From contig OZ243916.1 in assembly GCA_965213675.1 (NCBI GenBank), positions 1,632,001-1,696,000 on the forward strand: 64,000 nt of DNA, given 5' to 3'. Position 1 is the first letter of the stretch; each line of letters opens with the position of its first letter. Source of the stretch: an uncultured Candidatus Binatia bacterium (lineage in GTDB: Bacteria; Desulfobacterota; Binatia; UBA9968; JAJDTQ01). Made by a program: the position numbers and the translations under genes. Under the pieces are notes generated by a model. The model did no database searches. It saw nothing but the letters and a program-made list of their open reading frames with translations, and was not told the origin of the DNA. This document shows, piece after piece, positions 1-64,000 of the stretch.

Positions 1-1
1 G

Positions 2-1141
2 GGGAGATACGCCATCGTCGGCGTGGGCGAGACCCAGGTGGGGAAGCGGCCCGAAGCCACCACCAACTCGCTGCACCTTGAAGCGATCCGCCTGTGCCTG
101 GACGACGCCGGCATCGACGCGTCCCAGGTAGACGGTTTTCTCACCAACCAGCCACTGACCGACGCCCACCGGAGCTACGCCGTGCGGCTGGCGCACATGG
201 CGGGCATCGATCCCAACTACGCCACCGATCTGGCCCTCGGCGGCGCCACCCCCATCGCCATGATCCAGAACGCGGTGATGGCCATCGAAGCGGGTATGGC
301 GAACTACGTGGTGTGCGTGCACGCGCGCAAGCGGGCGACGCCGGATCCCACGCCAGGCTATCCCATCCGCAGCGGCGACGAGCACTGGGAGCAGCCCTGG
401 GGGCATTTTTCCGCGGTGGCCAACCACGCCTTCGCGGCCACGCGCCACATGCACGAGTTCGGCACCACCAGCGAGGACCTGGGGCAGGTGGCCGTGTCCA
501 CGCGCAAGCATGCCTGCATGAACAAGAACGCCGCCATGCAGAAGCCCATGACCATCGAGGACCATCAGAACTCGCGCCTGATCGTGGAGCCGCTGCACCT
601 GTTCGACTGTTCGCTGGAGTCGGACGGTGGGGCGGCGCTGCTGGTGACCAGCATGGAGCGCGCCCGGGACCTCCCGAAGAAGCCCGTCCAGGTGCTGGGC
701 ATGGGACAGCACCACCCGCACTCCAGTGTCATGGACGCGCCCACCTTGACCACTCTGGGGAGCCGGAAGTCCTCCGAGGCCGCCTACCGCATGGCCGGGC
801 TCGGCCCCAAGGACATGGCCTTCGCGCAAATCTACGACTGTTTCACCATCACTACGCTTATCACCATCGAGGACTACGGCTTCTGCGGCAAGGGCGAGGG
901 CAAGGACTTCGTGAAGGACGGGCGCATCGAAGTGGGCGGCGAGATCCCCGTGAACACCCACGGCGGACTGCTGTCCCAGGCCCATCTCGAGGGCATCATG
1001 CACGTCACCGAGGGCGTCAAGCAGTTGCGCGGCAACGAAGTGGAACCGGAGCGGCAGGTGCAGGGCGCCAAGGCCGGCATCATCAGCGGGCACGGCGGCA
1101 GCCTGTGCATGCACGCATCACTCGTACTGGGGGTACAATGA
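2..1141 (+). CDS. Thiolase family protein (SCP-x/non-specific lipid transfer type), 5'-truncated by window edge
   Basis: Frame reads GRYAIVGVGET...; motifs CSLESDGGAA, QIYDCFT and VNTHGGLLS; followed by a DUF35 partner. Confidence 0.9.
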   Translation, partial: GRYAIVGVGETQVGKRPEATTNSLHLEAIRLCLDDAGIDASQVDGFLTNQPLTDAHRSYAVRLAHMAGIDPNYATDLALGGATPIAMIQNAVMAIEAGMANYVVCVHARKRATPDPTPGYPIRSGDEHWEQPWGHFSAVANHAFAATRHMHEFGTTSEDLGQVAVSTRKHACMNKNAAMQKPMTIEDHQNSRLIVEPLHLFDCSLESDGGAALLVTSMERARDLPKKPVQVLGMGQHHPHSSVMDAPTLTTLGSRKSSEAAYRMAGLGPKDMAFAQIYDCFTITTLITIEDYGFCGKGEGKDFVKDGRIEVGGEIPVNTHGGLLSQAHLEGIMHVTEGVKQLRGNEVEPERQVQGAKAGIISGHGGSLCMHASLVLGVQ

Positions 1142-1581
1142 GCAAGTCCGAAGCACACGACAAGCGCGGGCGGGCGGCGCCGCGCAATCAGCCGTTTCTT
1201 GCGGAAGTGGAGGCCAAACCCTTCTGGGACAACCTCAAGGAGCACAAGCTCACCGTGCAGCGCTGCAACGCGTGCAGCACCTACTTCCACTTCCCGCCCC
1301 AGGCCATGTGCGCCAAATGCTTGTCGTCGGACAACGAGTGGGTGCCGGCGAGCGGCAAGGGCACCATCTACTCCTTCGTCACCTATCACCGGGCGTGGCA
1401 TCCGGCCTACCAGGACCAGATCCCGTACAACGTCTCGCTCGTGGACCTGGACGAGGGGCCGCGGCTCGTGAGCAACGTCATCGACATCCCGCCAGAGGAC
1501 GTGAAGGTGGGGATGCCGGTGGAGGTGGTGTACGAGGACCACGAGGAGTACACACTGCCGAAGTTCAAGCCGAGCGCATAG
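1138..1581 (+). CDS. DUF35 Zn-ribbon/OB-fold protein
   Basis: ATGA overlap with thiolase; CxxC...CxxC, SGKGTIYSF, LDEGPRLVSN. Confidence 0.9.
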   Translation: MSKSEAHDKRGRAAPRNQPFLAEVEAKPFWDNLKEHKLTVQRCNACSTYFHFPPQAMCAKCLSSDNEWVPASGKGTIYSFVTYHRAWHPAYQDQIPYNVSLVDLDEGPRLVSNVIDIPPEDVKVGMPVEVVYEDHEEYTLPKFKPSA

Positions 1582-1624
1582 GCAAATGGCGTTTCATTGA
1601 TCGAAGCGGCGATGGCCCCTGTTC

Positions 1625-1732
1625 CGTCATCCCGCGTCCCTCTCCGTCATTACAGAGAAAGCGGGTCCAGGGGGCCGACTCGGCGGTGAAGCCCGTCATC
1701 ACGCCGTCACCCCGGCATTCGTGGGAATGACC
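1625..1732. repeat. Degenerate cluster of CGTCAT(T/C)CCCGC-type REP-like repeats
   Basis: Several cgtcat... units and a closing gggaatgac inverted copy in the intergenic region. Confidence 0.5.
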
Positions 1733-1773
1733 GGGAAACCGATCAATTGGCGATCAGCCGCCAGGAGTGAACC

Positions 1774-3138
1774 ATGGCCTACACCGCCCAAGGGCGCACC
1801 AAGGACTTTCCGGTCTTCGACTGCGACAGCCACATCCACGAACCCCGGGAAGTCTGGGACGAGTACATTCCGGAGAAGCAGCGGGCGTTCGCCAAACAGC
1901 ACTTCTACCGGGACATGGACCGGCTCGTGATGGTCGTGAACGGCCAGGTGAGCTACGGCAACCCCAAGACCTACGCCTATCCGGGACAAGGCTGGCACCC
2001 CGGCATGAACAAGAAGATCCTGGGCTCCATCGCGCCCGACGATCCCCGGTGGGACCAGGAAATCGGCCGCAACGCCAGCCAGCGGGATCCCCACGTCCGC
2101 CTCAGGGACATGGACGCGTCGGGCATCGACCAGGTGATGGTGTTCCCGTCCACCTTCGTGCGCATGCCGCTGGTGAAGAACCCGGACGCCGCCCGGATAT
2201 GCGCCGCCGCCTACAACGACTGGGTCAACGACTACTGCGCCGCCGACCGCAAGCGCCTCTATCCCTGCGCCGTGCTGCCCGTCCAGGATGTGGACTACGC
2301 GGTCCAGGAGTTGCGCCGAGTGGCCAGGCTGGGGTTCAAGTCGGCGGTGGTGCGGCCCGTGCTGGTCAACGACCGGTACCCCACCTTCCCGGAGTTCGAC
2401 CCCTTGTGGAAGGAGTTCGAGGAGCTGGGACTGGCCTTGGGAATGCACACGTTCCCGTCCGGCGGCGAGGCCGTCACCGAAGCCATGGCGGAGCGCATGT
2501 CGGCCGGCACCCAAGGCAAGAGCAGCGCCAAGCGCTCCCCTTTCACCGCCCACGACGTCTACGTCTACTCCCCGGGGCAGTTCGTGGAGAACATCATGCG
2601 CAGCATGGGGTCGGTGCAGCCGGGCTCCGAGTCCCTGAGCTTCATCAGCGAGGCTCAGACCTGGACCATGGTCGTGATGCTCACGGGCTGGCTGGAAAAG
2701 TTCCCCAAGCTCAGGGTGGCCATCCTGGAATCCAACTCGAGCTGGCTGCCGCTGATCCTGGAGAAGGCCGAGACCTACCTCGACCTTTACCGCTTCGTCC
2801 GGGAACAAGCCGTGCCACCGCAGAAGGTCGGCGACCCGCGGGAGACCTTCGCCCGGCAGTGCTTCATTGCCTTCGAGAGCGACGAGGACATCACCCTACG
2901 CCTCTGGGACATCTTCGAGAACATCGCCCTGTGGTCGTCCGACATGCCGCACCACGACGCCTCGGACACTTGGGAAGCCGTCGACAACATGGACAAGCAC
3001 GGCGTGCCCCGGGAGGTGCAGGAAAAGATGCTGGGCGGCAACGCCCGGCGCCTCTACGGCATCGAGCCCGAGTTGTTCGTGACCGAGGCGCCGGCGGAGT
3101 ACACGCCGACCAACATCGTGCCGCGCTACGCGGGGTAG
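1774..3138 (+). CDS. Amidohydrolase family 2 protein
   Basis: DCDSHIHE, LGMH and WSSDMPHHD metal-binding motifs; GGAG RBS. Confidence 0.9.
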   Translation: MAYTAQGRTKDFPVFDCDSHIHEPREVWDEYIPEKQRAFAKQHFYRDMDRLVMVVNGQVSYGNPKTYAYPGQGWHPGMNKKILGSIAPDDPRWDQEIGRNASQRDPHVRLRDMDASGIDQVMVFPSTFVRMPLVKNPDAARICAAAYNDWVNDYCAADRKRLYPCAVLPVQDVDYAVQELRRVARLGFKSAVVRPVLVNDRYPTFPEFDPLWKEFEELGLALGMHTFPSGGEAVTEAMAERMSAGTQGKSSAKRSPFTAHDVYVYSPGQFVENIMRSMGSVQPGSESLSFISEAQTWTMVVMLTGWLEKFPKLRVAILESNSSWLPLILEKAETYLDLYRFVREQAVPPQKVGDPRETFARQCFIAFESDEDITLRLWDIFENIALWSSDMPHHDASDTWEAVDNMDKHGVPREVQEKMLGGNARRLYGIEPELFVTEAPAEYTPTNIVPRYAG

Positions 3139-3163
3139 CCGCCGGCGTGGACGAATTTCGATT

Positions 3164-3212
3164 CGTCATTCCGGGCTTGACGCCGGATCAAGTCCGGGGC
3201 AGGCTCCGGAAT
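3164..3212. repeat. REP-like palindrome (CGTCATTCCGGGCTTGAC...CCGGAAT)
   Basis: attccgg...ccggaat inverted arms with an internal cttga/tcaag hairpin. Confidence 0.6.
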
Positions 3213-3224
3213 GCAGTAGCGGCG

Positions 3225-3427
3225 GTGGGGCGCCGCCGCTACTACGAGAGCTGGCAGAAGCACCGCCTCCCCTTCCCCCACCACGACTCCGTCCACCCCG
3301 AACGCCGCTGGGGCTCCGCCACGCCACCTACGACGACATGCTCTTCGTGAACGACTGGCCCAACTACGAAGAGGAATGGGACCGGGGCTCGCGGGAGGGG
3401 CTGAAGGCCTGCGTGACCAGCGGGTAG
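3225..3427 (+). pseudogene. Frameshifted gene remnant of unknown family
   Basis: Protein-like RRYYESWQKHRLPFPHHDSVHPERR shifts frame near 3310 into LRHATYDDMLFVNDWPNYEEEWDRG...TAG; host-like codon usage. Confidence 0.4.
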
Positions 3428-3456
3428 GACGGCATCCGAGGTCGCCCCCTTAACCC

Positions 3457-3566
3457 TTCAATCAGTCGGACCTAAATATTCAATTGGTCGGTCATAGAGC
3501 TTCAATTGGTCGTCTCTTGACTTTCCATTGGTCGGTCATTAACCTTCAATCAGTCGTATTTGTACG
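3457..3566. repeat. Tandem array of five 22-bp units, core TTCAAT(TG/CA)GTCG plus variable ~10 nt
   Basis: Units start at 3457, 3479, 3501, 3523 and 3545 (exact 22-bp period). Confidence 0.9.
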
Positions 3567-3590
3567 TCAAATAGTTGGAGAGGTGCAGAC

Positions 3591-4811
3591 GTGTATCCTC
3601 GTTTTATCGAAAACCGCGTCAATGACGCGTTGACCTATACACGGGTAGTGCTCATATCCGGCCCGCGACAGTCCGGGAAGACGACGCTGGCCAGACATAT
3701 CGCAGGCGGCAAGATCCCGTTCCTGGACCTCGATGACCAAACCACCCTGGAGACGGCCCTAGCCGATCCAGTGGGATTCATACGCGGCCTCGATCGGGCT
3801 GTTATCGACGAGGTTCAGCGTGCGCCCGACCTCCTTCTGGCCATCAAGATGACTGTCGATACCGACCCGAGGCCCGGCCGCTTTTTGCTCACCGGGTCCG
3901 CGAATCTCATGACCGTGCCACGGGTGTCCGATTCGCTTGCAGGCCGAATGAAGGTCGTGCGCCTCTTGCCCTTGGCACAGGCAGAGTTGAAAGGGAGTCC
4001 ATCCACCTTTCTCGATATGGCCTTCAAAGGCCAAGTGCCCAAGACCGGCGACGTCGTGGTCGGAACCGACTTGATCGAAGAGGTCCTTGCCGGCGGTTAT
4101 CCGGAAGCTCTTACCCACTCCCGTTGGAACACCCGGCGCGACTGGTATCTCGACTACATCGAGGCCATCGTTCAACGAGATGTCCGTGACATCGCCCAAT
4201 TTGAGAAAGTTCCGTTGATGCCGAGGCTCTTGCGCGTTCTCGCGGAGCACTCCGGACAACTCGTCAACTACTCCGGCTTCGGCGCACCGTTGGGAATGAA
4301 TCATTTCACCACCCGAAGATACACTGGATTATTCGAGAGTCTGTATCTCCTGTGCAACCTGCAACCCTGGTTCACCAATACGCTCAAGCGGCTCACCAAG
4401 ACACCGAAGCTGCACTTCCTCGATGCAGGACTGCTTGCGGCCTTAAGGGACATCACCCCCGCCCGCGTGAAGAAAGACAGGGCGCTGTTCGGACCGGTCC
4501 TGGAGACTTTCGTTCTTGCTGAGTTGCTGAAACTGGCCAATTGGTCGGACGACCGGTACGACTTCTCGCATTTCCGAGACAAGGAGCGGAAAAAGGTCGA
4601 TATCGTCATGGAGGACCGTCGCGGCCGCGTCGTGGGAATCGCGGTCAAGGCCTCCGCCACCGTGACCGCCCGGGACTTCGCCGGCCTCCGCTGCCTGTCG
4701 GAAGCCTGCGGCGACCGGTTCGTGCTGGGGCTGGTCCTCCACGACCACGAACATGTCGTGCCCTTCGGCGAGCGCTTGGTCGCCGCACCGATCTCTGCGC
4801 TGTGGTCGTGA
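3591..4811 (+). CDS. AAA_14 ATPase with DUF4143 (PD-(D/E)XK-like) C-terminal domain
   Basis: GPRQSGKTT Walker A, IDEVQR Walker B, LLTGSAN, KTPKLHFLDAGL. Confidence 0.9.
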   Translation: MYPRFIENRVNDALTYTRVVLISGPRQSGKTTLARHIAGGKIPFLDLDDQTTLETALADPVGFIRGLDRAVIDEVQRAPDLLLAIKMTVDTDPRPGRFLLTGSANLMTVPRVSDSLAGRMKVVRLLPLAQAELKGSPSTFLDMAFKGQVPKTGDVVVGTDLIEEVLAGGYPEALTHSRWNTRRDWYLDYIEAIVQRDVRDIAQFEKVPLMPRLLRVLAEHSGQLVNYSGFGAPLGMNHFTTRRYTGLFESLYLLCNLQPWFTNTLKRLTKTPKLHFLDAGLLAALRDITPARVKKDRALFGPVLETFVLAELLKLANWSDDRYDFSHFRDKERKKVDIVMEDRRGRVVGIAVKASATVTARDFAGLRCLSEACGDRFVLGLVLHDHEHVVPFGERLVAAPISALWS

Positions 4812-4904
4812 CCGAGCACCATGGCTCCGCACGCCTGTACCTGGCAACCGGGTGATCCCGCACCGCCCAGTAGGAAAAAACGAAGAGAGGTCACGACACT
4901 CCGA

Positions 4905-6143
4905 ATGATCAAAGGCCAGCAGCACTGGAAGTTCACTTGGTCCCGGGACGCAATACTTGCGGCCTTCCTTCTCCTCCTGACCGTCCTCTCTCTTCACGGC
5001 GCAGTGGATCTCTTCGCCTACGCTTTACTAGCCGAGACCACAGCCGAATCCCTGGGCATCTATGCCTTGTCCAGGAGCATCAATGCCGGCATTTCCGTAT
5101 TTCAGAGCACCCAATTCGGCGTGGGCATCACCGTACAGTTGGGTGAGTTGCTCGATCCAATCAACGACGCCGTCGAAAGGCTCTCTGCTATTATGGTCTG
5201 GGCCATCGGTTCGCTGTTGCTCCAGCGTTTGGTGCTTGAAGTTACCTCAACGGCGATATTTGAGTGGAGTTTCTTCTGCATCGGTGTCGCAACATCGGCG
5301 CTCCTGCTCGTCTCGGCATGGCACCGGTGCCGAGAGCTGGTTCGCATCAGGCTCCACGTCACGGAAAGCGGCCTCAACCGCTGTCGCGGCCTGCTGATTC
5401 GGGTGTTCGTCGTCGCGGCCATCATCCGCTTCATCGTCCCGGTATTCGTCATCACCAGTTCGCTGGCCTCCGAAATGTTCGTCGGGGCAACCGTCCAGGA
5501 GCAGCGCGACCGCTTGTCCGCATTCAGCGCCGACATCGGCGTGGACCCAGGCTTGCCGCTCGTCACCGATGAAGACCTTGAGAGCCAACGGGCTGAGACG
5601 TCGGCCAAGTTGGACGATTTGGAGGACTCTCTGGCGCAACACCGTCGCGAGACCCAGCACCTCGACGACCAAATCCGGAAGCTGCGCGAGGCGGTCGGCT
5701 GGTGGCGCAGTCGAGCGCCCGAGTTCCTTGGCGGTGTCCCCCCCAGCAAGGAACTGTCAGAGGCCATGGCTACACGGGAACAAATCGGCGACGCACTGGA
5801 GGGCATCCTCCAGAGACAAATCGAGCGAGGTAGGCAGGACCTTCAATGCATCGAGAGACGCCTTGCCGGCGACACTTGCGATTCGCTGTTTGACAAGTTC
5901 ACCGCCGCCGGCAAGACTCGGTACGCCCAGATGTTGACGATCGTTGACAAGTCAAGCCGAATGGTGACGAGTATCGCCCGGCTTGCGATCGCGATCGCCG
6001 TCAAGAACATTCTGTTCCCCATCGTTTTCCTGATGATCGCCCTGAAGTACGGCCTGCCCTTCATCCGGTACGCCGTACGAAAGAGCTACGCTTGGGAGCG
6101 GAACCTGAAGGAACTGCCAAATTCACTGAGGCAACTGGATTGA
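4905..6143 (+). CDS. Hypothetical membrane protein with central coiled coil (start uncertain, 4821 or 4905)
   Basis: Long ORF with several hydrophobic segments flanking a charged heptad-rich region. Confidence 0.7.
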   Translation: MIKGQQHWKFTWSRDAILAAFLLLLTVLSLHGAVDLFAYALLAETTAESLGIYALSRSINAGISVFQSTQFGVGITVQLGELLDPINDAVERLSAIMVWAIGSLLLQRLVLEVTSTAIFEWSFFCIGVATSALLLVSAWHRCRELVRIRLHVTESGLNRCRGLLIRVFVVAAIIRFIVPVFVITSSLASEMFVGATVQEQRDRLSAFSADIGVDPGLPLVTDEDLESQRAETSAKLDDLEDSLAQHRRETQHLDDQIRKLREAVGWWRSRAPEFLGGVPPSKELSEAMATREQIGDALEGILQRQIERGRQDLQCIERRLAGDTCDSLFDKFTAAGKTRYAQMLTIVDKSSRMVTSIARLAIAIAVKNILFPIVFLMIALKYGLPFIRYAVRKSYAWERNLKELPNSLRQLD

Positions 6144-6199
6144 GACACCGTCAGAGCCACAAGCCAGGACCGGCAACAAACGAGGTGAACACGGCCCCC

Positions 6200-6358
6200 C
6201 AAGGGGTACGCGAAATCGTCGAATCCGTGCGTAGAGGCCTCGCCGAAGCAAAGGTCCCAGGCAATTGCGACTTGGAGGCCCTGCTATCCGAAATGCCCTC
6301 GGATTACCAGCCCGAAGAACTCGACTGGGGGCCACCCACCGGGAAAGAAGTCTGGTAA
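6200..6358 (+). pseudogene. Antitoxin remnant (MazE/AbrB-type C-terminus)
   Basis: DLEALLSEMP...EELDWGPPTGKEVW* matches the typical MazE C-terminus; no N-terminal AbrB domain and no toxin downstream. Confidence 0.6.
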
Positions 6359-6383
6359 GCGGCCCGGTCATCAGGGCACAGCC

Positions 6384-6432
6384 ATGCCGGAAGACACGAC
6401 CACAGCACTGTTCTTTGAGTTGTTCAGTGGTT
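6384..6432 (+). pseudogene. Truncated copy of the 5' end of the methyltransferase at 10033
   Basis: MPEDTTTALFFELFSG versus MPDDTTTALFFELFSG, then similarity is lost. Confidence 0.8.
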
Positions 6433-6548
6433 GCGGTGCCAGGGACGCGGTGGTGCGCGGAGCGCGTTCCGGGCTCTCGCCCTCGTTCGGGATGTTCGAG
6501 CGCGGGACGCGCGTTCTCGGCATTAGGTGAGGGACCGACCTGCGTGGC

Positions 6549-7340
6549 CTACTTGGGCCACCACGACCCTGTCCGTCTCGTAAGTTCGGTCTCAAGTTCG
6601 CTCACAGCGAGTGACTTACGCTCCCGAGAAGCGTGGTTTCCTTCTGTTGCGACGAATTCACGCAAATGGCCGACAAGAAACTCGATGATGCGTTCCTTAT
6701 TGCAATCCGGGTTGCCCGCGCAGTAATCCGACAGTGATTTCGCCAACTTTCTGGCCGTGTTGCCCGACACATTGCCCATACATTGTTCTATCGCCCGTTC
6801 TACAAAGTGCGCATTGTAACCCCACTCGTCGGAGTAGTAAGAAACGATACCTTCCTGTTCTTCTCCGCTGATGTCTTCGTCGTCGGACTTTGCAATCCAG
6901 ATACTCAGAGGCAACATAAGCCCCAAAAGCTGATTGGCGATCACGTCCAGTGGCGTGTTGATGTATCTCGCACGCTCGACCCTGGAGTTCTTCCTTACTT
7001 TAACGAGCATCCACCTAAAGCCATAGTACACGCCTCCGGTGAGGGCACCGGCGGCGAGCATCCAGCCTATCGGCGTCGTTGCGGCAGCGCCCAAGCCAAG
7101 CCAAGCGAGAACCCCACTTGATGGAAAGAACGTCGTAGCGACAACTGAGCTCGAAGCGATTATCATTCCACCAGAGGCAGCGCCTACCGTCCCCAAAAAC
7201 AATTCCAGGTTCTCCCCGGATTTCAAGAACCTGCAGGCGTCGTCTCCAACACCGAGGTGCTCCAAGAATATTTCTTCGTTGGCAAGGATTGTGTCGGGTT
7301 GCTCCGTCATCTTGTGACGTACTCCATTTTGGTCGCTCAC
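6549..7340 (-). CDS. Hypothetical membrane-anchored protein with TerB-like C-terminal domain
   Basis: Gly/Ala-rich hydrophobic N-half; IAKSDDEDISGEE...YYSDEWGY resembles a TerB motif; lower GC. Confidence 0.55.
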   Translation of the reverse strand: MSDQNGVRHKMTEQPDTILANEEIFLEHLGVGDDACRFLKSGENLELFLGTVGAASGGMIIASSSVVATTFFPSSGVLAWLGLGAAATTPIGWMLAAGALTGGVYYGFRWMLVKVRKNSRVERARYINTPLDVIANQLLGLMLPLSIWIAKSDDEDISGEEQEGIVSYYSDEWGYNAHFVERAIEQCMGNVSGNTARKLAKSLSDYCAGNPDCNKERIIEFLVGHLREFVATEGNHASRERKSLAVSELETELTRRTGSWWPK

Positions 7341-7879
7341 GCCGCCGCATTCAACAGTGCAAGTGGCTGAAGTGCTTCCTTGGCTTCACGGCCGACAGGC
7401 TCATCCATAAGGGCTTTCAGGCCAGCATCCATTTCGTCACCCTGCTCATACTTCCTCGCGTCTTCGTTCGTGCGCTGTGACAACCGATCCTTTACCAATG
7501 CGTAAAGCAACTGGACGGCCTCGAAAAACGGGACAAGTATCGGCGCCAACCCAGGCACAACCATGGGAAGAAGTTTAATTACCAGGCACATGACAACTGC
7601 GAAAGTAAAGTTGGGGTATCGCCGACAGAGATCGAACACGATTTCAAGGATTCGTCTACCGATGTACAGCAGGGCGTTTCCGATCTTCACGGTGACGCTC
7701 ATAAGCGCATCAAGCAATACCTTGATCTCACTGGGAAGTGCCAGATTACCGATCCTCCGCCCCAGCACTCTTCGGGAAACCCTGGGTCTGGCTTCCCGAA
7801 CAACCTGATCCAATTCCTCGACCGATATTTCGAAGGCGATCCTTTCGCCGGTAGCAGGGTTGACGGCTTCAGCCAGCAT
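7337..7879 (-). CDS. Hypothetical membrane protein
   Basis: GGAGGAG RBS before ATG; GTGA overlap with the next gene; hydrophobic C-terminal segment. Confidence 0.7.
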   Translation of the reverse strand: MLAEAVNPATGERIAFEISVEELDQVVREARPRVSRRVLGRRIGNLALPSEIKVLLDALMSVTVKIGNALLYIGRRILEIVFDLCRRYPNFTFAVVMCLVIKLLPMVVPGLAPILVPFFEAVQLLYALVKDRLSQRTNEDARKYEQGDEMDAGLKALMDEPVGREAKEALQPLALLNAAA

Positions 7880-7961
7880 TGACTCCTCCACGAGCAAGGG
7901 TGCAGTGATCCACTTGGAGTGTCCATACACACACCGTCCAGGGCCGGTCAAACCGATTCTA

Positions 7962-8025
7962 CCCCAATGTTGCAAAAAAATTCGTGGAGAGCGACTCGAA
8001 ACACGGCCTACAAAGCATCATTCCC
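7962..8025 (+). repeat. Dispersed ~65-bp repeat, copy 1
   Basis: ccccaatgttg...ttcgtggagagcg..tcgaaac.cggcctacaaa...tcattccc also occurs at 37915. Confidence 0.85.
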
Positions 8026-8241
8026 CAACAACCCCCTCCTTGCACATCCCATCCCACTTGCGTTCCGATCCTCTCCTTGCCTCCAGCTTCTCCAACTTTG
8101 AGGCCTGGTGTTGCGTTCCACGTAGTTCTTTGCCGAGTTGCGCAGGATTTTGTGTGGTCGGCAAGGCGCAATAACGAGCAGTGGCAGGCACCACGCGAGG
8201 AAGACCCCGGTTCAAGCTTGCCCCGGGGCCCGGGGGTGACG

Positions 8242-8340
8242 TGAGGTGGTCCCGGTATTCTTGACGCATGCCTTTATGACGCGCCGTAGACTCCGGGTCG
8301 TTCTCGCCCAGCACGGGAAGTTCAGGATGACAAGACTCAT
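8242..8340. mobile_element. Probable IS3-family terminal remnant
   Basis: Begins TGAGGTGGTCCC, identical over 12 bp to the IS3 end at 57869. Confidence 0.45.
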
Positions 8341-8412
8341 TGGCTTGACTGGCAGGGCAGACTAGGCCAAGGTAAGTCCTGAGAAGGAACACAGCCGACC
8401 CATCGACTCGCC

Positions 8413-9960
8413 ATGACCAAACTCAGGCTCCCCATCGGCATTCAGACGCTCCGCAAGATTAGAGAACAGAACTGCTACTACGTAGACAAGACGCCGTGGG
8501 TACGTGCGTTGATCGACGAGGGCTCGCTGTTCTTTCTCTCCCGCCCGCGCCGCTTCGGAAAGAGCCTGTTTCTGGACACCCTGAAGGAATTCTTCGAGGG
8601 CAACGAGTCACTCTTTCGCGGCCTTTACATCCACGAAGGATGGGACTGGTCCGTGCGTCATCCGGTGCTGCGGCTGAGCTTCGGCAGTGGCAACTTCAAG
8701 GAGCCCGGCCAGGTCCGTGCGAGCCTCATGGCGCAACTCGACGCGGTCGAACGCCGCACGGGCACAGCATCCCCCTACCCTGCCGCACCGCAACGTTTCG
8801 GCGATTTGCTGGAACAGTTGCACCACCAGACGGGGCGGCCAGTCGTGGTGCTGGTCGACGAGTACGACAAGCCGATCCTCGACACGCTGGACACACCGGA
8901 TATCGCCCGGTCAAACCGTGATTCCCTGCGCGGCCTCTACGGCGTCATCAAGGACTGCGACGCGCACATCCGGTTCGCCTTCCTTACCGGCGTGAGCAAG
9001 TTTTCCAAGGTCAGCCTGTTCTCAGGGCTCAACAACCTCAAGGACCTGACCCTGGATCCGCGCTATTCCGCGGTGTGCGGCTACACCGACACCGACCTCG
9101 ACAGCGTGTTCGCGCCGGAACTGCCGGGGCTGGATCGGGAGCAGATTCGTCATTGGTACAACGGGTACGGCTGGCTGGGGGACGAGAAAGTCTACAATCC
9201 CTTCGACATCCTCTTGTTGTTCGACCGGCGCAAGTTCGAGTCCTGGTGGTTCGAGACCGGCACGCCCTCGTTCCTGGTGGAGACCCTGTTCAAGCGACGG
9301 GTCAGCACGCTGGCCCTCGAAAACATGCTCGGCACCGACGACCTGCTGTCGCGATTCGATGTCGACGACATCGCCACCGAAGCCCTGCTGTTCCAGACGG
9401 GGTACCTGACGGTCAAGGGTGAGCAGGACCTGGGCGGCAAGCCGGTCTATCGACTGGCTTATCCCAATCGGGAAGTACGTGAGAGCCTGAACCGGAGTCT
9501 CCTGGGCCATTTGGTGCAGGACCCCTCGCGCCAGACGGCCAACAGCATTCAACTCTACCGCCTGCTGGAAGGCAACGACTTCGATGGTCTCGGAACTCTG
9601 TTCCAGGCGTTCTTCAGCAGCATCCCGTACCAATGGTACACGAACAATGACATCGCCGAATACGAAGGTTTCCACGCCAGCGTGTTCTACTCCTACTTCG
9701 CCGCGCAGGGATTCGACATCACGGTGGAGGACAGCAGCACGCACGGACGCGTGGACATGGCCGTACGCTTCAACGGCAACGTTTATCTTTTCGAGTTCAA
9801 GGTGGTCGAGATGACTCCCGCGGGAGCGGCCATGGCCCAATTGAAGAACCGGCGTTACGCCGACAAGTACCGCGGCCTCGGCCGGCCCATCTGGCTCATC
9901 GGCATCGAGTTCAGCAAGGACACGCGCAACGTGGCGGCGTTCGAGGTGGAGCGGGGGTGA
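8413..9960 (+). CDS. AAA-ATPase-like protein with C-terminal PD-(D/E)XK nuclease (DUF1703 type)
   Basis: LPIGIQ, YYVDKT, SRPRRFGKSL, VDEYDKP, GRVD...FEFK. Confidence 0.92.
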   Translation: MTKLRLPIGIQTLRKIREQNCYYVDKTPWVRALIDEGSLFFLSRPRRFGKSLFLDTLKEFFEGNESLFRGLYIHEGWDWSVRHPVLRLSFGSGNFKEPGQVRASLMAQLDAVERRTGTASPYPAAPQRFGDLLEQLHHQTGRPVVVLVDEYDKPILDTLDTPDIARSNRDSLRGLYGVIKDCDAHIRFAFLTGVSKFSKVSLFSGLNNLKDLTLDPRYSAVCGYTDTDLDSVFAPELPGLDREQIRHWYNGYGWLGDEKVYNPFDILLLFDRRKFESWWFETGTPSFLVETLFKRRVSTLALENMLGTDDLLSRFDVDDIATEALLFQTGYLTVKGEQDLGGKPVYRLAYPNREVRESLNRSLLGHLVQDPSRQTANSIQLYRLLEGNDFDGLGTLFQAFFSSIPYQWYTNNDIAEYEGFHASVFYSYFAAQGFDITVEDSSTHGRVDMAVRFNGNVYLFEFKVVEMTPAGAAMAQLKNRRYADKYRGLGRPIWLIGIEFSKDTRNVAAFEVERG

Positions 9961-10032
9961 GGGACGGCCGCCCCGTGGCAGGGCCTTGACCCGACAGCCG
10001 TACCCGCGCGGGAGTCCACAGGATAGACACCG

Positions 10033-10788
10033 ATGCCGGACGACACCACCACGGCGCTATTCTTCGAGTTGTTCAGCGGGTTGCCGCGCCAAGGACCCGG
10101 TGATGCGGTCAGCACGCTCCGGGCCCTCTCCCTGGTTTCCGACGTCGGCCCCGAGACCCGCATTCTCGACGTCGGCTGCGGCACCGGACTGCAAACACGG
10201 GTGCTGGCGCGGAACTCGCCGGCGAGCATCGTTGCGGTGGACAACCACCCGCCGTTCGTCGACTTCCTCGATCAGGAAGCGCGCCGGATCGGATTCGCGG
10301 ACCGTCTGGAGGCGCGCGTCGCCGACATGCAAAGCCTCGAGTTCGCGGACGCCTCGTTCGACCTGATCTGGTGCGAGGGCGCCATCTACATAGCGGGTGT
10401 CGAGGCCGCTCTGCATGATTGGCGCCGCCTGCTCAAGCGCGGCGGGCACGTGGCTTTCTCCGAAGTCTTCTGGACAAAGCCCGACCCGCCGGCGGAATGC
10501 CTGTCATTCTGGGAACAGGAATACCCCGCCATACGCGACGTGCCGGCCCTTCTGAAGGCCATCGACGGGTGCGGGTACGAGACTGTGGGGCACTTCACGC
10601 TGCCCCGTTCGGCGTGGTGGGATGACTACTATGGTCCGCTCGAACAAAACGTGACGGCCTTTCGAGCGCGTCACCACAGCCAACCCGAGGCGCAGGAATT
10701 GGCGGACTGTACTCAGCGCGAGATCGACATCTGGAAGGCGTACTCGGGCTACTACAGCTACGGGTTCTTCGTGGCGCGCGTCCGGTGA
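10033..10788 (+). CDS. Class I SAM-dependent methyltransferase
   Basis: ILDVGCGTG and FDLIWCEGAIY. Confidence 0.9.
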   Translation: MPDDTTTALFFELFSGLPRQGPGDAVSTLRALSLVSDVGPETRILDVGCGTGLQTRVLARNSPASIVAVDNHPPFVDFLDQEARRIGFADRLEARVADMQSLEFADASFDLIWCEGAIYIAGVEAALHDWRRLLKRGGHVAFSEVFWTKPDPPAECLSFWEQEYPAIRDVPALLKAIDGCGYETVGHFTLPRSAWWDDYYGPLEQNVTAFRARHHSQPEAQELADCTQREIDIWKAYSGYYSYGFFVARVR

Positions 10789-10892
10789 CCCCGATAGGCC
10801 GTGAGGAAAGGGCCCAGACGACCGGCGATACAGACCGCACGTCCGGGTCATGCCTTCATCCCTTCCTGCCGCAGGGGTCCACAAGGACAATC

Positions 10893-12107
10893 CTACACCA
10901 GCACCCCCTCGTCCTTCCACTTGCCGATGGCGGCCTCGTCGTAGCCGAGCACATCCCGCATGACCTGCTCAGTGTGCTCGCCGAGGTTCGGGGTGAGCGG
11001 GATTTCTTCCTCCGGCTGGTCCTTGAAGATGATCCCGCCCCGGGGCAGCTCGAAGGGGCCGATGGGGGAGTCGTCGTATTTCTGGAAGTAGTCCCGGTGG
11101 CGGAGCTGGGGGTCGTGGCAGAGGTCGGTGCCGTTCTGCACCACTCCGGCCGGGACCCCGGCGGCCTGCAGGCGGTGGGCGACGTCCTCGACGGTCTGGG
11201 TGGCGAGCCAGTCGGACATGATGGCGTCCAACTCGTCGCCATGGCGGCGCCGCTCGACGCAGGTGGCGAAGCGGCTGTCGCCGGCCAGCGCCTCGTTGCC
11301 CATGACGCCGCACAGGCGCCGCCACTCGTCGTCGCTGTTGACCGACACCACGCACCAGCGCTCGTCACCCTCACAACGGTAGCAGCCGTGCGGGGCGGCG
11401 GTGAGGCTCCGGTTGCCCTGGGGCTCGGCATCGACGCCGTTGATGCTGGACTCCAGGTAGCTGGCGCCCAAGGTATAGGCGGTCACCTCGCCCTGGGACA
11501 CGTCGATGGAGCAGCCCTTGCCAGTGAGCTTCTGGCGAAGCAGCGCAGCCATCATGATGGTGGGCGCGGAGATGAAGCCGAGATGGTCGGGATAGACGCC
11601 CTGGCTGCCGATGGGGCGGTCCTGTCCAGGATGGTTCCACAGGTAGGTCATGCCGCTGAAGGAATTGAGATTGAACCCCCAGGTGCCGTACCAGTTCTTG
11701 GGTCCGGTTTCGCCGAGGCCCGGCAGCTTGAGGATGATGATGGATGGGTTGACCTTTCTGAGCTCGTCGTCGCCGAGCCCGAGCCGGCCCAGCACCTGGG
11801 GCCGGAAGTTCACCAGCACCGCGTTGGACTTGGCCGCCAGCTCCTTGATGATCCGCTTGCCGTCGTCGTGCTTGATGTTGACGGTCATGGAGCGGATGGC
11901 CAGGTTGCACTCGATGAAGCGCGGCGCGGCGTTGATGTCGCCCGCCGCGCCGTAGTGCCGGAAGGTGTCGAGGCCGCCGGGGTACGATTCCACCTTGATG
12001 ACCTCGGCGCCGTACTGGGCCAGCAGCCGGCCGGCATAGGGTCCGGCGTATCCGGTGGTGAACGCGATGATCCGGACGCCTTCGAGTATCCTGTTGGGAC
12101 TGGGCAT
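10893..12107 (-). CDS. CaiB/BaiF family III CoA-transferase
   Basis: LEGVRII...AGPYAGRLLAQYGAEVIKVE, PHGCYRC, PNLGEHT. Confidence 0.9.
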   Translation of the reverse strand: MPSPNRILEGVRIIAFTTGYAGPYAGRLLAQYGAEVIKVESYPGGLDTFRHYGAAGDINAAPRFIECNLAIRSMTVNIKHDDGKRIIKELAAKSNAVLVNFRPQVLGRLGLGDDELRKVNPSIIILKLPGLGETGPKNWYGTWGFNLNSFSGMTYLWNHPGQDRPIGSQGVYPDHLGFISAPTIMMAALLRQKLTGKGCSIDVSQGEVTAYTLGASYLESSINGVDAEPQGNRSLTAAPHGCYRCEGDERWCVVSVNSDDEWRRLCGVMGNEALAGDSRFATCVERRRHGDELDAIMSDWLATQTVEDVAHRLQAAGVPAGVVQNGTDLCHDPQLRHRDYFQKYDDSPIGPFELPRGGIIFKDQPEEEIPLTPNLGEHTEQVMRDVLGYDEAAIGKWKDEGVLV

Positions 12108-13303
12108 CAGATGACCCCCTCCGCGGCCAGCACCCCCATGTCCTCCTCGCTCAACCCGAGGTCGCCGCCGAGAACCTCCGCGTTGTGCTGGCCCAGCATG
12201 GGCGCGGGCCGTGGCTCGCGGCGCTCGCCGTCCAGCAGGAACGGCGCCCCCGGCTGGGAGAAGGAGCCCAGCACCGGATGCGACACCGTGCCGAAGAAAC
12301 CCCGCTCCACGATATGCGGGTCCTCCATGAAGTCCCGCGGCGAGTTCACCGGGAGCGCCGGAAGGCCGTGCTTCTGGAGCAGCACGGACAGTTCCTCCTT
12401 GCCGTACCGGGAGGTGAACGACGCCACCATGGGGTTCAGCCAGCCCGCGGCCGCGCGCCGGTTGAGGTTGACCAGCAGCTCCGGGTCGTCCAGCTCCGCC
12501 GGATGCCCTTCCCACATGTCGAGGAAGATGGGCCAGTGCCGCTGGGTGGCGAAGAACGAGATCCAGCCGTCCTTGCACGGGAACAGGTTGGCGGGGGCCA
12601 CGTGCTGGTGCTGGCTGCCGGCGCGCTTCATGAGACGCCCCTCCGACGACCAGGTGAAGGCCACGTGCTCGTGGAGCGCCATGCTGGCCTGCACCGAGGC
12701 ATCGATATGCGCGCCCAGGCCCTTGGTCTCCCGCTGCCAGAGGGCCAGCAGTGTTCCCAGGGCGGAATAGAGACTGGTGTAGACGTAGGACTGGCCGCCG
12801 GGAGGCACGCACGGAGTCATGCTGGGGTCGCCGCTGATGAAGAGCAGCCCGCCCATGGCGTTGGCCACCAAGTCCGGCGCGCGGTAGTCGCGGTAGGGTC
12901 CGTCCTGGCCGAAGGCCGAGATGGAGACCAGCACCAGCCTGGGGCGGCGCGCCACCATCTCGCCGTAACCGATGCCCAAGTCGTCCAGATAGCCGGGATC
13001 GTGGCTGTCGATGACCACGTCGGCCTTTTCCACCAGGTCCAGCAGGATGCGGCGCCCGGTTTCCCGAGACAGGTCCAGGGTGATGCCGCGCTTGCCGGAG
13101 TTGAAGTAGGCGAAGCGCAGGCTGCCCTCGCGGTTGCTGTGTCCCTTGGCAAAGGGCGGCTCGGTGCGGAGGTCGTCCCCCGACGGCGGCTCGACCTTCA
13201 CCACGTCCATGCCCAGGTCCGCCAGCACCTTGCCGCAAAAGGCGCCCATGGCGGTGGTCAGGTCGAGGACCCGGAAGCCGGAGAGCAGGGCCTCGCCGCT
13301 CAT
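12107..13303 (-). CDS. CaiB/BaiF family III CoA-transferase
   Basis: RVLDLT...LADLGMDVVKVEPP, NSGKRGITLDL, APMLGQHN. Confidence 0.9.
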   Translation of the reverse strand: MSGEALLSGFRVLDLTTAMGAFCGKVLADLGMDVVKVEPPSGDDLRTEPPFAKGHSNREGSLRFAYFNSGKRGITLDLSRETGRRILLDLVEKADVVIDSHDPGYLDDLGIGYGEMVARRPRLVLVSISAFGQDGPYRDYRAPDLVANAMGGLLFISGDPSMTPCVPPGGQSYVYTSLYSALGTLLALWQRETKGLGAHIDASVQASMALHEHVAFTWSSEGRLMKRAGSQHQHVAPANLFPCKDGWISFFATQRHWPIFLDMWEGHPAELDDPELLVNLNRRAAAGWLNPMVASFTSRYGKEELSVLLQKHGLPALPVNSPRDFMEDPHIVERGFFGTVSHPVLGSFSQPGAPFLLDGERREPRPAPMLGQHNAEVLGGDLGLSEEDMGVLAAEGVI

Positions 13304-14469
13304 TGGCCCTTGGCGCGGGCGCGCAGCAGGTTCTGGGCCATGCGCCAGCGCAACACCTCGGTGGCCCCCTCGGTGATGCGGATGCTGCGCAACTGGCGGT
13401 ACCACCACTCCAGCGGCAGTTCCTTGGTGAGGCCGATGCCGCCGTGGACCTGGATGGAGCGGTCCACCACGCGGCTGGCCATCTCCGTGCACGTACACTT
13501 GACCATGTAGGCCAGGTTGCGGACGTCCTCACCGCGGTCGTGGCGCCAAGCACATTCGTAGACCAGGTTGCGCGCCATGTGCAGCTCCATGACCGAGTCG
13601 GCGATCATGAACTGAACGGCCTGCCGTTCCGACAGCGGCTGGCCGAAGGTGGTGCGGATCTGGCAGTAGTCCATCATCATGTCCAGGGCGCGCTCGGCGA
13701 TGCCGATGCAGCGGGCGCCGTGGCCCTTGACGCGCCCCTCCTGGAGCCAGCCCTGGGCCAGCCGGAAGCCCTGCCCCGCCTCGCCCACGAGGTTGGACGC
13801 CGGTATCCGGGCATTCTCGAATAGAATCTGGAACGGGGCGTCGCCCATCATGGTGGGCCAGCGCCGCTCGATGGTGACGCCGGGGGTATCCATGTCCACG
13901 AGGAAGGTGGAGATGCCGCCCCGGGCGCGTTTCTCGGGGTCGGTCACCGCCATGACCTGGGCGAAGTCGGAGAAGCCCGCATTGCTGATGAACCGCTTGG
14001 TGCCGTTCAACACCCAATGGTCGCCGTCCAGCACCGCCCGGGTCTTCATGCCCGCGGGGTCGCCGCCGGCGTCGGGCTCGGTCTGGGCGAAGCAGGCGGT
14101 CTTCTCGCCCCGGAGCACCGGGTAGAGGTAGCGCTCCTTCTGCTCGTCGTTGAGCTCGAACAGGATGCCGCGGGCCTCCGGGCCGAAGATCGGGTTGTTG
14201 CGGAAGGGGATGGAAATGGTCCGGGATACCTCCTCCTGGATCACGCAGCGCGTCAGCAGGTCGAGCCCGGCGCCGCCGTACTCTTCGGGCACGTCGAGCA
14301 TCCAGAACCCCAGCGCCCGGGTCTTTTCCTGGAGCGGCTTGTAGAGTTCCTCGGGCATCTCCTCGCCCTCTGGGCGAAACTCCCGCTCCAGCGGGATCAG
14401 CTCCCGGTCCACGAAATCGCGCATGGTCTTCTTGATGATCTTGATCTCTTCGGGAAGCTCGAAATCCAT
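13300..14469 (-). CDS. Acyl-CoA dehydrogenase
   Basis: [35 protein letters not shown]. Confidence 0.93.
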
Positions 14470-14513
14470 TCCTCGTCTCCTCCTTGCTCGCTTCGGTCGG
14501 ACAGATGGCTCGT

Positions 14514-14543
14514 AACATAAGCCCGTGCCCGTCTGGAGGTCAA
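14514..14543 (-). promoter_or_regulatory. Putative sigma70 promoter for the acyl-CoA dehydrogenase operon
   Basis: TTGACC-18-TATGTT on the minus strand. Confidence 0.45.
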
Positions 14544-14553
14544 GCCGCTCGCA

Positions 14554-14582
14554 TTGACAAGCGCGGGGGCAGTGTCTATGTT
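14554..14582 (+). promoter_or_regulatory. Putative sigma70 promoter for the fmdB-like gene
   Basis: TTGACA-17-TATGTT. Confidence 0.55.
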
Positions 14583-14612
14583 TCCTCAAACCTACCCGCG
14601 CGAGGCCAGCTT

Positions 14613-14927
14613 ATGCCCATATACGAGTACAAGTGTCCGGAATGTGGTGTGTTTGAGGTGACGCAGCGGATCACAGAGGATCCGCTGGATGTGTGTCCGA
14701 CCTGTCAGGACGCGGTCAAGAAGCTCATCTCGAACACGTCGTTTCAACTCAAAGGCACCGGTTGGTACATCACCGATTACGGGCGCGGCAAGGGCGACAA
14801 CGGCGACAAGCGCGAGACCAACGGGACCAAGGATTCATCCGACTCCAAATCCACGGAGAACAAGTCGTCCGACAAGTCTTCGGACAAGTCCTCGTCCGGC
14901 GACAGCGCCTCCAGCAGCGCGTCCTGA
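14613..14927 (+). CDS. FmdB-family zinc-ribbon protein
   Basis: [12 protein letters not shown]...CPTC...[13 protein letters not shown]; Ser/Asp-rich tail. Confidence 0.9.
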
Positions 14928-15017
14928 TCCACACGCGGGCATGTCCCGACGGCCACCGCGTGGCTGCCACCCCACACGGCTCATCGAATCCCTGCTGCTC
15001 TCGATGGCAAGGACCCC

Positions 15018-15821
15018 ATGAAAACGAAACCACTGGGAGGCACCGGCATCCGGCTACCCGAGATTGGCTTGGGGGCCTGGCAATACCGGGGCGGCGTCGC
15101 ACCCCTGCGGCGCGGCGTCGAGTTGGGAGCCAACCTCATCGATACCGCCGAAATGTACCGGACCGAAGACACCGTGGGCGAAGCCGTGCGCGACATGCGC
15201 GAGCGGGTGTTCGTCGCCAGCAAGGTATCCGGGGACCATCTCGGGTACGATCAGGTGCTGCGCGCGGCGGACGAGAGCCTCCGCCGGCTGGGCATCGACA
15301 CCATCGATCTCTACCAGATTCACTGGCCGAGCCGCAGCACTCCCATCGCGGAGACCCTGCGGGCCATGGAAACCCTGGTGGACACGGGGCGCGTCCGCTA
15401 CATCGGCGTCAGCAACTTCTCCACCGACGAGCTCGACGATGCGCGCTCGGCCATGAAACATCACCCCATCGTCTCGAATCAGGTCCTCTACAACCTCCGC
15501 CACCGCGAGATCGAGCGCTCGCTGATGCCCTACTGCCTGCGCCACGACGTCACGATCATCGCCTACACCCCGCTGGACAGTGGCAAACTGGCGGGCAAGC
15601 CCGGAATGTTCGCGGCCAGGGACGCCAGGGTGCTCCACGACGTTGCCGGAACGTACGGAAAAACCGCCGCTCAGGTCGCACTGAACTGGTGCACCGCCCA
15701 CGAAGGCGTCATCGCCATTCCCAAGTCCGACAGCATCGAACGCACGGAAGAGAACTGCGGCGCGTCGGACTGGCGCCTATCCCGAGAGGACATGGCACGG
15801 CTCGACCGCGCCTTCGCCTGA
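15018..15821 (+). CDS. Aldo/keto reductase
   Basis: IDTAEMY, IDLYQIHWP, IGVSNF, AIPKS. Confidence 0.93.
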   Translation: MKTKPLGGTGIRLPEIGLGAWQYRGGVAPLRRGVELGANLIDTAEMYRTEDTVGEAVRDMRERVFVASKVSGDHLGYDQVLRAADESLRRLGIDTIDLYQIHWPSRSTPIAETLRAMETLVDTGRVRYIGVSNFSTDELDDARSAMKHHPIVSNQVLYNLRHREIERSLMPYCLRHDVTIIAYTPLDSGKLAGKPGMFAARDARVLHDVAGTYGKTAAQVALNWCTAHEGVIAIPKSDSIERTEENCGASDWRLSREDMARLDRAFA

Positions 15822-15845
15822 GTTCCGAGAAATCGAGGAATTTTG

Positions 15846-17222
15846 ATGGACTTTCCCGCGCTTGACCGCACCGGCGCCATGGCGTTCTTTTCCGACTTCG
15901 GAAGAACGATCCACAACCCGCCGGGGATCCTCCACTGGACCCGCAAGGCCCGCGCCAAGGCCCGCATCAACGGCACCATCGGCTCGGCGCGAGGCGCCGA
16001 GAAGACCGTGTTTCCCGACGGCGGCGACCGTCCGATCACGCTGTGCACGCCGCTGATCCACTCGTTCTTCAACGGCCTGGACACCGAGGAGATTTTCCCG
16101 TACACGCCGGAGACCGGCACGCCCGCGTTTCGCGCCGCGTGGAGGCAATGGAACCTGGCGCGGGCGGGGGACGCGGCCGAGCGCCTGGAGCGGCAGATGA
16201 CGCAGCCGGTCCTCACCCCCGGCATTACCGCGGCCATCAGCATTTGCGCGCGCATGTTCGTGGACCCCGGCCGTTCCATCATCGTGGCCGACCGCCGCTG
16301 GGAAAACTACGACCATGTGCTCGAACGCAACCTGGGCCTCTCCGTTACGGACTTTCCGCTGCTCGGCGACGGCGACCTGAACGTCACCGGGTTGCTCGAC
16401 GCCATCGAGCGGGTGTGGCGCGGGCAGGACAACGCCGTGGTGCTGCTGAACTTTCCCAACAACCCCACGGGCTTCTGCCCGTCCGATGCCGCCGGGCACA
16501 AGCTCGCGGAGGAGCTGGACCGGCTCGCGGCCGGCACGGAGAAGCGCCTGGTGCTGCTGTTCGACGACGCCTACGAGAGCTACGTGTACGACCCCGGCGC
16601 CATGCAGTCTTCCCTCTTCTACCGCTGCCGGGCGCGCTCGAATCTGCTCCCGGTGAAGATTGACGGCGTCACCAAGGAACTGCTCTGGTACGGCGCGCGC
16701 GCGGGCGCCATCACCCTGGCCTGTCCAGACGAGTGGCTTTCCGGCGACGGCGCGGCCGTTGCCGGGGAACTCGACAACAAGTTCGGCGGGGTCATCCGCG
16801 GACTCGTCTCCAGCAGCGCCACGGTGACCCAATCCGTCGCCGCCAAGGCCATCGCGCAGATGGACCGGCTGCTGGACGAACGGCGCCGGACTTTCGACGT
16901 GCTGCAGCAGCGTTACCGCACCCTCAAGCGGGAGCTGGAGACCCTGGACACGGACCTCTTCACGGTGGAACCCTTCCACGGCGGCTTCTTCTGTTTCCTG
17001 AGCCTGCGTCCCGACTCGGGGCTCCGAGCCACCGACTTGGCCAACCACCTGCTCGACCACTACAGCGTCGGCACCGTCCCTTTCGAGGGCGAGAACCTGA
17101 ACGGCCTGCGCATCGCCTACTGCAGCGTCGAGAACAACGACTTGCCGGAGCTGTGCCGCAGCCTGGCCCAAGCCGTCAACGAACTGGGGCGCGGAGAGGC
17201 GCCGGCGCATGGGGCGGCTTGA
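15846..17222 (+). CDS. Class I/II PLP-dependent aminotransferase
   Basis: LNFPNNPTG, DDAY, KIDGVTKE..WYGAR. Confidence 0.88.
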   Translation: MDFPALDRTGAMAFFSDFGRTIHNPPGILHWTRKARAKARINGTIGSARGAEKTVFPDGGDRPITLCTPLIHSFFNGLDTEEIFPYTPETGTPAFRAAWRQWNLARAGDAAERLERQMTQPVLTPGITAAISICARMFVDPGRSIIVADRRWENYDHVLERNLGLSVTDFPLLGDGDLNVTGLLDAIERVWRGQDNAVVLLNFPNNPTGFCPSDAAGHKLAEELDRLAAGTEKRLVLLFDDAYESYVYDPGAMQSSLFYRCRARSNLLPVKIDGVTKELLWYGARAGAITLACPDEWLSGDGAAVAGELDNKFGGVIRGLVSSSATVTQSVAAKAIAQMDRLLDERRRTFDVLQQRYRTLKRELETLDTDLFTVEPFHGGFFCFLSLRPDSGLRATDLANHLLDHYSVGTVPFEGENLNGLRIAYCSVENNDLPELCRSLAQAVNELGRGEAPAHGAA

Positions 17223-17940
17223 CGGCAAGGTCGCCATCGTCACCGGAGCCAGCCGCGGCATCGGGCGGGCGGTGGCCTTGGAATTCGCGCGTCAAGGCGC
17301 GATCCTCGTCATCACCGGCGTGCGCGACCGCAGGGCGCTGGAGAGCGTGCGGGACGAACTGGTCTCGCTGGGCGCGGAGTGCATCGCGCGCATGGCGAAT
17401 GTGGGCCGGCGCGCCGACATGGACAGGCTGGCAGCGGAGACGGTGGAGCGCTGGGGCCGCGTGGATGTGCTGGTGAACAATGCGGGCGTGCTCCGGATGG
17501 CGCGCTTCGAGGACATCTCCGAAGAGCAATGGGACGAGACCCTGCGGGTGCACCTCAAGGGCGCATTCAACGGCATGCAGGCCGTGTTGCCGGTGATGAA
17601 GCGGCAGCGCGCCGGCAAGATCATCAACCTGGCCGGACCCGCCGCGTTGCGGCCATCCATCGGTGTCTCCGACTACGCCAGCGCCAAGGGCGGCATCATC
17701 ACGCTGACCTTCAACGTCGCCAACGAGATGAAGGCGTACAACATCCAGATCAACTGCATCTCCCCGGTGGCGGACACCCGCATGACCGACGCCATCGCGG
17801 AGTTCCGCGGACGCGAGTCAGGCTCGGCAACGCGCCCGAGCCCGGTGCCACCCGAAGCCGTGGCGCCGGCGTTCGTCTTCTTCGCGTGCAGCGACAGCGA
17901 TTACATCACGGGCGAAGTGCTGGGTTTCGGGCGGAAATAA
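17209..17940 (+). CDS. SDR family oxidoreductase (FabG-like)
   Basis: TGASRGIG, NNAG, YASAK. Confidence 0.92.
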   Translation: MGRLDGKVAIVTGASRGIGRAVALEFARQGAILVITGVRDRRALESVRDELVSLGAECIARMANVGRRADMDRLAAETVERWGRVDVLVNNAGVLRMARFEDISEEQWDETLRVHLKGAFNGMQAVLPVMKRQRAGKIINLAGPAALRPSIGVSDYASAKGGIITLTFNVANEMKAYNIQINCISPVADTRMTDAIAEFRGRESGSATRPSPVPPEAVAPAFVFFACSDSDYITGEVLGFGRK

Positions 17941-18059
17941 GCGGCTCCGCCTGGAGGGGCCACCGAATCGGCGGCAGCCCCGGGGATCTTCAGAAGTGCG
18001 GCGCTCCCGGCGGCAGCCCAGCCGCGCGCGGCGCGGCGCGATGGAAACGAGGTGAAACC

Positions 18060-19055
18060 ATGCTCCGAAGAACAGCGACCGCCTGGCTCGTCGCCAGCGC
18101 CCTCACTGCGCTGGCCGCCACCGCGGCGGCTCAACCCCTCGGCTATCAGGCGGTGCCCCGGGACGCGTTTCCGGTGTTCGACTACCCGAAGATGCTGAGC
18201 GCCGCGGAAGCGGAGAAACAGGAGGTTATCTTCGACCGCGACGTCGTCATCGGCGTGGCCCACAACGGCGAGGCCAAGGCCTACCCCATCACCATCATGG
18301 GGGTCCACGAATTGGGCAACGACACCATTGGAGGGGTGCCCATCGCGGTCTCCTGGTGACCGCTTTGCCAAACGTCTATCGTGTATAGACGCAAACTGAA
18401 CGACCGAGTGCTGAGCTTCGGCCACGCGGGCATTCTCTACGAGAACTCGTTCATCATGTACGACCGCGAAACCGAGTCGCTGTGGGTTCACGTCACCGGC
18501 GAGGCCGCGCACGGCGCGCTCAAGGGCCAGAGGCTCGACTTCATGCCTTCCACCGTCACATCCTGGGCCAACTGGAAGAAGAGCTACCCGTTCACCCAGG
18601 TGCTGCCGGGCTACCGGCGCGGCGGCTTCATGGGAACCTATGTCGGCCCCTTTGAGAGCGACATCCTGGGTCTGGCGGTGCTGGTGAACCTCAAGGCCAA
18701 GCTCTACCCCTACGAGACCCTGGCGCGGCAAAACCTCGTCAACGACGAGTTCAACGGCGCCAGGGTGGTGGTGTACTATTCGCCGGACGACGCCACCGCC
18801 ACGGCGTGGCGGCGGGAACTCGACGGCCGCGCGTTGACGTTCGAGCCATCGGACCGCAAGGACGGCCAGGGGAGTGTGCTGCTGCGCGACCTGGAGACCG
18901 GGAGCCTGTGGTCGTGGCTCCGCGGCGAGGCCGTGGAGGGAGAACTCAAGGGGCGGAAGCTCCGGCAACTCCTGTACAACCCCATCCTCAACGACCGCTT
19001 CGTGGCGTTCTACCCGGGCGCGCCGATCTTCGACACGGCGAGCCAGAATCCTTGA
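18060..19055 (+). CDS. DUF3179-family selenoprotein with signal peptide; Sec at UGA 18357-18359
   Basis: The two ORF-track pieces are in frame across a single TGA, giving VSW-U-PLC where the family has CPLC; LSFGHAG.LY...MYDRETESLW follows. Confidence 0.88.
18363..18396 (+). promoter_or_regulatory. Putative bacterial SECIS hairpin
   Basis: Stem CGTCTAT (18373-79)/ATAGACG (18385-91), loop CGTGT, possible lower stem TTTG/CAAA. Confidence 0.7.
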
Positions 19056-19203
19056 TGAGTCCGATCTTGACCCCAATGGCCGGTCGCCCCTGCGGGAGGT
19101 CGTCCGATCACGATACTCGCGGCTCAGGCTCCGGGCCGGTCCCGAGCTTGCCGGAGGGATCAGGACCCACGGAAAGACAATCCGCGGAATCCTGAACCGG
19201 ACA

Positions 19204-19238
19204 CCGTTCGTCCTGAGCGTAGCGAAGACGAAGGACGT
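19204..19238 (+). repeat. Intergenic repeat (GTCCTGAGCGTAGCGAA...CGAAGG family)
   Basis: A related inverted copy lies at 58141-58180. Confidence 0.55.
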
Positions 19239-19293
19239 GGAATCAAATCCGGCAGACTCCTAGCCGGCACCGGCAAATCGTTATATAAAGTCC

Positions 19294-20472
19294 GTGCAAC
19301 CGCGGGTCCCGTGCACGTCAAGCCGCGACGAAATCAGCGGCACGGTGACATGCCGGGCCACAGGGATTCCAAGACTCGTGAGCGCCACCAACGACTACAT
19401 CCGAGAAGCACGAGAGCAAAAGGGTCTGACCCTGGCTCAAGTGGCCGACGCGACGCGCATTCCACGTTACTACCTGGAGATTCTGGAAGGCGGCGGCAAC
19501 GAACAACTGGTGTCGGACCGGCTCTACCTGGTCCACTTTCTGCGCGAGTACGCCGCCTATCTGGAGATCGAGGTCGAGACGCTGGCGGCTCAGTTCGTGC
19601 GCGAGAACCGGGGCGTGGGAAACGTGACCGCCCCTCCCGAGACGGAGGCCCGTTCCACGAAAGGAATCACGGTCGCCGTCCTGGCTGTCCTGCTGCTGAT
19701 TGTCGCCGGCATCTACGTCTACGATCCGACGCTGGTGAATCCCGTCAACCTTACCCGCACGGTCAACCAACCCGGCGAGGAAGCACAGCCCGCCGCCCCG
19801 CCGGAAGTCGTCGAGACGCCATCGTTGCCGACCCCTGACGCCGCCCAAACGCCTCCGGTGAGCACAGAGCCGAGTTCGGTACTGCAACCCGAAGCCGACG
19901 AAACCGTGCCCGCCGATCCCATTCTGGCGGAGAGCCCGCCCGCAGCCGACTCGGAACCGCCGCCCGCCGCGGCCTCTGAGACCGCGGGCGCCAGCGAATC
20001 GGGCGCCACGGGCGTTGCGGAGGCGGAACCCCCGGCCGCGACGGACTCGGAGCCCGGCGTTGCGGAGACCGGCACCGCGCCCGGCGCGGTTTCTGAGTCG
20101 GCGGGCGTTACGGAGGCCGAGCCCGAGGCTCCCGAAACCGCGGAGGCCGAGCCGCCAACGACCGCGGCGGCGAGCGAAACGGAGCCGCCACAAACCGGCG
20201 GCGCCGAGGCCGCGGCAGCACACACCCTCACCATTGCGGCTGACTCCCGCTCCTGGATGCGGGTCTGGGTGGACGACCGACCGTCGCGCGACCTGTTGCT
20301 CAACGCCGGCCAGAGCGCCACGCTGTCCGCGGACACCGGATTCAGGATCACCTTCGGCAACGCCGGAGGCGTGCGCCTCACGCTCAACAACCAAGAACTC
20401 CCCGCCGTCGGCAGGTCCGGCGAGGTAGTGCGCAACTACGAACTGCCGCGCCCCGCGCAGGCAACGCCATGA
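19294..20472 (+). CDS. rodZ: RodZ-like protein (HTH, TM, Pro/Ala/Glu linker, DUF4115); start uncertain, possibly 19378
   Basis: [24 protein letters not shown]; single TM; SWMRVWVD...FGNAGGV. Confidence 0.85.
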
Positions 20473-21497
20473 TCGATCTCCGTTCCGACACGGTCACGAC
20501 CCCGACACCCGACATGCTCAGGGTCATGACGGCGGCCGAGGTGGGGGACGACGTCTACAGCGAAGACCCCAGCATCAACCGGTTGGAAGAAGAGGTGGCG
20601 GGCATCCTGGGCAAGGAGGCCGCGGTGTTCACGCCATCCGGCTCCATGGCCAACCAGATCGCCATCCGGCTCCACACCCAGCCGGGCGACTCGGTGCTGT
20701 GCGAAGAAAGCGCGCACACCTTTGCCTACGAGGCCGGGGCCGGGGCGGCGCTCTCGGGGGTGCAGTTCGACCTCATCCCGTTCCGGGAGAAGCTGTCCGA
20801 CGCGGCCATCACGGACCGCTTCCGCGCGGACGGACTCCACGAGTCCCCATCCACCCTGATCCTCGTCGAGAACACCCACAACCGCGGGCGCGGGCGCGCC
20901 CTGGACTCCAGGGAGACACGGCGCATCGTGGCCACGGCGCGGGGGTTGGGACTCAAGACCCACTGCGACGGCGCCCGGCTGTGGAACGCCGCCGCCGCCA
21001 CCGGCGACTCCGAACGCGATCTGGCGGCAGGCTTCGACACGGTGGCGGTGTGCTTTTCCAAGGGGCTGGGCGCGCCCGTAGGTTCCGCCCTGGCCGGCAG
21101 CGGCGACGCCATCGCCCACGCGCGCAAGATCCGCAAGCGGCTGGGCGGCGGCATGCGCCAGGCCGGGTTCCTGGCCGCGGCCGCGTTGTACGGCGTTCGG
21201 CAGCATCGGCGGCGTCTGCCGGAAGACCACCGCCGCGCCGCGGCCCTCGCACGAGGCCTGGAAGAGCTCATGCATGATGGCAGACCCCTTGAGGTGGAGA
21301 TCCCCGACCCGCCCACGAACATGGTCTATTGGCGCGCCCCCGACGGCCCCGCCATGGTGGAGGCGCTACGCGGCAAGGGCGTACTCATGAACCATGTCGG
21401 CAACGGCTGGCTCCGCGCGGTCACCCACCTCCAGATCTCGGACGGCGACATCCACGACGCCCTCCTGCGAATCCGCGACGTGCTGCGCGGCGGCTAG
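20469..21497 (+). CDS. ltaE: Low-specificity L-threonine aldolase
   Basis: [42 protein letters not shown]. Confidence 0.93.
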
Positions 21498-21538
21498 TGT
21501 GGTGTCTGTCGAGCAATCGGCAAGGCACGGGCGTCCGT

Positions 21539-21567
21539 GTAGGAGCGACGGCCGGCCGCCCCTGCAC
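21539..21567 (+). repeat. GTAG-type REP palindrome
   Basis: gtaggagcgacggccggccgcccctgc; family members at 19078, 51020, 55731, 55772 and 60856. Confidence 0.65.
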
Positions 21568-21638
21568 GGACAGCCTCCTGGTGCTGTCGTCGGCGTCCCA
21601 AGCATCGCGTAGCCGAAGGATCCCCACTCGCGACCCCA

Positions 21639-22748
21639 ATGCGACCCGAAGACGCAAGATACGTCATCATCGGAGCCGGCTTTGCCGGGGCGGCCACGGC
21701 CTGCCATCTGGCTTGGCGCGGCGCGCGGCGGATGACCATCCTTGAGCAGGAAGCCGTGGCCGGGTTCCACTCGTCCGGCCGCAACGCCGGCTTCATCCGC
21801 CAAGTGCTCTCCGAGCCCTCCGTGGGGGACTTGGCGGCGCGATCCGCCGAGTTCATCCGCAACCCGCCGCCCGGCTGGCCCATTCCCGTCTCGTACGACG
21901 CCATCGGCTGCCTGATCCTGGGACGCGGCGCACAGTGGGAGGCCTTGGGTCGCGACGCGGAGCTGGCGCGCGGGCGCGGCCTCGAGGTGGAGTTGTGGTC
22001 CCCGGACAAGACCTTGGCGACCCTTCCGGTGATCGCGGGATGCGCCCTGGACGGCGCCGTATGGTGCCCTTCGGACGGTGTCATCGACATCAACGCGCTG
22101 CTGTCCGGGTATCTCAGGGTGGCCCAGGGAGCCGGAGCGGTGATCCGTTACGGCGAGACCGTGCGCGAGGTACACGTGCGCGGCGGGAGCGTACAGGGCG
22201 TCGCCACGGACCAGGGTTTCCTGGAAGCCGACGTGGTGGTGAACGCGGCCGGACCTTGGGTCGGGCCCGTAGGCGTCATGGCCGGAGCGGAACCCATCGC
22301 GTTCCATCCGCGCCGTCGGCATCTGTTCGTCACCCCGCCGCTGGACTGGGTGCAGCCCGGCGCGCCCTTCTGTCTCAACGTGTCGGACCAGATCTATTTC
22401 CAGCCCAACTCCGGCGGCCTCATGCTTTGCCCATGCGACGAGGAGGACCTGCCGCCCTGCGACCCGCCCACCGACGTCCGCGCCATGGAACTGCTGGCGG
22501 ACAAGTTGGCGGACGCCTACCCCCACTTCCCGGACGTTTCCATCGCGCGCCACTGGGCAGGACTCCGGACGTTCAGCGACGACAACCGCTTCGTCATCGG
22601 GTGGGACCCCAAGGTGGAGGGCTTCTTCTGGGTGGCGGGCCTCGCCGGACACGGCGTCACCACCAGCGCGGCGGTGGGCTCCCTGGCCGCCCGGGTGCTG
22701 TTCGGCGCCGACGAGGACCCGAATTTCTCGCCCGCGCGCTTCGGCTGA
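21639..22748 (+). CDS. FAD-dependent oxidoreductase (DAO/sarcosine oxidase family)
   Basis: IIGAGFAG, SSGRNAG, NAAGPW, WAGLRTF, GLAGHG. Confidence 0.9.
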   Translation: MRPEDARYVIIGAGFAGAATACHLAWRGARRMTILEQEAVAGFHSSGRNAGFIRQVLSEPSVGDLAARSAEFIRNPPPGWPIPVSYDAIGCLILGRGAQWEALGRDAELARGRGLEVELWSPDKTLATLPVIAGCALDGAVWCPSDGVIDINALLSGYLRVAQGAGAVIRYGETVREVHVRGGSVQGVATDQGFLEADVVVNAAGPWVGPVGVMAGAEPIAFHPRRRHLFVTPPLDWVQPGAPFCLNVSDQIYFQPNSGGLMLCPCDEEDLPPCDPPTDVRAMELLADKLADAYPHFPDVSIARHWAGLRTFSDDNRFVIGWDPKVEGFFWVAGLAGHGVTTSAAVGSLAARVLFGADEDPNFSPARFG

Positions 22749-22793
22749 CACGCCGCCGTCCCCTGCCCTTCCGGCGCTCCAGCCGCCTCCGCG

Positions 22794-23393
22794 CTATCCG
22801 GATTCCCGCTTGACCAGGATCTCGTCGATGATGTGATATTCCAGGGCCATGGGCGCGGTCATGTACCGATCCCGTTGGGTGTCCCGTTCAACGGTCTCGA
22901 GAGTCTGCCCGGTGTGCTTCACGAGTATGTCGTTGACCTCCCGGCGTACCCTGAGCATTTCCCTGGCGTGGATGTCGATGTCCGCCGCCGACCCATGGTA
23001 ACCCCCCAAGGGCTGGTGGATCATGACTCGGGCGTGAGGTAGCGCGAACCGCTTCCCGGACCGCCCGGCGGCAAGCAGCAGGGCCCCCATGCTCGCCGCC
23101 TCGCCGACGCACACCGTGGCGACGTCCGGCCGGACGTACTGCATGGTATCGTAGATGGCCAGTCCCGCGGTCACCAGCCCGCCGGGCGAGTTGATGTAAA
23201 GGTAGATGTCCCGTTCGGAATCCTCGGATTCCAGGTACAGAAGCTGAGCCGCGATGGTGTTGGCCACCGGGTCATCGACCTCCCCCACCAGGAACACGAT
23301 GCGGTCTCGCAGCATCCGGGAAAAAAGGTCATAGGCGCGCTCGCCGCGGCCGCTCTCCTCCACCACTGTCGGTATCTCGATCTGGTTTCGCAT
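22794..23393 (-). CDS. clpP: ATP-dependent Clp protease proteolytic subunit
   Basis: [25 protein letters not shown] catalytic motifs. Confidence 0.95.
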
Positions 23394-23422
23394 CACCACG
23401 GGTGAAACATGCAGGGCAATCG

Positions 23423-24319
23423 TCAGGAATTCAAGAGGCCATGCCGGTCCAGGAACTCACGCATGATCTCGACGCAACTTTCCGGTTCTTCGAGCTGCAG
23501 AAAATGCGTCGTTTCGGGCACGAAATCGTAGTCCACGGTCAGGATATGACGCAGGTCCAGCGTCGGCAGGTAGGAAAACGGCAGAGTGGGATCGGCGCCG
23601 ATGACCTTGGTCGGGCAACGGAGCTTGTCGAGTTCCACCATCACCGCGAACGGCGCGGCGTATTGGATGATCTGTGCCTCGTATTCACGCGGACACCGGA
23701 GCTCGTATCCGTTCCCGTCCACCGACTCGCGGAGGGTCGTCCGCGCGACGAGATCGAACACGCCGGGAACGGCCCGTTGATATACTGGCAGATAGGGCAG
23801 GATCTCGGCAAACTGTTGCACGCTCTCGAACCGGGGTGTGCGGTGGCGGGCCATGCCCGCCACGCGGTCGGCGGCAGCATCGAATTCCGCGTAGTTCAGC
23901 CCGCGCTTGCACACGGGCGGATCGAACAGAACGCGAGCCGCGAACTCGCTGCCCAGGTTGGCCGACAGGAGTGTGGCCAAGGCGGCGACGGAATGGAAGA
24001 CCCCGATCTTGGGTTTGTTTCCGTAGTGGTGGTCGACCGCCTTGAGAATCCGGTCGTGGTCACTGACGAATCTCGCGAGGTTGTGACTCTGCGACTTGCC
24101 GACAGCATTCCAGCCGTGATTTCTGAGGTCATAGACGACCAGGTCGAAATCGTCGGCCAGCAGCGACCAGAAAGGGTAGTAGAGGTCGATGGCAAGCCCG
24201 TTGCCGTGGCTCAGGACCAGGCGCGGGCCGGCGGGGTTGCCGTGACGCCGCAGGACGATGACGGTGTCATCGTCCACGCGGACGTCACGGGTGGAAAGCG
24301 GCTCGGGTACCTCCCACAC
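23423..24319 (-). CDS. Alpha/beta hydrolase of the PKS cluster (possible thioesterase/transferase)
   Basis: SHGNG, YDLRNHG, GVFHSVA nucleophile elbow, THFLQLE. Confidence 0.82.
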
Positions 24320-24335
24320 GGTTTCCCGAACGGCC

Positions 24336-24560
24336 TCACCCGGAGTGGGAATCGACGTAGGCGATCAGATCCCCGAAGGTGGTGAACTTCGCGATTTCTT
24401 CGGGAGGAATCGTAACGCCGAACTCCTCGCCCACCGCTTTGATGAAAGCTACCGCGTCCAGGGACGACACGCCCGAATCGGCGACGCTGGCCGCAGGATT
24501 CGCGGGGCGACCCAACTGTTCCTGAAAAAGCTGCTTGATGCGGTCTTCACTTGATGCCAC
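24336..24560 (-). CDS. supB: Free-standing acyl carrier protein
   Basis: 74 aa, GVSSLD Ser motif, acidic; AAAGGAG RBS; directly downstream of the PKS. Confidence 0.8.
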   Translation of the reverse strand: MASSEDRIKQLFQEQLGRPANPAASVADSGVSSLDAVAFIKAVGEEFGVTIPPEEIAKFTTFGDLIAYVDSHSG

Positions 24561-24686
24561 GGTGTTGTCTCCTTTCGTCAAAATCGAGTTGGCAGTAACC
24601 TATAACACACGGGTATGAAACTTCACCATCTGTCGGAGGCTTGGACTGCCAGCCCTCCGGGGATGGTGCGTCAATGAACCCGACCT

Positions 24687-35009
<10,323 letters not shown>

Positions 35010-35249
35010 CTCTTCGCCCTCCGCGAATTCCTTGATCCATCGTGCGCGACGAAACGCAACGGGTCGCAGGCATTTCGTACAGCCGCCTTTCGCGACCACC
35101 GCGCTTGCGCTTCCTGCCATTCCCGCAAGAGCAGTACACACGTGCCGACAAAAGAACTCCTGCGCACCTTACCACGCTGCCGACGGCGAAAAAGACCCGC
35201 GGATTGTTATGCGAATCAACCAGGCACCACACTAGCCGTGGCGGGCCGG

Positions 35250-35529
35250 CGGCCACCCCGAGACCGCCGGCGGCGACGCCGGTTAGCTCAGCCACCGATA
35301 CCGCGGTGGTGTAGGCCGTGTTGGGGACCGTTCCGGCGAAGCCGGAGACCAGGTTGCCGAGCCCGTCCACGGCCGCGGCGATGAGCATGATCACCGTCCC
35401 CAAAACCGTGGGGATCAGGATGGTGACGGTAGCGCTCAGCACCGCGAGTTGCAGGCCAAGGCCCAGGGAGGCGGCCAGCGGGGGCGTTTCGTCGGGTTGG
35501 TAGCGGATGCCGGTGGTTGTCAATCTCAA
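35250..35529 (-). pseudogene. Internally deleted xanthine/uracil (NAT/NCS2) permease
   Basis: IRYQPDE.PP N-terminus joined in frame to GTVIMLI and DGLGNLVSG..NTAY...ELTGVAA. Confidence 0.75.
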
Positions 35530-35661
35530 CCCTCCTGACCGTCGGTTCAGAAACTCCCACGGGGTGCCGCCTGCTCAACCGGCGCCGGTCCGGCTGTCGG
35601 AACCGGCGGTTTACGGGTACAGTGAAGCGACACACAAGTCGGTCAACGGAGGCGACAGGAC

Positions 35662-36384
35662 ATGCCGGAAGAATACAACCTGGAAGGCGCACCGGAATCC
35701 ATGCGCGCGCCGCTCGGGCGCTACGCGGAGACCCTCAAGGAGCTCGCTGGTGACAACGCCCGGTCGTTGACGCTGTTCGGCGCCATTGCCGCCGGCACGT
35801 TCAATCCGCGGTCCCACACCGCTCGGAGCGTCTTCGTGGTTGAGGCCGTAGACCTGGACGTACTTCATCAGTTGGCGAAACAGGGGCCGCGCCTGGGGAA
35901 GGCGCGCATCGCCGCGCCCCTCATCATGACGCCGGAATACATCGACGCATCCATGGACACGTTTCCGCTCGAGTTCCTGGAAATCGCCCAGCACCACATC
36001 TGCGTGTTCGGCGAGGACTACTTCCGGGAACTGCCCCTCCAGGCCGCGGACGTACGGCACGAGTGCGAGCGGGAGATCAAGACCATCCAGCTCGGCATGC
36101 GACAGGCACTGCTGGCCGCGGCGGGCCGGGACAAGGCCCTGACCACCGTGGAGGTGGACGTGGGGGAGCGCCTGCTGCGGTCCCTGCGTGGATTGCTGTG
36201 GCTGCACGGCGACACCGAGCCCAGGGCGGCGCTGGATGCGGTGGCGGCTGTCGAGGGCGGCATTCAGCGATCGCTGCCGGGGGTTCGAAGCGCCGTCGAC
36301 AACCGCAGCGGTCACGGATGGGAGGAGTTCAAGACCCTTTACGCGGACGTGGACGCCCTGAGGACCCATATCAATGCCTGGTAG
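35662..36384 (+). CDS. Nucleotidyltransferase-like protein associated with TPM/LemA
   Basis: SLTLFGA, SMDTFPLEFLEI motif; operon context. Confidence 0.7.
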   Translation: MPEEYNLEGAPESMRAPLGRYAETLKELAGDNARSLTLFGAIAAGTFNPRSHTARSVFVVEAVDLDVLHQLAKQGPRLGKARIAAPLIMTPEYIDASMDTFPLEFLEIAQHHICVFGEDYFRELPLQAADVRHECEREIKTIQLGMRQALLAAAGRDKALTTVEVDVGERLLRSLRGLLWLHGDTEPRAALDAVAAVEGGIQRSLPGVRSAVDNRSGHGWEEFKTLYADVDALRTHINAW

Positions 36385-37219
36385 GCTCGCCCGCTTCCCG
36401 CTCGGGCCGGCGCTACTGGCCGTGTGCCTTGCCGCACTGGCGCTGCTCGCTTCGGCGGCGGGCGCGGCGGTCACGGTCAAGGATCCGGGAACGTACGTGG
36501 TGGACAAGGCCGGTCTCATCGACGCCGCCACCGAACGGCGGATGGAGGGCTGGCTGCGGGAGCTGGAGCGGAAGACCACGGCCCAGGTCAAGGTCCTGAC
36601 CGTTCCCACGACGGACGGAGAAGACTTCTTCGGCTTCGTGCAGCGCCACGCCGAGGCCTGGAAGCTCGGCCGCAAGGGCAAGGACAACGGCGCGCTCATC
36701 ACCTTGACCCTGAAGGAGCGGAGGGTGCGGGTACACACCGGGTACGGCCTTGAAGGGGTGCTGCCCGACTCCTGGGCCGGCACCGCTTCGCGACGGGTGG
36801 CCCAGGATTTCTTCAGGGCAGGAAAATTTGCCGAGGGTTTGTTTGCCCTCACCGTCGCGACGGCCAACCGGGTGGCGGACGCGGCGCGGGTGAAGCTCAC
36901 CGGAGCGCCCGACTACCGAATCCGCGGCGGCCGGCGGCGCGTGACCGGCACGGGCATCGGCGGCTCGCTGATGCCCGTGCTGATAGGCCTGTTCTTCCTG
37001 AGCTCGCTACGCCGGCGCCGTCATCGCACGGCGTGGGGAGGCCGGGGCGCGGCTTCCGGTTTGCTGATGGGAGCGGTCCTCGGTAGCCTCCTTGGAGGCG
37101 GCGGGCGTTCCTGGGGTGGCTCAGGCGGAGGTCTCGGAGGGGGCTTCGGCGGCGGCTTCGGGGGTTCCTTCGGCGGCGGCGGCGGCTTCGGAGGAGGAGG
37201 AGGCGGAGCCGGCTGGTGA
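36374..37219 (+). CDS. TPM-domain (YgcG-like) protein
   Basis: Signal peptide, VVDKAG, WKLGRKGKDNG, GYGLEGVLPD, Gly-rich tail ending in W. Confidence 0.9.
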   Translation: MPGRLARFPLGPALLAVCLAALALLASAAGAAVTVKDPGTYVVDKAGLIDAATERRMEGWLRELERKTTAQVKVLTVPTTDGEDFFGFVQRHAEAWKLGRKGKDNGALITLTLKERRVRVHTGYGLEGVLPDSWAGTASRRVAQDFFRAGKFAEGLFALTVATANRVADAARVKLTGAPDYRIRGGRRRVTGTGIGGSLMPVLIGLFFLSSLRRRRHRTAWGGRGAASGLLMGAVLGSLLGGGGRSWGGSGGGLGGGFGGGFGGSFGGGGGFGGGGGGAGW

Positions 37220-37331
37220 CACCCACTGGTCGCGGCTCCCTGTCGGACGTGGCACGGACGGGTTTGGAACCGGCGCGTACGTTGACTGGCTGCACGATCC
37301 GTGGATAACTCGTAGGGGAAGGGAGAGAAGG

Positions 37332-37904
37332 TTGAGCGCATCGAGAATTTTGCTGGTGGGGCTGGCTGCCATCGTCGGGATGGTGTTGCTGGCGGGCGGC
37401 TGTGTCCTCAACGGCTACAACCGCGCCATCACCTTCGACGAAGGGGTCAAGAATCAGTGGGCGCAGGTGGAGAACCAGCTCCAGCGCCGCTTCGAGCTGA
37501 TCCCCAACCTGGTGGAAACGGTCAAGGGCGTGGCCGGTCAGGAAGAAAAGATATACCTGGGTGTGGCCAACGCGCGTAAAGCCTACTTCCAGGCGAACTC
37601 GGTCAATCAGAAAGCCCAGGCCGCCGCCGGCTTCGAACGCGCGCTCTCGCGATTGCTCGTATTGCGCGAGCAGTATCCGCAGCTCAAGTCCAACCAGTCC
37701 TTTCTCAAACTCCAGGACCAGCTCGAAGGCACGGAGAACCGTCTGGCGGTGGAACGAAAGCGCTTCAACGACGCCGTCACCGCGGTGAACACGTTCGTGA
37801 GGAAGCTGCCGGGGCGCTTCTACGCCGGTCTCGCAGGGGTCGAGAAGGCCGAATACTTCCAAGTGGACGAAGCCGCCCGGGAGACCCCGCGAGTCAGCTT
37901 CTGA
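37332..37904 (+). CDS. lemA: LemA family protein
   Basis: QWAQVENQLQRRFELIPNLVETVKG, YPQLKSNQ.F..LQDQLEGTENR. Confidence 0.93.
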   Translation: MSASRILLVGLAAIVGMVLLAGGCVLNGYNRAITFDEGVKNQWAQVENQLQRRFELIPNLVETVKGVAGQEEKIYLGVANARKAYFQANSVNQKAQAAAGFERALSRLLVLREQYPQLKSNQSFLKLQDQLEGTENRLAVERKRFNDAVTAVNTFVRKLPGRFYAGLAGVEKAEYFQVDEAARETPRVSF

Positions 37905-37914
37905 GAGCCGTTAT

Positions 37915-37980
37915 CCCCAATGTTGTAAAAGGTTCGTGGAGAGCGCTTCGAAACTCGGCCTACAAAACGTCATTCCCGCG
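37915..37980 (+). repeat. Dispersed ~65-bp repeat, copy 2, ending in GTCATTCCCGCG
   Basis: Near-identical to 7962-8025. Confidence 0.85.
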
Positions 37981-38043
37981 AGGGTTACGAAGCGCCATTC
38001 CGCAATCGTCACCATCATTTTCGGGGTATGCCATAGGCAAAAT

Positions 38044-38071
38044 TTGACATATCGAACTTTTCAGTTATATT
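38044..38071 (+). promoter_or_regulatory. Near-consensus sigma70 promoter
   Basis: TTGACA-16-TATATT in an AT-rich patch. Confidence 0.65.
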
Positions 38072-38104
38072 GAGACCAGAAACCAATCACGCAAGGAGGG
38101 ATCA

Positions 38105-38176
38105 TTGGAAGTCTGGCTCATCATCATCGTGTCCATCGCCGTCAGCCTCGCCATCGCGTCGTTGCTGGAATACTGA
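38105..38176 (+). CDS. Small 23-aa single-TM peptide MEVWLIIIVSIAVSLAIASLLEY
   Basis: AAGGAGG SD before TTG; upstream promoter; C-ending host-like codons. Confidence 0.65.
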   Translation: MEVWLIIIVSIAVSLAIASLLEY

Positions 38177-38216
38177 TTCCGGCGGCGACCCTCCGTTGAA
38201 ATGACCGCGCGCGGCG

Positions 38217-40964
38217 CTACACCCGCTCCACGCGCGCGGCGCAGAACTTGTACTCCGGGATTTTTCCATAGGGATCGAGCGCCGGGTTGGTCAGCAGGTT
38301 CACGGCCGCCTCGGCAAAACAGAACGGAATGAAGACGCAGCCCTCGGGGACGGCGCTGTCGGCGCGCGCCTTGATGTCGATGACGCCGCGGCGGGTGGCG
38401 ACGCGCACGAGGTCGCCGGCGGCGACGCCGAGACGGCGCAGTTCCGCGGGGGAGAGGCTCGCCACTGCCTCGGGCTCCAGCTCGTCGAGCACGCTGGCGC
38501 GCCTCGTGATGGCGCCGGTGTGCCAGTGCTCCAGTTGGCGGCCGGTGCTGAGGATCATGGGGAACAACGCGTCGGGCTGTTCCGCGGGCGGGATGATGTC
38601 CACGGGCACCAGCCTGCCCCGGTGGCTGGCGGTGGGGAAACCCTCGGCGAACACGATGTCGGTTCCGGGCTGGTCCGGCGCCGGGCATGGATAGGTGACG
38701 GAGCTTTCCCGATCCACCCGCTCCCAGGTGATGTGCTGGAGGGAAGGCATGACCTGCTTCATCTCCGCGAAGACATCCGCCGGGCCGGAGTAGTTCCAGT
38801 CGAGGCCCATGCGCCGCGCGATCTCCTGGATGATCCACCAGTCCTGCCGGACGCCGTCCGGGGGCGCCAGCGCGGCGCGCCCCATCTGCACCTGACGGTT
38901 GCTGTTGGTGACGGTGCCGTTCTTCTCGGGCCACGCCGAGGCGGGCAGCACCACGTCGGCGTGAAACGCCGTTTCGGTGAGGAAGATCTCCTGCACCACC
39001 AAGTGCTCCAGCCGGGCCAACGCCTCGCGCGCATGCTGCACGTCGGGGTCCGACATGGCCGGGTTCTCGCCCATGATGTACATGCCCTTGATCCGCCCGG
39101 CATGCACCGCGTCCACGATCTCCATCACGGTGAGGCCCCGTTGCGGATCCAGCGCCGTCTTCCAGACATCCTCGAAACTGCGGCGCACGGCATCCTGCTC
39201 CACCGAGCGGTAGTCGGGGTAGAACATGGGGATGAGGCCGGCGTCGGAGGCGCCCTGCACGTTGTTCTGGCCGCGCAGCGGATGAAGGCCCGTGCCGGGC
39301 CGCCCCACCTGTCCGGTCACCAGGGCCAACGCGATGAGGCAGCGCGCGTTGTCGGTGCCGTGAATGTGTTGCGAGATGCCCATGCCCCAGAAGATGATCG
39401 CGGCCCGGGCGCGGGCGTACAGCCGCGCCACCGCGCGCAGCGTGCCAGCGTCGATGCCGCACACCTCCGCCATGGCCTCGGGCGTGAACTCCGCCACGTG
39501 CCGCTTCAGTTCCTCGAAGCCTTCCGTGTGGGCCGCCACGTAGTCGTGGTCGTAGAGATCTTCCTGAATGATGACGTGGAGCAGCGCGTTGAGCAGCGCC
39601 ACGTCCGTGCCGGGCCTGAACTGGAGCATGCGGGTGGCGTGGCGCCGCAGCGCCTGACCGCGCGGGTCCATCACGATCAGCTCGGCTCCGCGCCGGGCGG
39701 CCTGCTTGAAGTAGGTGGCCGCCACCGGGTGGTTCTCCGTCGGGTTGGCGCCGATGACGACGACCACGTCCGCGTCCTCGCAGGCGGTGAAGGGCGCAGT
39801 CACCGCGGCCGAGCCGATGCCCTCCATGAGCGCCGCCACCGAGGACGCGTGGCACAGCCGCGTGCAGTGGTCCACGTTGTTGGTGCCGAAGCCCGCGCGC
39901 ACGAGCTTTTGCACCAGGTAGGCCTCTTCGTTGGAACCCTTGGCCGAGCCGTAGGCCCCCAAGGCGGCGCCGCCGTCGCGCTCCCGGATCTTCCGAAGCC
40001 CCGCGGCGGCCAGGTCCAGCGCTTCGTCCCAGGCGGCCTCGCGGAAATGCGTGTACGGGTTGGCCGGGTCGATGTCCGCCGACGCGTCCTTGAGCGCGCC
40101 GGCGCGGCGGATCAGCGGCACGGTGAGCCGATGCGGGTGGGTCACATAATCGAATCCGAAGCGCCCCTTGACGCACAGCCGCCCGCGGTTGGACGGCCCG
40201 GTGCGGCCGCGCACCGCCACGATGGCGTTGTCCGTAACGCCATAGTCGATCTGGCAGCCCACGCCGCAGTAGGGGCACACGCTGGGCACCTGGGCCAGGT
40301 CGTCGCGCTTGTCCACGCCAGCGGCGTCCACCAGCGAGGCGGGCATGAGCGCGCCGGTGGGACACGCCTGCACGCATTCGCCGCAGGCCACGCAGGTGCT
40401 CTCGCCCATGGGATCGTCGAAATCGAAGACCACCTTGGCGCCGGCGCCGCGGTGGGCCATGCCGATGACGTCGTTCACCTGCACCTCCCGGCAGGCGCGC
40501 ACGCACAGATTGCAGTGGATACAGGCGTCCAGGGCCACGCGCATGGCCGGGTGGCTGGCGTCCGGCGCCGGCGCCGCGCGCGCCGGGAAACGGCTGTCGG
40601 TCACGTCCAACCGCTCGGCCCACTGCCACAGGCGCGAGCCGGCGTCATGGGCCGCCTCCCGGGCGGGCTGGTCCGCCATCAGCAGTTCCATGACCATCCG
40701 GCGCGCGCTCCGGGCGCGCTCGCTGTCCGTGCGCACCTTCATGCCCGGCGCCGGGCGGCGGATGCACGAAGCCGCCAGCACCCGCTCCCCTTCCACCTCC
40801 ACCATGCACGCGCGGCAGTTGCCGTCGGGCCGGTAACCGGGCTGCGGGTCGTAGCACAGGTGCGGCAGCACCGTGCCTTGGCGCTCGGCCGCCTGCCATA
40901 GGGTCTCGCCGGACGCAGCCTCCACTTCGCGGCCGTCAAGCATGAAGCGCACGGGTTCGCTCAC
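38217..40964 (-). CDS. fdhF: Formate dehydrogenase alpha subunit (Cys-type, with N-terminal Fe-S domains)
   Basis: GNCRAC, CIHCNLC, CPYCGVGC, NVDHCTRLCH, LRGQNNVQG. Confidence 0.93.
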   Translation of the reverse strand: MSEPVRFMLDGREVEAASGETLWQAAERQGTVLPHLCYDPQPGYRPDGNCRACMVEVEGERVLAASCIRRPAPGMKVRTDSERARSARRMVMELLMADQPAREAAHDAGSRLWQWAERLDVTDSRFPARAAPAPDASHPAMRVALDACIHCNLCVRACREVQVNDVIGMAHRGAGAKVVFDFDDPMGESTCVACGECVQACPTGALMPASLVDAAGVDKRDDLAQVPSVCPYCGVGCQIDYGVTDNAIVAVRGRTGPSNRGRLCVKGRFGFDYVTHPHRLTVPLIRRAGALKDASADIDPANPYTHFREAAWDEALDLAAAGLRKIRERDGGAALGAYGSAKGSNEEAYLVQKLVRAGFGTNNVDHCTRLCHASSVAALMEGIGSAAVTAPFTACEDADVVVVIGANPTENHPVAATYFKQAARRGAELIVMDPRGQALRRHATRMLQFRPGTDVALLNALLHVIIQEDLYDHDYVAAHTEGFEELKRHVAEFTPEAMAEVCGIDAGTLRAVARLYARARAAIIFWGMGISQHIHGTDNARCLIALALVTGQVGRPGTGLHPLRGQNNVQGASDAGLIPMFYPDYRSVEQDAVRRSFEDVWKTALDPQRGLTVMEIVDAVHAGRIKGMYIMGENPAMSDPDVQHAREALARLEHLVVQEIFLTETAFHADVVLPASAWPEKNGTVTNSNRQVQMGRAALAPPDGVRQDWWIIQEIARRMGLDWNYSGPADVFAEMKQVMPSLQHITWERVDRESSVTYPCPAPDQPGTDIVFAEGFPTASHRGRLVPVDIIPPAEQPDALFPMILSTGRQLEHWHTGAITRRASVLDELEPEAVASLSPAELRRLGVAAGDLVRVATRRGVIDIKARADSAVPEGCVFIPFCFAEAAVNLLTNPALDPYGKIPEYKFCAARVERV

Positions 40965-41038
40965 CGCAGTTCCTCCCGATGATCGCGCGGGGCGTTGTCC
41001 GTGCGCTCCATGGCGTGGTCGCGGTTGTGTCCGCTCAC
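40961..41038 (-). CDS. Possible 25-aa coupling mini-ORF between the FDH subunits
   Basis: GTGA overlap at both ends, each preceded by GGGAGGA. Confidence 0.35.
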   Translation of the reverse strand: MSGHNRDHAMERTDNAPRDHREELR

Positions 41039-42738
41039 GACAACTCCTCCCGGAAATAGCGCCAGGCGCAGCGCACCGAGTTGGGCGCCGCCTGCCCCAG
41101 GCCGCAGATGGAGGCGTCGGCCATGGCCGTGCCCAGGGCGTCCAGCAGCGGTTCGTCCCACGCCGGCCGTTCCATGAGCGCCACGGCCTTCTCCGTGCCC
41201 ACGCGGCACGGCGTACACTGGCCGCAACTCTCGTGCTTGAAGAAGCGCATGAGGTTCCGCACCACCGCCTTCACGTCGTCCTGATCGCTCAACACCACCA
41301 CGCCATGGGAGCCGACGAAGCAGCCGTGGGCTTCCAGGGAGCCGAACTGGAGCGGGATGTCCGCCATGGATGCCGGCAGGAGACCGCCCGAAGCGCCCCC
41401 CGGTAGGTAGCCCTTGAAGCGGTGACCGGGCGCCATGCCGCCGCAGTGTCCGTCGATCAGCTCGCGCGCGGTGATGCCGGTGGGCGCGATCTTGACGCCG
41501 GGGTGCGCCACCCGGCCCGACACCGAGTACGCGTGGAGACCCGCCCCGCCGTTGCGGCCCTGGGCGCTGAACCACTCCGGCCCCTTCTCGAGAATGTCCC
41601 GGACCCAGTAAAGCGTTTCGACGTTCTGCACCAGCGTGGGCCGGCCGAAGAGCCCGGTCTCGGCGACGTAGGGCGGCCGGTGCCGCGGCAACCCGCGCTT
41701 GCCCTCGATGCTCTCGATCATGGCCGACTCTTCGCCGCAGATGTAAGCGCCGGCCCCGCGCCGCAGGTGCAGATCCACGTGCGCGGCCATCCCCGCTTCC
41801 CGGAGCCGGGACAACTCCCGGGACAGGATGGCCCGGACCTCGGCGTACTCGTCCCGCAGGTAGACGTAGACGGCCTCGGCCTCCACCGCCCAGGCCGCCA
41901 CCAGCACGCCCTCCAGGAACCGGTGCGGGTCGCTCTCCAGGAAATGGCGGTCCTTGAAGGTGCCCGGCTCGCCCTCGTCCGCGTTGACGGTCATGAGCCG
42001 GGGACCGGGATAGCCGCGCACGATCTGCCACTTGCGCCCGGTGGGGAAGCCGGCGCCGCCGAGACCCCGGAGGCCCGAATCCGTCACCTGCGCCACCACG
42101 TCCTCGCGCGTGCGGCCGCCATCGAGGCAATCCTTCAGGAGCGCGTAGCCGCCTGCCGCGACATAGGCGTCGTAACCCCTGAACGACGGCATCACCGGTT
42201 CGGTCTCCCGATCCCGGGCCAGGGCCGCCACGGACTCCACGGTGGCGCGTTCCACCCAGCGCCGCCCCACCCGGGCCACGGGAGCGCGGTCGCAGCCGCC
42301 CATGCACGGTCCCGGCAGCACGCGCACATCCGGCCCCGTGCTCTCCGGCAGGTCGCGCAGAAGGCCGCGGGCGCCCATCATTTCGCACACCAAGCCGTCG
42401 CACACCCGCACGGTCACGTCCGCGGGCGGCGCCGAAGCGTCCCTGGCCACGTCGAAGTGGGCATAGAAGGTCGCCACCTCGTACACCTCGGCAAGAGCCA
42501 GGCGCATCTCCTCCGCCAGTGCCGCGAGGTGGGCGGCGGACAGAACCTGGTAGCGGTCCTGAATGACGTGCAGGAACTCGATCAAAAGATCCCGGCGCCG
42601 CGGGCGGTCCCCCAGAAGCGCCCGAACCTGTTCCAACGCGTCGGGGTCGACCGGCCGCCCTCTCGGACGATTGCGGCCGCGGCCCCGTCCCGCGCCCGGG
42701 TGCCGGCGTCGCCGCGGCGGTTCATGTTTCTCGGCCAT
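41035..42738 (-). CDS. NAD-dependent FDH beta subunit (NuoE-NuoF-like fusion)
   Basis: EVATFY, LRGLGGAGF, NADEGEPGTFKD, GAGAYICGEES, ESCGQCTPCR. Confidence 0.92.
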   Translation of the reverse strand: MAEKHEPPRRRRHPGAGRGRGRNRPRGRPVDPDALEQVRALLGDRPRRRDLLIEFLHVIQDRYQVLSAAHLAALAEEMRLALAEVYEVATFYAHFDVARDASAPPADVTVRVCDGLVCEMMGARGLLRDLPESTGPDVRVLPGPCMGGCDRAPVARVGRRWVERATVESVAALARDRETEPVMPSFRGYDAYVAAGGYALLKDCLDGGRTREDVVAQVTDSGLRGLGGAGFPTGRKWQIVRGYPGPRLMTVNADEGEPGTFKDRHFLESDPHRFLEGVLVAAWAVEAEAVYVYLRDEYAEVRAILSRELSRLREAGMAAHVDLHLRRGAGAYICGEESAMIESIEGKRGLPRHRPPYVAETGLFGRPTLVQNVETLYWVRDILEKGPEWFSAQGRNGGAGLHAYSVSGRVAHPGVKIAPTGITARELIDGHCGGMAPGHRFKGYLPGGASGGLLPASMADIPLQFGSLEAHGCFVGSHGVVVLSDQDDVKAVVRNLMRFFKHESCGQCTPCRVGTEKAVALMERPAWDEPLLDALGTAMADASICGLGQAAPNSVRCAWRYFREELS

Positions 42739-42789
42739 CTTCTCAGGTTCCCCGATTCGACATCCGTGATCCCCGCGGTCCGCGCTCGC

Positions 42790-42969
42790 TTACCGGCTCT
42801 CCTTTTCAAGGCGTTCGATCAACGCCCTCACCTCGTCGAGCCGTGCGCGCGCTTCCGCCGCCGGCCGCGCCACCTGATCCGCCCCGGCCCCGTCCCGCAC
42901 GGCGTCCTCCAAGGTCGTGACGGCGATACCGAACACCTTCAGCAAGCGGCGCACTTCATCGCTTGGCAT
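42790..42969 (-). CDS. Small hypothetical helical protein
   Basis: AAAGGGGG RBS; MPSDEVRRLLKVFG...; lies within the operon. Confidence 0.55.
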   Translation of the reverse strand: MPSDEVRRLLKVFGIAVTTLEDAVRDGAGADQVARPAAEARARLDEVRALIERLEKESR

Positions 42970-43125
42970 CGAGCCCCCTTTCATATCGGGCAATCTCGGG
43001 CGTGGGTGCCCGGCAGCCGCGACTTTCGAACAGGCCTGCGCTTCCAGGGAACCATGATTCGTGATGCGTCGAGAGTCCTGACACGGGCAGTTCCCCGGGA
43101 AACACGCCATTGGCGGGTGCGCCGG

Positions 43126-44934
43126 TCATAAGGCACACGCGCTCAGCCCCAGCGCCTTGCGCCTGGCCTCGGACACACGCCCGTCCGCATTCCACTGGCG
43201 GGCGTCATAGTAGTCGCGGACCATTGCCCGCAGTTCATCGCGGGTGAGCCGCGTTCCCTGGGCCACGCCCGTGGCCAGGGATTCCGTCAGCACCCGCGGC
43301 GGCAACCCGTCGTCCTCGGGTTGCCAGCCTTCGCGCTCGTTGAAGCAGCGCTTGAGCGTGTGAATGCGCTCCGCCGCGCGCCGCAACTCCGGCGCGCTGT
43401 AATCCCAGCCCGTGACCTTGGCAAGCAGGTCCGCCGCCTCGGCGTAGAAGTCCTCGAAGCACTTGCGCAGGAACTTGCATACGATGAGCGAATCCAGCAT
43501 GGCGGCGTAGTCTTCCGACGCCGCCACCAGAGCGCCCCGGGGCGGGGCGGAGTCGAGACGGTCCACCGCGCCGGAGAAATCCACCTCGTAGGCGCCGGAG
43601 CGGTTGTGGCACGCGCCGCGCGGACTCACCGCCAGCCCCAGGGCCATGGTCTTGAGGCTGCGGGGCTCGTAGCCCGGCAACTCCAGGCCCTTCACCTGCA
43701 TGGCCCAATCCAGGGAGCCATGGCCCAGCGCCTGCGCGGCGCGCCGGGACCCCTCGGCCAGAAGCTCACCCACGCCCCGGCGTTCCGCGATGGCCGGTAT
43801 CGCATCCAGCACCGCCTCCGCCGCGCCAAAGCGCAGCCCGCCGGCCTCGGGCAGCAGCCCACGCTCCGCGCATTCCATGGCCCAGGCCAGCGTGCCACCG
43901 GTGCTGATACTGTCGAGCCCGTACGCGTCGCACAGCCGGGCCGCCTCCAGCACCGCTTCCCGATCCTCGAGGCCGCACAACGGCCCCAAGGCGAACAGCG
44001 TCTCGTATTCCATACGCTGCTCGCCGCCCGCCGACGCCTTGAACAGCCGCTCGCAACGAATGGTGCACGACGCACAGCCGTTGCGCCGGCTGAAGCTGGT
44101 CTCGGTCAGGCTTTCGCCGCTCAACTCGTCGGCCGCGCCGAAGGTGGGCTGCTGGAAGTTGCGCGCGGGTAGCGCGCCGAGCCGGTCGAACACCGCGAGG
44201 TTGGCCACGGTGCCGACTTCACGGTACTTGGCCGTATGGCTCCCCAGGCTCCGTTGCCGCAGGACGGCGGCCGTGGCGGCCACGCCTTCGGGGTCCGCCA
44301 CTTCAACCCTCCGGTCGCCGCTCAGCGCAATAGCCTTGAGGTTCTTGGAACCCATGACCGCGCCCACGCCGCCCCGGCCGGCGTGCCGGCCCTCGTTGCT
44401 GATGGTGGCGAAGCGCACGAGGTTCTCCCCCGCCGGCCCCACCGCCGCCACCCGCGCCCCGGCGCCCCCCGGTTCCGCCCGCACCGCGGTCTCCGCGTCG
44501 GCGGCGCTTCGCCCCCAGAGATGGCGCGCATCGCGCAACTCCACGCCACCGTCACGGACCCACAGGTACACGGGCTCCGGCGCCCGCCCGGTGATCACCA
44601 AGGCGTCCACGCCCACGGCCTTGATGGCCAGCGCGAAAAAGCTCGACGAGAGCGAATCGGCGATGAAACCGGTCAGGGGCGACTTCGTCACCACCGCGTA
44701 CTTGGCCGTGGTGGTGAGCCCGGTGCCCGCCAGCGGAGCGCTGGCCAAGACAAGAGGGTTTTCCGGCGACAGCGGTTCCACGCCCGGCGGCGCGAAGTCG
44801 TAGAGCAGGCTCGTGCCCAGCCCGATGCCGCCGACAAAGGCGCGCAGACGCTCCGCGCCGATCTCACGCCATTGGCCCCGGCCCGTGTCGAGATCCACGT
44901 GCAGGAGCCGATTGTGGAAACCGTGCAACTTCAT
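43126..44934 (-). CDS. aor: Aldehyde:ferredoxin oxidoreductase (tungsten AOR family)
   Basis: KSPLTG, GRGGVGAVMGSKNLKA, EYET, CDAYGLD, RGACH. Confidence 0.92.
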   Translation of the reverse strand: MKLHGFHNRLLHVDLDTGRGQWREIGAERLRAFVGGIGLGTSLLYDFAPPGVEPLSPENPLVLASAPLAGTGLTTTAKYAVVTKSPLTGFIADSLSSSFFALAIKAVGVDALVITGRAPEPVYLWVRDGGVELRDARHLWGRSAADAETAVRAEPGGAGARVAAVGPAGENLVRFATISNEGRHAGRGGVGAVMGSKNLKAIALSGDRRVEVADPEGVAATAAVLRQRSLGSHTAKYREVGTVANLAVFDRLGALPARNFQQPTFGAADELSGESLTETSFSRRNGCASCTIRCERLFKASAGGEQRMEYETLFALGPLCGLEDREAVLEAARLCDAYGLDSISTGGTLAWAMECAERGLLPEAGGLRFGAAEAVLDAIPAIAERRGVGELLAEGSRRAAQALGHGSLDWAMQVKGLELPGYEPRSLKTMALGLAVSPRGACHNRSGAYEVDFSGAVDRLDSAPPRGALVAASEDYAAMLDSLIVCKFLRKCFEDFYAEAADLLAKVTGWDYSAPELRRAAERIHTLKRCFNEREGWQPEDDGLPPRVLTESLATGVAQGTRLTRDELRAMVRDYYDARQWNADGRVSEARRKALGLSACAL

Positions 44935-45842
44935 CCTCCGGCGTCGCTGGACATGAGCAGCACGCGGTCCCCGGGCGCCACGCGGCGGCTGCCGTCGCGC
45001 ACGAAGTCCCGGCCGTTGAGGTTGCACACGTGGCCGGCAGTGAGGCCGCCCGCGCCCTCGGTGAGCACGGGGCCCACCAGCGCCGGCAGCTCTCGCGCCA
45101 GCGCCGCCCATACGTGGGCCAGGGTCGCCGACTCCGGAAGATGCACGGATACCCGGCTGGTGCGGGCGCGCAGCCGCGCGACCCCGAACAGCTCGACCTC
45201 GCAGAGGCCGGCGCCGCTCCCGGCCGCGCCTTCGGACGTCTCGCGCCACCGCGCCAAGGCGCGTTCGTAGTCGTCCGGGGTGTTCATGTTGAAGAAACTC
45301 GAACCGTCGGGATCGAAGGCGCGGACCTCGTCCTCCTCCAGCCTCGCGGTGCGGACCTTGTCGTAAAGGAAGACCGGGCGCAACTCGCCGCGCTCGAGTT
45401 GCCGTTCCAGCAACGGCAGCACCGAGCGCCGGTACACCGCGTGGAGCGGCTGCAGGCGTCCTTCCCAGCGCGGCACCACGACGTCGTGGCCTGGCAACCG
45501 CGCGGCCAGGTGCGCGACCAGGGGGAGACTGAGGAACGGGACATCGCAGGATGTCACGAAGGCGGCGGCGCTCCGGGACGCCTCCAGGCCGTAGCGGATG
45601 CCGCCCACCGGCCCCTGATACGCCACGTCGTCGCGCACCACGGTCGCGGGAAGCTCCGGCAACTCCTGTTCGGGCGCGGCCACCACCACGCGTTCCGGAA
45701 ACAACGGCGTCAGCCCGTTGATCACGCGCGTGATCAACGGTTCCCCGCCAAAGGGAAGCATGGCCTTGGGCCGGCCCATGCGGCTGCTCTTGCCGCCCGC
45801 CAGGATGATGGCCGTACCGACCTTGTCCAGTTCAGCAGTCAT
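44931..45842 (-). CDS. mobA: MobA (Mo/W-cofactor guanylyltransferase) fused to a C-terminal MoaD/ThiS-like domain
   Basis: LAGGKSSRMG, GPVGG, CDVP, FFNMNTPDDY, then VELFG..R...SSDAGG*. Confidence 0.85.
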   Translation of the reverse strand: MTAELDKVGTAIILAGGKSSRMGRPKAMLPFGGEPLITRVINGLTPLFPERVVVAAPEQELPELPATVVRDDVAYQGPVGGIRYGLEASRSAAAFVTSCDVPFLSLPLVAHLAARLPGHDVVVPRWEGRLQPLHAVYRRSVLPLLERQLERGELRPVFLYDKVRTARLEEDEVRAFDPDGSSFFNMNTPDDYERALARWRETSEGAAGSGAGLCEVELFGVARLRARTSRVSVHLPESATLAHVWAALARELPALVGPVLTEGAGGLTAGHVCNLNGRDFVRDGSRRVAPGDRVLLMSSDAGG

Positions 45843-46020
45843 GCGTCCTTCCGCCCGGCGCCTGGCCGAGGCCGGGTAGTCGCCCCTCCACGAGTCATCG
45901 CGCCTTGCGGACTACAGAGAATTCTACGCATCTTATCATGCCAATGAACCAGACAGGACACTGGCGCACGTTCACGTTCCTGCCATGATCGGCGAGCCCG
46001 ACCGAAGACGCAAGAACCGG

Positions 46021-46428
46021 TCAGGTCTGTTGTCCTGTCCGAAGCTCGTGGAGCCCGCCTCCGGCAAGGTAGCCGAGCCAGACGGCTATCAGACACAACG
46101 CGGCCGAGAGGACCACGTTGCCGAGGGCGTACCACAACTGACCCTCGCGCAGGAGTTGCAGCGTCTGCAGGCTGAAAGCGGAGAAGGTCGTGTAGCCGCC
46201 ACAGAAACCCACCATGATGAACGCGCGGGCCTCGGGTCCGGGCGCCCATGGATGGTCGAGGGAGGCGCTCCACGACGACGCCACGCCGATGAGGAACGAG
46301 CCCGCCACATTGACAAGGAGCGTGCCCCAAGGGAATGCCTCGCCCAATTGCCGCGAGACCAGAGCCGCGCACCAATAGCGGCCTACGCCGCCCAAGGCGC
46401 TGCCCAGCGCAATCCACAGAGAGGTCAC
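46021..46428 (-). CDS. crcB: Fluoride channel CrcB/FluC
   Basis: GSALGG..RY, FPWGTLLVNV.GSF, GFCGGYTTFSAF. Confidence 0.93.
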   Translation of the reverse strand: MTSLWIALGSALGGVGRYWCAALVSRQLGEAFPWGTLLVNVAGSFLIGVASSWSASLDHPWAPGPEARAFIMVGFCGGYTTFSAFSLQTLQLLREGQLWYALGNVVLSAALCLIAVWLGYLAGGGLHELRTGQQT

Positions 46429-46566
46429 GTCAGCTCCGATGGACAGTCCCGTTACGTCCCGGGCGGGTGACACGCGAATGCGGACGTCTCCACCAATCCT
46501 CCACCAACCGCCTGCGCGGGGCCCGGGACTCATTCCCCGCGCGGCCGGGACAGCCCGGTGCGCCGT

Positions 46567-46848
46567 TCAGTGGCCGATCATCCAGGGGCGACGCGCGCTC
46601 TGGTGGGCGCCGCCGTGGGCGTGACCGGGCGGCTTTCCGGACACCACTCTGGGTTCATGCGCGCTCTTCTCGTTCCGCTGATGCGCGGTCCGGTTGTTCG
46701 GATCCATGTCGGCGATGAACGGCGCCGTGAGGATGCGCGGAGCGGCCTTCCCGCAGTTCGAGCAAGCCATCGGCTCCGATGACCGGCTCATGCTGGCCCA
46801 TCCGGTGAACGGGCCGCACGCATCGCATTCATAATCATACAACGGCAT
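46567..46848 (-). CDS. fmdB: FmdB zinc-ribbon protein of the formamidase operon
   Basis: MPLYDYECDACG...C..CG...AHQRNEKS...RPWMIGH. Confidence 0.88.
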   Translation of the reverse strand: MPLYDYECDACGPFTGWASMSRSSEPMACSNCGKAAPRILTAPFIADMDPNNRTAHQRNEKSAHEPRVVSGKPPGHAHGGAHQSARRPWMIGH

Positions 46849-46925
46849 GGCGTGATCCTTCCACTTGCCACCGCGTGTGGACGGATGCCGTCCATCCCCG
46901 GCAGGGACGAACGGCATCCGTGGCT

Positions 46926-47441
46926 TCATGCCAGAACGCCTTCCAGCAACAGATAGCCCGGCAACCAGCCGGTCAAGATACCCTGTATCGTGGTGACCGC
47001 GCCGGTCACCTTGGCGATGGGTTTCTGCATCGCGAGCAGCAGGAAGAACATGAACCACAAGACGGCCCACGCTGCCCAGCACAGTCCGAACCAATACCCC
47101 CACAGCGTGCTGGCATTGATCAGCGTGTCCAGCGCTACTGGAACGACGGTGATGGCGACGAAGAGACTGTACCAGCCCAGCCCACGGCCATCGACGTCGT
47201 TGAATCGATTGTAGGCCACCCACAGGTACGTGAAGGTGAAGAGAAGCGTCAGCGCCGCGCCTTTGATCGACGCGGCATCGGCGCCCGGCCCGAAAGCCAT
47301 GAATAAAGCCACCAGCGCCGTGAGACCACCGACGAAGAAATTGATGATGGCGATCTCCCGGTCAGCGATGCGGCCCATCAGCCAGATGCCGTTCAGGAAA
47401 AGAACGGACCCGACGTACAGCAGTGCAAGTCCCAAGAGCAT
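46926..47441 (-). CDS. amiS: AmiS/UreI family amide channel
   Basis: LLYVG.VLFLNG, LLFTFTYLW, DGRGLGWYSLFVA. Confidence 0.92.
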   Translation of the reverse strand: MLLGLALLYVGSVLFLNGIWLMGRIADREIAIINFFVGGLTALVALFMAFGPGADAASIKGAALTLLFTFTYLWVAYNRFNDVDGRGLGWYSLFVAITVVPVALDTLINASTLWGYWFGLCWAAWAVLWFMFFLLLAMQKPIAKVTGAVTTIQGILTGWLPGYLLLEGVLA

Positions 47442-47601
47442 TGTTCAGGCCCTCCGAGGGTCACGGGTTCGCAGCCAGCCAATATTGGGAACGCCGGCTC
47501 CGGGAAAAACCGCGGAGCCGGCGCCCACTTTCTGTCATCCATTGGAATGGGATGACGGGGCGGAGAAGCGGCGCATGCCGTCGCCTTTCCGCCCTGCGTC
47601 G

Positions 47602-48840
47602 CTAGCTGCAGGATGTGGCGTCCACACCGCTGACCTGAACCGTGGGGCCGGAAGCGTTCGGCCGGATGTCGAAGTCGAAGATCCCGGTTGGAATGGCGAG
47701 CGTACAACAGGCGTTGGGGATGTCGACGATTCCGCTGATCCGACCCTCGACCGGGGCCGTCCCCAGTATCATGTAGGCCTGTTCGCCGGAATAACCGAAC
47801 TTCTTGAGGTACTCGATGGCGTTCAGGCAAGCACGCCGGTACGCAACGGTCGCATCCAGGTACTTCTGGGAGCCGTCGTGCTCATCCACGCAAACCCCTT
47901 CGAAGATCAGGTAGTCCGAGTAATGCGGCTCCACCGGGCTCGGCCTGAAAATCGGGTTGGTGATGCCGTACTTGTCGATACCGCCCTTGATGACATCGAC
48001 GCCGATGTCGATCCAGCCGGCCATCTCGATGGCGCCGCAGAAGGTGATCTCTCCGTCCCCTTGGGACCAGTGGATATCGCCCATGGAGAGCCCGCCCCCG
48101 GGCATGTAGACCGGGAAGTAGCAGCGGGAGCCGCGCGACAGGTTCTTGATGTCGCAGTTGCCTCCGTGCTCGCGCCCGGGAACCGTCCGCGCGCCATCCC
48201 GCCCCGCGGCGTCCGCGGCCGCGCCGGTCAACTGGCCCATCAGCGCGGTGGTGGTGCCGGCAAGTCCGTCCGGCAACGTGCACAGCGGCGGCACGCGATT
48301 CGGATCCGTCCTGAACAGGGCGGACTCGCGGTCGTTCCACCGCTTCAACAGGTCGGCCGAAGGCAGGGTGCCGATGAGTCCCGGATGAATCAGCCCGGGG
48401 AAACGCACGCCCGGGATGTGGCGGGAAGACGTGTAGACACCGCTGAAGTCCCAGCAGGCCTTGCGCGCGGCGGGATAGTGCTTGTCGAGGAAGCCTCCGC
48501 CATTCTCCAGGGCGAAGATGCCGGTAAAGCCCCACTGCGAGTCCTCGAGCCAGCCGATGTCGTTGATGTCCACAACCAGCAGGTCGCCCGGCTCCGCCCC
48601 TTCGACGCCGAACGGGCCACTCAGGTAATGCACCTTGGAAAGATCGACGTCGCGGATGTCGTTGGCAGACTCGTCGTTATGAATCTGACCTCCGGTCCAG
48701 TCATAACACTCGACCCGAAACTCATCACCGGGCTTGAACCGTTCTACGATCGGAACATCAGGGTGCCACCGATTGTGGGTCTTGACCGCCTGATCCTCCG
48801 GCCACTTGTCCATCTCCGCCCGAAATACCGTTTTGGCCAT
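47602..48840 (-). CDS. fmdA: Formamidase/acetamidase (FmdA/AmdA)
   Basis: HNRWHPD, DWTGGQI, HYLSGP, PGREHGGNCDIKNL, GDIHWSQGDGEITFCGAIE. Confidence 0.93.
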   Translation of the reverse strand: MAKTVFRAEMDKWPEDQAVKTHNRWHPDVPIVERFKPGDEFRVECYDWTGGQIHNDESANDIRDVDLSKVHYLSGPFGVEGAEPGDLLVVDINDIGWLEDSQWGFTGIFALENGGGFLDKHYPAARKACWDFSGVYTSSRHIPGVRFPGLIHPGLIGTLPSADLLKRWNDRESALFRTDPNRVPPLCTLPDGLAGTTTALMGQLTGAAADAAGRDGARTVPGREHGGNCDIKNLSRGSRCYFPVYMPGGGLSMGDIHWSQGDGEITFCGAIEMAGWIDIGVDVIKGGIDKYGITNPIFRPSPVEPHYSDYLIFEGVCVDEHDGSQKYLDATVAYRRACLNAIEYLKKFGYSGEQAYMILGTAPVEGRISGIVDIPNACCTLAIPTGIFDFDIRPNASGPTVQVSGVDATSCS

Positions 48841-48982
48841 GGTGTTTACTCCTTGCTCCAGTTCTCACCGAAGCGGGTTAACTGGCCTGTGACAGAGCCA
48901 CGAGTCTACATACGCGGAAGGGTACCCTCCTTTCCGGTTGGATTTACCGCGCCGGGTTCTTCCTGGAAGAACGGCTAGGAAA

Positions 48983-49065
48983 GCAGTCGAGAAACGCAGT
49001 CGAGAAGAGGGGTCAAGAAGAGTCTCGCCGAAAGGCAAGCAAGAAGAGTTTCGCCGACAGGCAAG
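48983..49065 (-). repeat. Tandem direct repeats in the fmdA leader (2x11 bp; 2x26 bp, each with a hairpin)
   Basis: gcagtcgagaa at 48983 and 48996; caagaagagtYtcgccgaMaggcaag at 49014 and 49040. Confidence 0.8.
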
Positions 49066-49068
49066 CGG

Positions 49069-49097
49069 ACGGTAGCACGGGTTCTATGACCATACAA
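49069..49097 (-). promoter_or_regulatory. Putative sigma70 promoter for fmdA
   Basis: TTGTAT-17-TACCGT with an extended -10 TG. Confidence 0.45.
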
Positions 49098-49182
49098 GAA
49101 AAAAGTCACGCCTCGATGCAGTTTTTTCCGCTCGAAAAACCACCGGAGCGACCGCCCGTAGTGGTCTCAGTGCACGGGGAGG

Positions 49183-49638
49183 TCAGGCCGGCAACCTGTG
49201 GCGCATCTCCTGGAGGGCCTGCTGGAACAGGTGGGGATCCTTGGACAGGGCGGTCTTGTAGAGGGCGTAACGTTCGTGTCCGGCCCAGCGGCTCCATTCC
49301 GCGGGCTTCACGCCTGTCCCCTCCGCGGCGCTACGCGCAGCCACGCCCTCGGGTACCGCGCCCGCAGCCCACGCCACCGCATCCAGCGCTGGGCAGCGTT
49401 CGGCTTCGACGCCCGCACGCGCCCGGGCCAGCGCTTCGAGGAACGCCACAAACACCCCGCGCTCCTCGTCCGTGTCCGCCGGCAGGTGGCACAGCGCCCG
49501 GCGCTCCGCCATGCTGAAGGCGCGCCAGATGCTCAGCGACACCCGGATGCCGCTCAAATCGAGCTTCATGCGCACATGGAAAGGCAGCCGCTCCAGGGTA
49601 GGATAAAATGCCTCCTCGAACTGGAACCGGTGGAACAT
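49183..49638 (-). CDS. Nitrate-reductase-associated (NarM-like) protein
   Basis: FQFE..F..TL..LP..VRMKLD..G...SL..W; W......RYALYK. Confidence 0.8.
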   Translation of the reverse strand: MFHRFQFEEAFYPTLERLPFHVRMKLDLSGIRVSLSIWRAFSMAERRALCHLPADTDEERGVFVAFLEALARARAGVEAERCPALDAVAWAAGAVPEGVAARSAAEGTGVKPAEWSRWAGHERYALYKTALSKDPHLFQQALQEMRHRLPA

Positions 49639-49657
49639 CGCGATCAACCTATCCGCA

Positions 49658-50890
49658 TCACTTGAATGCCTGCTCCCGGGTGCCCTTGAGAAAGCGGATG
49701 CCCCACACCATCAGGATGGAGATCACGAAGTTGCCAAAGGCAATCATGAAGGGGATGGTATAGTTGCCGAAAACGTCGTGCAGGTAGCCGCCGAGCCAGA
49801 TCCCCACGGCGCCTCCCACACCGATGCTCATGGTGAAGTAGCCGTAGATGGCTCCGAAGTCGCGCCCGAGAAAGACATCCGCGGAAATGGCGGACAGCAC
49901 CAACGCGCGGGAGCCCTGACCGAGCCCGTAACAGGCGGCGTACGCGTACAGCAGGTACGTATCGGTGGTGTCGCCCGCCGCCACCAGCGCCAGGATCCCC
50001 GCCGACGACACCAATTGCACCAGCGTATAGGTCATCTGGTGGCTCAACACGTCGGTCAGGTATCCGAACAGGACCCGGCCGAAGATACTGAACACCCCCA
50101 TGAGTCCCAGGATGGAGGCGGCGAAGAACGCGTCGTAGCCGATGTCCACCGCGTGGGCCACCTGATGGTTGGTGATGATCTGGTTGCCCATGCTGGCGAA
50201 CACGCGCGACACGAAGAGCAGCCAGAACATGGTGCTGGTCAAGGCCTCCCACACCGTCCACTCCCCGCCCTCGGCCACGGGTCGCGCCTCGTCCTTCCGC
50301 GGCGCCGGTCGATCACGCGGCATGAGCACACCCGAAGGCAGCACCACCAACGCGAACGCCATCACGCCCATGGCCACGTAGGCCATGCGCCAACCCCAGA
50401 TGTCCACGAAGAACTGCGCCACCGGCAACAATGCGGCAATGCCGAGCCCGCCACCGGCCCACGCGAGCCCCATGGCCAAGCCCCGGCGCCGGGTGAACTG
50501 GCGCGCGATGATGGCCACATGGGGAACCATCCCCATGAACCCAAGCCCCAGCGCCGTGACCACACCGACCCAGATGTAGAGTTGCCACAGCGACGTCACC
50601 GTGGCGCTGAAGCCGAGGCCCACGGCGAGCAGGACCCCGCCCAGCACCAGGGTCTTGCGCGAACCCCAGCGGTCCACCAGGGAGCCCGCCACCGGCATGG
50701 AGAACCCTTCCACCAGCACCGAAATGGACAAGGCGGTGGCAGTGACGCCCCGCGACCAGCCGAAGGCCTGGAACAACGCGACATAGAACACCGCGTAGGT
50801 GCCGCGAATGCCGCGATTGAACCCCATGTGCAGAAAGCCCAGGGCAACCTGGCCGACACGCTGTGCCGTGGTGGGAGTTGAATCCTGAAT
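49658..50890 (-). CDS. MFS transporter (OFA/MCT-like); start possibly ATT at 50890, first ATG at 50827
   Basis: About 12 TM segments, GSLVDRWGSRK, F..RRGLAMG, GGYLHD. Confidence 0.85.
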   Translation of the reverse strand: MQDSTPTTAQRVGQVALGFLHMGFNRGIRGTYAVFYVALFQAFGWSRGVTATALSISVLVEGFSMPVAGSLVDRWGSRKTLVLGGVLLAVGLGFSATVTSLWQLYIWVGVVTALGLGFMGMVPHVAIIARQFTRRRGLAMGLAWAGGGLGIAALLPVAQFFVDIWGWRMAYVAMGVMAFALVVLPSGVLMPRDRPAPRKDEARPVAEGGEWTVWEALTSTMFWLLFVSRVFASMGNQIITNHQVAHAVDIGYDAFFAASILGLMGVFSIFGRVLFGYLTDVLSHQMTYTLVQLVSSAGILALVAAGDTTDTYLLYAYAACYGLGQGSRALVLSAISADVFLGRDFGAIYGYFTMSIGVGGAVGIWLGGYLHDVFGNYTIPFMIAFGNFVISILMVWGIRFLKGTREQAFK

Positions 50891-51019
50891 GGCCCTCTAC
50901 CTCCCGAGAAAGGAAACTTCCGTCAGTGACAGCCGATCAAGGCAGCGCCGTTCGATTTCGCGCGGCGAAGCGTGTCCCGGGAACCAGCGCCGCAGCAACC
51001 GTGACCGCAGACCTCGCGC

Positions 51020-51040
51020 GGGGCGACCGGCGGTCGCCCC
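51020..51040. repeat. REP palindrome
   Basis: ggggcgaccggcggtcgcccc. Confidence 0.65.
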
Positions 51041-51095
51041 GTTCGGCACGCACCACGCGAGGCGAAGCAACGCAACCGCGCCATTCCCGCAATGA

Positions 51096-51956
51096 CTACT
51101 TCAGAAATTCGTCCGCCCAGGCGTCGTAGCGGTCCTGCTCCAGGACGAGCTTCATCAACTCGGGGGACGCCGCCCGGTGCTTGAGCCCGGCGGGCGGGTG
51201 TCCGGCGCGCAGGTGCGCGTAGGCATCCTGAAGCGCGCGCACGGCCACCTGAAACGGCATGTGGCCCTGGAGAGCGATGCGCACGCCGTTGGCGGCGAGG
51301 AACTCCCGGTCGTGGAGCTCCGGCGGCGTGGTGCCCAGCACCACCGGAAGGCGCGTCATGGCATGGATGGCGGCAACCTGCTCGCGGGAGCGCACGCCGG
51401 TAAAGAAAACGCCGTCGGCGCCGGCCGCCTCGCACGCTTTCACGCGTTCCGCCAAGGCGTCGACTCCCTGGGTCGGAAGCACGCCGGTGCGCCCGAGGAT
51501 CACCAGTTCCGGGTCCGTGCGCGCCGCAACCGCGGCGCCCACCTTGCCGGCGAACTCCGCCAACGAGATGAACGCGTCGCCTTCCTGCCGGAAGCCCCGT
51601 GGCAGCCGCGTGTCCTCGATGGTCAGCGCGGACACGCCCGCGCCCTCCAACTCCGCCACGGTGCGCATGACGCCCAGGGCGTTGCCGTAGCCGTGGTCCG
51701 CATCCACCATCAACGGCAACCGGCCCGCGCGCGTGATGCGCCGCGCCTGCTCCGCGAACTCGGTCAGGGTCAGAACGACGATATCCGGCGCCGCCAGCAC
51801 CGTGGCCGACGCCGTGGAGCCCGCCAGCATGGCGATTTCGAATCCGGCCGCTTCGGCGAGTCGCACCGATACCGGATCGAAAACGGAAGCCGGGTAGCAG
51901 CACTCACCGCCCTGGAGCAGCGTGCGATACTGCCGGCGGCGTTCAGTAACGATCAC
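51096..51956 (-). CDS. Isocitrate lyase/PEP mutase family, oxaloacetate decarboxylase-like
   Basis: PASVFDP.S.R, MVDADHGYGNAL, TIEDT.LP. Confidence 0.88.
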   Translation of the reverse strand: MIVTERRRQYRTLLQGGECCYPASVFDPVSVRLAEAAGFEIAMLAGSTASATVLAAPDIVVLTLTEFAEQARRITRAGRLPLMVDADHGYGNALGVMRTVAELEGAGVSALTIEDTRLPRGFRQEGDAFISLAEFAGKVGAAVAARTDPELVILGRTGVLPTQGVDALAERVKACEAAGADGVFFTGVRSREQVAAIHAMTRLPVVLGTTPPELHDREFLAANGVRIALQGHMPFQVAVRALQDAYAHLRAGHPPAGLKHRAASPELMKLVLEQDRYDAWADEFLK

Positions 51957-52029
51957 GATGTTCTCCTCGACGCGGCCCTGGCGCTGCCCCCGGCGGCGGA
52001 CCGCACGTCGCGGGTTGTCAGCCTGGCCA

Positions 52030-53016
52030 CTAGTGACTTGGGTCCAATCGCAGGTAGTCGTAGCGGTCGCCGGAGACGACGCTCACCTCTTCGACCCGGA
52101 CTCCTTTGAGGACGTTGAGCGAAACGCTGACTCCGGGGGCGCCCAAGGCCCAGACCTTGCGGTAGAGGTCCGCCAGGCCCTTCACCGGCTCACCGCCCAC
52201 GCCCGCGATGAGTTGCCCGGCCTCAAGGCCTGATCGCGCCGCCGGCCCTCCCTTCGATACACGACGCACCATCACGTGTCCACCCACGGCTTCCATCTGA
52301 GCGCCGAGCCACGGCCGCCGCCGGCTTGCCGAGAACCCCTCGGATGTCAGGTCCGGCAGGATCGCCTTCAACAGATCGATGGGCACGAACATGTTGCCCG
52401 GCACGGGTTGCCCCGGTATCGCCTCCGGCACCTGGAGCGAGCCGATGCCCAGCAGTTGGCCGCTGCGGTCAATCAGGGCGGCGCCGCCGAAGTTGGCGTG
52501 GTGCGGCGCGGTGAAGATCGCGCTGTCCAGCAGGTATTCCCAATAGCCGGCGAACTCCCGGCGCGAGACCACGTAGGCGCCCTGCCCGGACGGACCCTTC
52601 TCCGTATGGCTGAGAATCAACACCTCCGCGCCCTTGTCGAGACTCTCCGAGGAGCCCAGCGGCAGCGGCCGAGCGCCTCCCACCGGAGACAACGCGCGCA
52701 GCAGGCCGAACCCGGTGGCGTGATCGTAACCCACCACCTTGGCCGGCACGGTCCTTCCGGCCGAGTCGGTGAGTTCCACCCGCGAAGCCTCCAGGATCAC
52801 GTAACCGATGGTGAGAACGAGGCCGCCGGCATCAATGACCACGCCGCTGCCCTCGCGCAATGGCCCAAGGGTGCCGGCCGTGCGCGCCTCCGGCGGCACC
52901 TGGGCGCGTACCTTGACCACAGCGTCCAGCGTTTCGGCCGTGAACTCCTGCCCCGGCGCCGCGACGGGCACCGCCAGGCACAGGGCGACAACAAAGGGGA
53001 GAACCCGCTGGCTCAC
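52030..53016 (-). CDS. S1C trypsin-like plus PDZ protein (catalytic residues apparently absent)
   Basis: GSGVVID, VLTIGYVI, ANFGGAAL, C-terminal PDZ; signal peptide; GAGGAGG RBS. Confidence 0.82.
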   Translation of the reverse strand: MSQRVLPFVVALCLAVPVAAPGQEFTAETLDAVVKVRAQVPPEARTAGTLGPLREGSGVVIDAGGLVLTIGYVILEASRVELTDSAGRTVPAKVVGYDHATGFGLLRALSPVGGARPLPLGSSESLDKGAEVLILSHTEKGPSGQGAYVVSRREFAGYWEYLLDSAIFTAPHHANFGGAALIDRSGQLLGIGSLQVPEAIPGQPVPGNMFVPIDLLKAILPDLTSEGFSASRRRPWLGAQMEAVGGHVMVRRVSKGGPAARSGLEAGQLIAGVGGEPVKGLADLYRKVWALGAPGVSVSLNVLKGVRVEEVSVVSGDRYDYLRLDPSH

Positions 53017-53165
53017 AAGACACCTCCTCAATGCACGACATCGCATGCGCTCCCGGCAACGCTCCGTTGCGGGCGCCATACTGCATCTTACACGCTACTA
53101 CGCACAAGCCGCGCCCCAAGGGCCGGGGAATTTGACACGAAGCGGCGGGGGATGGAGGATGAACC

Positions 53166-54164
53166 ATGCTTCGCATCGGCGCCAGCAGTTGCCTCCTGGG
53201 CCACGAAGTCCGTTACGACGGCGGACACAAGCGGCACCGGAGCGTCACCGGGATGTTGTCGCGCCACTTCGAGATCGTGCCCGTGTGTCCGGAGACCGAA
53301 GTCGGGATGGGGGTGCCGCGGGAGCCCGTCGATCTCATCGGAGACCCGTTGGCGCCGCGCATGATGGGCCAGCGTTCCGGCCGGGACTGGAGCGGGATCA
53401 TGCAGGAATACGGCAGGCGGAGGGCAGCGGAGTTGGAGCGCATCGAGGTGTGTGGGTTCGTATTGAAGAACGGTTCGCCGAGTTGCGGGCCGAGCGAAGT
53501 GCCAGTGCGCCCACGGTGGGGCGACGCGCCCGTGGCGCCCGTGCCACACACGCGAACTTTCGCCCCCGTCCTTCACACGCCGACCGTCGCGGGCACGGCC
53601 AGCGGCCTGTTCGCCCGGGCGCTGGCGGACGCCCTGCCCCTGCTGCCAGTGGAAACGGAGGTGCGCCTGAATGACCCGTCACTGTGCGGAAACTTCATCG
53701 AGCGGGTTCACGCGTACCACGAGTGGCGCGAGTGTGCCGTCGAACGGCCATCCGTGTCACGGCTCAAGGACTTTCACGCGTCCCACAAGTTCACTCTGCT
53801 GGCGCACAGCGAGACGCAATTGCGATTCCTGGGGCGCTTGCTGGCGGAAGCCGGCAACGGCTCCCCAGAGGATTTGGCGAACCTGACGACCCGTTACGGC
53901 CAAGCCTTCATGGAAGCGTTGAAACGGCCTTCCACGCGGGGGACCCATACCAATGCGCTGCAACACCTGGCGGGCATTCTTTCGGTGCGGCTGGACCGCG
54001 ACAGCCGCCAACGGCTTGCGCTCCTGATCCACCACTACCGGCTGGGCAAGGCGCCGCTGTCCGCGCCCGCGGAACTCTTGCGACGTCAAGCAGCCGAACA
54101 TCAGGTCGACTACGTGCTGCGTCAGAGCTTCCTGCGCACCCCGGCGGCGCGGGGTCCACTGTAG
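53166..54164 (+). CDS. DUF523-DUF1722 (YbgA/2-thiouracil desulfurase family) protein
   Basis: GASSCLLG..VRYDGGHK, VCPE..GMGVPRE, SPSCG, FHASHKF.LLAHS. Confidence 0.9.
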   Translation: MLRIGASSCLLGHEVRYDGGHKRHRSVTGMLSRHFEIVPVCPETEVGMGVPREPVDLIGDPLAPRMMGQRSGRDWSGIMQEYGRRRAAELERIEVCGFVLKNGSPSCGPSEVPVRPRWGDAPVAPVPHTRTFAPVLHTPTVAGTASGLFARALADALPLLPVETEVRLNDPSLCGNFIERVHAYHEWRECAVERPSVSRLKDFHASHKFTLLAHSETQLRFLGRLLAEAGNGSPEDLANLTTRYGQAFMEALKRPSTRGTHTNALQHLAGILSVRLDRDSRQRLALLIHHYRLGKAPLSAPAELLRRQAAEHQVDYVLRQSFLRTPAARGPL

Positions 54165-54236
54165 GCGTGGCATCCGAATCCGCACGCGCGCCTTCGCACC
54201 GGAGTGTGCACGGGCCGCATGGCGACGTCTCCGGCG

Positions 54237-54683
54237 CTACCGGCCAAACAAGTCCCGCAGGACATCCTTGCGGTATTCGAAGATTTTCCGAAGGTCCGGG
54301 CCCACGAGGAATCGTTGGACCCACGCGCCGAAAGGCACCGCGTACTCCACCAGGTCCTCGACGCGAGTGCCCCCTTCCACTTCGTCAAACCGGTGCTCAT
54401 GAACCCAAAGGCGGTAGGGACCGCGCCGCTGCTCGTCCACGAAACGCCGCGGCGGCTCCCAGCAGGTGATCTCCGACTGCCAGCGGATGGGGAAACCACG
54501 CACACGCAGGCGGTAGTCGATCCGCGTCCCTACCCCCATGACCACGGGACCCGGGCTCAGCATCTCGAAGCGCAGCCACGGCGGCGTGATCCGTTCCAGG
54601 TTGGCGGCGTCGGCAAAGAAGGGAAATACTTCGGCGCGCGTCCGCGGCACGCGCAACTCCGAATGCAGGCGAAAGGTGTTCAT
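54237..54683 (-). CDS. SRPBCC family protein
   Basis: VFPFFADA.NLERITPP, FVDEQRRGPYRLW.HEH. Confidence 0.88.
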   Translation of the reverse strand: MNTFRLHSELRVPRTRAEVFPFFADAANLERITPPWLRFEMLSPGPVVMGVGTRIDYRLRVRGFPIRWQSEITCWEPPRRFVDEQRRGPYRLWVHEHRFDEVEGGTRVEDLVEYAVPFGAWVQRFLVGPDLRKIFEYRKDVLRDLFGR

Positions 54684-54696
54684 GGGGGTGCAACGA

Positions 54697-55524
54697 TCAT
54701 GTCGCCCGGTTGGCGAGGATCCCGTGAAGGTACAGGTGCAATTCGGGGAGTTCCGCCGGCGCGTCGGGCGCGACGCGCTTGCCGAACTCGTAGAGGCTGC
54801 CGAACTCCACGGCCTTCAGACCGGTGCGTTCCTCGAGAACGGAGAGGTCATCGAAGCCCGTCACCCATTTCACCTTAAGAGTGTTCTCGAACGCGTCCGT
54901 GGTGGCGGTGATGTCGTCATCGCCCGTTGTGCGGTCGATGATGCTCCGGGCAAAGAAGTCGAAGGCGATCCTGAAGGAACGAATCCCCTCGCGCAAGCGG
55001 TTGAGAAAATCGTAGATCAAGTCCTCCGGCAGGTACATGGTGTTGCCTTCCCAGATGATCAGCATGGGCGCGTCAAGGTCGAACCCCGCCTCCGCGAGTT
55101 TCGCCGACAGGTCCACCTCGAGATAGTTGCACGGGACGCCCGCGCACGGGGTCACGCCGTGAGCTTCCAGCACTTGGCTCTTGAACGCCAGCACCGCGGG
55201 CTGATCGACATCGCAGAAACGCACGCCCTCGCGCTGAGACAAATGCGGCCGCATGTCGAAACCGGAACCCAGAATGACGACCTGCCGCATGCCGCTGCCG
55301 ATCTCGTTGCGAATCACTTCATCGAACAGCGCGGAACGGTAGCGCACCAACTCCAACCCTGCCGGCAGGACCGCAAACACCTGACGCACCTTCGCCCGGA
55401 TATCGTCGTTGACGAACCACTGCGCGTACGGGTCCTTGAACAGCGGATGCTCCCGATCCTTCTCCTGCTCCCGGATTCCCGCGATAAAGAACGCCGTGGC
55501 GCCGACTTCATTGATGTTCGACAT
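54697..55524 (-). CDS. SAM-dependent methyltransferase (LCM/TIGR00027-like)
   Basis: LFKDPYA, QVVILGSGFDMR, DVDQP, IWEG..MYL. Confidence 0.88.
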   Translation of the reverse strand: MSNINEVGATAFFIAGIREQEKDREHPLFKDPYAQWFVNDDIRAKVRQVFAVLPAGLELVRYRSALFDEVIRNEIGSGMRQVVILGSGFDMRPHLSQREGVRFCDVDQPAVLAFKSQVLEAHGVTPCAGVPCNYLEVDLSAKLAEAGFDLDAPMLIIWEGNTMYLPEDLIYDFLNRLREGIRSFRIAFDFFARSIIDRTTGDDDITATTDAFENTLKVKWVTGFDDLSVLEERTGLKAVEFGSLYEFGKRVAPDAPAELPELHLYLHGILANRAT

Positions 55525-55730
55525 CGATCCAACCTCCCCCGGGCATGGAATGCTTCTGAGCCCTGTCCTTCATCATATCAAGACGGAACGCACAAGATCG
55601 AGGGTTTGCCCCCCTTGGACCCCGATTCCCCAGCAGCAAGTATCGTGTCCCGCAAACAACTGCGATAAGCTGCGCAGGAATCGTGGTTGCGCCGTCAGGA
55701 ATCGTGGTAGTCGGCAAGGCCCGATGACGT

Positions 55731-55797
55731 GTAGGGGCGACCGGCGGGCGCTGTGGCAGGCACCATGCCATGTAGGGGCGACCGGGGGTCGCCCCAC
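55731..55797 (+). repeat. Pair of GTAG-type REP elements
   Basis: gtaggggcgaccgg occurs twice; the second is a full palindrome. Confidence 0.7.
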
Positions 55798-55919
55798 GTC
55801 GCGGTCGCCACGCGACGAAGAGACCCCGGGTGACGTCACCCAGCCGACGGCAAAACAGCCATGATGGCAGTCATTTGCCGGAAACGACGCCAGGCTACCG
55901 ATCAAGCGCAGGACTACCA

Positions 55920-56423
55920 ATGGTATCGAAGATGTCGTCAACGGACGGGTCGGACGCAACGCCTCCCATGAACCTCGCCTGGACAGGCTGGCTTTTGGAC
56001 AGCTACGCGCTTTGGTTGAAGCGGGAACTCATCGCGCGCGCCGGCTCTTTGAACGAGCAGAGCGTGCGACTCTTTCATGCGCCGTTCGTGGTGGTGTCCC
56101 ACGCGGACGCGGAGGATCCGGTGCTCAACTACGGCAACCGGCAGGCTCTGGACTTGTGGGAGATGACCTGGGCGGAACTGACCGCCACGCCGTCGCGCCT
56201 CACCGCCGAACCGGTGAACCGAAACGAACGCGCGCGGCTGCTGCGGCGCGTGGCGGAGCAAGGCTTCGTTGCCGATTACGAGGGCGTGCGCATCTCGAAA
56301 ACCGGCCGGCGTTTTCAGGTGAAGCGCGCCACCGTGTGGAACGTGCTGGATGAAAACAGGATCAAGCGGGGACAGGCCGCTACCTTCTCGCACTGGGTGC
56401 CGCTTCCCGCGCAGCAGCCGTAA
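55920..56423 (+). CDS. MEKHLA-domain protein (start uncertain)
   Basis: LFHAPFVVVSH...DPVLNYGN..AL.LWE, PSRLTAE, YEGVRISKTGRRF. Confidence 0.88.
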   Translation: MVSKMSSTDGSDATPPMNLAWTGWLLDSYALWLKRELIARAGSLNEQSVRLFHAPFVVVSHADAEDPVLNYGNRQALDLWEMTWAELTATPSRLTAEPVNRNERARLLRRVAEQGFVADYEGVRISKTGRRFQVKRATVWNVLDENRIKRGQAATFSHWVPLPAQQP

Positions 56424-56658
56424 CCTTGTGGATCACTCACCCTGTTCAACACATGAGACGACACACGAGACAACATCCAGCCAGTTCCTCGACCAGCGGT
56501 TTGGGGTCCTCGCCAACCCCGTGGCCATCTTTCGGAAACTGGCCGATAGACTGACTCTCGACGAATCAGACTGGCTCCAGACGAAGAATCACCGGAGAAT
56601 CACAAGAACAGAACAGTCACAGGCATCCCCCGGAAATCGCCGTGCCGCCGCGCCGCGC

Positions 56659-57867
56659 CTACATCGGCGGGCGGCTGTTCTCCCCATATCCCGTCAACTC
56701 CACGTAGCCTTGCCCGACGCGGGCGCCGTCCCTGGAGTCCAGCCGGACGGACCCTTCCCAATAGAACAGGTTCGGGATCAGCGCGCTGCGGTTCTCCTGG
56801 TCGGCGAGCCTGGGCGTGATGACCGCGCGGATTCCAGCGCCGGGAACGTCCAGGGTCCAGCCGGCGGGATAGGGAGCGCCGGTGGCCGGGCTGGTCCAAC
56901 GGCCGGTGGCGTTCAGGCTCCATTCGGCGGGGCGCAGGTAGCGGACGGCGCCGTCGGGTTCGATCAGCGTGGCGCTGGCATGGTGGGTGGCGCCGTCACG
57001 GTTGCGGAGGAAGTAGAGCATGACCTCGCGATTGTCATCGAATTGAAGGCTGAACCAGTCCCAGCCGACGGTGTCCTCCCCGAGCTGGTTGGAGCCGAAT
57101 TCCTTGTCCATCCAACTCGCGCCACGGACGTCCCACTCCTTTCCATCAAGCCGGACGGCGCCGGTGACCGCCATGCGGGTGAAGCTGTAGTAGTGACTGG
57201 CTTCCGTCGCCCCCGCCCCTTTTCGGCTCAGGCCGCCGGGCCCCTGGAACACCAAGGGCTTGAGCGGGCGCGCGGAGAGGGTGAAGCCGAACTCCTCGCC
57301 GGCGTCGGCCATGGCGAAGTCGAAGCCCTTGCCGTTCCAGTGGAGTTGCCAACCGTCGGGCGTTCCGGGCGGGCCAACGCTCCACGCCAGACGCGGGTCG
57401 GGTTGGCGGCCAAACCCGCCCAGCAGCGGCGCCGCGCGCACCACCAACTCGCTGAAGCGATGCCGGCCACTTTGCAGATCCGTCAGCGCCGCGTGCCCCA
57501 TGACGAGGTTGCGGGCAGCCCACGCGGAATCGGACGGCGGTGCGTCCCGGGACACACCGATCCGGAAGAACGTGAATTGAAACCCGAAGCGGCGCACGGG
57601 TTCCGTCACCGTGCGCAAGTGCCCGGTGAAGTACCACCACTCGGTCTTGTAACCTTCACGCGCCCAGTGGTCCCTCGGAAAAGACCACTGGTAATCGGGC
57701 TGGGCCACGGTCCATGCGTGGGCGGCAAGGCTCGCCGACCAAATCACACCGGCCGAGGCCAGGATGAGAACGGCGGCGCCCAGGACCAGCCGTTTCGCTA
57801 CCCTTCCAGGAGTCCTTCGGAGAAGACGTCCGCCGGGTAGTTGGGAGTTCCGGTCCCCATTGGTCAT
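56659..57867 (-). CDS. AttH/CrtC-like lipocalin-domain secreted protein
   Basis: FPRDH, TEWWYFTG, FGFQFTFFR, SHYYS, WMDKEF, GWDWFSL, YWEG. Confidence 0.9.
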   Translation of the reverse strand: MTNGDRNSQLPGGRLLRRTPGRVAKRLVLGAAVLILASAGVIWSASLAAHAWTVAQPDYQWSFPRDHWAREGYKTEWWYFTGHLRTVTEPVRRFGFQFTFFRIGVSRDAPPSDSAWAARNLVMGHAALTDLQSGRHRFSELVVRAAPLLGGFGRQPDPRLAWSVGPPGTPDGWQLHWNGKGFDFAMADAGEEFGFTLSARPLKPLVFQGPGGLSRKGAGATEASHYYSFTRMAVTGAVRLDGKEWDVRGASWMDKEFGSNQLGEDTVGWDWFSLQFDDNREVMLYFLRNRDGATHHASATLIEPDGAVRYLRPAEWSLNATGRWTSPATGAPYPAGWTLDVPGAGIRAVITPRLADQENRSALIPNLFYWEGSVRLDSRDGARVGQGYVELTGYGENSRPPM

Positions 57868-57868
57868 T

Positions 57869-58120
57869 TGAGGTGGTCCCACTTCGTTGGACAGGTGGGC
57901 GGCGAAAACAAGGTGTATTCCGGGTAATCAATCATGCCGCCAGGGTCCTGTTTAGCACGTCTTCCCGTTCCGGTTGAGCCGGCGGAGGGACCGGCGATCG
58001 GAGGGGCTCAGGCCGCATCTCCATCCGCATTCCATGGTCGTAGGCCTCGGCTGGGGTAGAGCCATCGAGGGCGGAGTGAGGCCTTCGGGTGTTGCAGAAC
58101 TCCATCCATCGGGCGGTGAC
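57869..58120 (-). mobile_element. IS3-family remnant: transposase C-terminus plus right terminal repeat
   Basis: WMEFCNTRRPHSALDG.TPAEAY...AA*; end reads ...CTGTCCAACGAAGTGGGACCACCTCA on the minus strand. Confidence 0.8.
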
Positions 58121-58140
58121 CGCATTCAAGGGCGCGCTTG

Positions 58141-58180
58141 CGCCCTTCGACATGCTCAGGACTCGCTACGCTCACGACGA
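58141..58180 (-). repeat. Intergenic repeat (CCCTTCGAC..GCTCAGG family)
   Basis: cccttcgacatgctcaggactcgctacgctcacgacga; related to 19204. Confidence 0.55.
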
Positions 58181-58217
58181 TCAGGGAAACATACGCCTTG
58201 CCCCGGTGCGGTTTCCC

Positions 58218-60749
58218 TCACGCGTCCGCATGGCACAACTCGCTGGCGGGCGTGCGACTGGCCTTGAACGCGGGATAGAGGCTTGCCAGCACCGCGGCGC
58301 AGATAATGGCCAGGGCCTCGCCGGCGAGGGCCAGCCACGGCCAGGTCCACTCGATGCTCCAGCCGAAGTAGCTCTTCTGAATGACGAAGATCAGCACCAC
58401 GCCCAGGCCGGCGCCGGCGGCGTATCCCATGGCCAGGCCCAGGAAGGCCATGGCTGCGCCCTTGCTCACGAACAGCAGGAACACCTGGCGGCGGAAGGCG
58501 CCCAGGGTACGGTAGAGGGCGATCTCGCTGGCCTTCTCCTGGGCCACCACCAGCAGCGTGAGGGTGATGGCGCAGGCGGCGATGATGAGGCTCATGACCT
58601 GGAGGATGCGCGTCACCGCGAAGGTCTGGTCGAAGACATGGAGCACGTCGTCCTTGAGGCGCTGATTGCTGCGCACGCGCAGGAAGCCACGGGGGTAGCG
58701 GTTCTCGATGGCCGCGGCTACGGCTTCCGGGTCGGCTCCAGGCTTCAGGTGCAGCGCGACGCTCGTGAGGCGGCCCGCGCCCAGGGTTTCGGCCATGAGG
58801 GCCAGGTCCATGGTGACCGATCCGCCTTCCGTGTAGTCACGGTAGACGCCGGAAACGGGGAGGCGCACGGTTCCCAACGGGCCTTCGATCATTACCGCGT
58901 CCCCCACCGTCAGGGACGCGCTTTGGGCCAGCGGCTCGCCGACGAGGACGCCCCGTTCCCGGAGCGCCCGGGCCACCGCATCGGCGCCGGAAAGGAGCCC
59001 CAGGCGGCGCTGTTCGGCCGGCCGGTTCAAATCCACGGCCACCACCGCCACGCGCCGGCCGCCCACGGGAAGGGACAGGCGTCGCAGCGGATCGACGCCG
59101 CGCACCTCGGGCACGCGCGCCAGCCGCGCCACGAGGTCCGGATTCAGCGTGGCCTGCGGCCCGGCCCGCGCCCCCACCGTGGCGGTGACGTAGACATCGG
59201 CGCGCAGCGAGCGCTCCACCCAACGCACCAGGGTCTCGCGGAAGCTGCCCACCAGAAGCGTGATGCCCACCAGCAGGCACACGGCCATGGACAGGGACGA
59301 AACCGAGAATGCGGTGTTCGCGAGGGTGGCCCCGAGGCTGCGGACGCCGTAGCGGAAGCCGAAGTCCGGCACGCGGACGCACCCGGTGAGGCGCTGCACC
59401 AGCCAAGGAGCGAGCAGCGGCAGACATAGCATCATGACGGTGGCCAAGACGAAACCCGAAGGGCGCCAACGCCAACCCGCGAGCCAGTACCACGCCAGCG
59501 CAACGGCCACCAGCGCAAGGCCCAGGCGGAAGAGCGCGCGGGCGCGGGCGACGCCCGCGGACTGCGCCGGATAGGTGTCCAGCAGCGCGCGCGTGTCCCG
59601 GCGCCACACGTCCAGGGCGGGCAGAAGCGTGCCGCTCAGGGCGCCGCCCAGGCCCGCGAACACCGCCAGCGCCAAGGTGCCGCCGGACACCTCCAGCGAC
59701 TGAATTTCCCGGAGCATGTAGACGTTGGTCAGCGTGGAGCTGACCGCGTCCAGATTCCAGATGGCGGTCCAGTATCCCGCCACAATGCCGATGGCCACGC
59801 CCAGGATCCCGAGCAGCGCGGCTTCGCCCAGGATGAGCGCCAGAACCTGGGCCGGGGTGGAACCCAGGGAACGCAGCACACCGAACTCCCGGCGCTGCCA
59901 CACCAGGCACGCGCGCATGCTGCTGAACACGAGGAACGTGCCCACCAACAGGCTCACCATGCTCAAGGCGGTGAGGTTCAGGCGGAAGGCGCCGAGGAGT
60001 TGCCGCGCCTGCCCGGTGCGCTCCGACGCCGTGGCCGCGTCCACCCGGCCGCCCAGCCGATCCTCGATGCGCGCCGCCAGGGCCGGCAGGTCGGCGCCCT
60101 CCACCGCCTCGACGCCGATGCGGTGCAGGATGCCCGCGCCGCCGAACAGAGACTGGGCCTCGGCAATGTCCATCACCAGGGCGCGGCGGCTTCCGCCCGC
60201 GCCCCAGCGCTCGAAGTCCACCAGCGCGCCCACCTGGAGCGCGCGCACGCGCTCGCCGTCACGGACCTCGACGCGGTCGCCGACGGCCCAACCCATGGCC
60301 GCGGCCAGCTCCGGCGTGGCCGCCGCCCAGCCGCGGCGGCGCGCTGCCACACCCGCCTCCGTCTCCGGCGGGAGCCCCGACAACGCGCCCCGGAAGTCCG
60401 GAGAAGGCGCCAGGAGATCGATGCCCAAGAGCCGCGCGAACGTGCCTGGCCGCCCCACCACCGCCACCGTGGTCTCGAAGGCGGGCCAGGCCGCGGCCAC
60501 TCCCGGCGTGCCCCGCACCAGCGGGTAGAACGCGTCCCGCAAGGTGCCGCCCTTGCCCGTGACCACCACGTCGGCGGCGCCGCCGATGCTGTGCACGCCG
60601 GCCGCGAACGAAGCCACCGCGCTCTGGTTGAGGATGCGAATGCTGATGACCGAGGCCACACCCAGCGCCACACCCAGAACGGTCAATCCGTATAGCACCG
60701 GGTTGGTGCGCCAGTGGGCGGAGACCGTCTTGCAGAAGTAGCGCAGCAT
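58218..60749 (-). CDS. ABC transporter permease (FtsX/MacB-like, duplicated)
   Basis: LGVALGVA, AFRLNL.ALS, EFGVLRSLG, FDQTFAVT, EIALYRTLG. Confidence 0.92.
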   Translation of the reverse strand: MLRYFCKTVSAHWRTNPVLYGLTVLGVALGVASVISIRILNQSAVASFAAGVHSIGGAADVVVTGKGGTLRDAFYPLVRGTPGVAAAWPAFETTVAVVGRPGTFARLLGIDLLAPSPDFRGALSGLPPETEAGVAARRRGWAAATPELAAAMGWAVGDRVEVRDGERVRALQVGALVDFERWGAGGSRRALVMDIAEAQSLFGGAGILHRIGVEAVEGADLPALAARIEDRLGGRVDAATASERTGQARQLLGAFRLNLTALSMVSLLVGTFLVFSSMRACLVWQRREFGVLRSLGSTPAQVLALILGEAALLGILGVAIGIVAGYWTAIWNLDAVSSTLTNVYMLREIQSLEVSGGTLALAVFAGLGGALSGTLLPALDVWRRDTRALLDTYPAQSAGVARARALFRLGLALVAVALAWYWLAGWRWRPSGFVLATVMMLCLPLLAPWLVQRLTGCVRVPDFGFRYGVRSLGATLANTAFSVSSLSMAVCLLVGITLLVGSFRETLVRWVERSLRADVYVTATVGARAGPQATLNPDLVARLARVPEVRGVDPLRRLSLPVGGRRVAVVAVDLNRPAEQRRLGLLSGADAVARALRERGVLVGEPLAQSASLTVGDAVMIEGPLGTVRLPVSGVYRDYTEGGSVTMDLALMAETLGAGRLTSVALHLKPGADPEAVAAAIENRYPRGFLRVRSNQRLKDDVLHVFDQTFAVTRILQVMSLIIAACAITLTLLVVAQEKASEIALYRTLGAFRRQVFLLFVSKGAAMAFLGLAMGYAAGAGLGVVLIFVIQKSYFGWSIEWTWPWLALAGEALAIICAAVLASLYPAFKASRTPASELCHADA

Positions 60750-60855
60750 GGTCGAGCCAATGGTTCCGTATCAAACAACGAGATCACGCAGCCGCCGCCG
60801 TATGTCGCCGCGGCATGTCGGCCGGCAAACCGACATCGCCGATTCTCGCGAACTT

Positions 60856-60881
60856 GCAGGGGCGACCGGTGGTCGTCCCTG
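60856..60881 (+). repeat. REP palindrome (degenerate)
   Basis: gcaggggcgaccggtggtcgtccctg. Confidence 0.55.
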
Positions 60882-60937
60882 TGGCGCTCACCACGCGAGG
60901 GAAACCCACGCAGCCGGCGACAAGACGAACCAGCACT

Positions 60938-61669
60938 TCAACGCAGAAACGCTCCGGACACGACTCCACGCGCCGCGCCGGTATCCGCCTCCAGGCTACC
61001 GCTGTGAAGCCGCAAGACGCCGTCGGCCATGGCCGCCAACTCCCGGCTGTGGGTGGCGAAGATGAGTGTCGCGCCCTCCTCCGCCACCATCTGGAGCATG
61101 AGGTCCATGACCACCTGACCGCTGGCGTCGTCGAGGCTGCCGGTGGGTTCGTCGGCCAGCAACAGGCGCGGGCGCCGCAGCAGTGCCCGGCAGATGGCCA
61201 CGCGCTGCATCTCGCCGCCGCTCAAGACCGCCACCGGGTCGCCGGCCCGGTCCGGCAGGCCCACCCGCTCCAGCAGCGCCGCCACGCGCTGGCGGTAGGC
61301 GCGCTCCCGCACGCCGGCGATAAGGTCCGGCAGGGCCACGTTGTCCCGCACCGTCAGGTGGGGCAGGAGATGGAAGAGCTGGAACACAAAACCGATGTCG
61401 CGCCGGCGCAGCCGCGTGCGCTCGGTCTCGTTGAGGCCTTCCAGCGGCGCGCCGTGCAGGGCCACCGAACCGCGCGTGGGCACATCGATGCCGGCCGCCA
61501 AGTGCAGCAGCGTGGACTTGCCGCTGCCGCTGCGCCCGACGACGGCCACGGTCTTGCCCGAGGCGATATCGAACGTGACGTCGCGCAACGCGTAGCGTTC
61601 CGCGGAGCCCGTGCCGTCGTAGACCTTCGAAACGCGGTTGAAGCTGAGGGCGGCCGCGTCCATCGTCAC
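60938..61669 (-). CDS. ABC transporter ATP-binding protein (LolD-like)
   Basis: [26 protein letters not shown]. Confidence 0.93.
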
Positions 61670-62559
61670 GCGGCGATCACGTGGCGCAGACCCTCTTCGA
61701 GCGAAGCGTGACGGAACGCGTAGCCGGAGTCCAGCAGCGTGGCGGGCCGGACCCGGGTGCTGGCCAACAGCAGCGCCTCCGCCATTTCGCCGAATGCCAA
61801 GCGGGCGGCGAACCCGGGCATGGGGAACAGGGTGGGACGCCGCAGCACGCGGCCGAGAGTCTTGGTGAACTCATGGTTGGTGGCCGCCACGGGCGCCACG
61901 ACGTTCACCGGTCCGGCCGCCGAATCCGTGGCAAGCAGATGGGTGAGGGCCGCAACGGTGTCGTCCAGGGTGATCCAGCTCATGAATTGCCGGCCGTTGC
62001 CGATGATGCCCCCCGCCCCGAGCCTGAAGGGCGTGAGCATCTTGGCGAGAGCGCCGCCTTCCGTGCTCAGGACCACGCCCAGCCGCGCGTGGACCACGCG
62101 GACGCCCTTCTCTTGCGCCGGCTCGGTGGCCGCCTCCCACTCACGGCACACGCCCGGAAGGAAGCCTTGGCCGGACGGGCTGGCCTCGGTGAGCACCTCG
62201 TCGCCGCGGTCGCCGTAGAACCCCACCGCCGAGGCCGACACCCACACCCCCGGCGGCCGTTCCAGTCCGGCCAGGGTCTCCGCCAGCAGCCGCGTGCCGC
62301 GCACACGGCTGTCCCGGATGCGGCGCTTCTTCTCCGCGGTCCAGCGCGCGGTGGCAATGTTCTCGCCGGCCAGGTGAATGATCCCGTCAAACCCTTCCAG
62401 CGGCCCGGCGTCGAGGACACCGCGTTCCGGATCCCAGGAAAGATCGCCAGCCGCGCTTTGGGAACGCCCCAGCCGCACCACCTCATGGCCGCCGCTGACG
62501 AGCAGCGCCGTCAAGGCGCGGCCCACCAGTCCCGTAGCTCCCGTCACCAGAATCTTCAT
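61666..62559 (-). CDS. TIGR01777 (YfcH-like) epimerase-family protein
   Basis: ILVTGATGLVG, IHLAGENIA, SASAVGFYG, GNGRQFMSWI. Confidence 0.92.
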   Translation of the reverse strand: MKILVTGATGLVGRALTALLVSGGHEVVRLGRSQSAAGDLSWDPERGVLDAGPLEGFDGIIHLAGENIATARWTAEKKRRIRDSRVRGTRLLAETLAGLERPPGVWVSASAVGFYGDRGDEVLTEASPSGQGFLPGVCREWEAATEPAQEKGVRVVHARLGVVLSTEGGALAKMLTPFRLGAGGIIGNGRQFMSWITLDDTVAALTHLLATDSAAGPVNVVAPVAATNHEFTKTLGRVLRRPTLFPMPGFAARLAFGEMAEALLLASTRVRPATLLDSGYAFRHASLEEGLRHVIAA

Positions 62560-62753
62560 TCCCGGTCCTCCGTTGCGGCGGCGCCAGTGGCCGCCCATTC
62601 GATGTCGATGTTCCACGTTATTCCTTCCATGATAGCACCTCGCCCCGCTTCCCACGCATACGCGCGCAGTTTGACTTACCGGTGAGGTGTCCTTAAATCT
62701 TCGTAGACAGGGCTTGCATCATGTCGCCCTGCCTGACCGTCCGTCCTCGAACC

Positions 62754-64000
62754 ATGCTTGAAAATCTGCTGAAGAAGGTGGAGGAGCGCACCGGCTACTT
62801 CGGCGCCTATGGCGGCGCGTTTACGCCGGAGATTCTGCGCACGACGCTGGATGAATTGATCGCGGCCTTTGACGACGCGCGCCGGGACCCGGCTTTCTGG
62901 GACGAGTTCCGGGGGGTGATGCAATCCTACTCATGCCGGCCGACACCCGTCACGCATCTGCAGAACCTGAGCGACACGCTGGGCGGGGCGCAGATCTATC
63001 TCAAGCGGGAAGACCTGAACCAGACGGGCTCCCACAAGATCAACAACGTCATGGGACAGGGACTGCTGGTGACGCGCATGGGCAAGAAGCGCGTCATCGC
63101 CGAGACCGGAGCCGGCCAGCACGGCGTCGCCACCGCCACCATGGCCGCCCGGCTGGGCCTTGAGTGCACCATCTACATGGGCGCGGTGGACGTGGAGCGG
63201 CAGCGCCCCAACGTGTTCTGGATGGAGCGGCTCGGGGCGACGGTGATTGCGGTCGAAGACGGCTCGGCCACGCTCAAGGACGCCATCAACCAGTGCCTGC
63301 GGGACTGGGCGTTCTCCATGGACGACACCCACTACGTGCTCGGAACCGCCTGCGGGCCGCACCCGTTTCCGCAGATCGTGGCGTATTTCCAACAGATCAT
63401 CGGACAGGAATGCCGCGAGCAGATGACGGCCCTCAACGGGCGCCTGCCGGACCGGGTGTACTGCTGCGTGGGCGGCGGCTCCAACGCCACCGGCACGTTC
63501 CTGGGTTTCCTCGACGATGCGGACGTGGAGCTGGTGGGAATCGAGGCCGGCGGCGAAGGGCTGGACACCGGCCGCCACGCGGCCCGACTGGCGGGCAACG
63601 GCGGCACCCCCGGCGTGGCCCAGGGCTACAAGACCTGGTTTCTCCAGGACGAGGAAGGGCAAATGCGCCACACTCACTCGGTGGCCGCGGGCCTGGACTA
63701 TATCGGTGTGAGCCCGATTCTGGCGTGTCTGCGGGAGAACGGGCGGGTGCGTTTCGAGGCCGCCACCGACAACGAGGTGCTGGAAGGGTTCCAGATGCTG
63801 CTGCAACGGGAAGGCATCATCGCTGCCCTGGAGAGCGCCCACGCGGTGGCCGGCGTCATCCGCGAGGCGCCGCGCATGGGCCGGGACCAGGCCGTGCTGG
63901 CGACCCTGTCGGGCCGGGGCGACAAGGACATCTTCACCATCGCCGAGGCGCTGGACGATCCCGGCTGGCGGCGTTTCCTTGAGCGGAAGGCCGGCCGGTG
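62754..64000 (+). CDS. trpB: Tryptophan synthase beta subunit (runs to the window edge)
   Basis: GYFGAYGG, LKREDLNQTGSHKINN, AETGAGQHG, CVGGGSN, GLDY.GV.P, LESAHA, LSGRGDKD. Confidence 0.95.
   Translation, partial: MLENLLKKVEERTGYFGAYGGAFTPEILRTTLDELIAAFDDARRDPAFWDEFRGVMQSYSCRPTPVTHLQNLSDTLGGAQIYLKREDLNQTGSHKINNVMGQGLLVTRMGKKRVIAETGAGQHGVATATMAARLGLECTIYMGAVDVERQRPNVFWMERLGATVIAVEDGSATLKDAINQCLRDWAFSMDDTHYVLGTACGPHPFPQIVAYFQQIIGQECREQMTALNGRLPDRVYCCVGGGSNATGTFLGFLDDADVELVGIEAGGEGLDTGRHAARLAGNGGTPGVAQGYKTWFLQDEEGQMRHTHSVAAGLDYIGVSPILACLRENGRVRFEAATDNEVLEGFQMLLQREGIIAALESAHAVAGVIREAPRMGRDQAVLATLSGRGDKDIFTIAEALDDPGWRRFLERKAGR

Follow-up and report, generated by a model that had tools for sequence, protein, structure and literature searches.

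We identified a gene for a DUF3179 selenoprotein on the forward strand of a 64-kb stretch of DNA (64,000 nucleotides, referred to here as the window). Very probably, positions 18060–19055 constitute a single functional gene, and we are about as confident that the in-frame UGA at codon 100 encodes selenocysteine (Sec). The original prediction had described a gene split by an in-frame TGA, with a 331-residue product carrying W-U-P-L-C at U100, and each of these elements is present in the sequence. Translated with TGA as Sec, codon 100 lies in the context AVSW-U-PLC-QTSIVYRR. The features of the gene are listed in Table 1.

Table 1. Features of the DUF3179 selenoprotein gene, with positions in the window, and usage of three codons of the hairpin stem.
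Feature	Position	Strand	Basis or remark
Complete DUF3179 selenoprotein gene	18060–19055	+	331 codons plus stop, UGA-100 as Sec (translation)
Shine-Dalgarno sequence GAGGTG	18049–18054	+	5 nt upstream of ATG 18060; read directly
Predicted signal peptide	18060–18131	+	MLRR, hydrophobic core, AAA ahead of Q25; by inspection
In-frame UGA, predicted Sec codon U100	18357–18359	+	TGA at the homologous codon in 50/50 sequences
U-P-L-C motif (U100...C103)	18357–18368	+	Translation; between model strands 93–100 and 105–110
bSECIS-like hairpin	18373–18391	+	Arms 18373–18379 and 18385–18391, loop 18380–18384
224-residue ORF reported by gene callers	18381–19055	+	Table-11 ORF list; GTG "start" is the Val-108 codon
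True terminator TGA and adjoining second TGA	19053–19058	+	Read directly; translation
Stem codon UCU			1.7% of Ser codons in the window's other genes
Stem codon AGA			1.2% of Arg codons in the window's other genes
Stem codon UAU			17.8% of Tyr codons in the window's other genes

Under translation table 11, the list of open reading frames (ORFs) cuts the gene into two pieces, 17379–18359 and 18381–19055. The GTG at 18381 is located inside the loop of the hairpin described below and is read as Val-108 in the read-through frame; no Shine-Dalgarno-like sequence precedes it. The GAGGTG ahead of the ATG also occurs upstream of the start in most Binatia relatives. Searched against Pfam, the read-through protein matches PF11376 (DUF3179) with 228.6 bits (gathering cut-off 27; E = 1.5e-67). 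It contains two DUF3179 stretches, the best of which, residues 34–184, crosses codon 100. The region is one gene, not two: the DUF3179 domain and the confidently predicted fold both span the UGA. A scan of the 64-kb window for coding signal on both sides of a TGA found a single TGA flanked by coding-type codon composition, namely codon 100, and no other TGA-recoded gene was seen.

A search of genome contigs yielded 49 related loci, giving 50 sequences together with the window gene. These loci come from Binatia metagenome-assembled genomes (MAGs; 80–90% identity), SAR324, Entotheonella, Rokuibacteriota, Fidelibacterota/Neomarinimicrobiota and Planctomycetota. The codon homologous to codon 100 is TGA in all 49 relatives, and therefore in 50 of 50 sequences, so that UGA-100 is conserved across at least six phylum-level lineages. 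The internal codon is invariably TGA, whereas the terminal stops vary among the same relatives (TAG in 28, TAA in 11 and TGA in 9, with one gene running to the contig end).

Searching 5.8 billion proteins returned 249 matches at E ≤ 1e-10. The best 120 of these 249 are all C-terminal fragments of 195–234 residues that cover 58–68% of the query, and each of the 12 such fragments that were retrieved starts at the position of Val-108. With residues 30–135 as the query, 25 proteins were found. Among 12 new proteins from this search that we aligned, nine are N-terminal fragments whose last residues are exactly the SW that directly precedes U100, and all three full-length relatives carry Cys at the U100 position, in the motifs WCPVC, YCPLC and YCPLC. 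The same pairing is seen on a larger scale when 152 relatives are aligned with phmmer, giving 221 aligned stretches: 181 of these have a residue in the U100 column, which is Cys in 131, and the commonest motif at the site is CPLC. In a 69-row alignment, C100 and C103 are each at least 90% conserved. The original prediction had named a UGA that fails to align with a conserved Cys as grounds for rejecting it; the alignments place a conserved Cys at that position.

Codon positions were compared between the window gene and 12 relatives. Both upstream and downstream of the TGA, the differences mostly concern third positions; against one relative (L001), the differences at codon positions 1/2/3 number 3/0/16 in the N-terminal part and 6/4/13 in the C-terminal part. 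By this comparison of sequences, both halves of the gene are under purifying selection. In a quick, midpoint-rooted tree, a single supported subclade unites all 26 of the Sec forms sampled, with 4–6 Cys forms nested in it; 37 Cys forms fall outside. The same quick tree places the window gene in a clade of 20 made up entirely of Sec forms (support 98) and in a six-member Binatia clade (support 100).

Immediately downstream of the UGA lies a hairpin that has exactly the form originally claimed, a perfect 7-bp stem (5′ arm CGTCTAT, 3′ arm ATAGACG) closed by the loop CGTGT and starting 13 nt past the UGA. The distance from the UGA to the loop is 20 nt. In the rules for bacterial SECIS (bSECIS) elements set out in PMC13188914, the legend to Fig. 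2 gives a loop of 3–9 nt, an upper stem of 4–16 bp, a G at loop position 1 or 2 that a G or U usually follows, a distance from UGA to loop of 16–37 nt, and a minimum free energy (MFE) of −7.5 kcal/mol or lower, with the window length unstated. The geometry of the hairpin agrees with all four geometric rules, with a 5-nt loop (CGUGU), G in the second loop position followed by U, a 7-bp stem and the 20-nt spacing. The hairpin is AU-rich and weak, and borderline in energy. Its MFE is −6.9 kcal/mol over 42 nt, which lies above the published cut-off of −7.5 kcal/mol (given without a window length), and −11.6 kcal/mol over 63 nt, with a z-score against shuffled sequences of 0.12. Among the homologous 42-mers, 33 of 50 reach −7.5 kcal/mol, and the 42-nt MFE structure holds at least five of the seven helix pairs in only 26 of 50 sequences.

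Perfect 7-bp Watson–Crick hairpins with the published bSECIS geometry follow 1892 of 127840 positions in the window (1.5%) and 23 of its 1446 TGA triplets (1.6%). Since similar hairpins follow 1.5% of positions, the hairpin alone is uncommon but not decisive; it stands well above chance because it is conserved and covarying across the 50 sequences. The helix stays in register among these sequences: all seven helix pairs are kept in 35 sequences, six in 13, five in one and three in one (L036). Over 37 distinct rows, 93.1% of the cells are paired, as against 17–46% when the partners are slid. Four of the seven helix pairs have changed on both sides, and none of 500 shuffles attains the covariation score, which is to be read with the caveat that these sequences share ancestry and that one of them supplied the structure. 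RNAalifold recovers six of the seven helix pairs. The SECIS-like character that the original prediction ascribed to this hairpin is thus borne out among the relatives by its conservation and covariation.

The arms of the stem are also protein-coding, and the compensating codon pairs found on them include Ser-UCU/Arg-AGA, Ala-GCC/Gly-GGC, Ala-GCG/Arg-CGC, Ala-GCU/Ser-AGC and Val-GUU/Asn-AAU. Stem compensation thus involves amino-acid replacements on both arms. The residues encoded by the two arms vary in concert and thereby preserve pairing in the SECIS stem, a clean case of a protein being shaped by an RNA signal. Measured against a codon-usage reference of 14958 codons from 31 other genes of the window, the stem is built from codons that those genes avoid (Table 1). 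If the known bacterial pathway is taken as a model, the hairpin, which begins 13 nt past UGA-100, would serve as the bacterial SECIS element to which SelB binds with its GTP and Sec-tRNA(Sec). SelB would deliver Sec as the UGA enters the ribosomal A site, and translation would then run on to the true stop at 19053.

TGA ends 25 of the 37 Pfam-supported genes of the window and is their commonest normal stop, so UGA has not been reassigned here but is an ordinary stop recoded only at codon 100. In the 64-kb window, neither selA, selB and selD nor a tRNA-Sec was found (ARAGORN; Pfam on 47 ORFs), and an Rfam scan of the window at the gathering cut-off matched no family. ARAGORN likewise found no tRNA-Sec in the flanks of any of the 49 related loci. 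Among 202 flank ORFs drawn from 23 of the 49 loci, sel genes were matched by none of 81 ORFs searched with Pfam and by none of the further 121 searched with NCBIfam (E ≤ 1e-30). The formate dehydrogenase alpha subunit encoded in the window is uninterrupted; it is thus of the Cys type and provides no independent sign of Sec use.

In one of the relatives, a Rokuibacteriota MAG (L035), three other genes interrupted by TGA are found no farther than 4 kb from the DUF3179-Sec gene. Two of them are CMD/AhpD-like, with the motif C-x-x-U, and one is of the AhpC/TSA type, with W-U-P-Y-C; in all three, a Pfam match extends across the TGA. A DsbD_TM gene also lies near the DUF3179-Sec gene in this MAG. 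The scan for TGA interruptions covered the 36 relatives' loci with a G+C content of at least 0.6 and gave five candidates, of which three are real, all from the Rokuibacteriota MAG; the candidates in L009 and L011 were rejected as mere junctions of adjoining genes. The cluster lends indirect support to Sec use.

The interruption at codon 100 could be explained in other ways. The TGA might be a genuine premature stop in a pseudogene, leaving the downstream ORF as a remnant, or it might have arisen by mistake in sequencing or assembly. The public gene calls, which are fragments in all of the best 120 of 249 matches, and the lack of visible Sec machinery in the window would suit this reading. However, all 49 independent loci, which represent several phyla, have the same TGA, both halves of the gene evolve mainly at third codon positions, the hairpin downstream of the TGA is conserved and covarying, and neither decay nor error would preserve exactly TGA while the terminal stops vary. 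For these reasons, a pseudogene or an error is effectively refuted, and we leave it next to no probability. The two pieces could instead be two functional genes, encoding a 99-residue exported protein and a 224-residue protein initiated at GTG 18381, which would assemble post-translationally. Both are indeed open ORFs under table 11, and the databases contain fragments of both kinds; but the GTG lies in the hairpin loop without a Shine-Dalgarno sequence, and the signal peptide belongs to the N-terminal piece, with none for the C-terminal piece. Moreover, the break falls inside both the Pfam domain and the predicted beta-hairpin, the full-length Cys forms are continuous, and the P-L-C-Q codons between the TGA and the GTG region are conserved although they would be untranslated. 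We consider such a pair of genes extremely improbable.

A further possibility is that the UGA is read without Sec, through near-cognate insertion of Trp or Cys or through suppression that does not depend on SelB; the hairpin would then serve only to cause a pause or to stimulate read-through. The energetic weakness of the hairpin in the window would be compatible with this, as would the Sec machinery not being seen within 64 kb. Against it, the site aligns with the conserved Cys of a CxxC pair, as is classic for Sec/Cys families, both the geometry of the hairpin and its G-U loop fit the bSECIS model, DUF3179 is catalogued as a selenoprotein family, and the Rokuibacteriota relative places its gene among other classic UGA/Cys-pair selenoprotein genes. 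Read-through of this kind has, in our judgement, only a slim chance of being correct, and we retain Sec as the residue encoded by UGA-100.

The existence of Sec variants of DUF3179, asserted in the original prediction, is in print: both PMC9312934 and PMC13188914 tabulate DUF3179, with the motif UxxC/T, among the selenoproteins. Both tables credit the DUF3179 selenoprotein to Zhang & Gladyshev 2007 (PMC1976440), in section 12 of which the name DUF3179 is absent. We found no paper joining Binatia with selenocysteine or Binatota with selenoprotein, and the one paper found to combine SAR324 with selenoproteins mentions SAR324 only in a table of organisms. The window gene is of an already catalogued selenoprotein kind and adds a member from a Binatia-like genome. 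It shares with the catalogued DUF3179 selenoproteins the PF11376 domain, the UxxC motif class (here U-P-L-C), the UGA/Cys pairing with Cys homologues and a bSECIS-like hairpin just 3′ of the UGA, and differs from them in its Binatia-like source, its nearest loci being the Binatia MAGs at 80–90% identity. The Cys-type DUF3179 proteins, which form the majority of the family, have the same fold and length as the window protein and CPLC at the same place, and differ from it in that Cys replaces Sec; they carry extracytoplasmic signals and extracellular fusion partners (fn3, VWA, Ig-like).

The hairpin resembles those of E. coli fdhF and fdnG, and the bSECISearch consensus, in lying within the coding region just past the UGA, in its small apical loop with an early G followed by U and in a spacing from UGA to loop that falls within 16–37 nt. 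Unlike these bacterial SECIS elements, it has no conserved lower helix and a core stem of only 7 bp. With respect to the bSECIS energy criterion, −7.5 kcal/mol is reached only in the longer, 63-nt window.

The read-through chain was modelled with AlphaFold2 from the 69-row alignment, which gave a mean pLDDT of 93.3 and a pTM of 0.89. Confidence is low only over residues 1–25, with a pLDDT of 53–54 over residues 1–20. The model consists of two tandem beta-rich repeats, spanning about residues 62–175 and 203–317, and the UxxC motif lies on a beta-hairpin turn in the first repeat. A search of the PDB by fold gave no match at E ≤ 0.001, and a search by sequence gave none below E = 0.1. The ESM Atlas, queried with a natural Cys-type relative (P0136), returned no usable match. 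The only high-probability local fold matches are Rieske-type beta domains, 3c0d (probability 0.96, TM 0.53 by target) and 5bok (probability 0.89), at E of about 0.1 and with a TM of about 0.2 by query.

Rieske [2Fe-2S] domains bind their cluster through two Cys and two His ligands in CxH...CxxH motifs. Only two Cys are conserved in the aligned DUF3179 family, and among the 181 aligned stretches His is found in 99 at H83, 19 at H122 and 27 at H144. Assignment as a Rieske [2Fe-2S] domain was rejected, the fold matches being weak and local and no His pair being conserved. In thioredoxin-fold oxidoreductases, the CxxC motif caps the N-terminus of a helix. A thioredoxin-fold oxidoreductase was rejected as well: the model contains almost only beta structure, two strands flank the motif and no thioredoxin-family Pfam model matches. 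The Prx-like, AhpD-like, DsbA-like and Trx-like UxxC/CxxU selenoproteins have a two-residue Sec/Cys redox-type motif in common with DUF3179-Sec, which adjoins such redox selenoprotein genes in the Rokuibacteriota MAG and has Cys-type relatives fused to AhpC-TSA/Redoxin domains. In contrast to these selenoproteins, the DUF3179-Sec model shows tandem beta-rich repeats, no thioredoxin fold and no significant PDB neighbour. The DUF3179 protein may act together with thioredoxin-fold enzymes, but it is not one itself.

The N-terminus had been proposed to resemble a signal peptide, which fits both inspection and hydropathy: the KD(12) maximum is 1.87 within the first 30 residues, and a hydrophobic N-terminal stretch is present in 41 of 48 relatives. 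Lipobox-like motifs occur in four relatives, three SAR324 MAGs and one labelled Pseudomonadota (L045). Export of the DUF3179-Sec protein is likely, as predicted from its signal peptide; the window protein would leave the cytoplasm by this route, and some SAR324 relatives by lipoprotein signals.

Gene order is shared only among the Binatia loci (aminotransferase, SDR, DUF3179, RodZ-like, threonine aldolase-like), and Pfam searches of the flank ORFs revealed no neighbourhood common to different phyla. Outside Binatia, the neighbours are varied and often envelope-related, among them cytochrome c (L022, L046), DsbD_TM, Metal_resist (L048) and a TonB receptor (L026). Domain fusions were surveyed in 23 long DUF3179 representatives. 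Five of them have an N-terminal AhpC-TSA/Redoxin domain, one is fused to an ArsP_1 permease, and others carry fn3, VWA, Ig-like or CarboxypepD_reg modules. One Sec-type N-terminal fragment is fused to a deiodinase-like thioredoxin-fold domain.

The redoxin fusions and the Rokuibacteriota cluster together suggest an extracytoplasmic U/C-x-x-C site that is reduced by redoxin and CcdA/DsbD-type pathways. We hypothesized that the active site is the U100-x-x-C103 pair on the beta-hairpin turn of the first beta-rich repeat, where U100 and C103 would form a selenolate/thiol redox pair that envelope pathways of the TlpA/redoxin and CcdA/DsbD types maintain in the reduced state. That U100-x-x-C103 is a redox pair has, in our estimate, about an even chance, and we rank this role as the most likely one, above a metal(loid)-binding site needing the same reduction.

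In the latter case, U100-x-x-C103 would be a ligand pair for Cu, Hg, Zn, Fe or As, and the redoxins would only keep the ligands reduced. TlpA acts in this way, keeping the ligands of Sco and CoxB reduced. The predicted position of the motif on a beta-hairpin turn would suit a ligand site, as would the Rieske-type nature of the only high-probability local fold matches, the ArsP_1 permease fusion in one relative, and the Metal_resist, cytochrome c and TonB receptor neighbours. In addition, several of the selenoproteins tabulated in PMC9312934 are metal-handling UxxC proteins. On the other hand, there are only two conserved Cys and no His conserved enough for a Rieske cluster, the fold matches are poor both in E and in TM by query, and the metal-related neighbours are not conserved. 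A ligand pair is possible, but we think it less than probable. As a tentative and rather doubtful extension, the protein could belong to a class of exported proteins not recognised before, with two tandem Rieske-like beta domains, whose U/C-x-x-C knuckle binds or transforms a metal(loid) or another envelope oxidant and is recharged by dedicated partners of the TlpA/redoxin and CcdA types. If this were true, the Sec form would single out Binatia, together with SAR324, Entotheonella, Rokuibacteriota, Fidelibacterota and part of the Planctomycetota, as bearers of an envelope selenoproteome that annotation systematically misses.

Gene callers split the gene at the UGA, both here and in close relatives, as the fragments among the best 120 of 249 matches illustrate. 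No NCBIfam model matches the DUF3179 read-through protein, which is probably the reason for the truncated public gene calls. The DUF3179 selenoprotein is thereby systematically missed in Binatia, SAR324 and other uncultured lineages. The description of the selenoprotein as hidden holds in this sense of annotation, but not for the family, which had already been catalogued. Knowledge of selenocysteine decoding itself is unchanged by the DUF3179-Sec gene. The redoxin fusions, with the four redox genes interrupted by TGA that cluster in the Rokuibacteriota MAG, provide a first testable lead to a function for DUF3179, a widespread domain for which a search of representatives returned 8934 matches at E ≤ 0.001.

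Several MAGs carry two paralogues of DUF3179-Sec, the form with an in-frame TGA in place of Cys, on separate contigs (locus pairs L001 and L014, L023 and L034, L030 and L036, and L022 and L033), and both the TGA and the hairpin are present in each member of these pairs. The DUF3179 gene in the window is closed by a tandem TGA TGA (19053-19058), whereas TAG is the terminator in 28 of the 49 relatives; its protein tail is slightly longer (…DTASQNP).

In a Rokuibacteriota MAG (locus L035), four redox genes interrupted by TGA lie adjacent to one another within positions 2963-8452, a gene group that looks like an envelope selenoprotein cluster.

Redox genes at the Rokuibacteriota locus L035
Gene	Motif	TGA-interrupted	Position	Strand
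CMD/AhpD-like	C-N-Y-U	yes	2963-3505	+
DUF3179		yes	4099-5097	+
AhpC/TSA	W-U-P-Y-C	yes	5466-6149	+
DsbD_TM			6477-7526	+
CMD	C-T-Y-U	yes	7622-8452	-

At locus L042, two genes at 4665-7890 lie 3' of a Planctomycetales DUF3179-Sec gene. One encodes an FAD-containing pyridine-nucleotide-disulfide oxidoreductase of 815 residues, a relative of MerA and lipoamide dehydrogenase; the other encodes a glycosyltransferase of the arsenosugar-biosynthesis type.

Within the window, genes for formate dehydrogenase alpha, a NuoF-like flavoprotein, aldehyde:ferredoxin oxidoreductase and a MobA-like transferase are clustered at 38217-45842 (-). The formate dehydrogenase alpha (TIGR01591 match) has an uninterrupted reading frame and is therefore of the Cys type; this enzyme works without Sec, even though Sec is apparently decoded elsewhere in the genome.

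ARAGORN placed a tRNA-Leu(CAG) at 19936-20014 (-), within a RodZ-like ORF (19294-20472, +). Since no tRNA was reported anywhere in the window by Rfam at its gathering thresholds, ARAGORN has probably mistaken the coding sequence of a Pro/Ala-rich linker for a tRNA gene.

A type I polyketide synthase is encoded by one ORF of 3484 residues (24687-35141, -); its domains are KS, AT, DH, methyltransferase, ER, KR and ACP, plus a second KS. At 46926-48840 (-), a formamidase/acetamidase gene adjoins genes for an AmiS/UreI-type channel and a zinc-ribbon protein, in what looks like a small cluster for amide utilisation.
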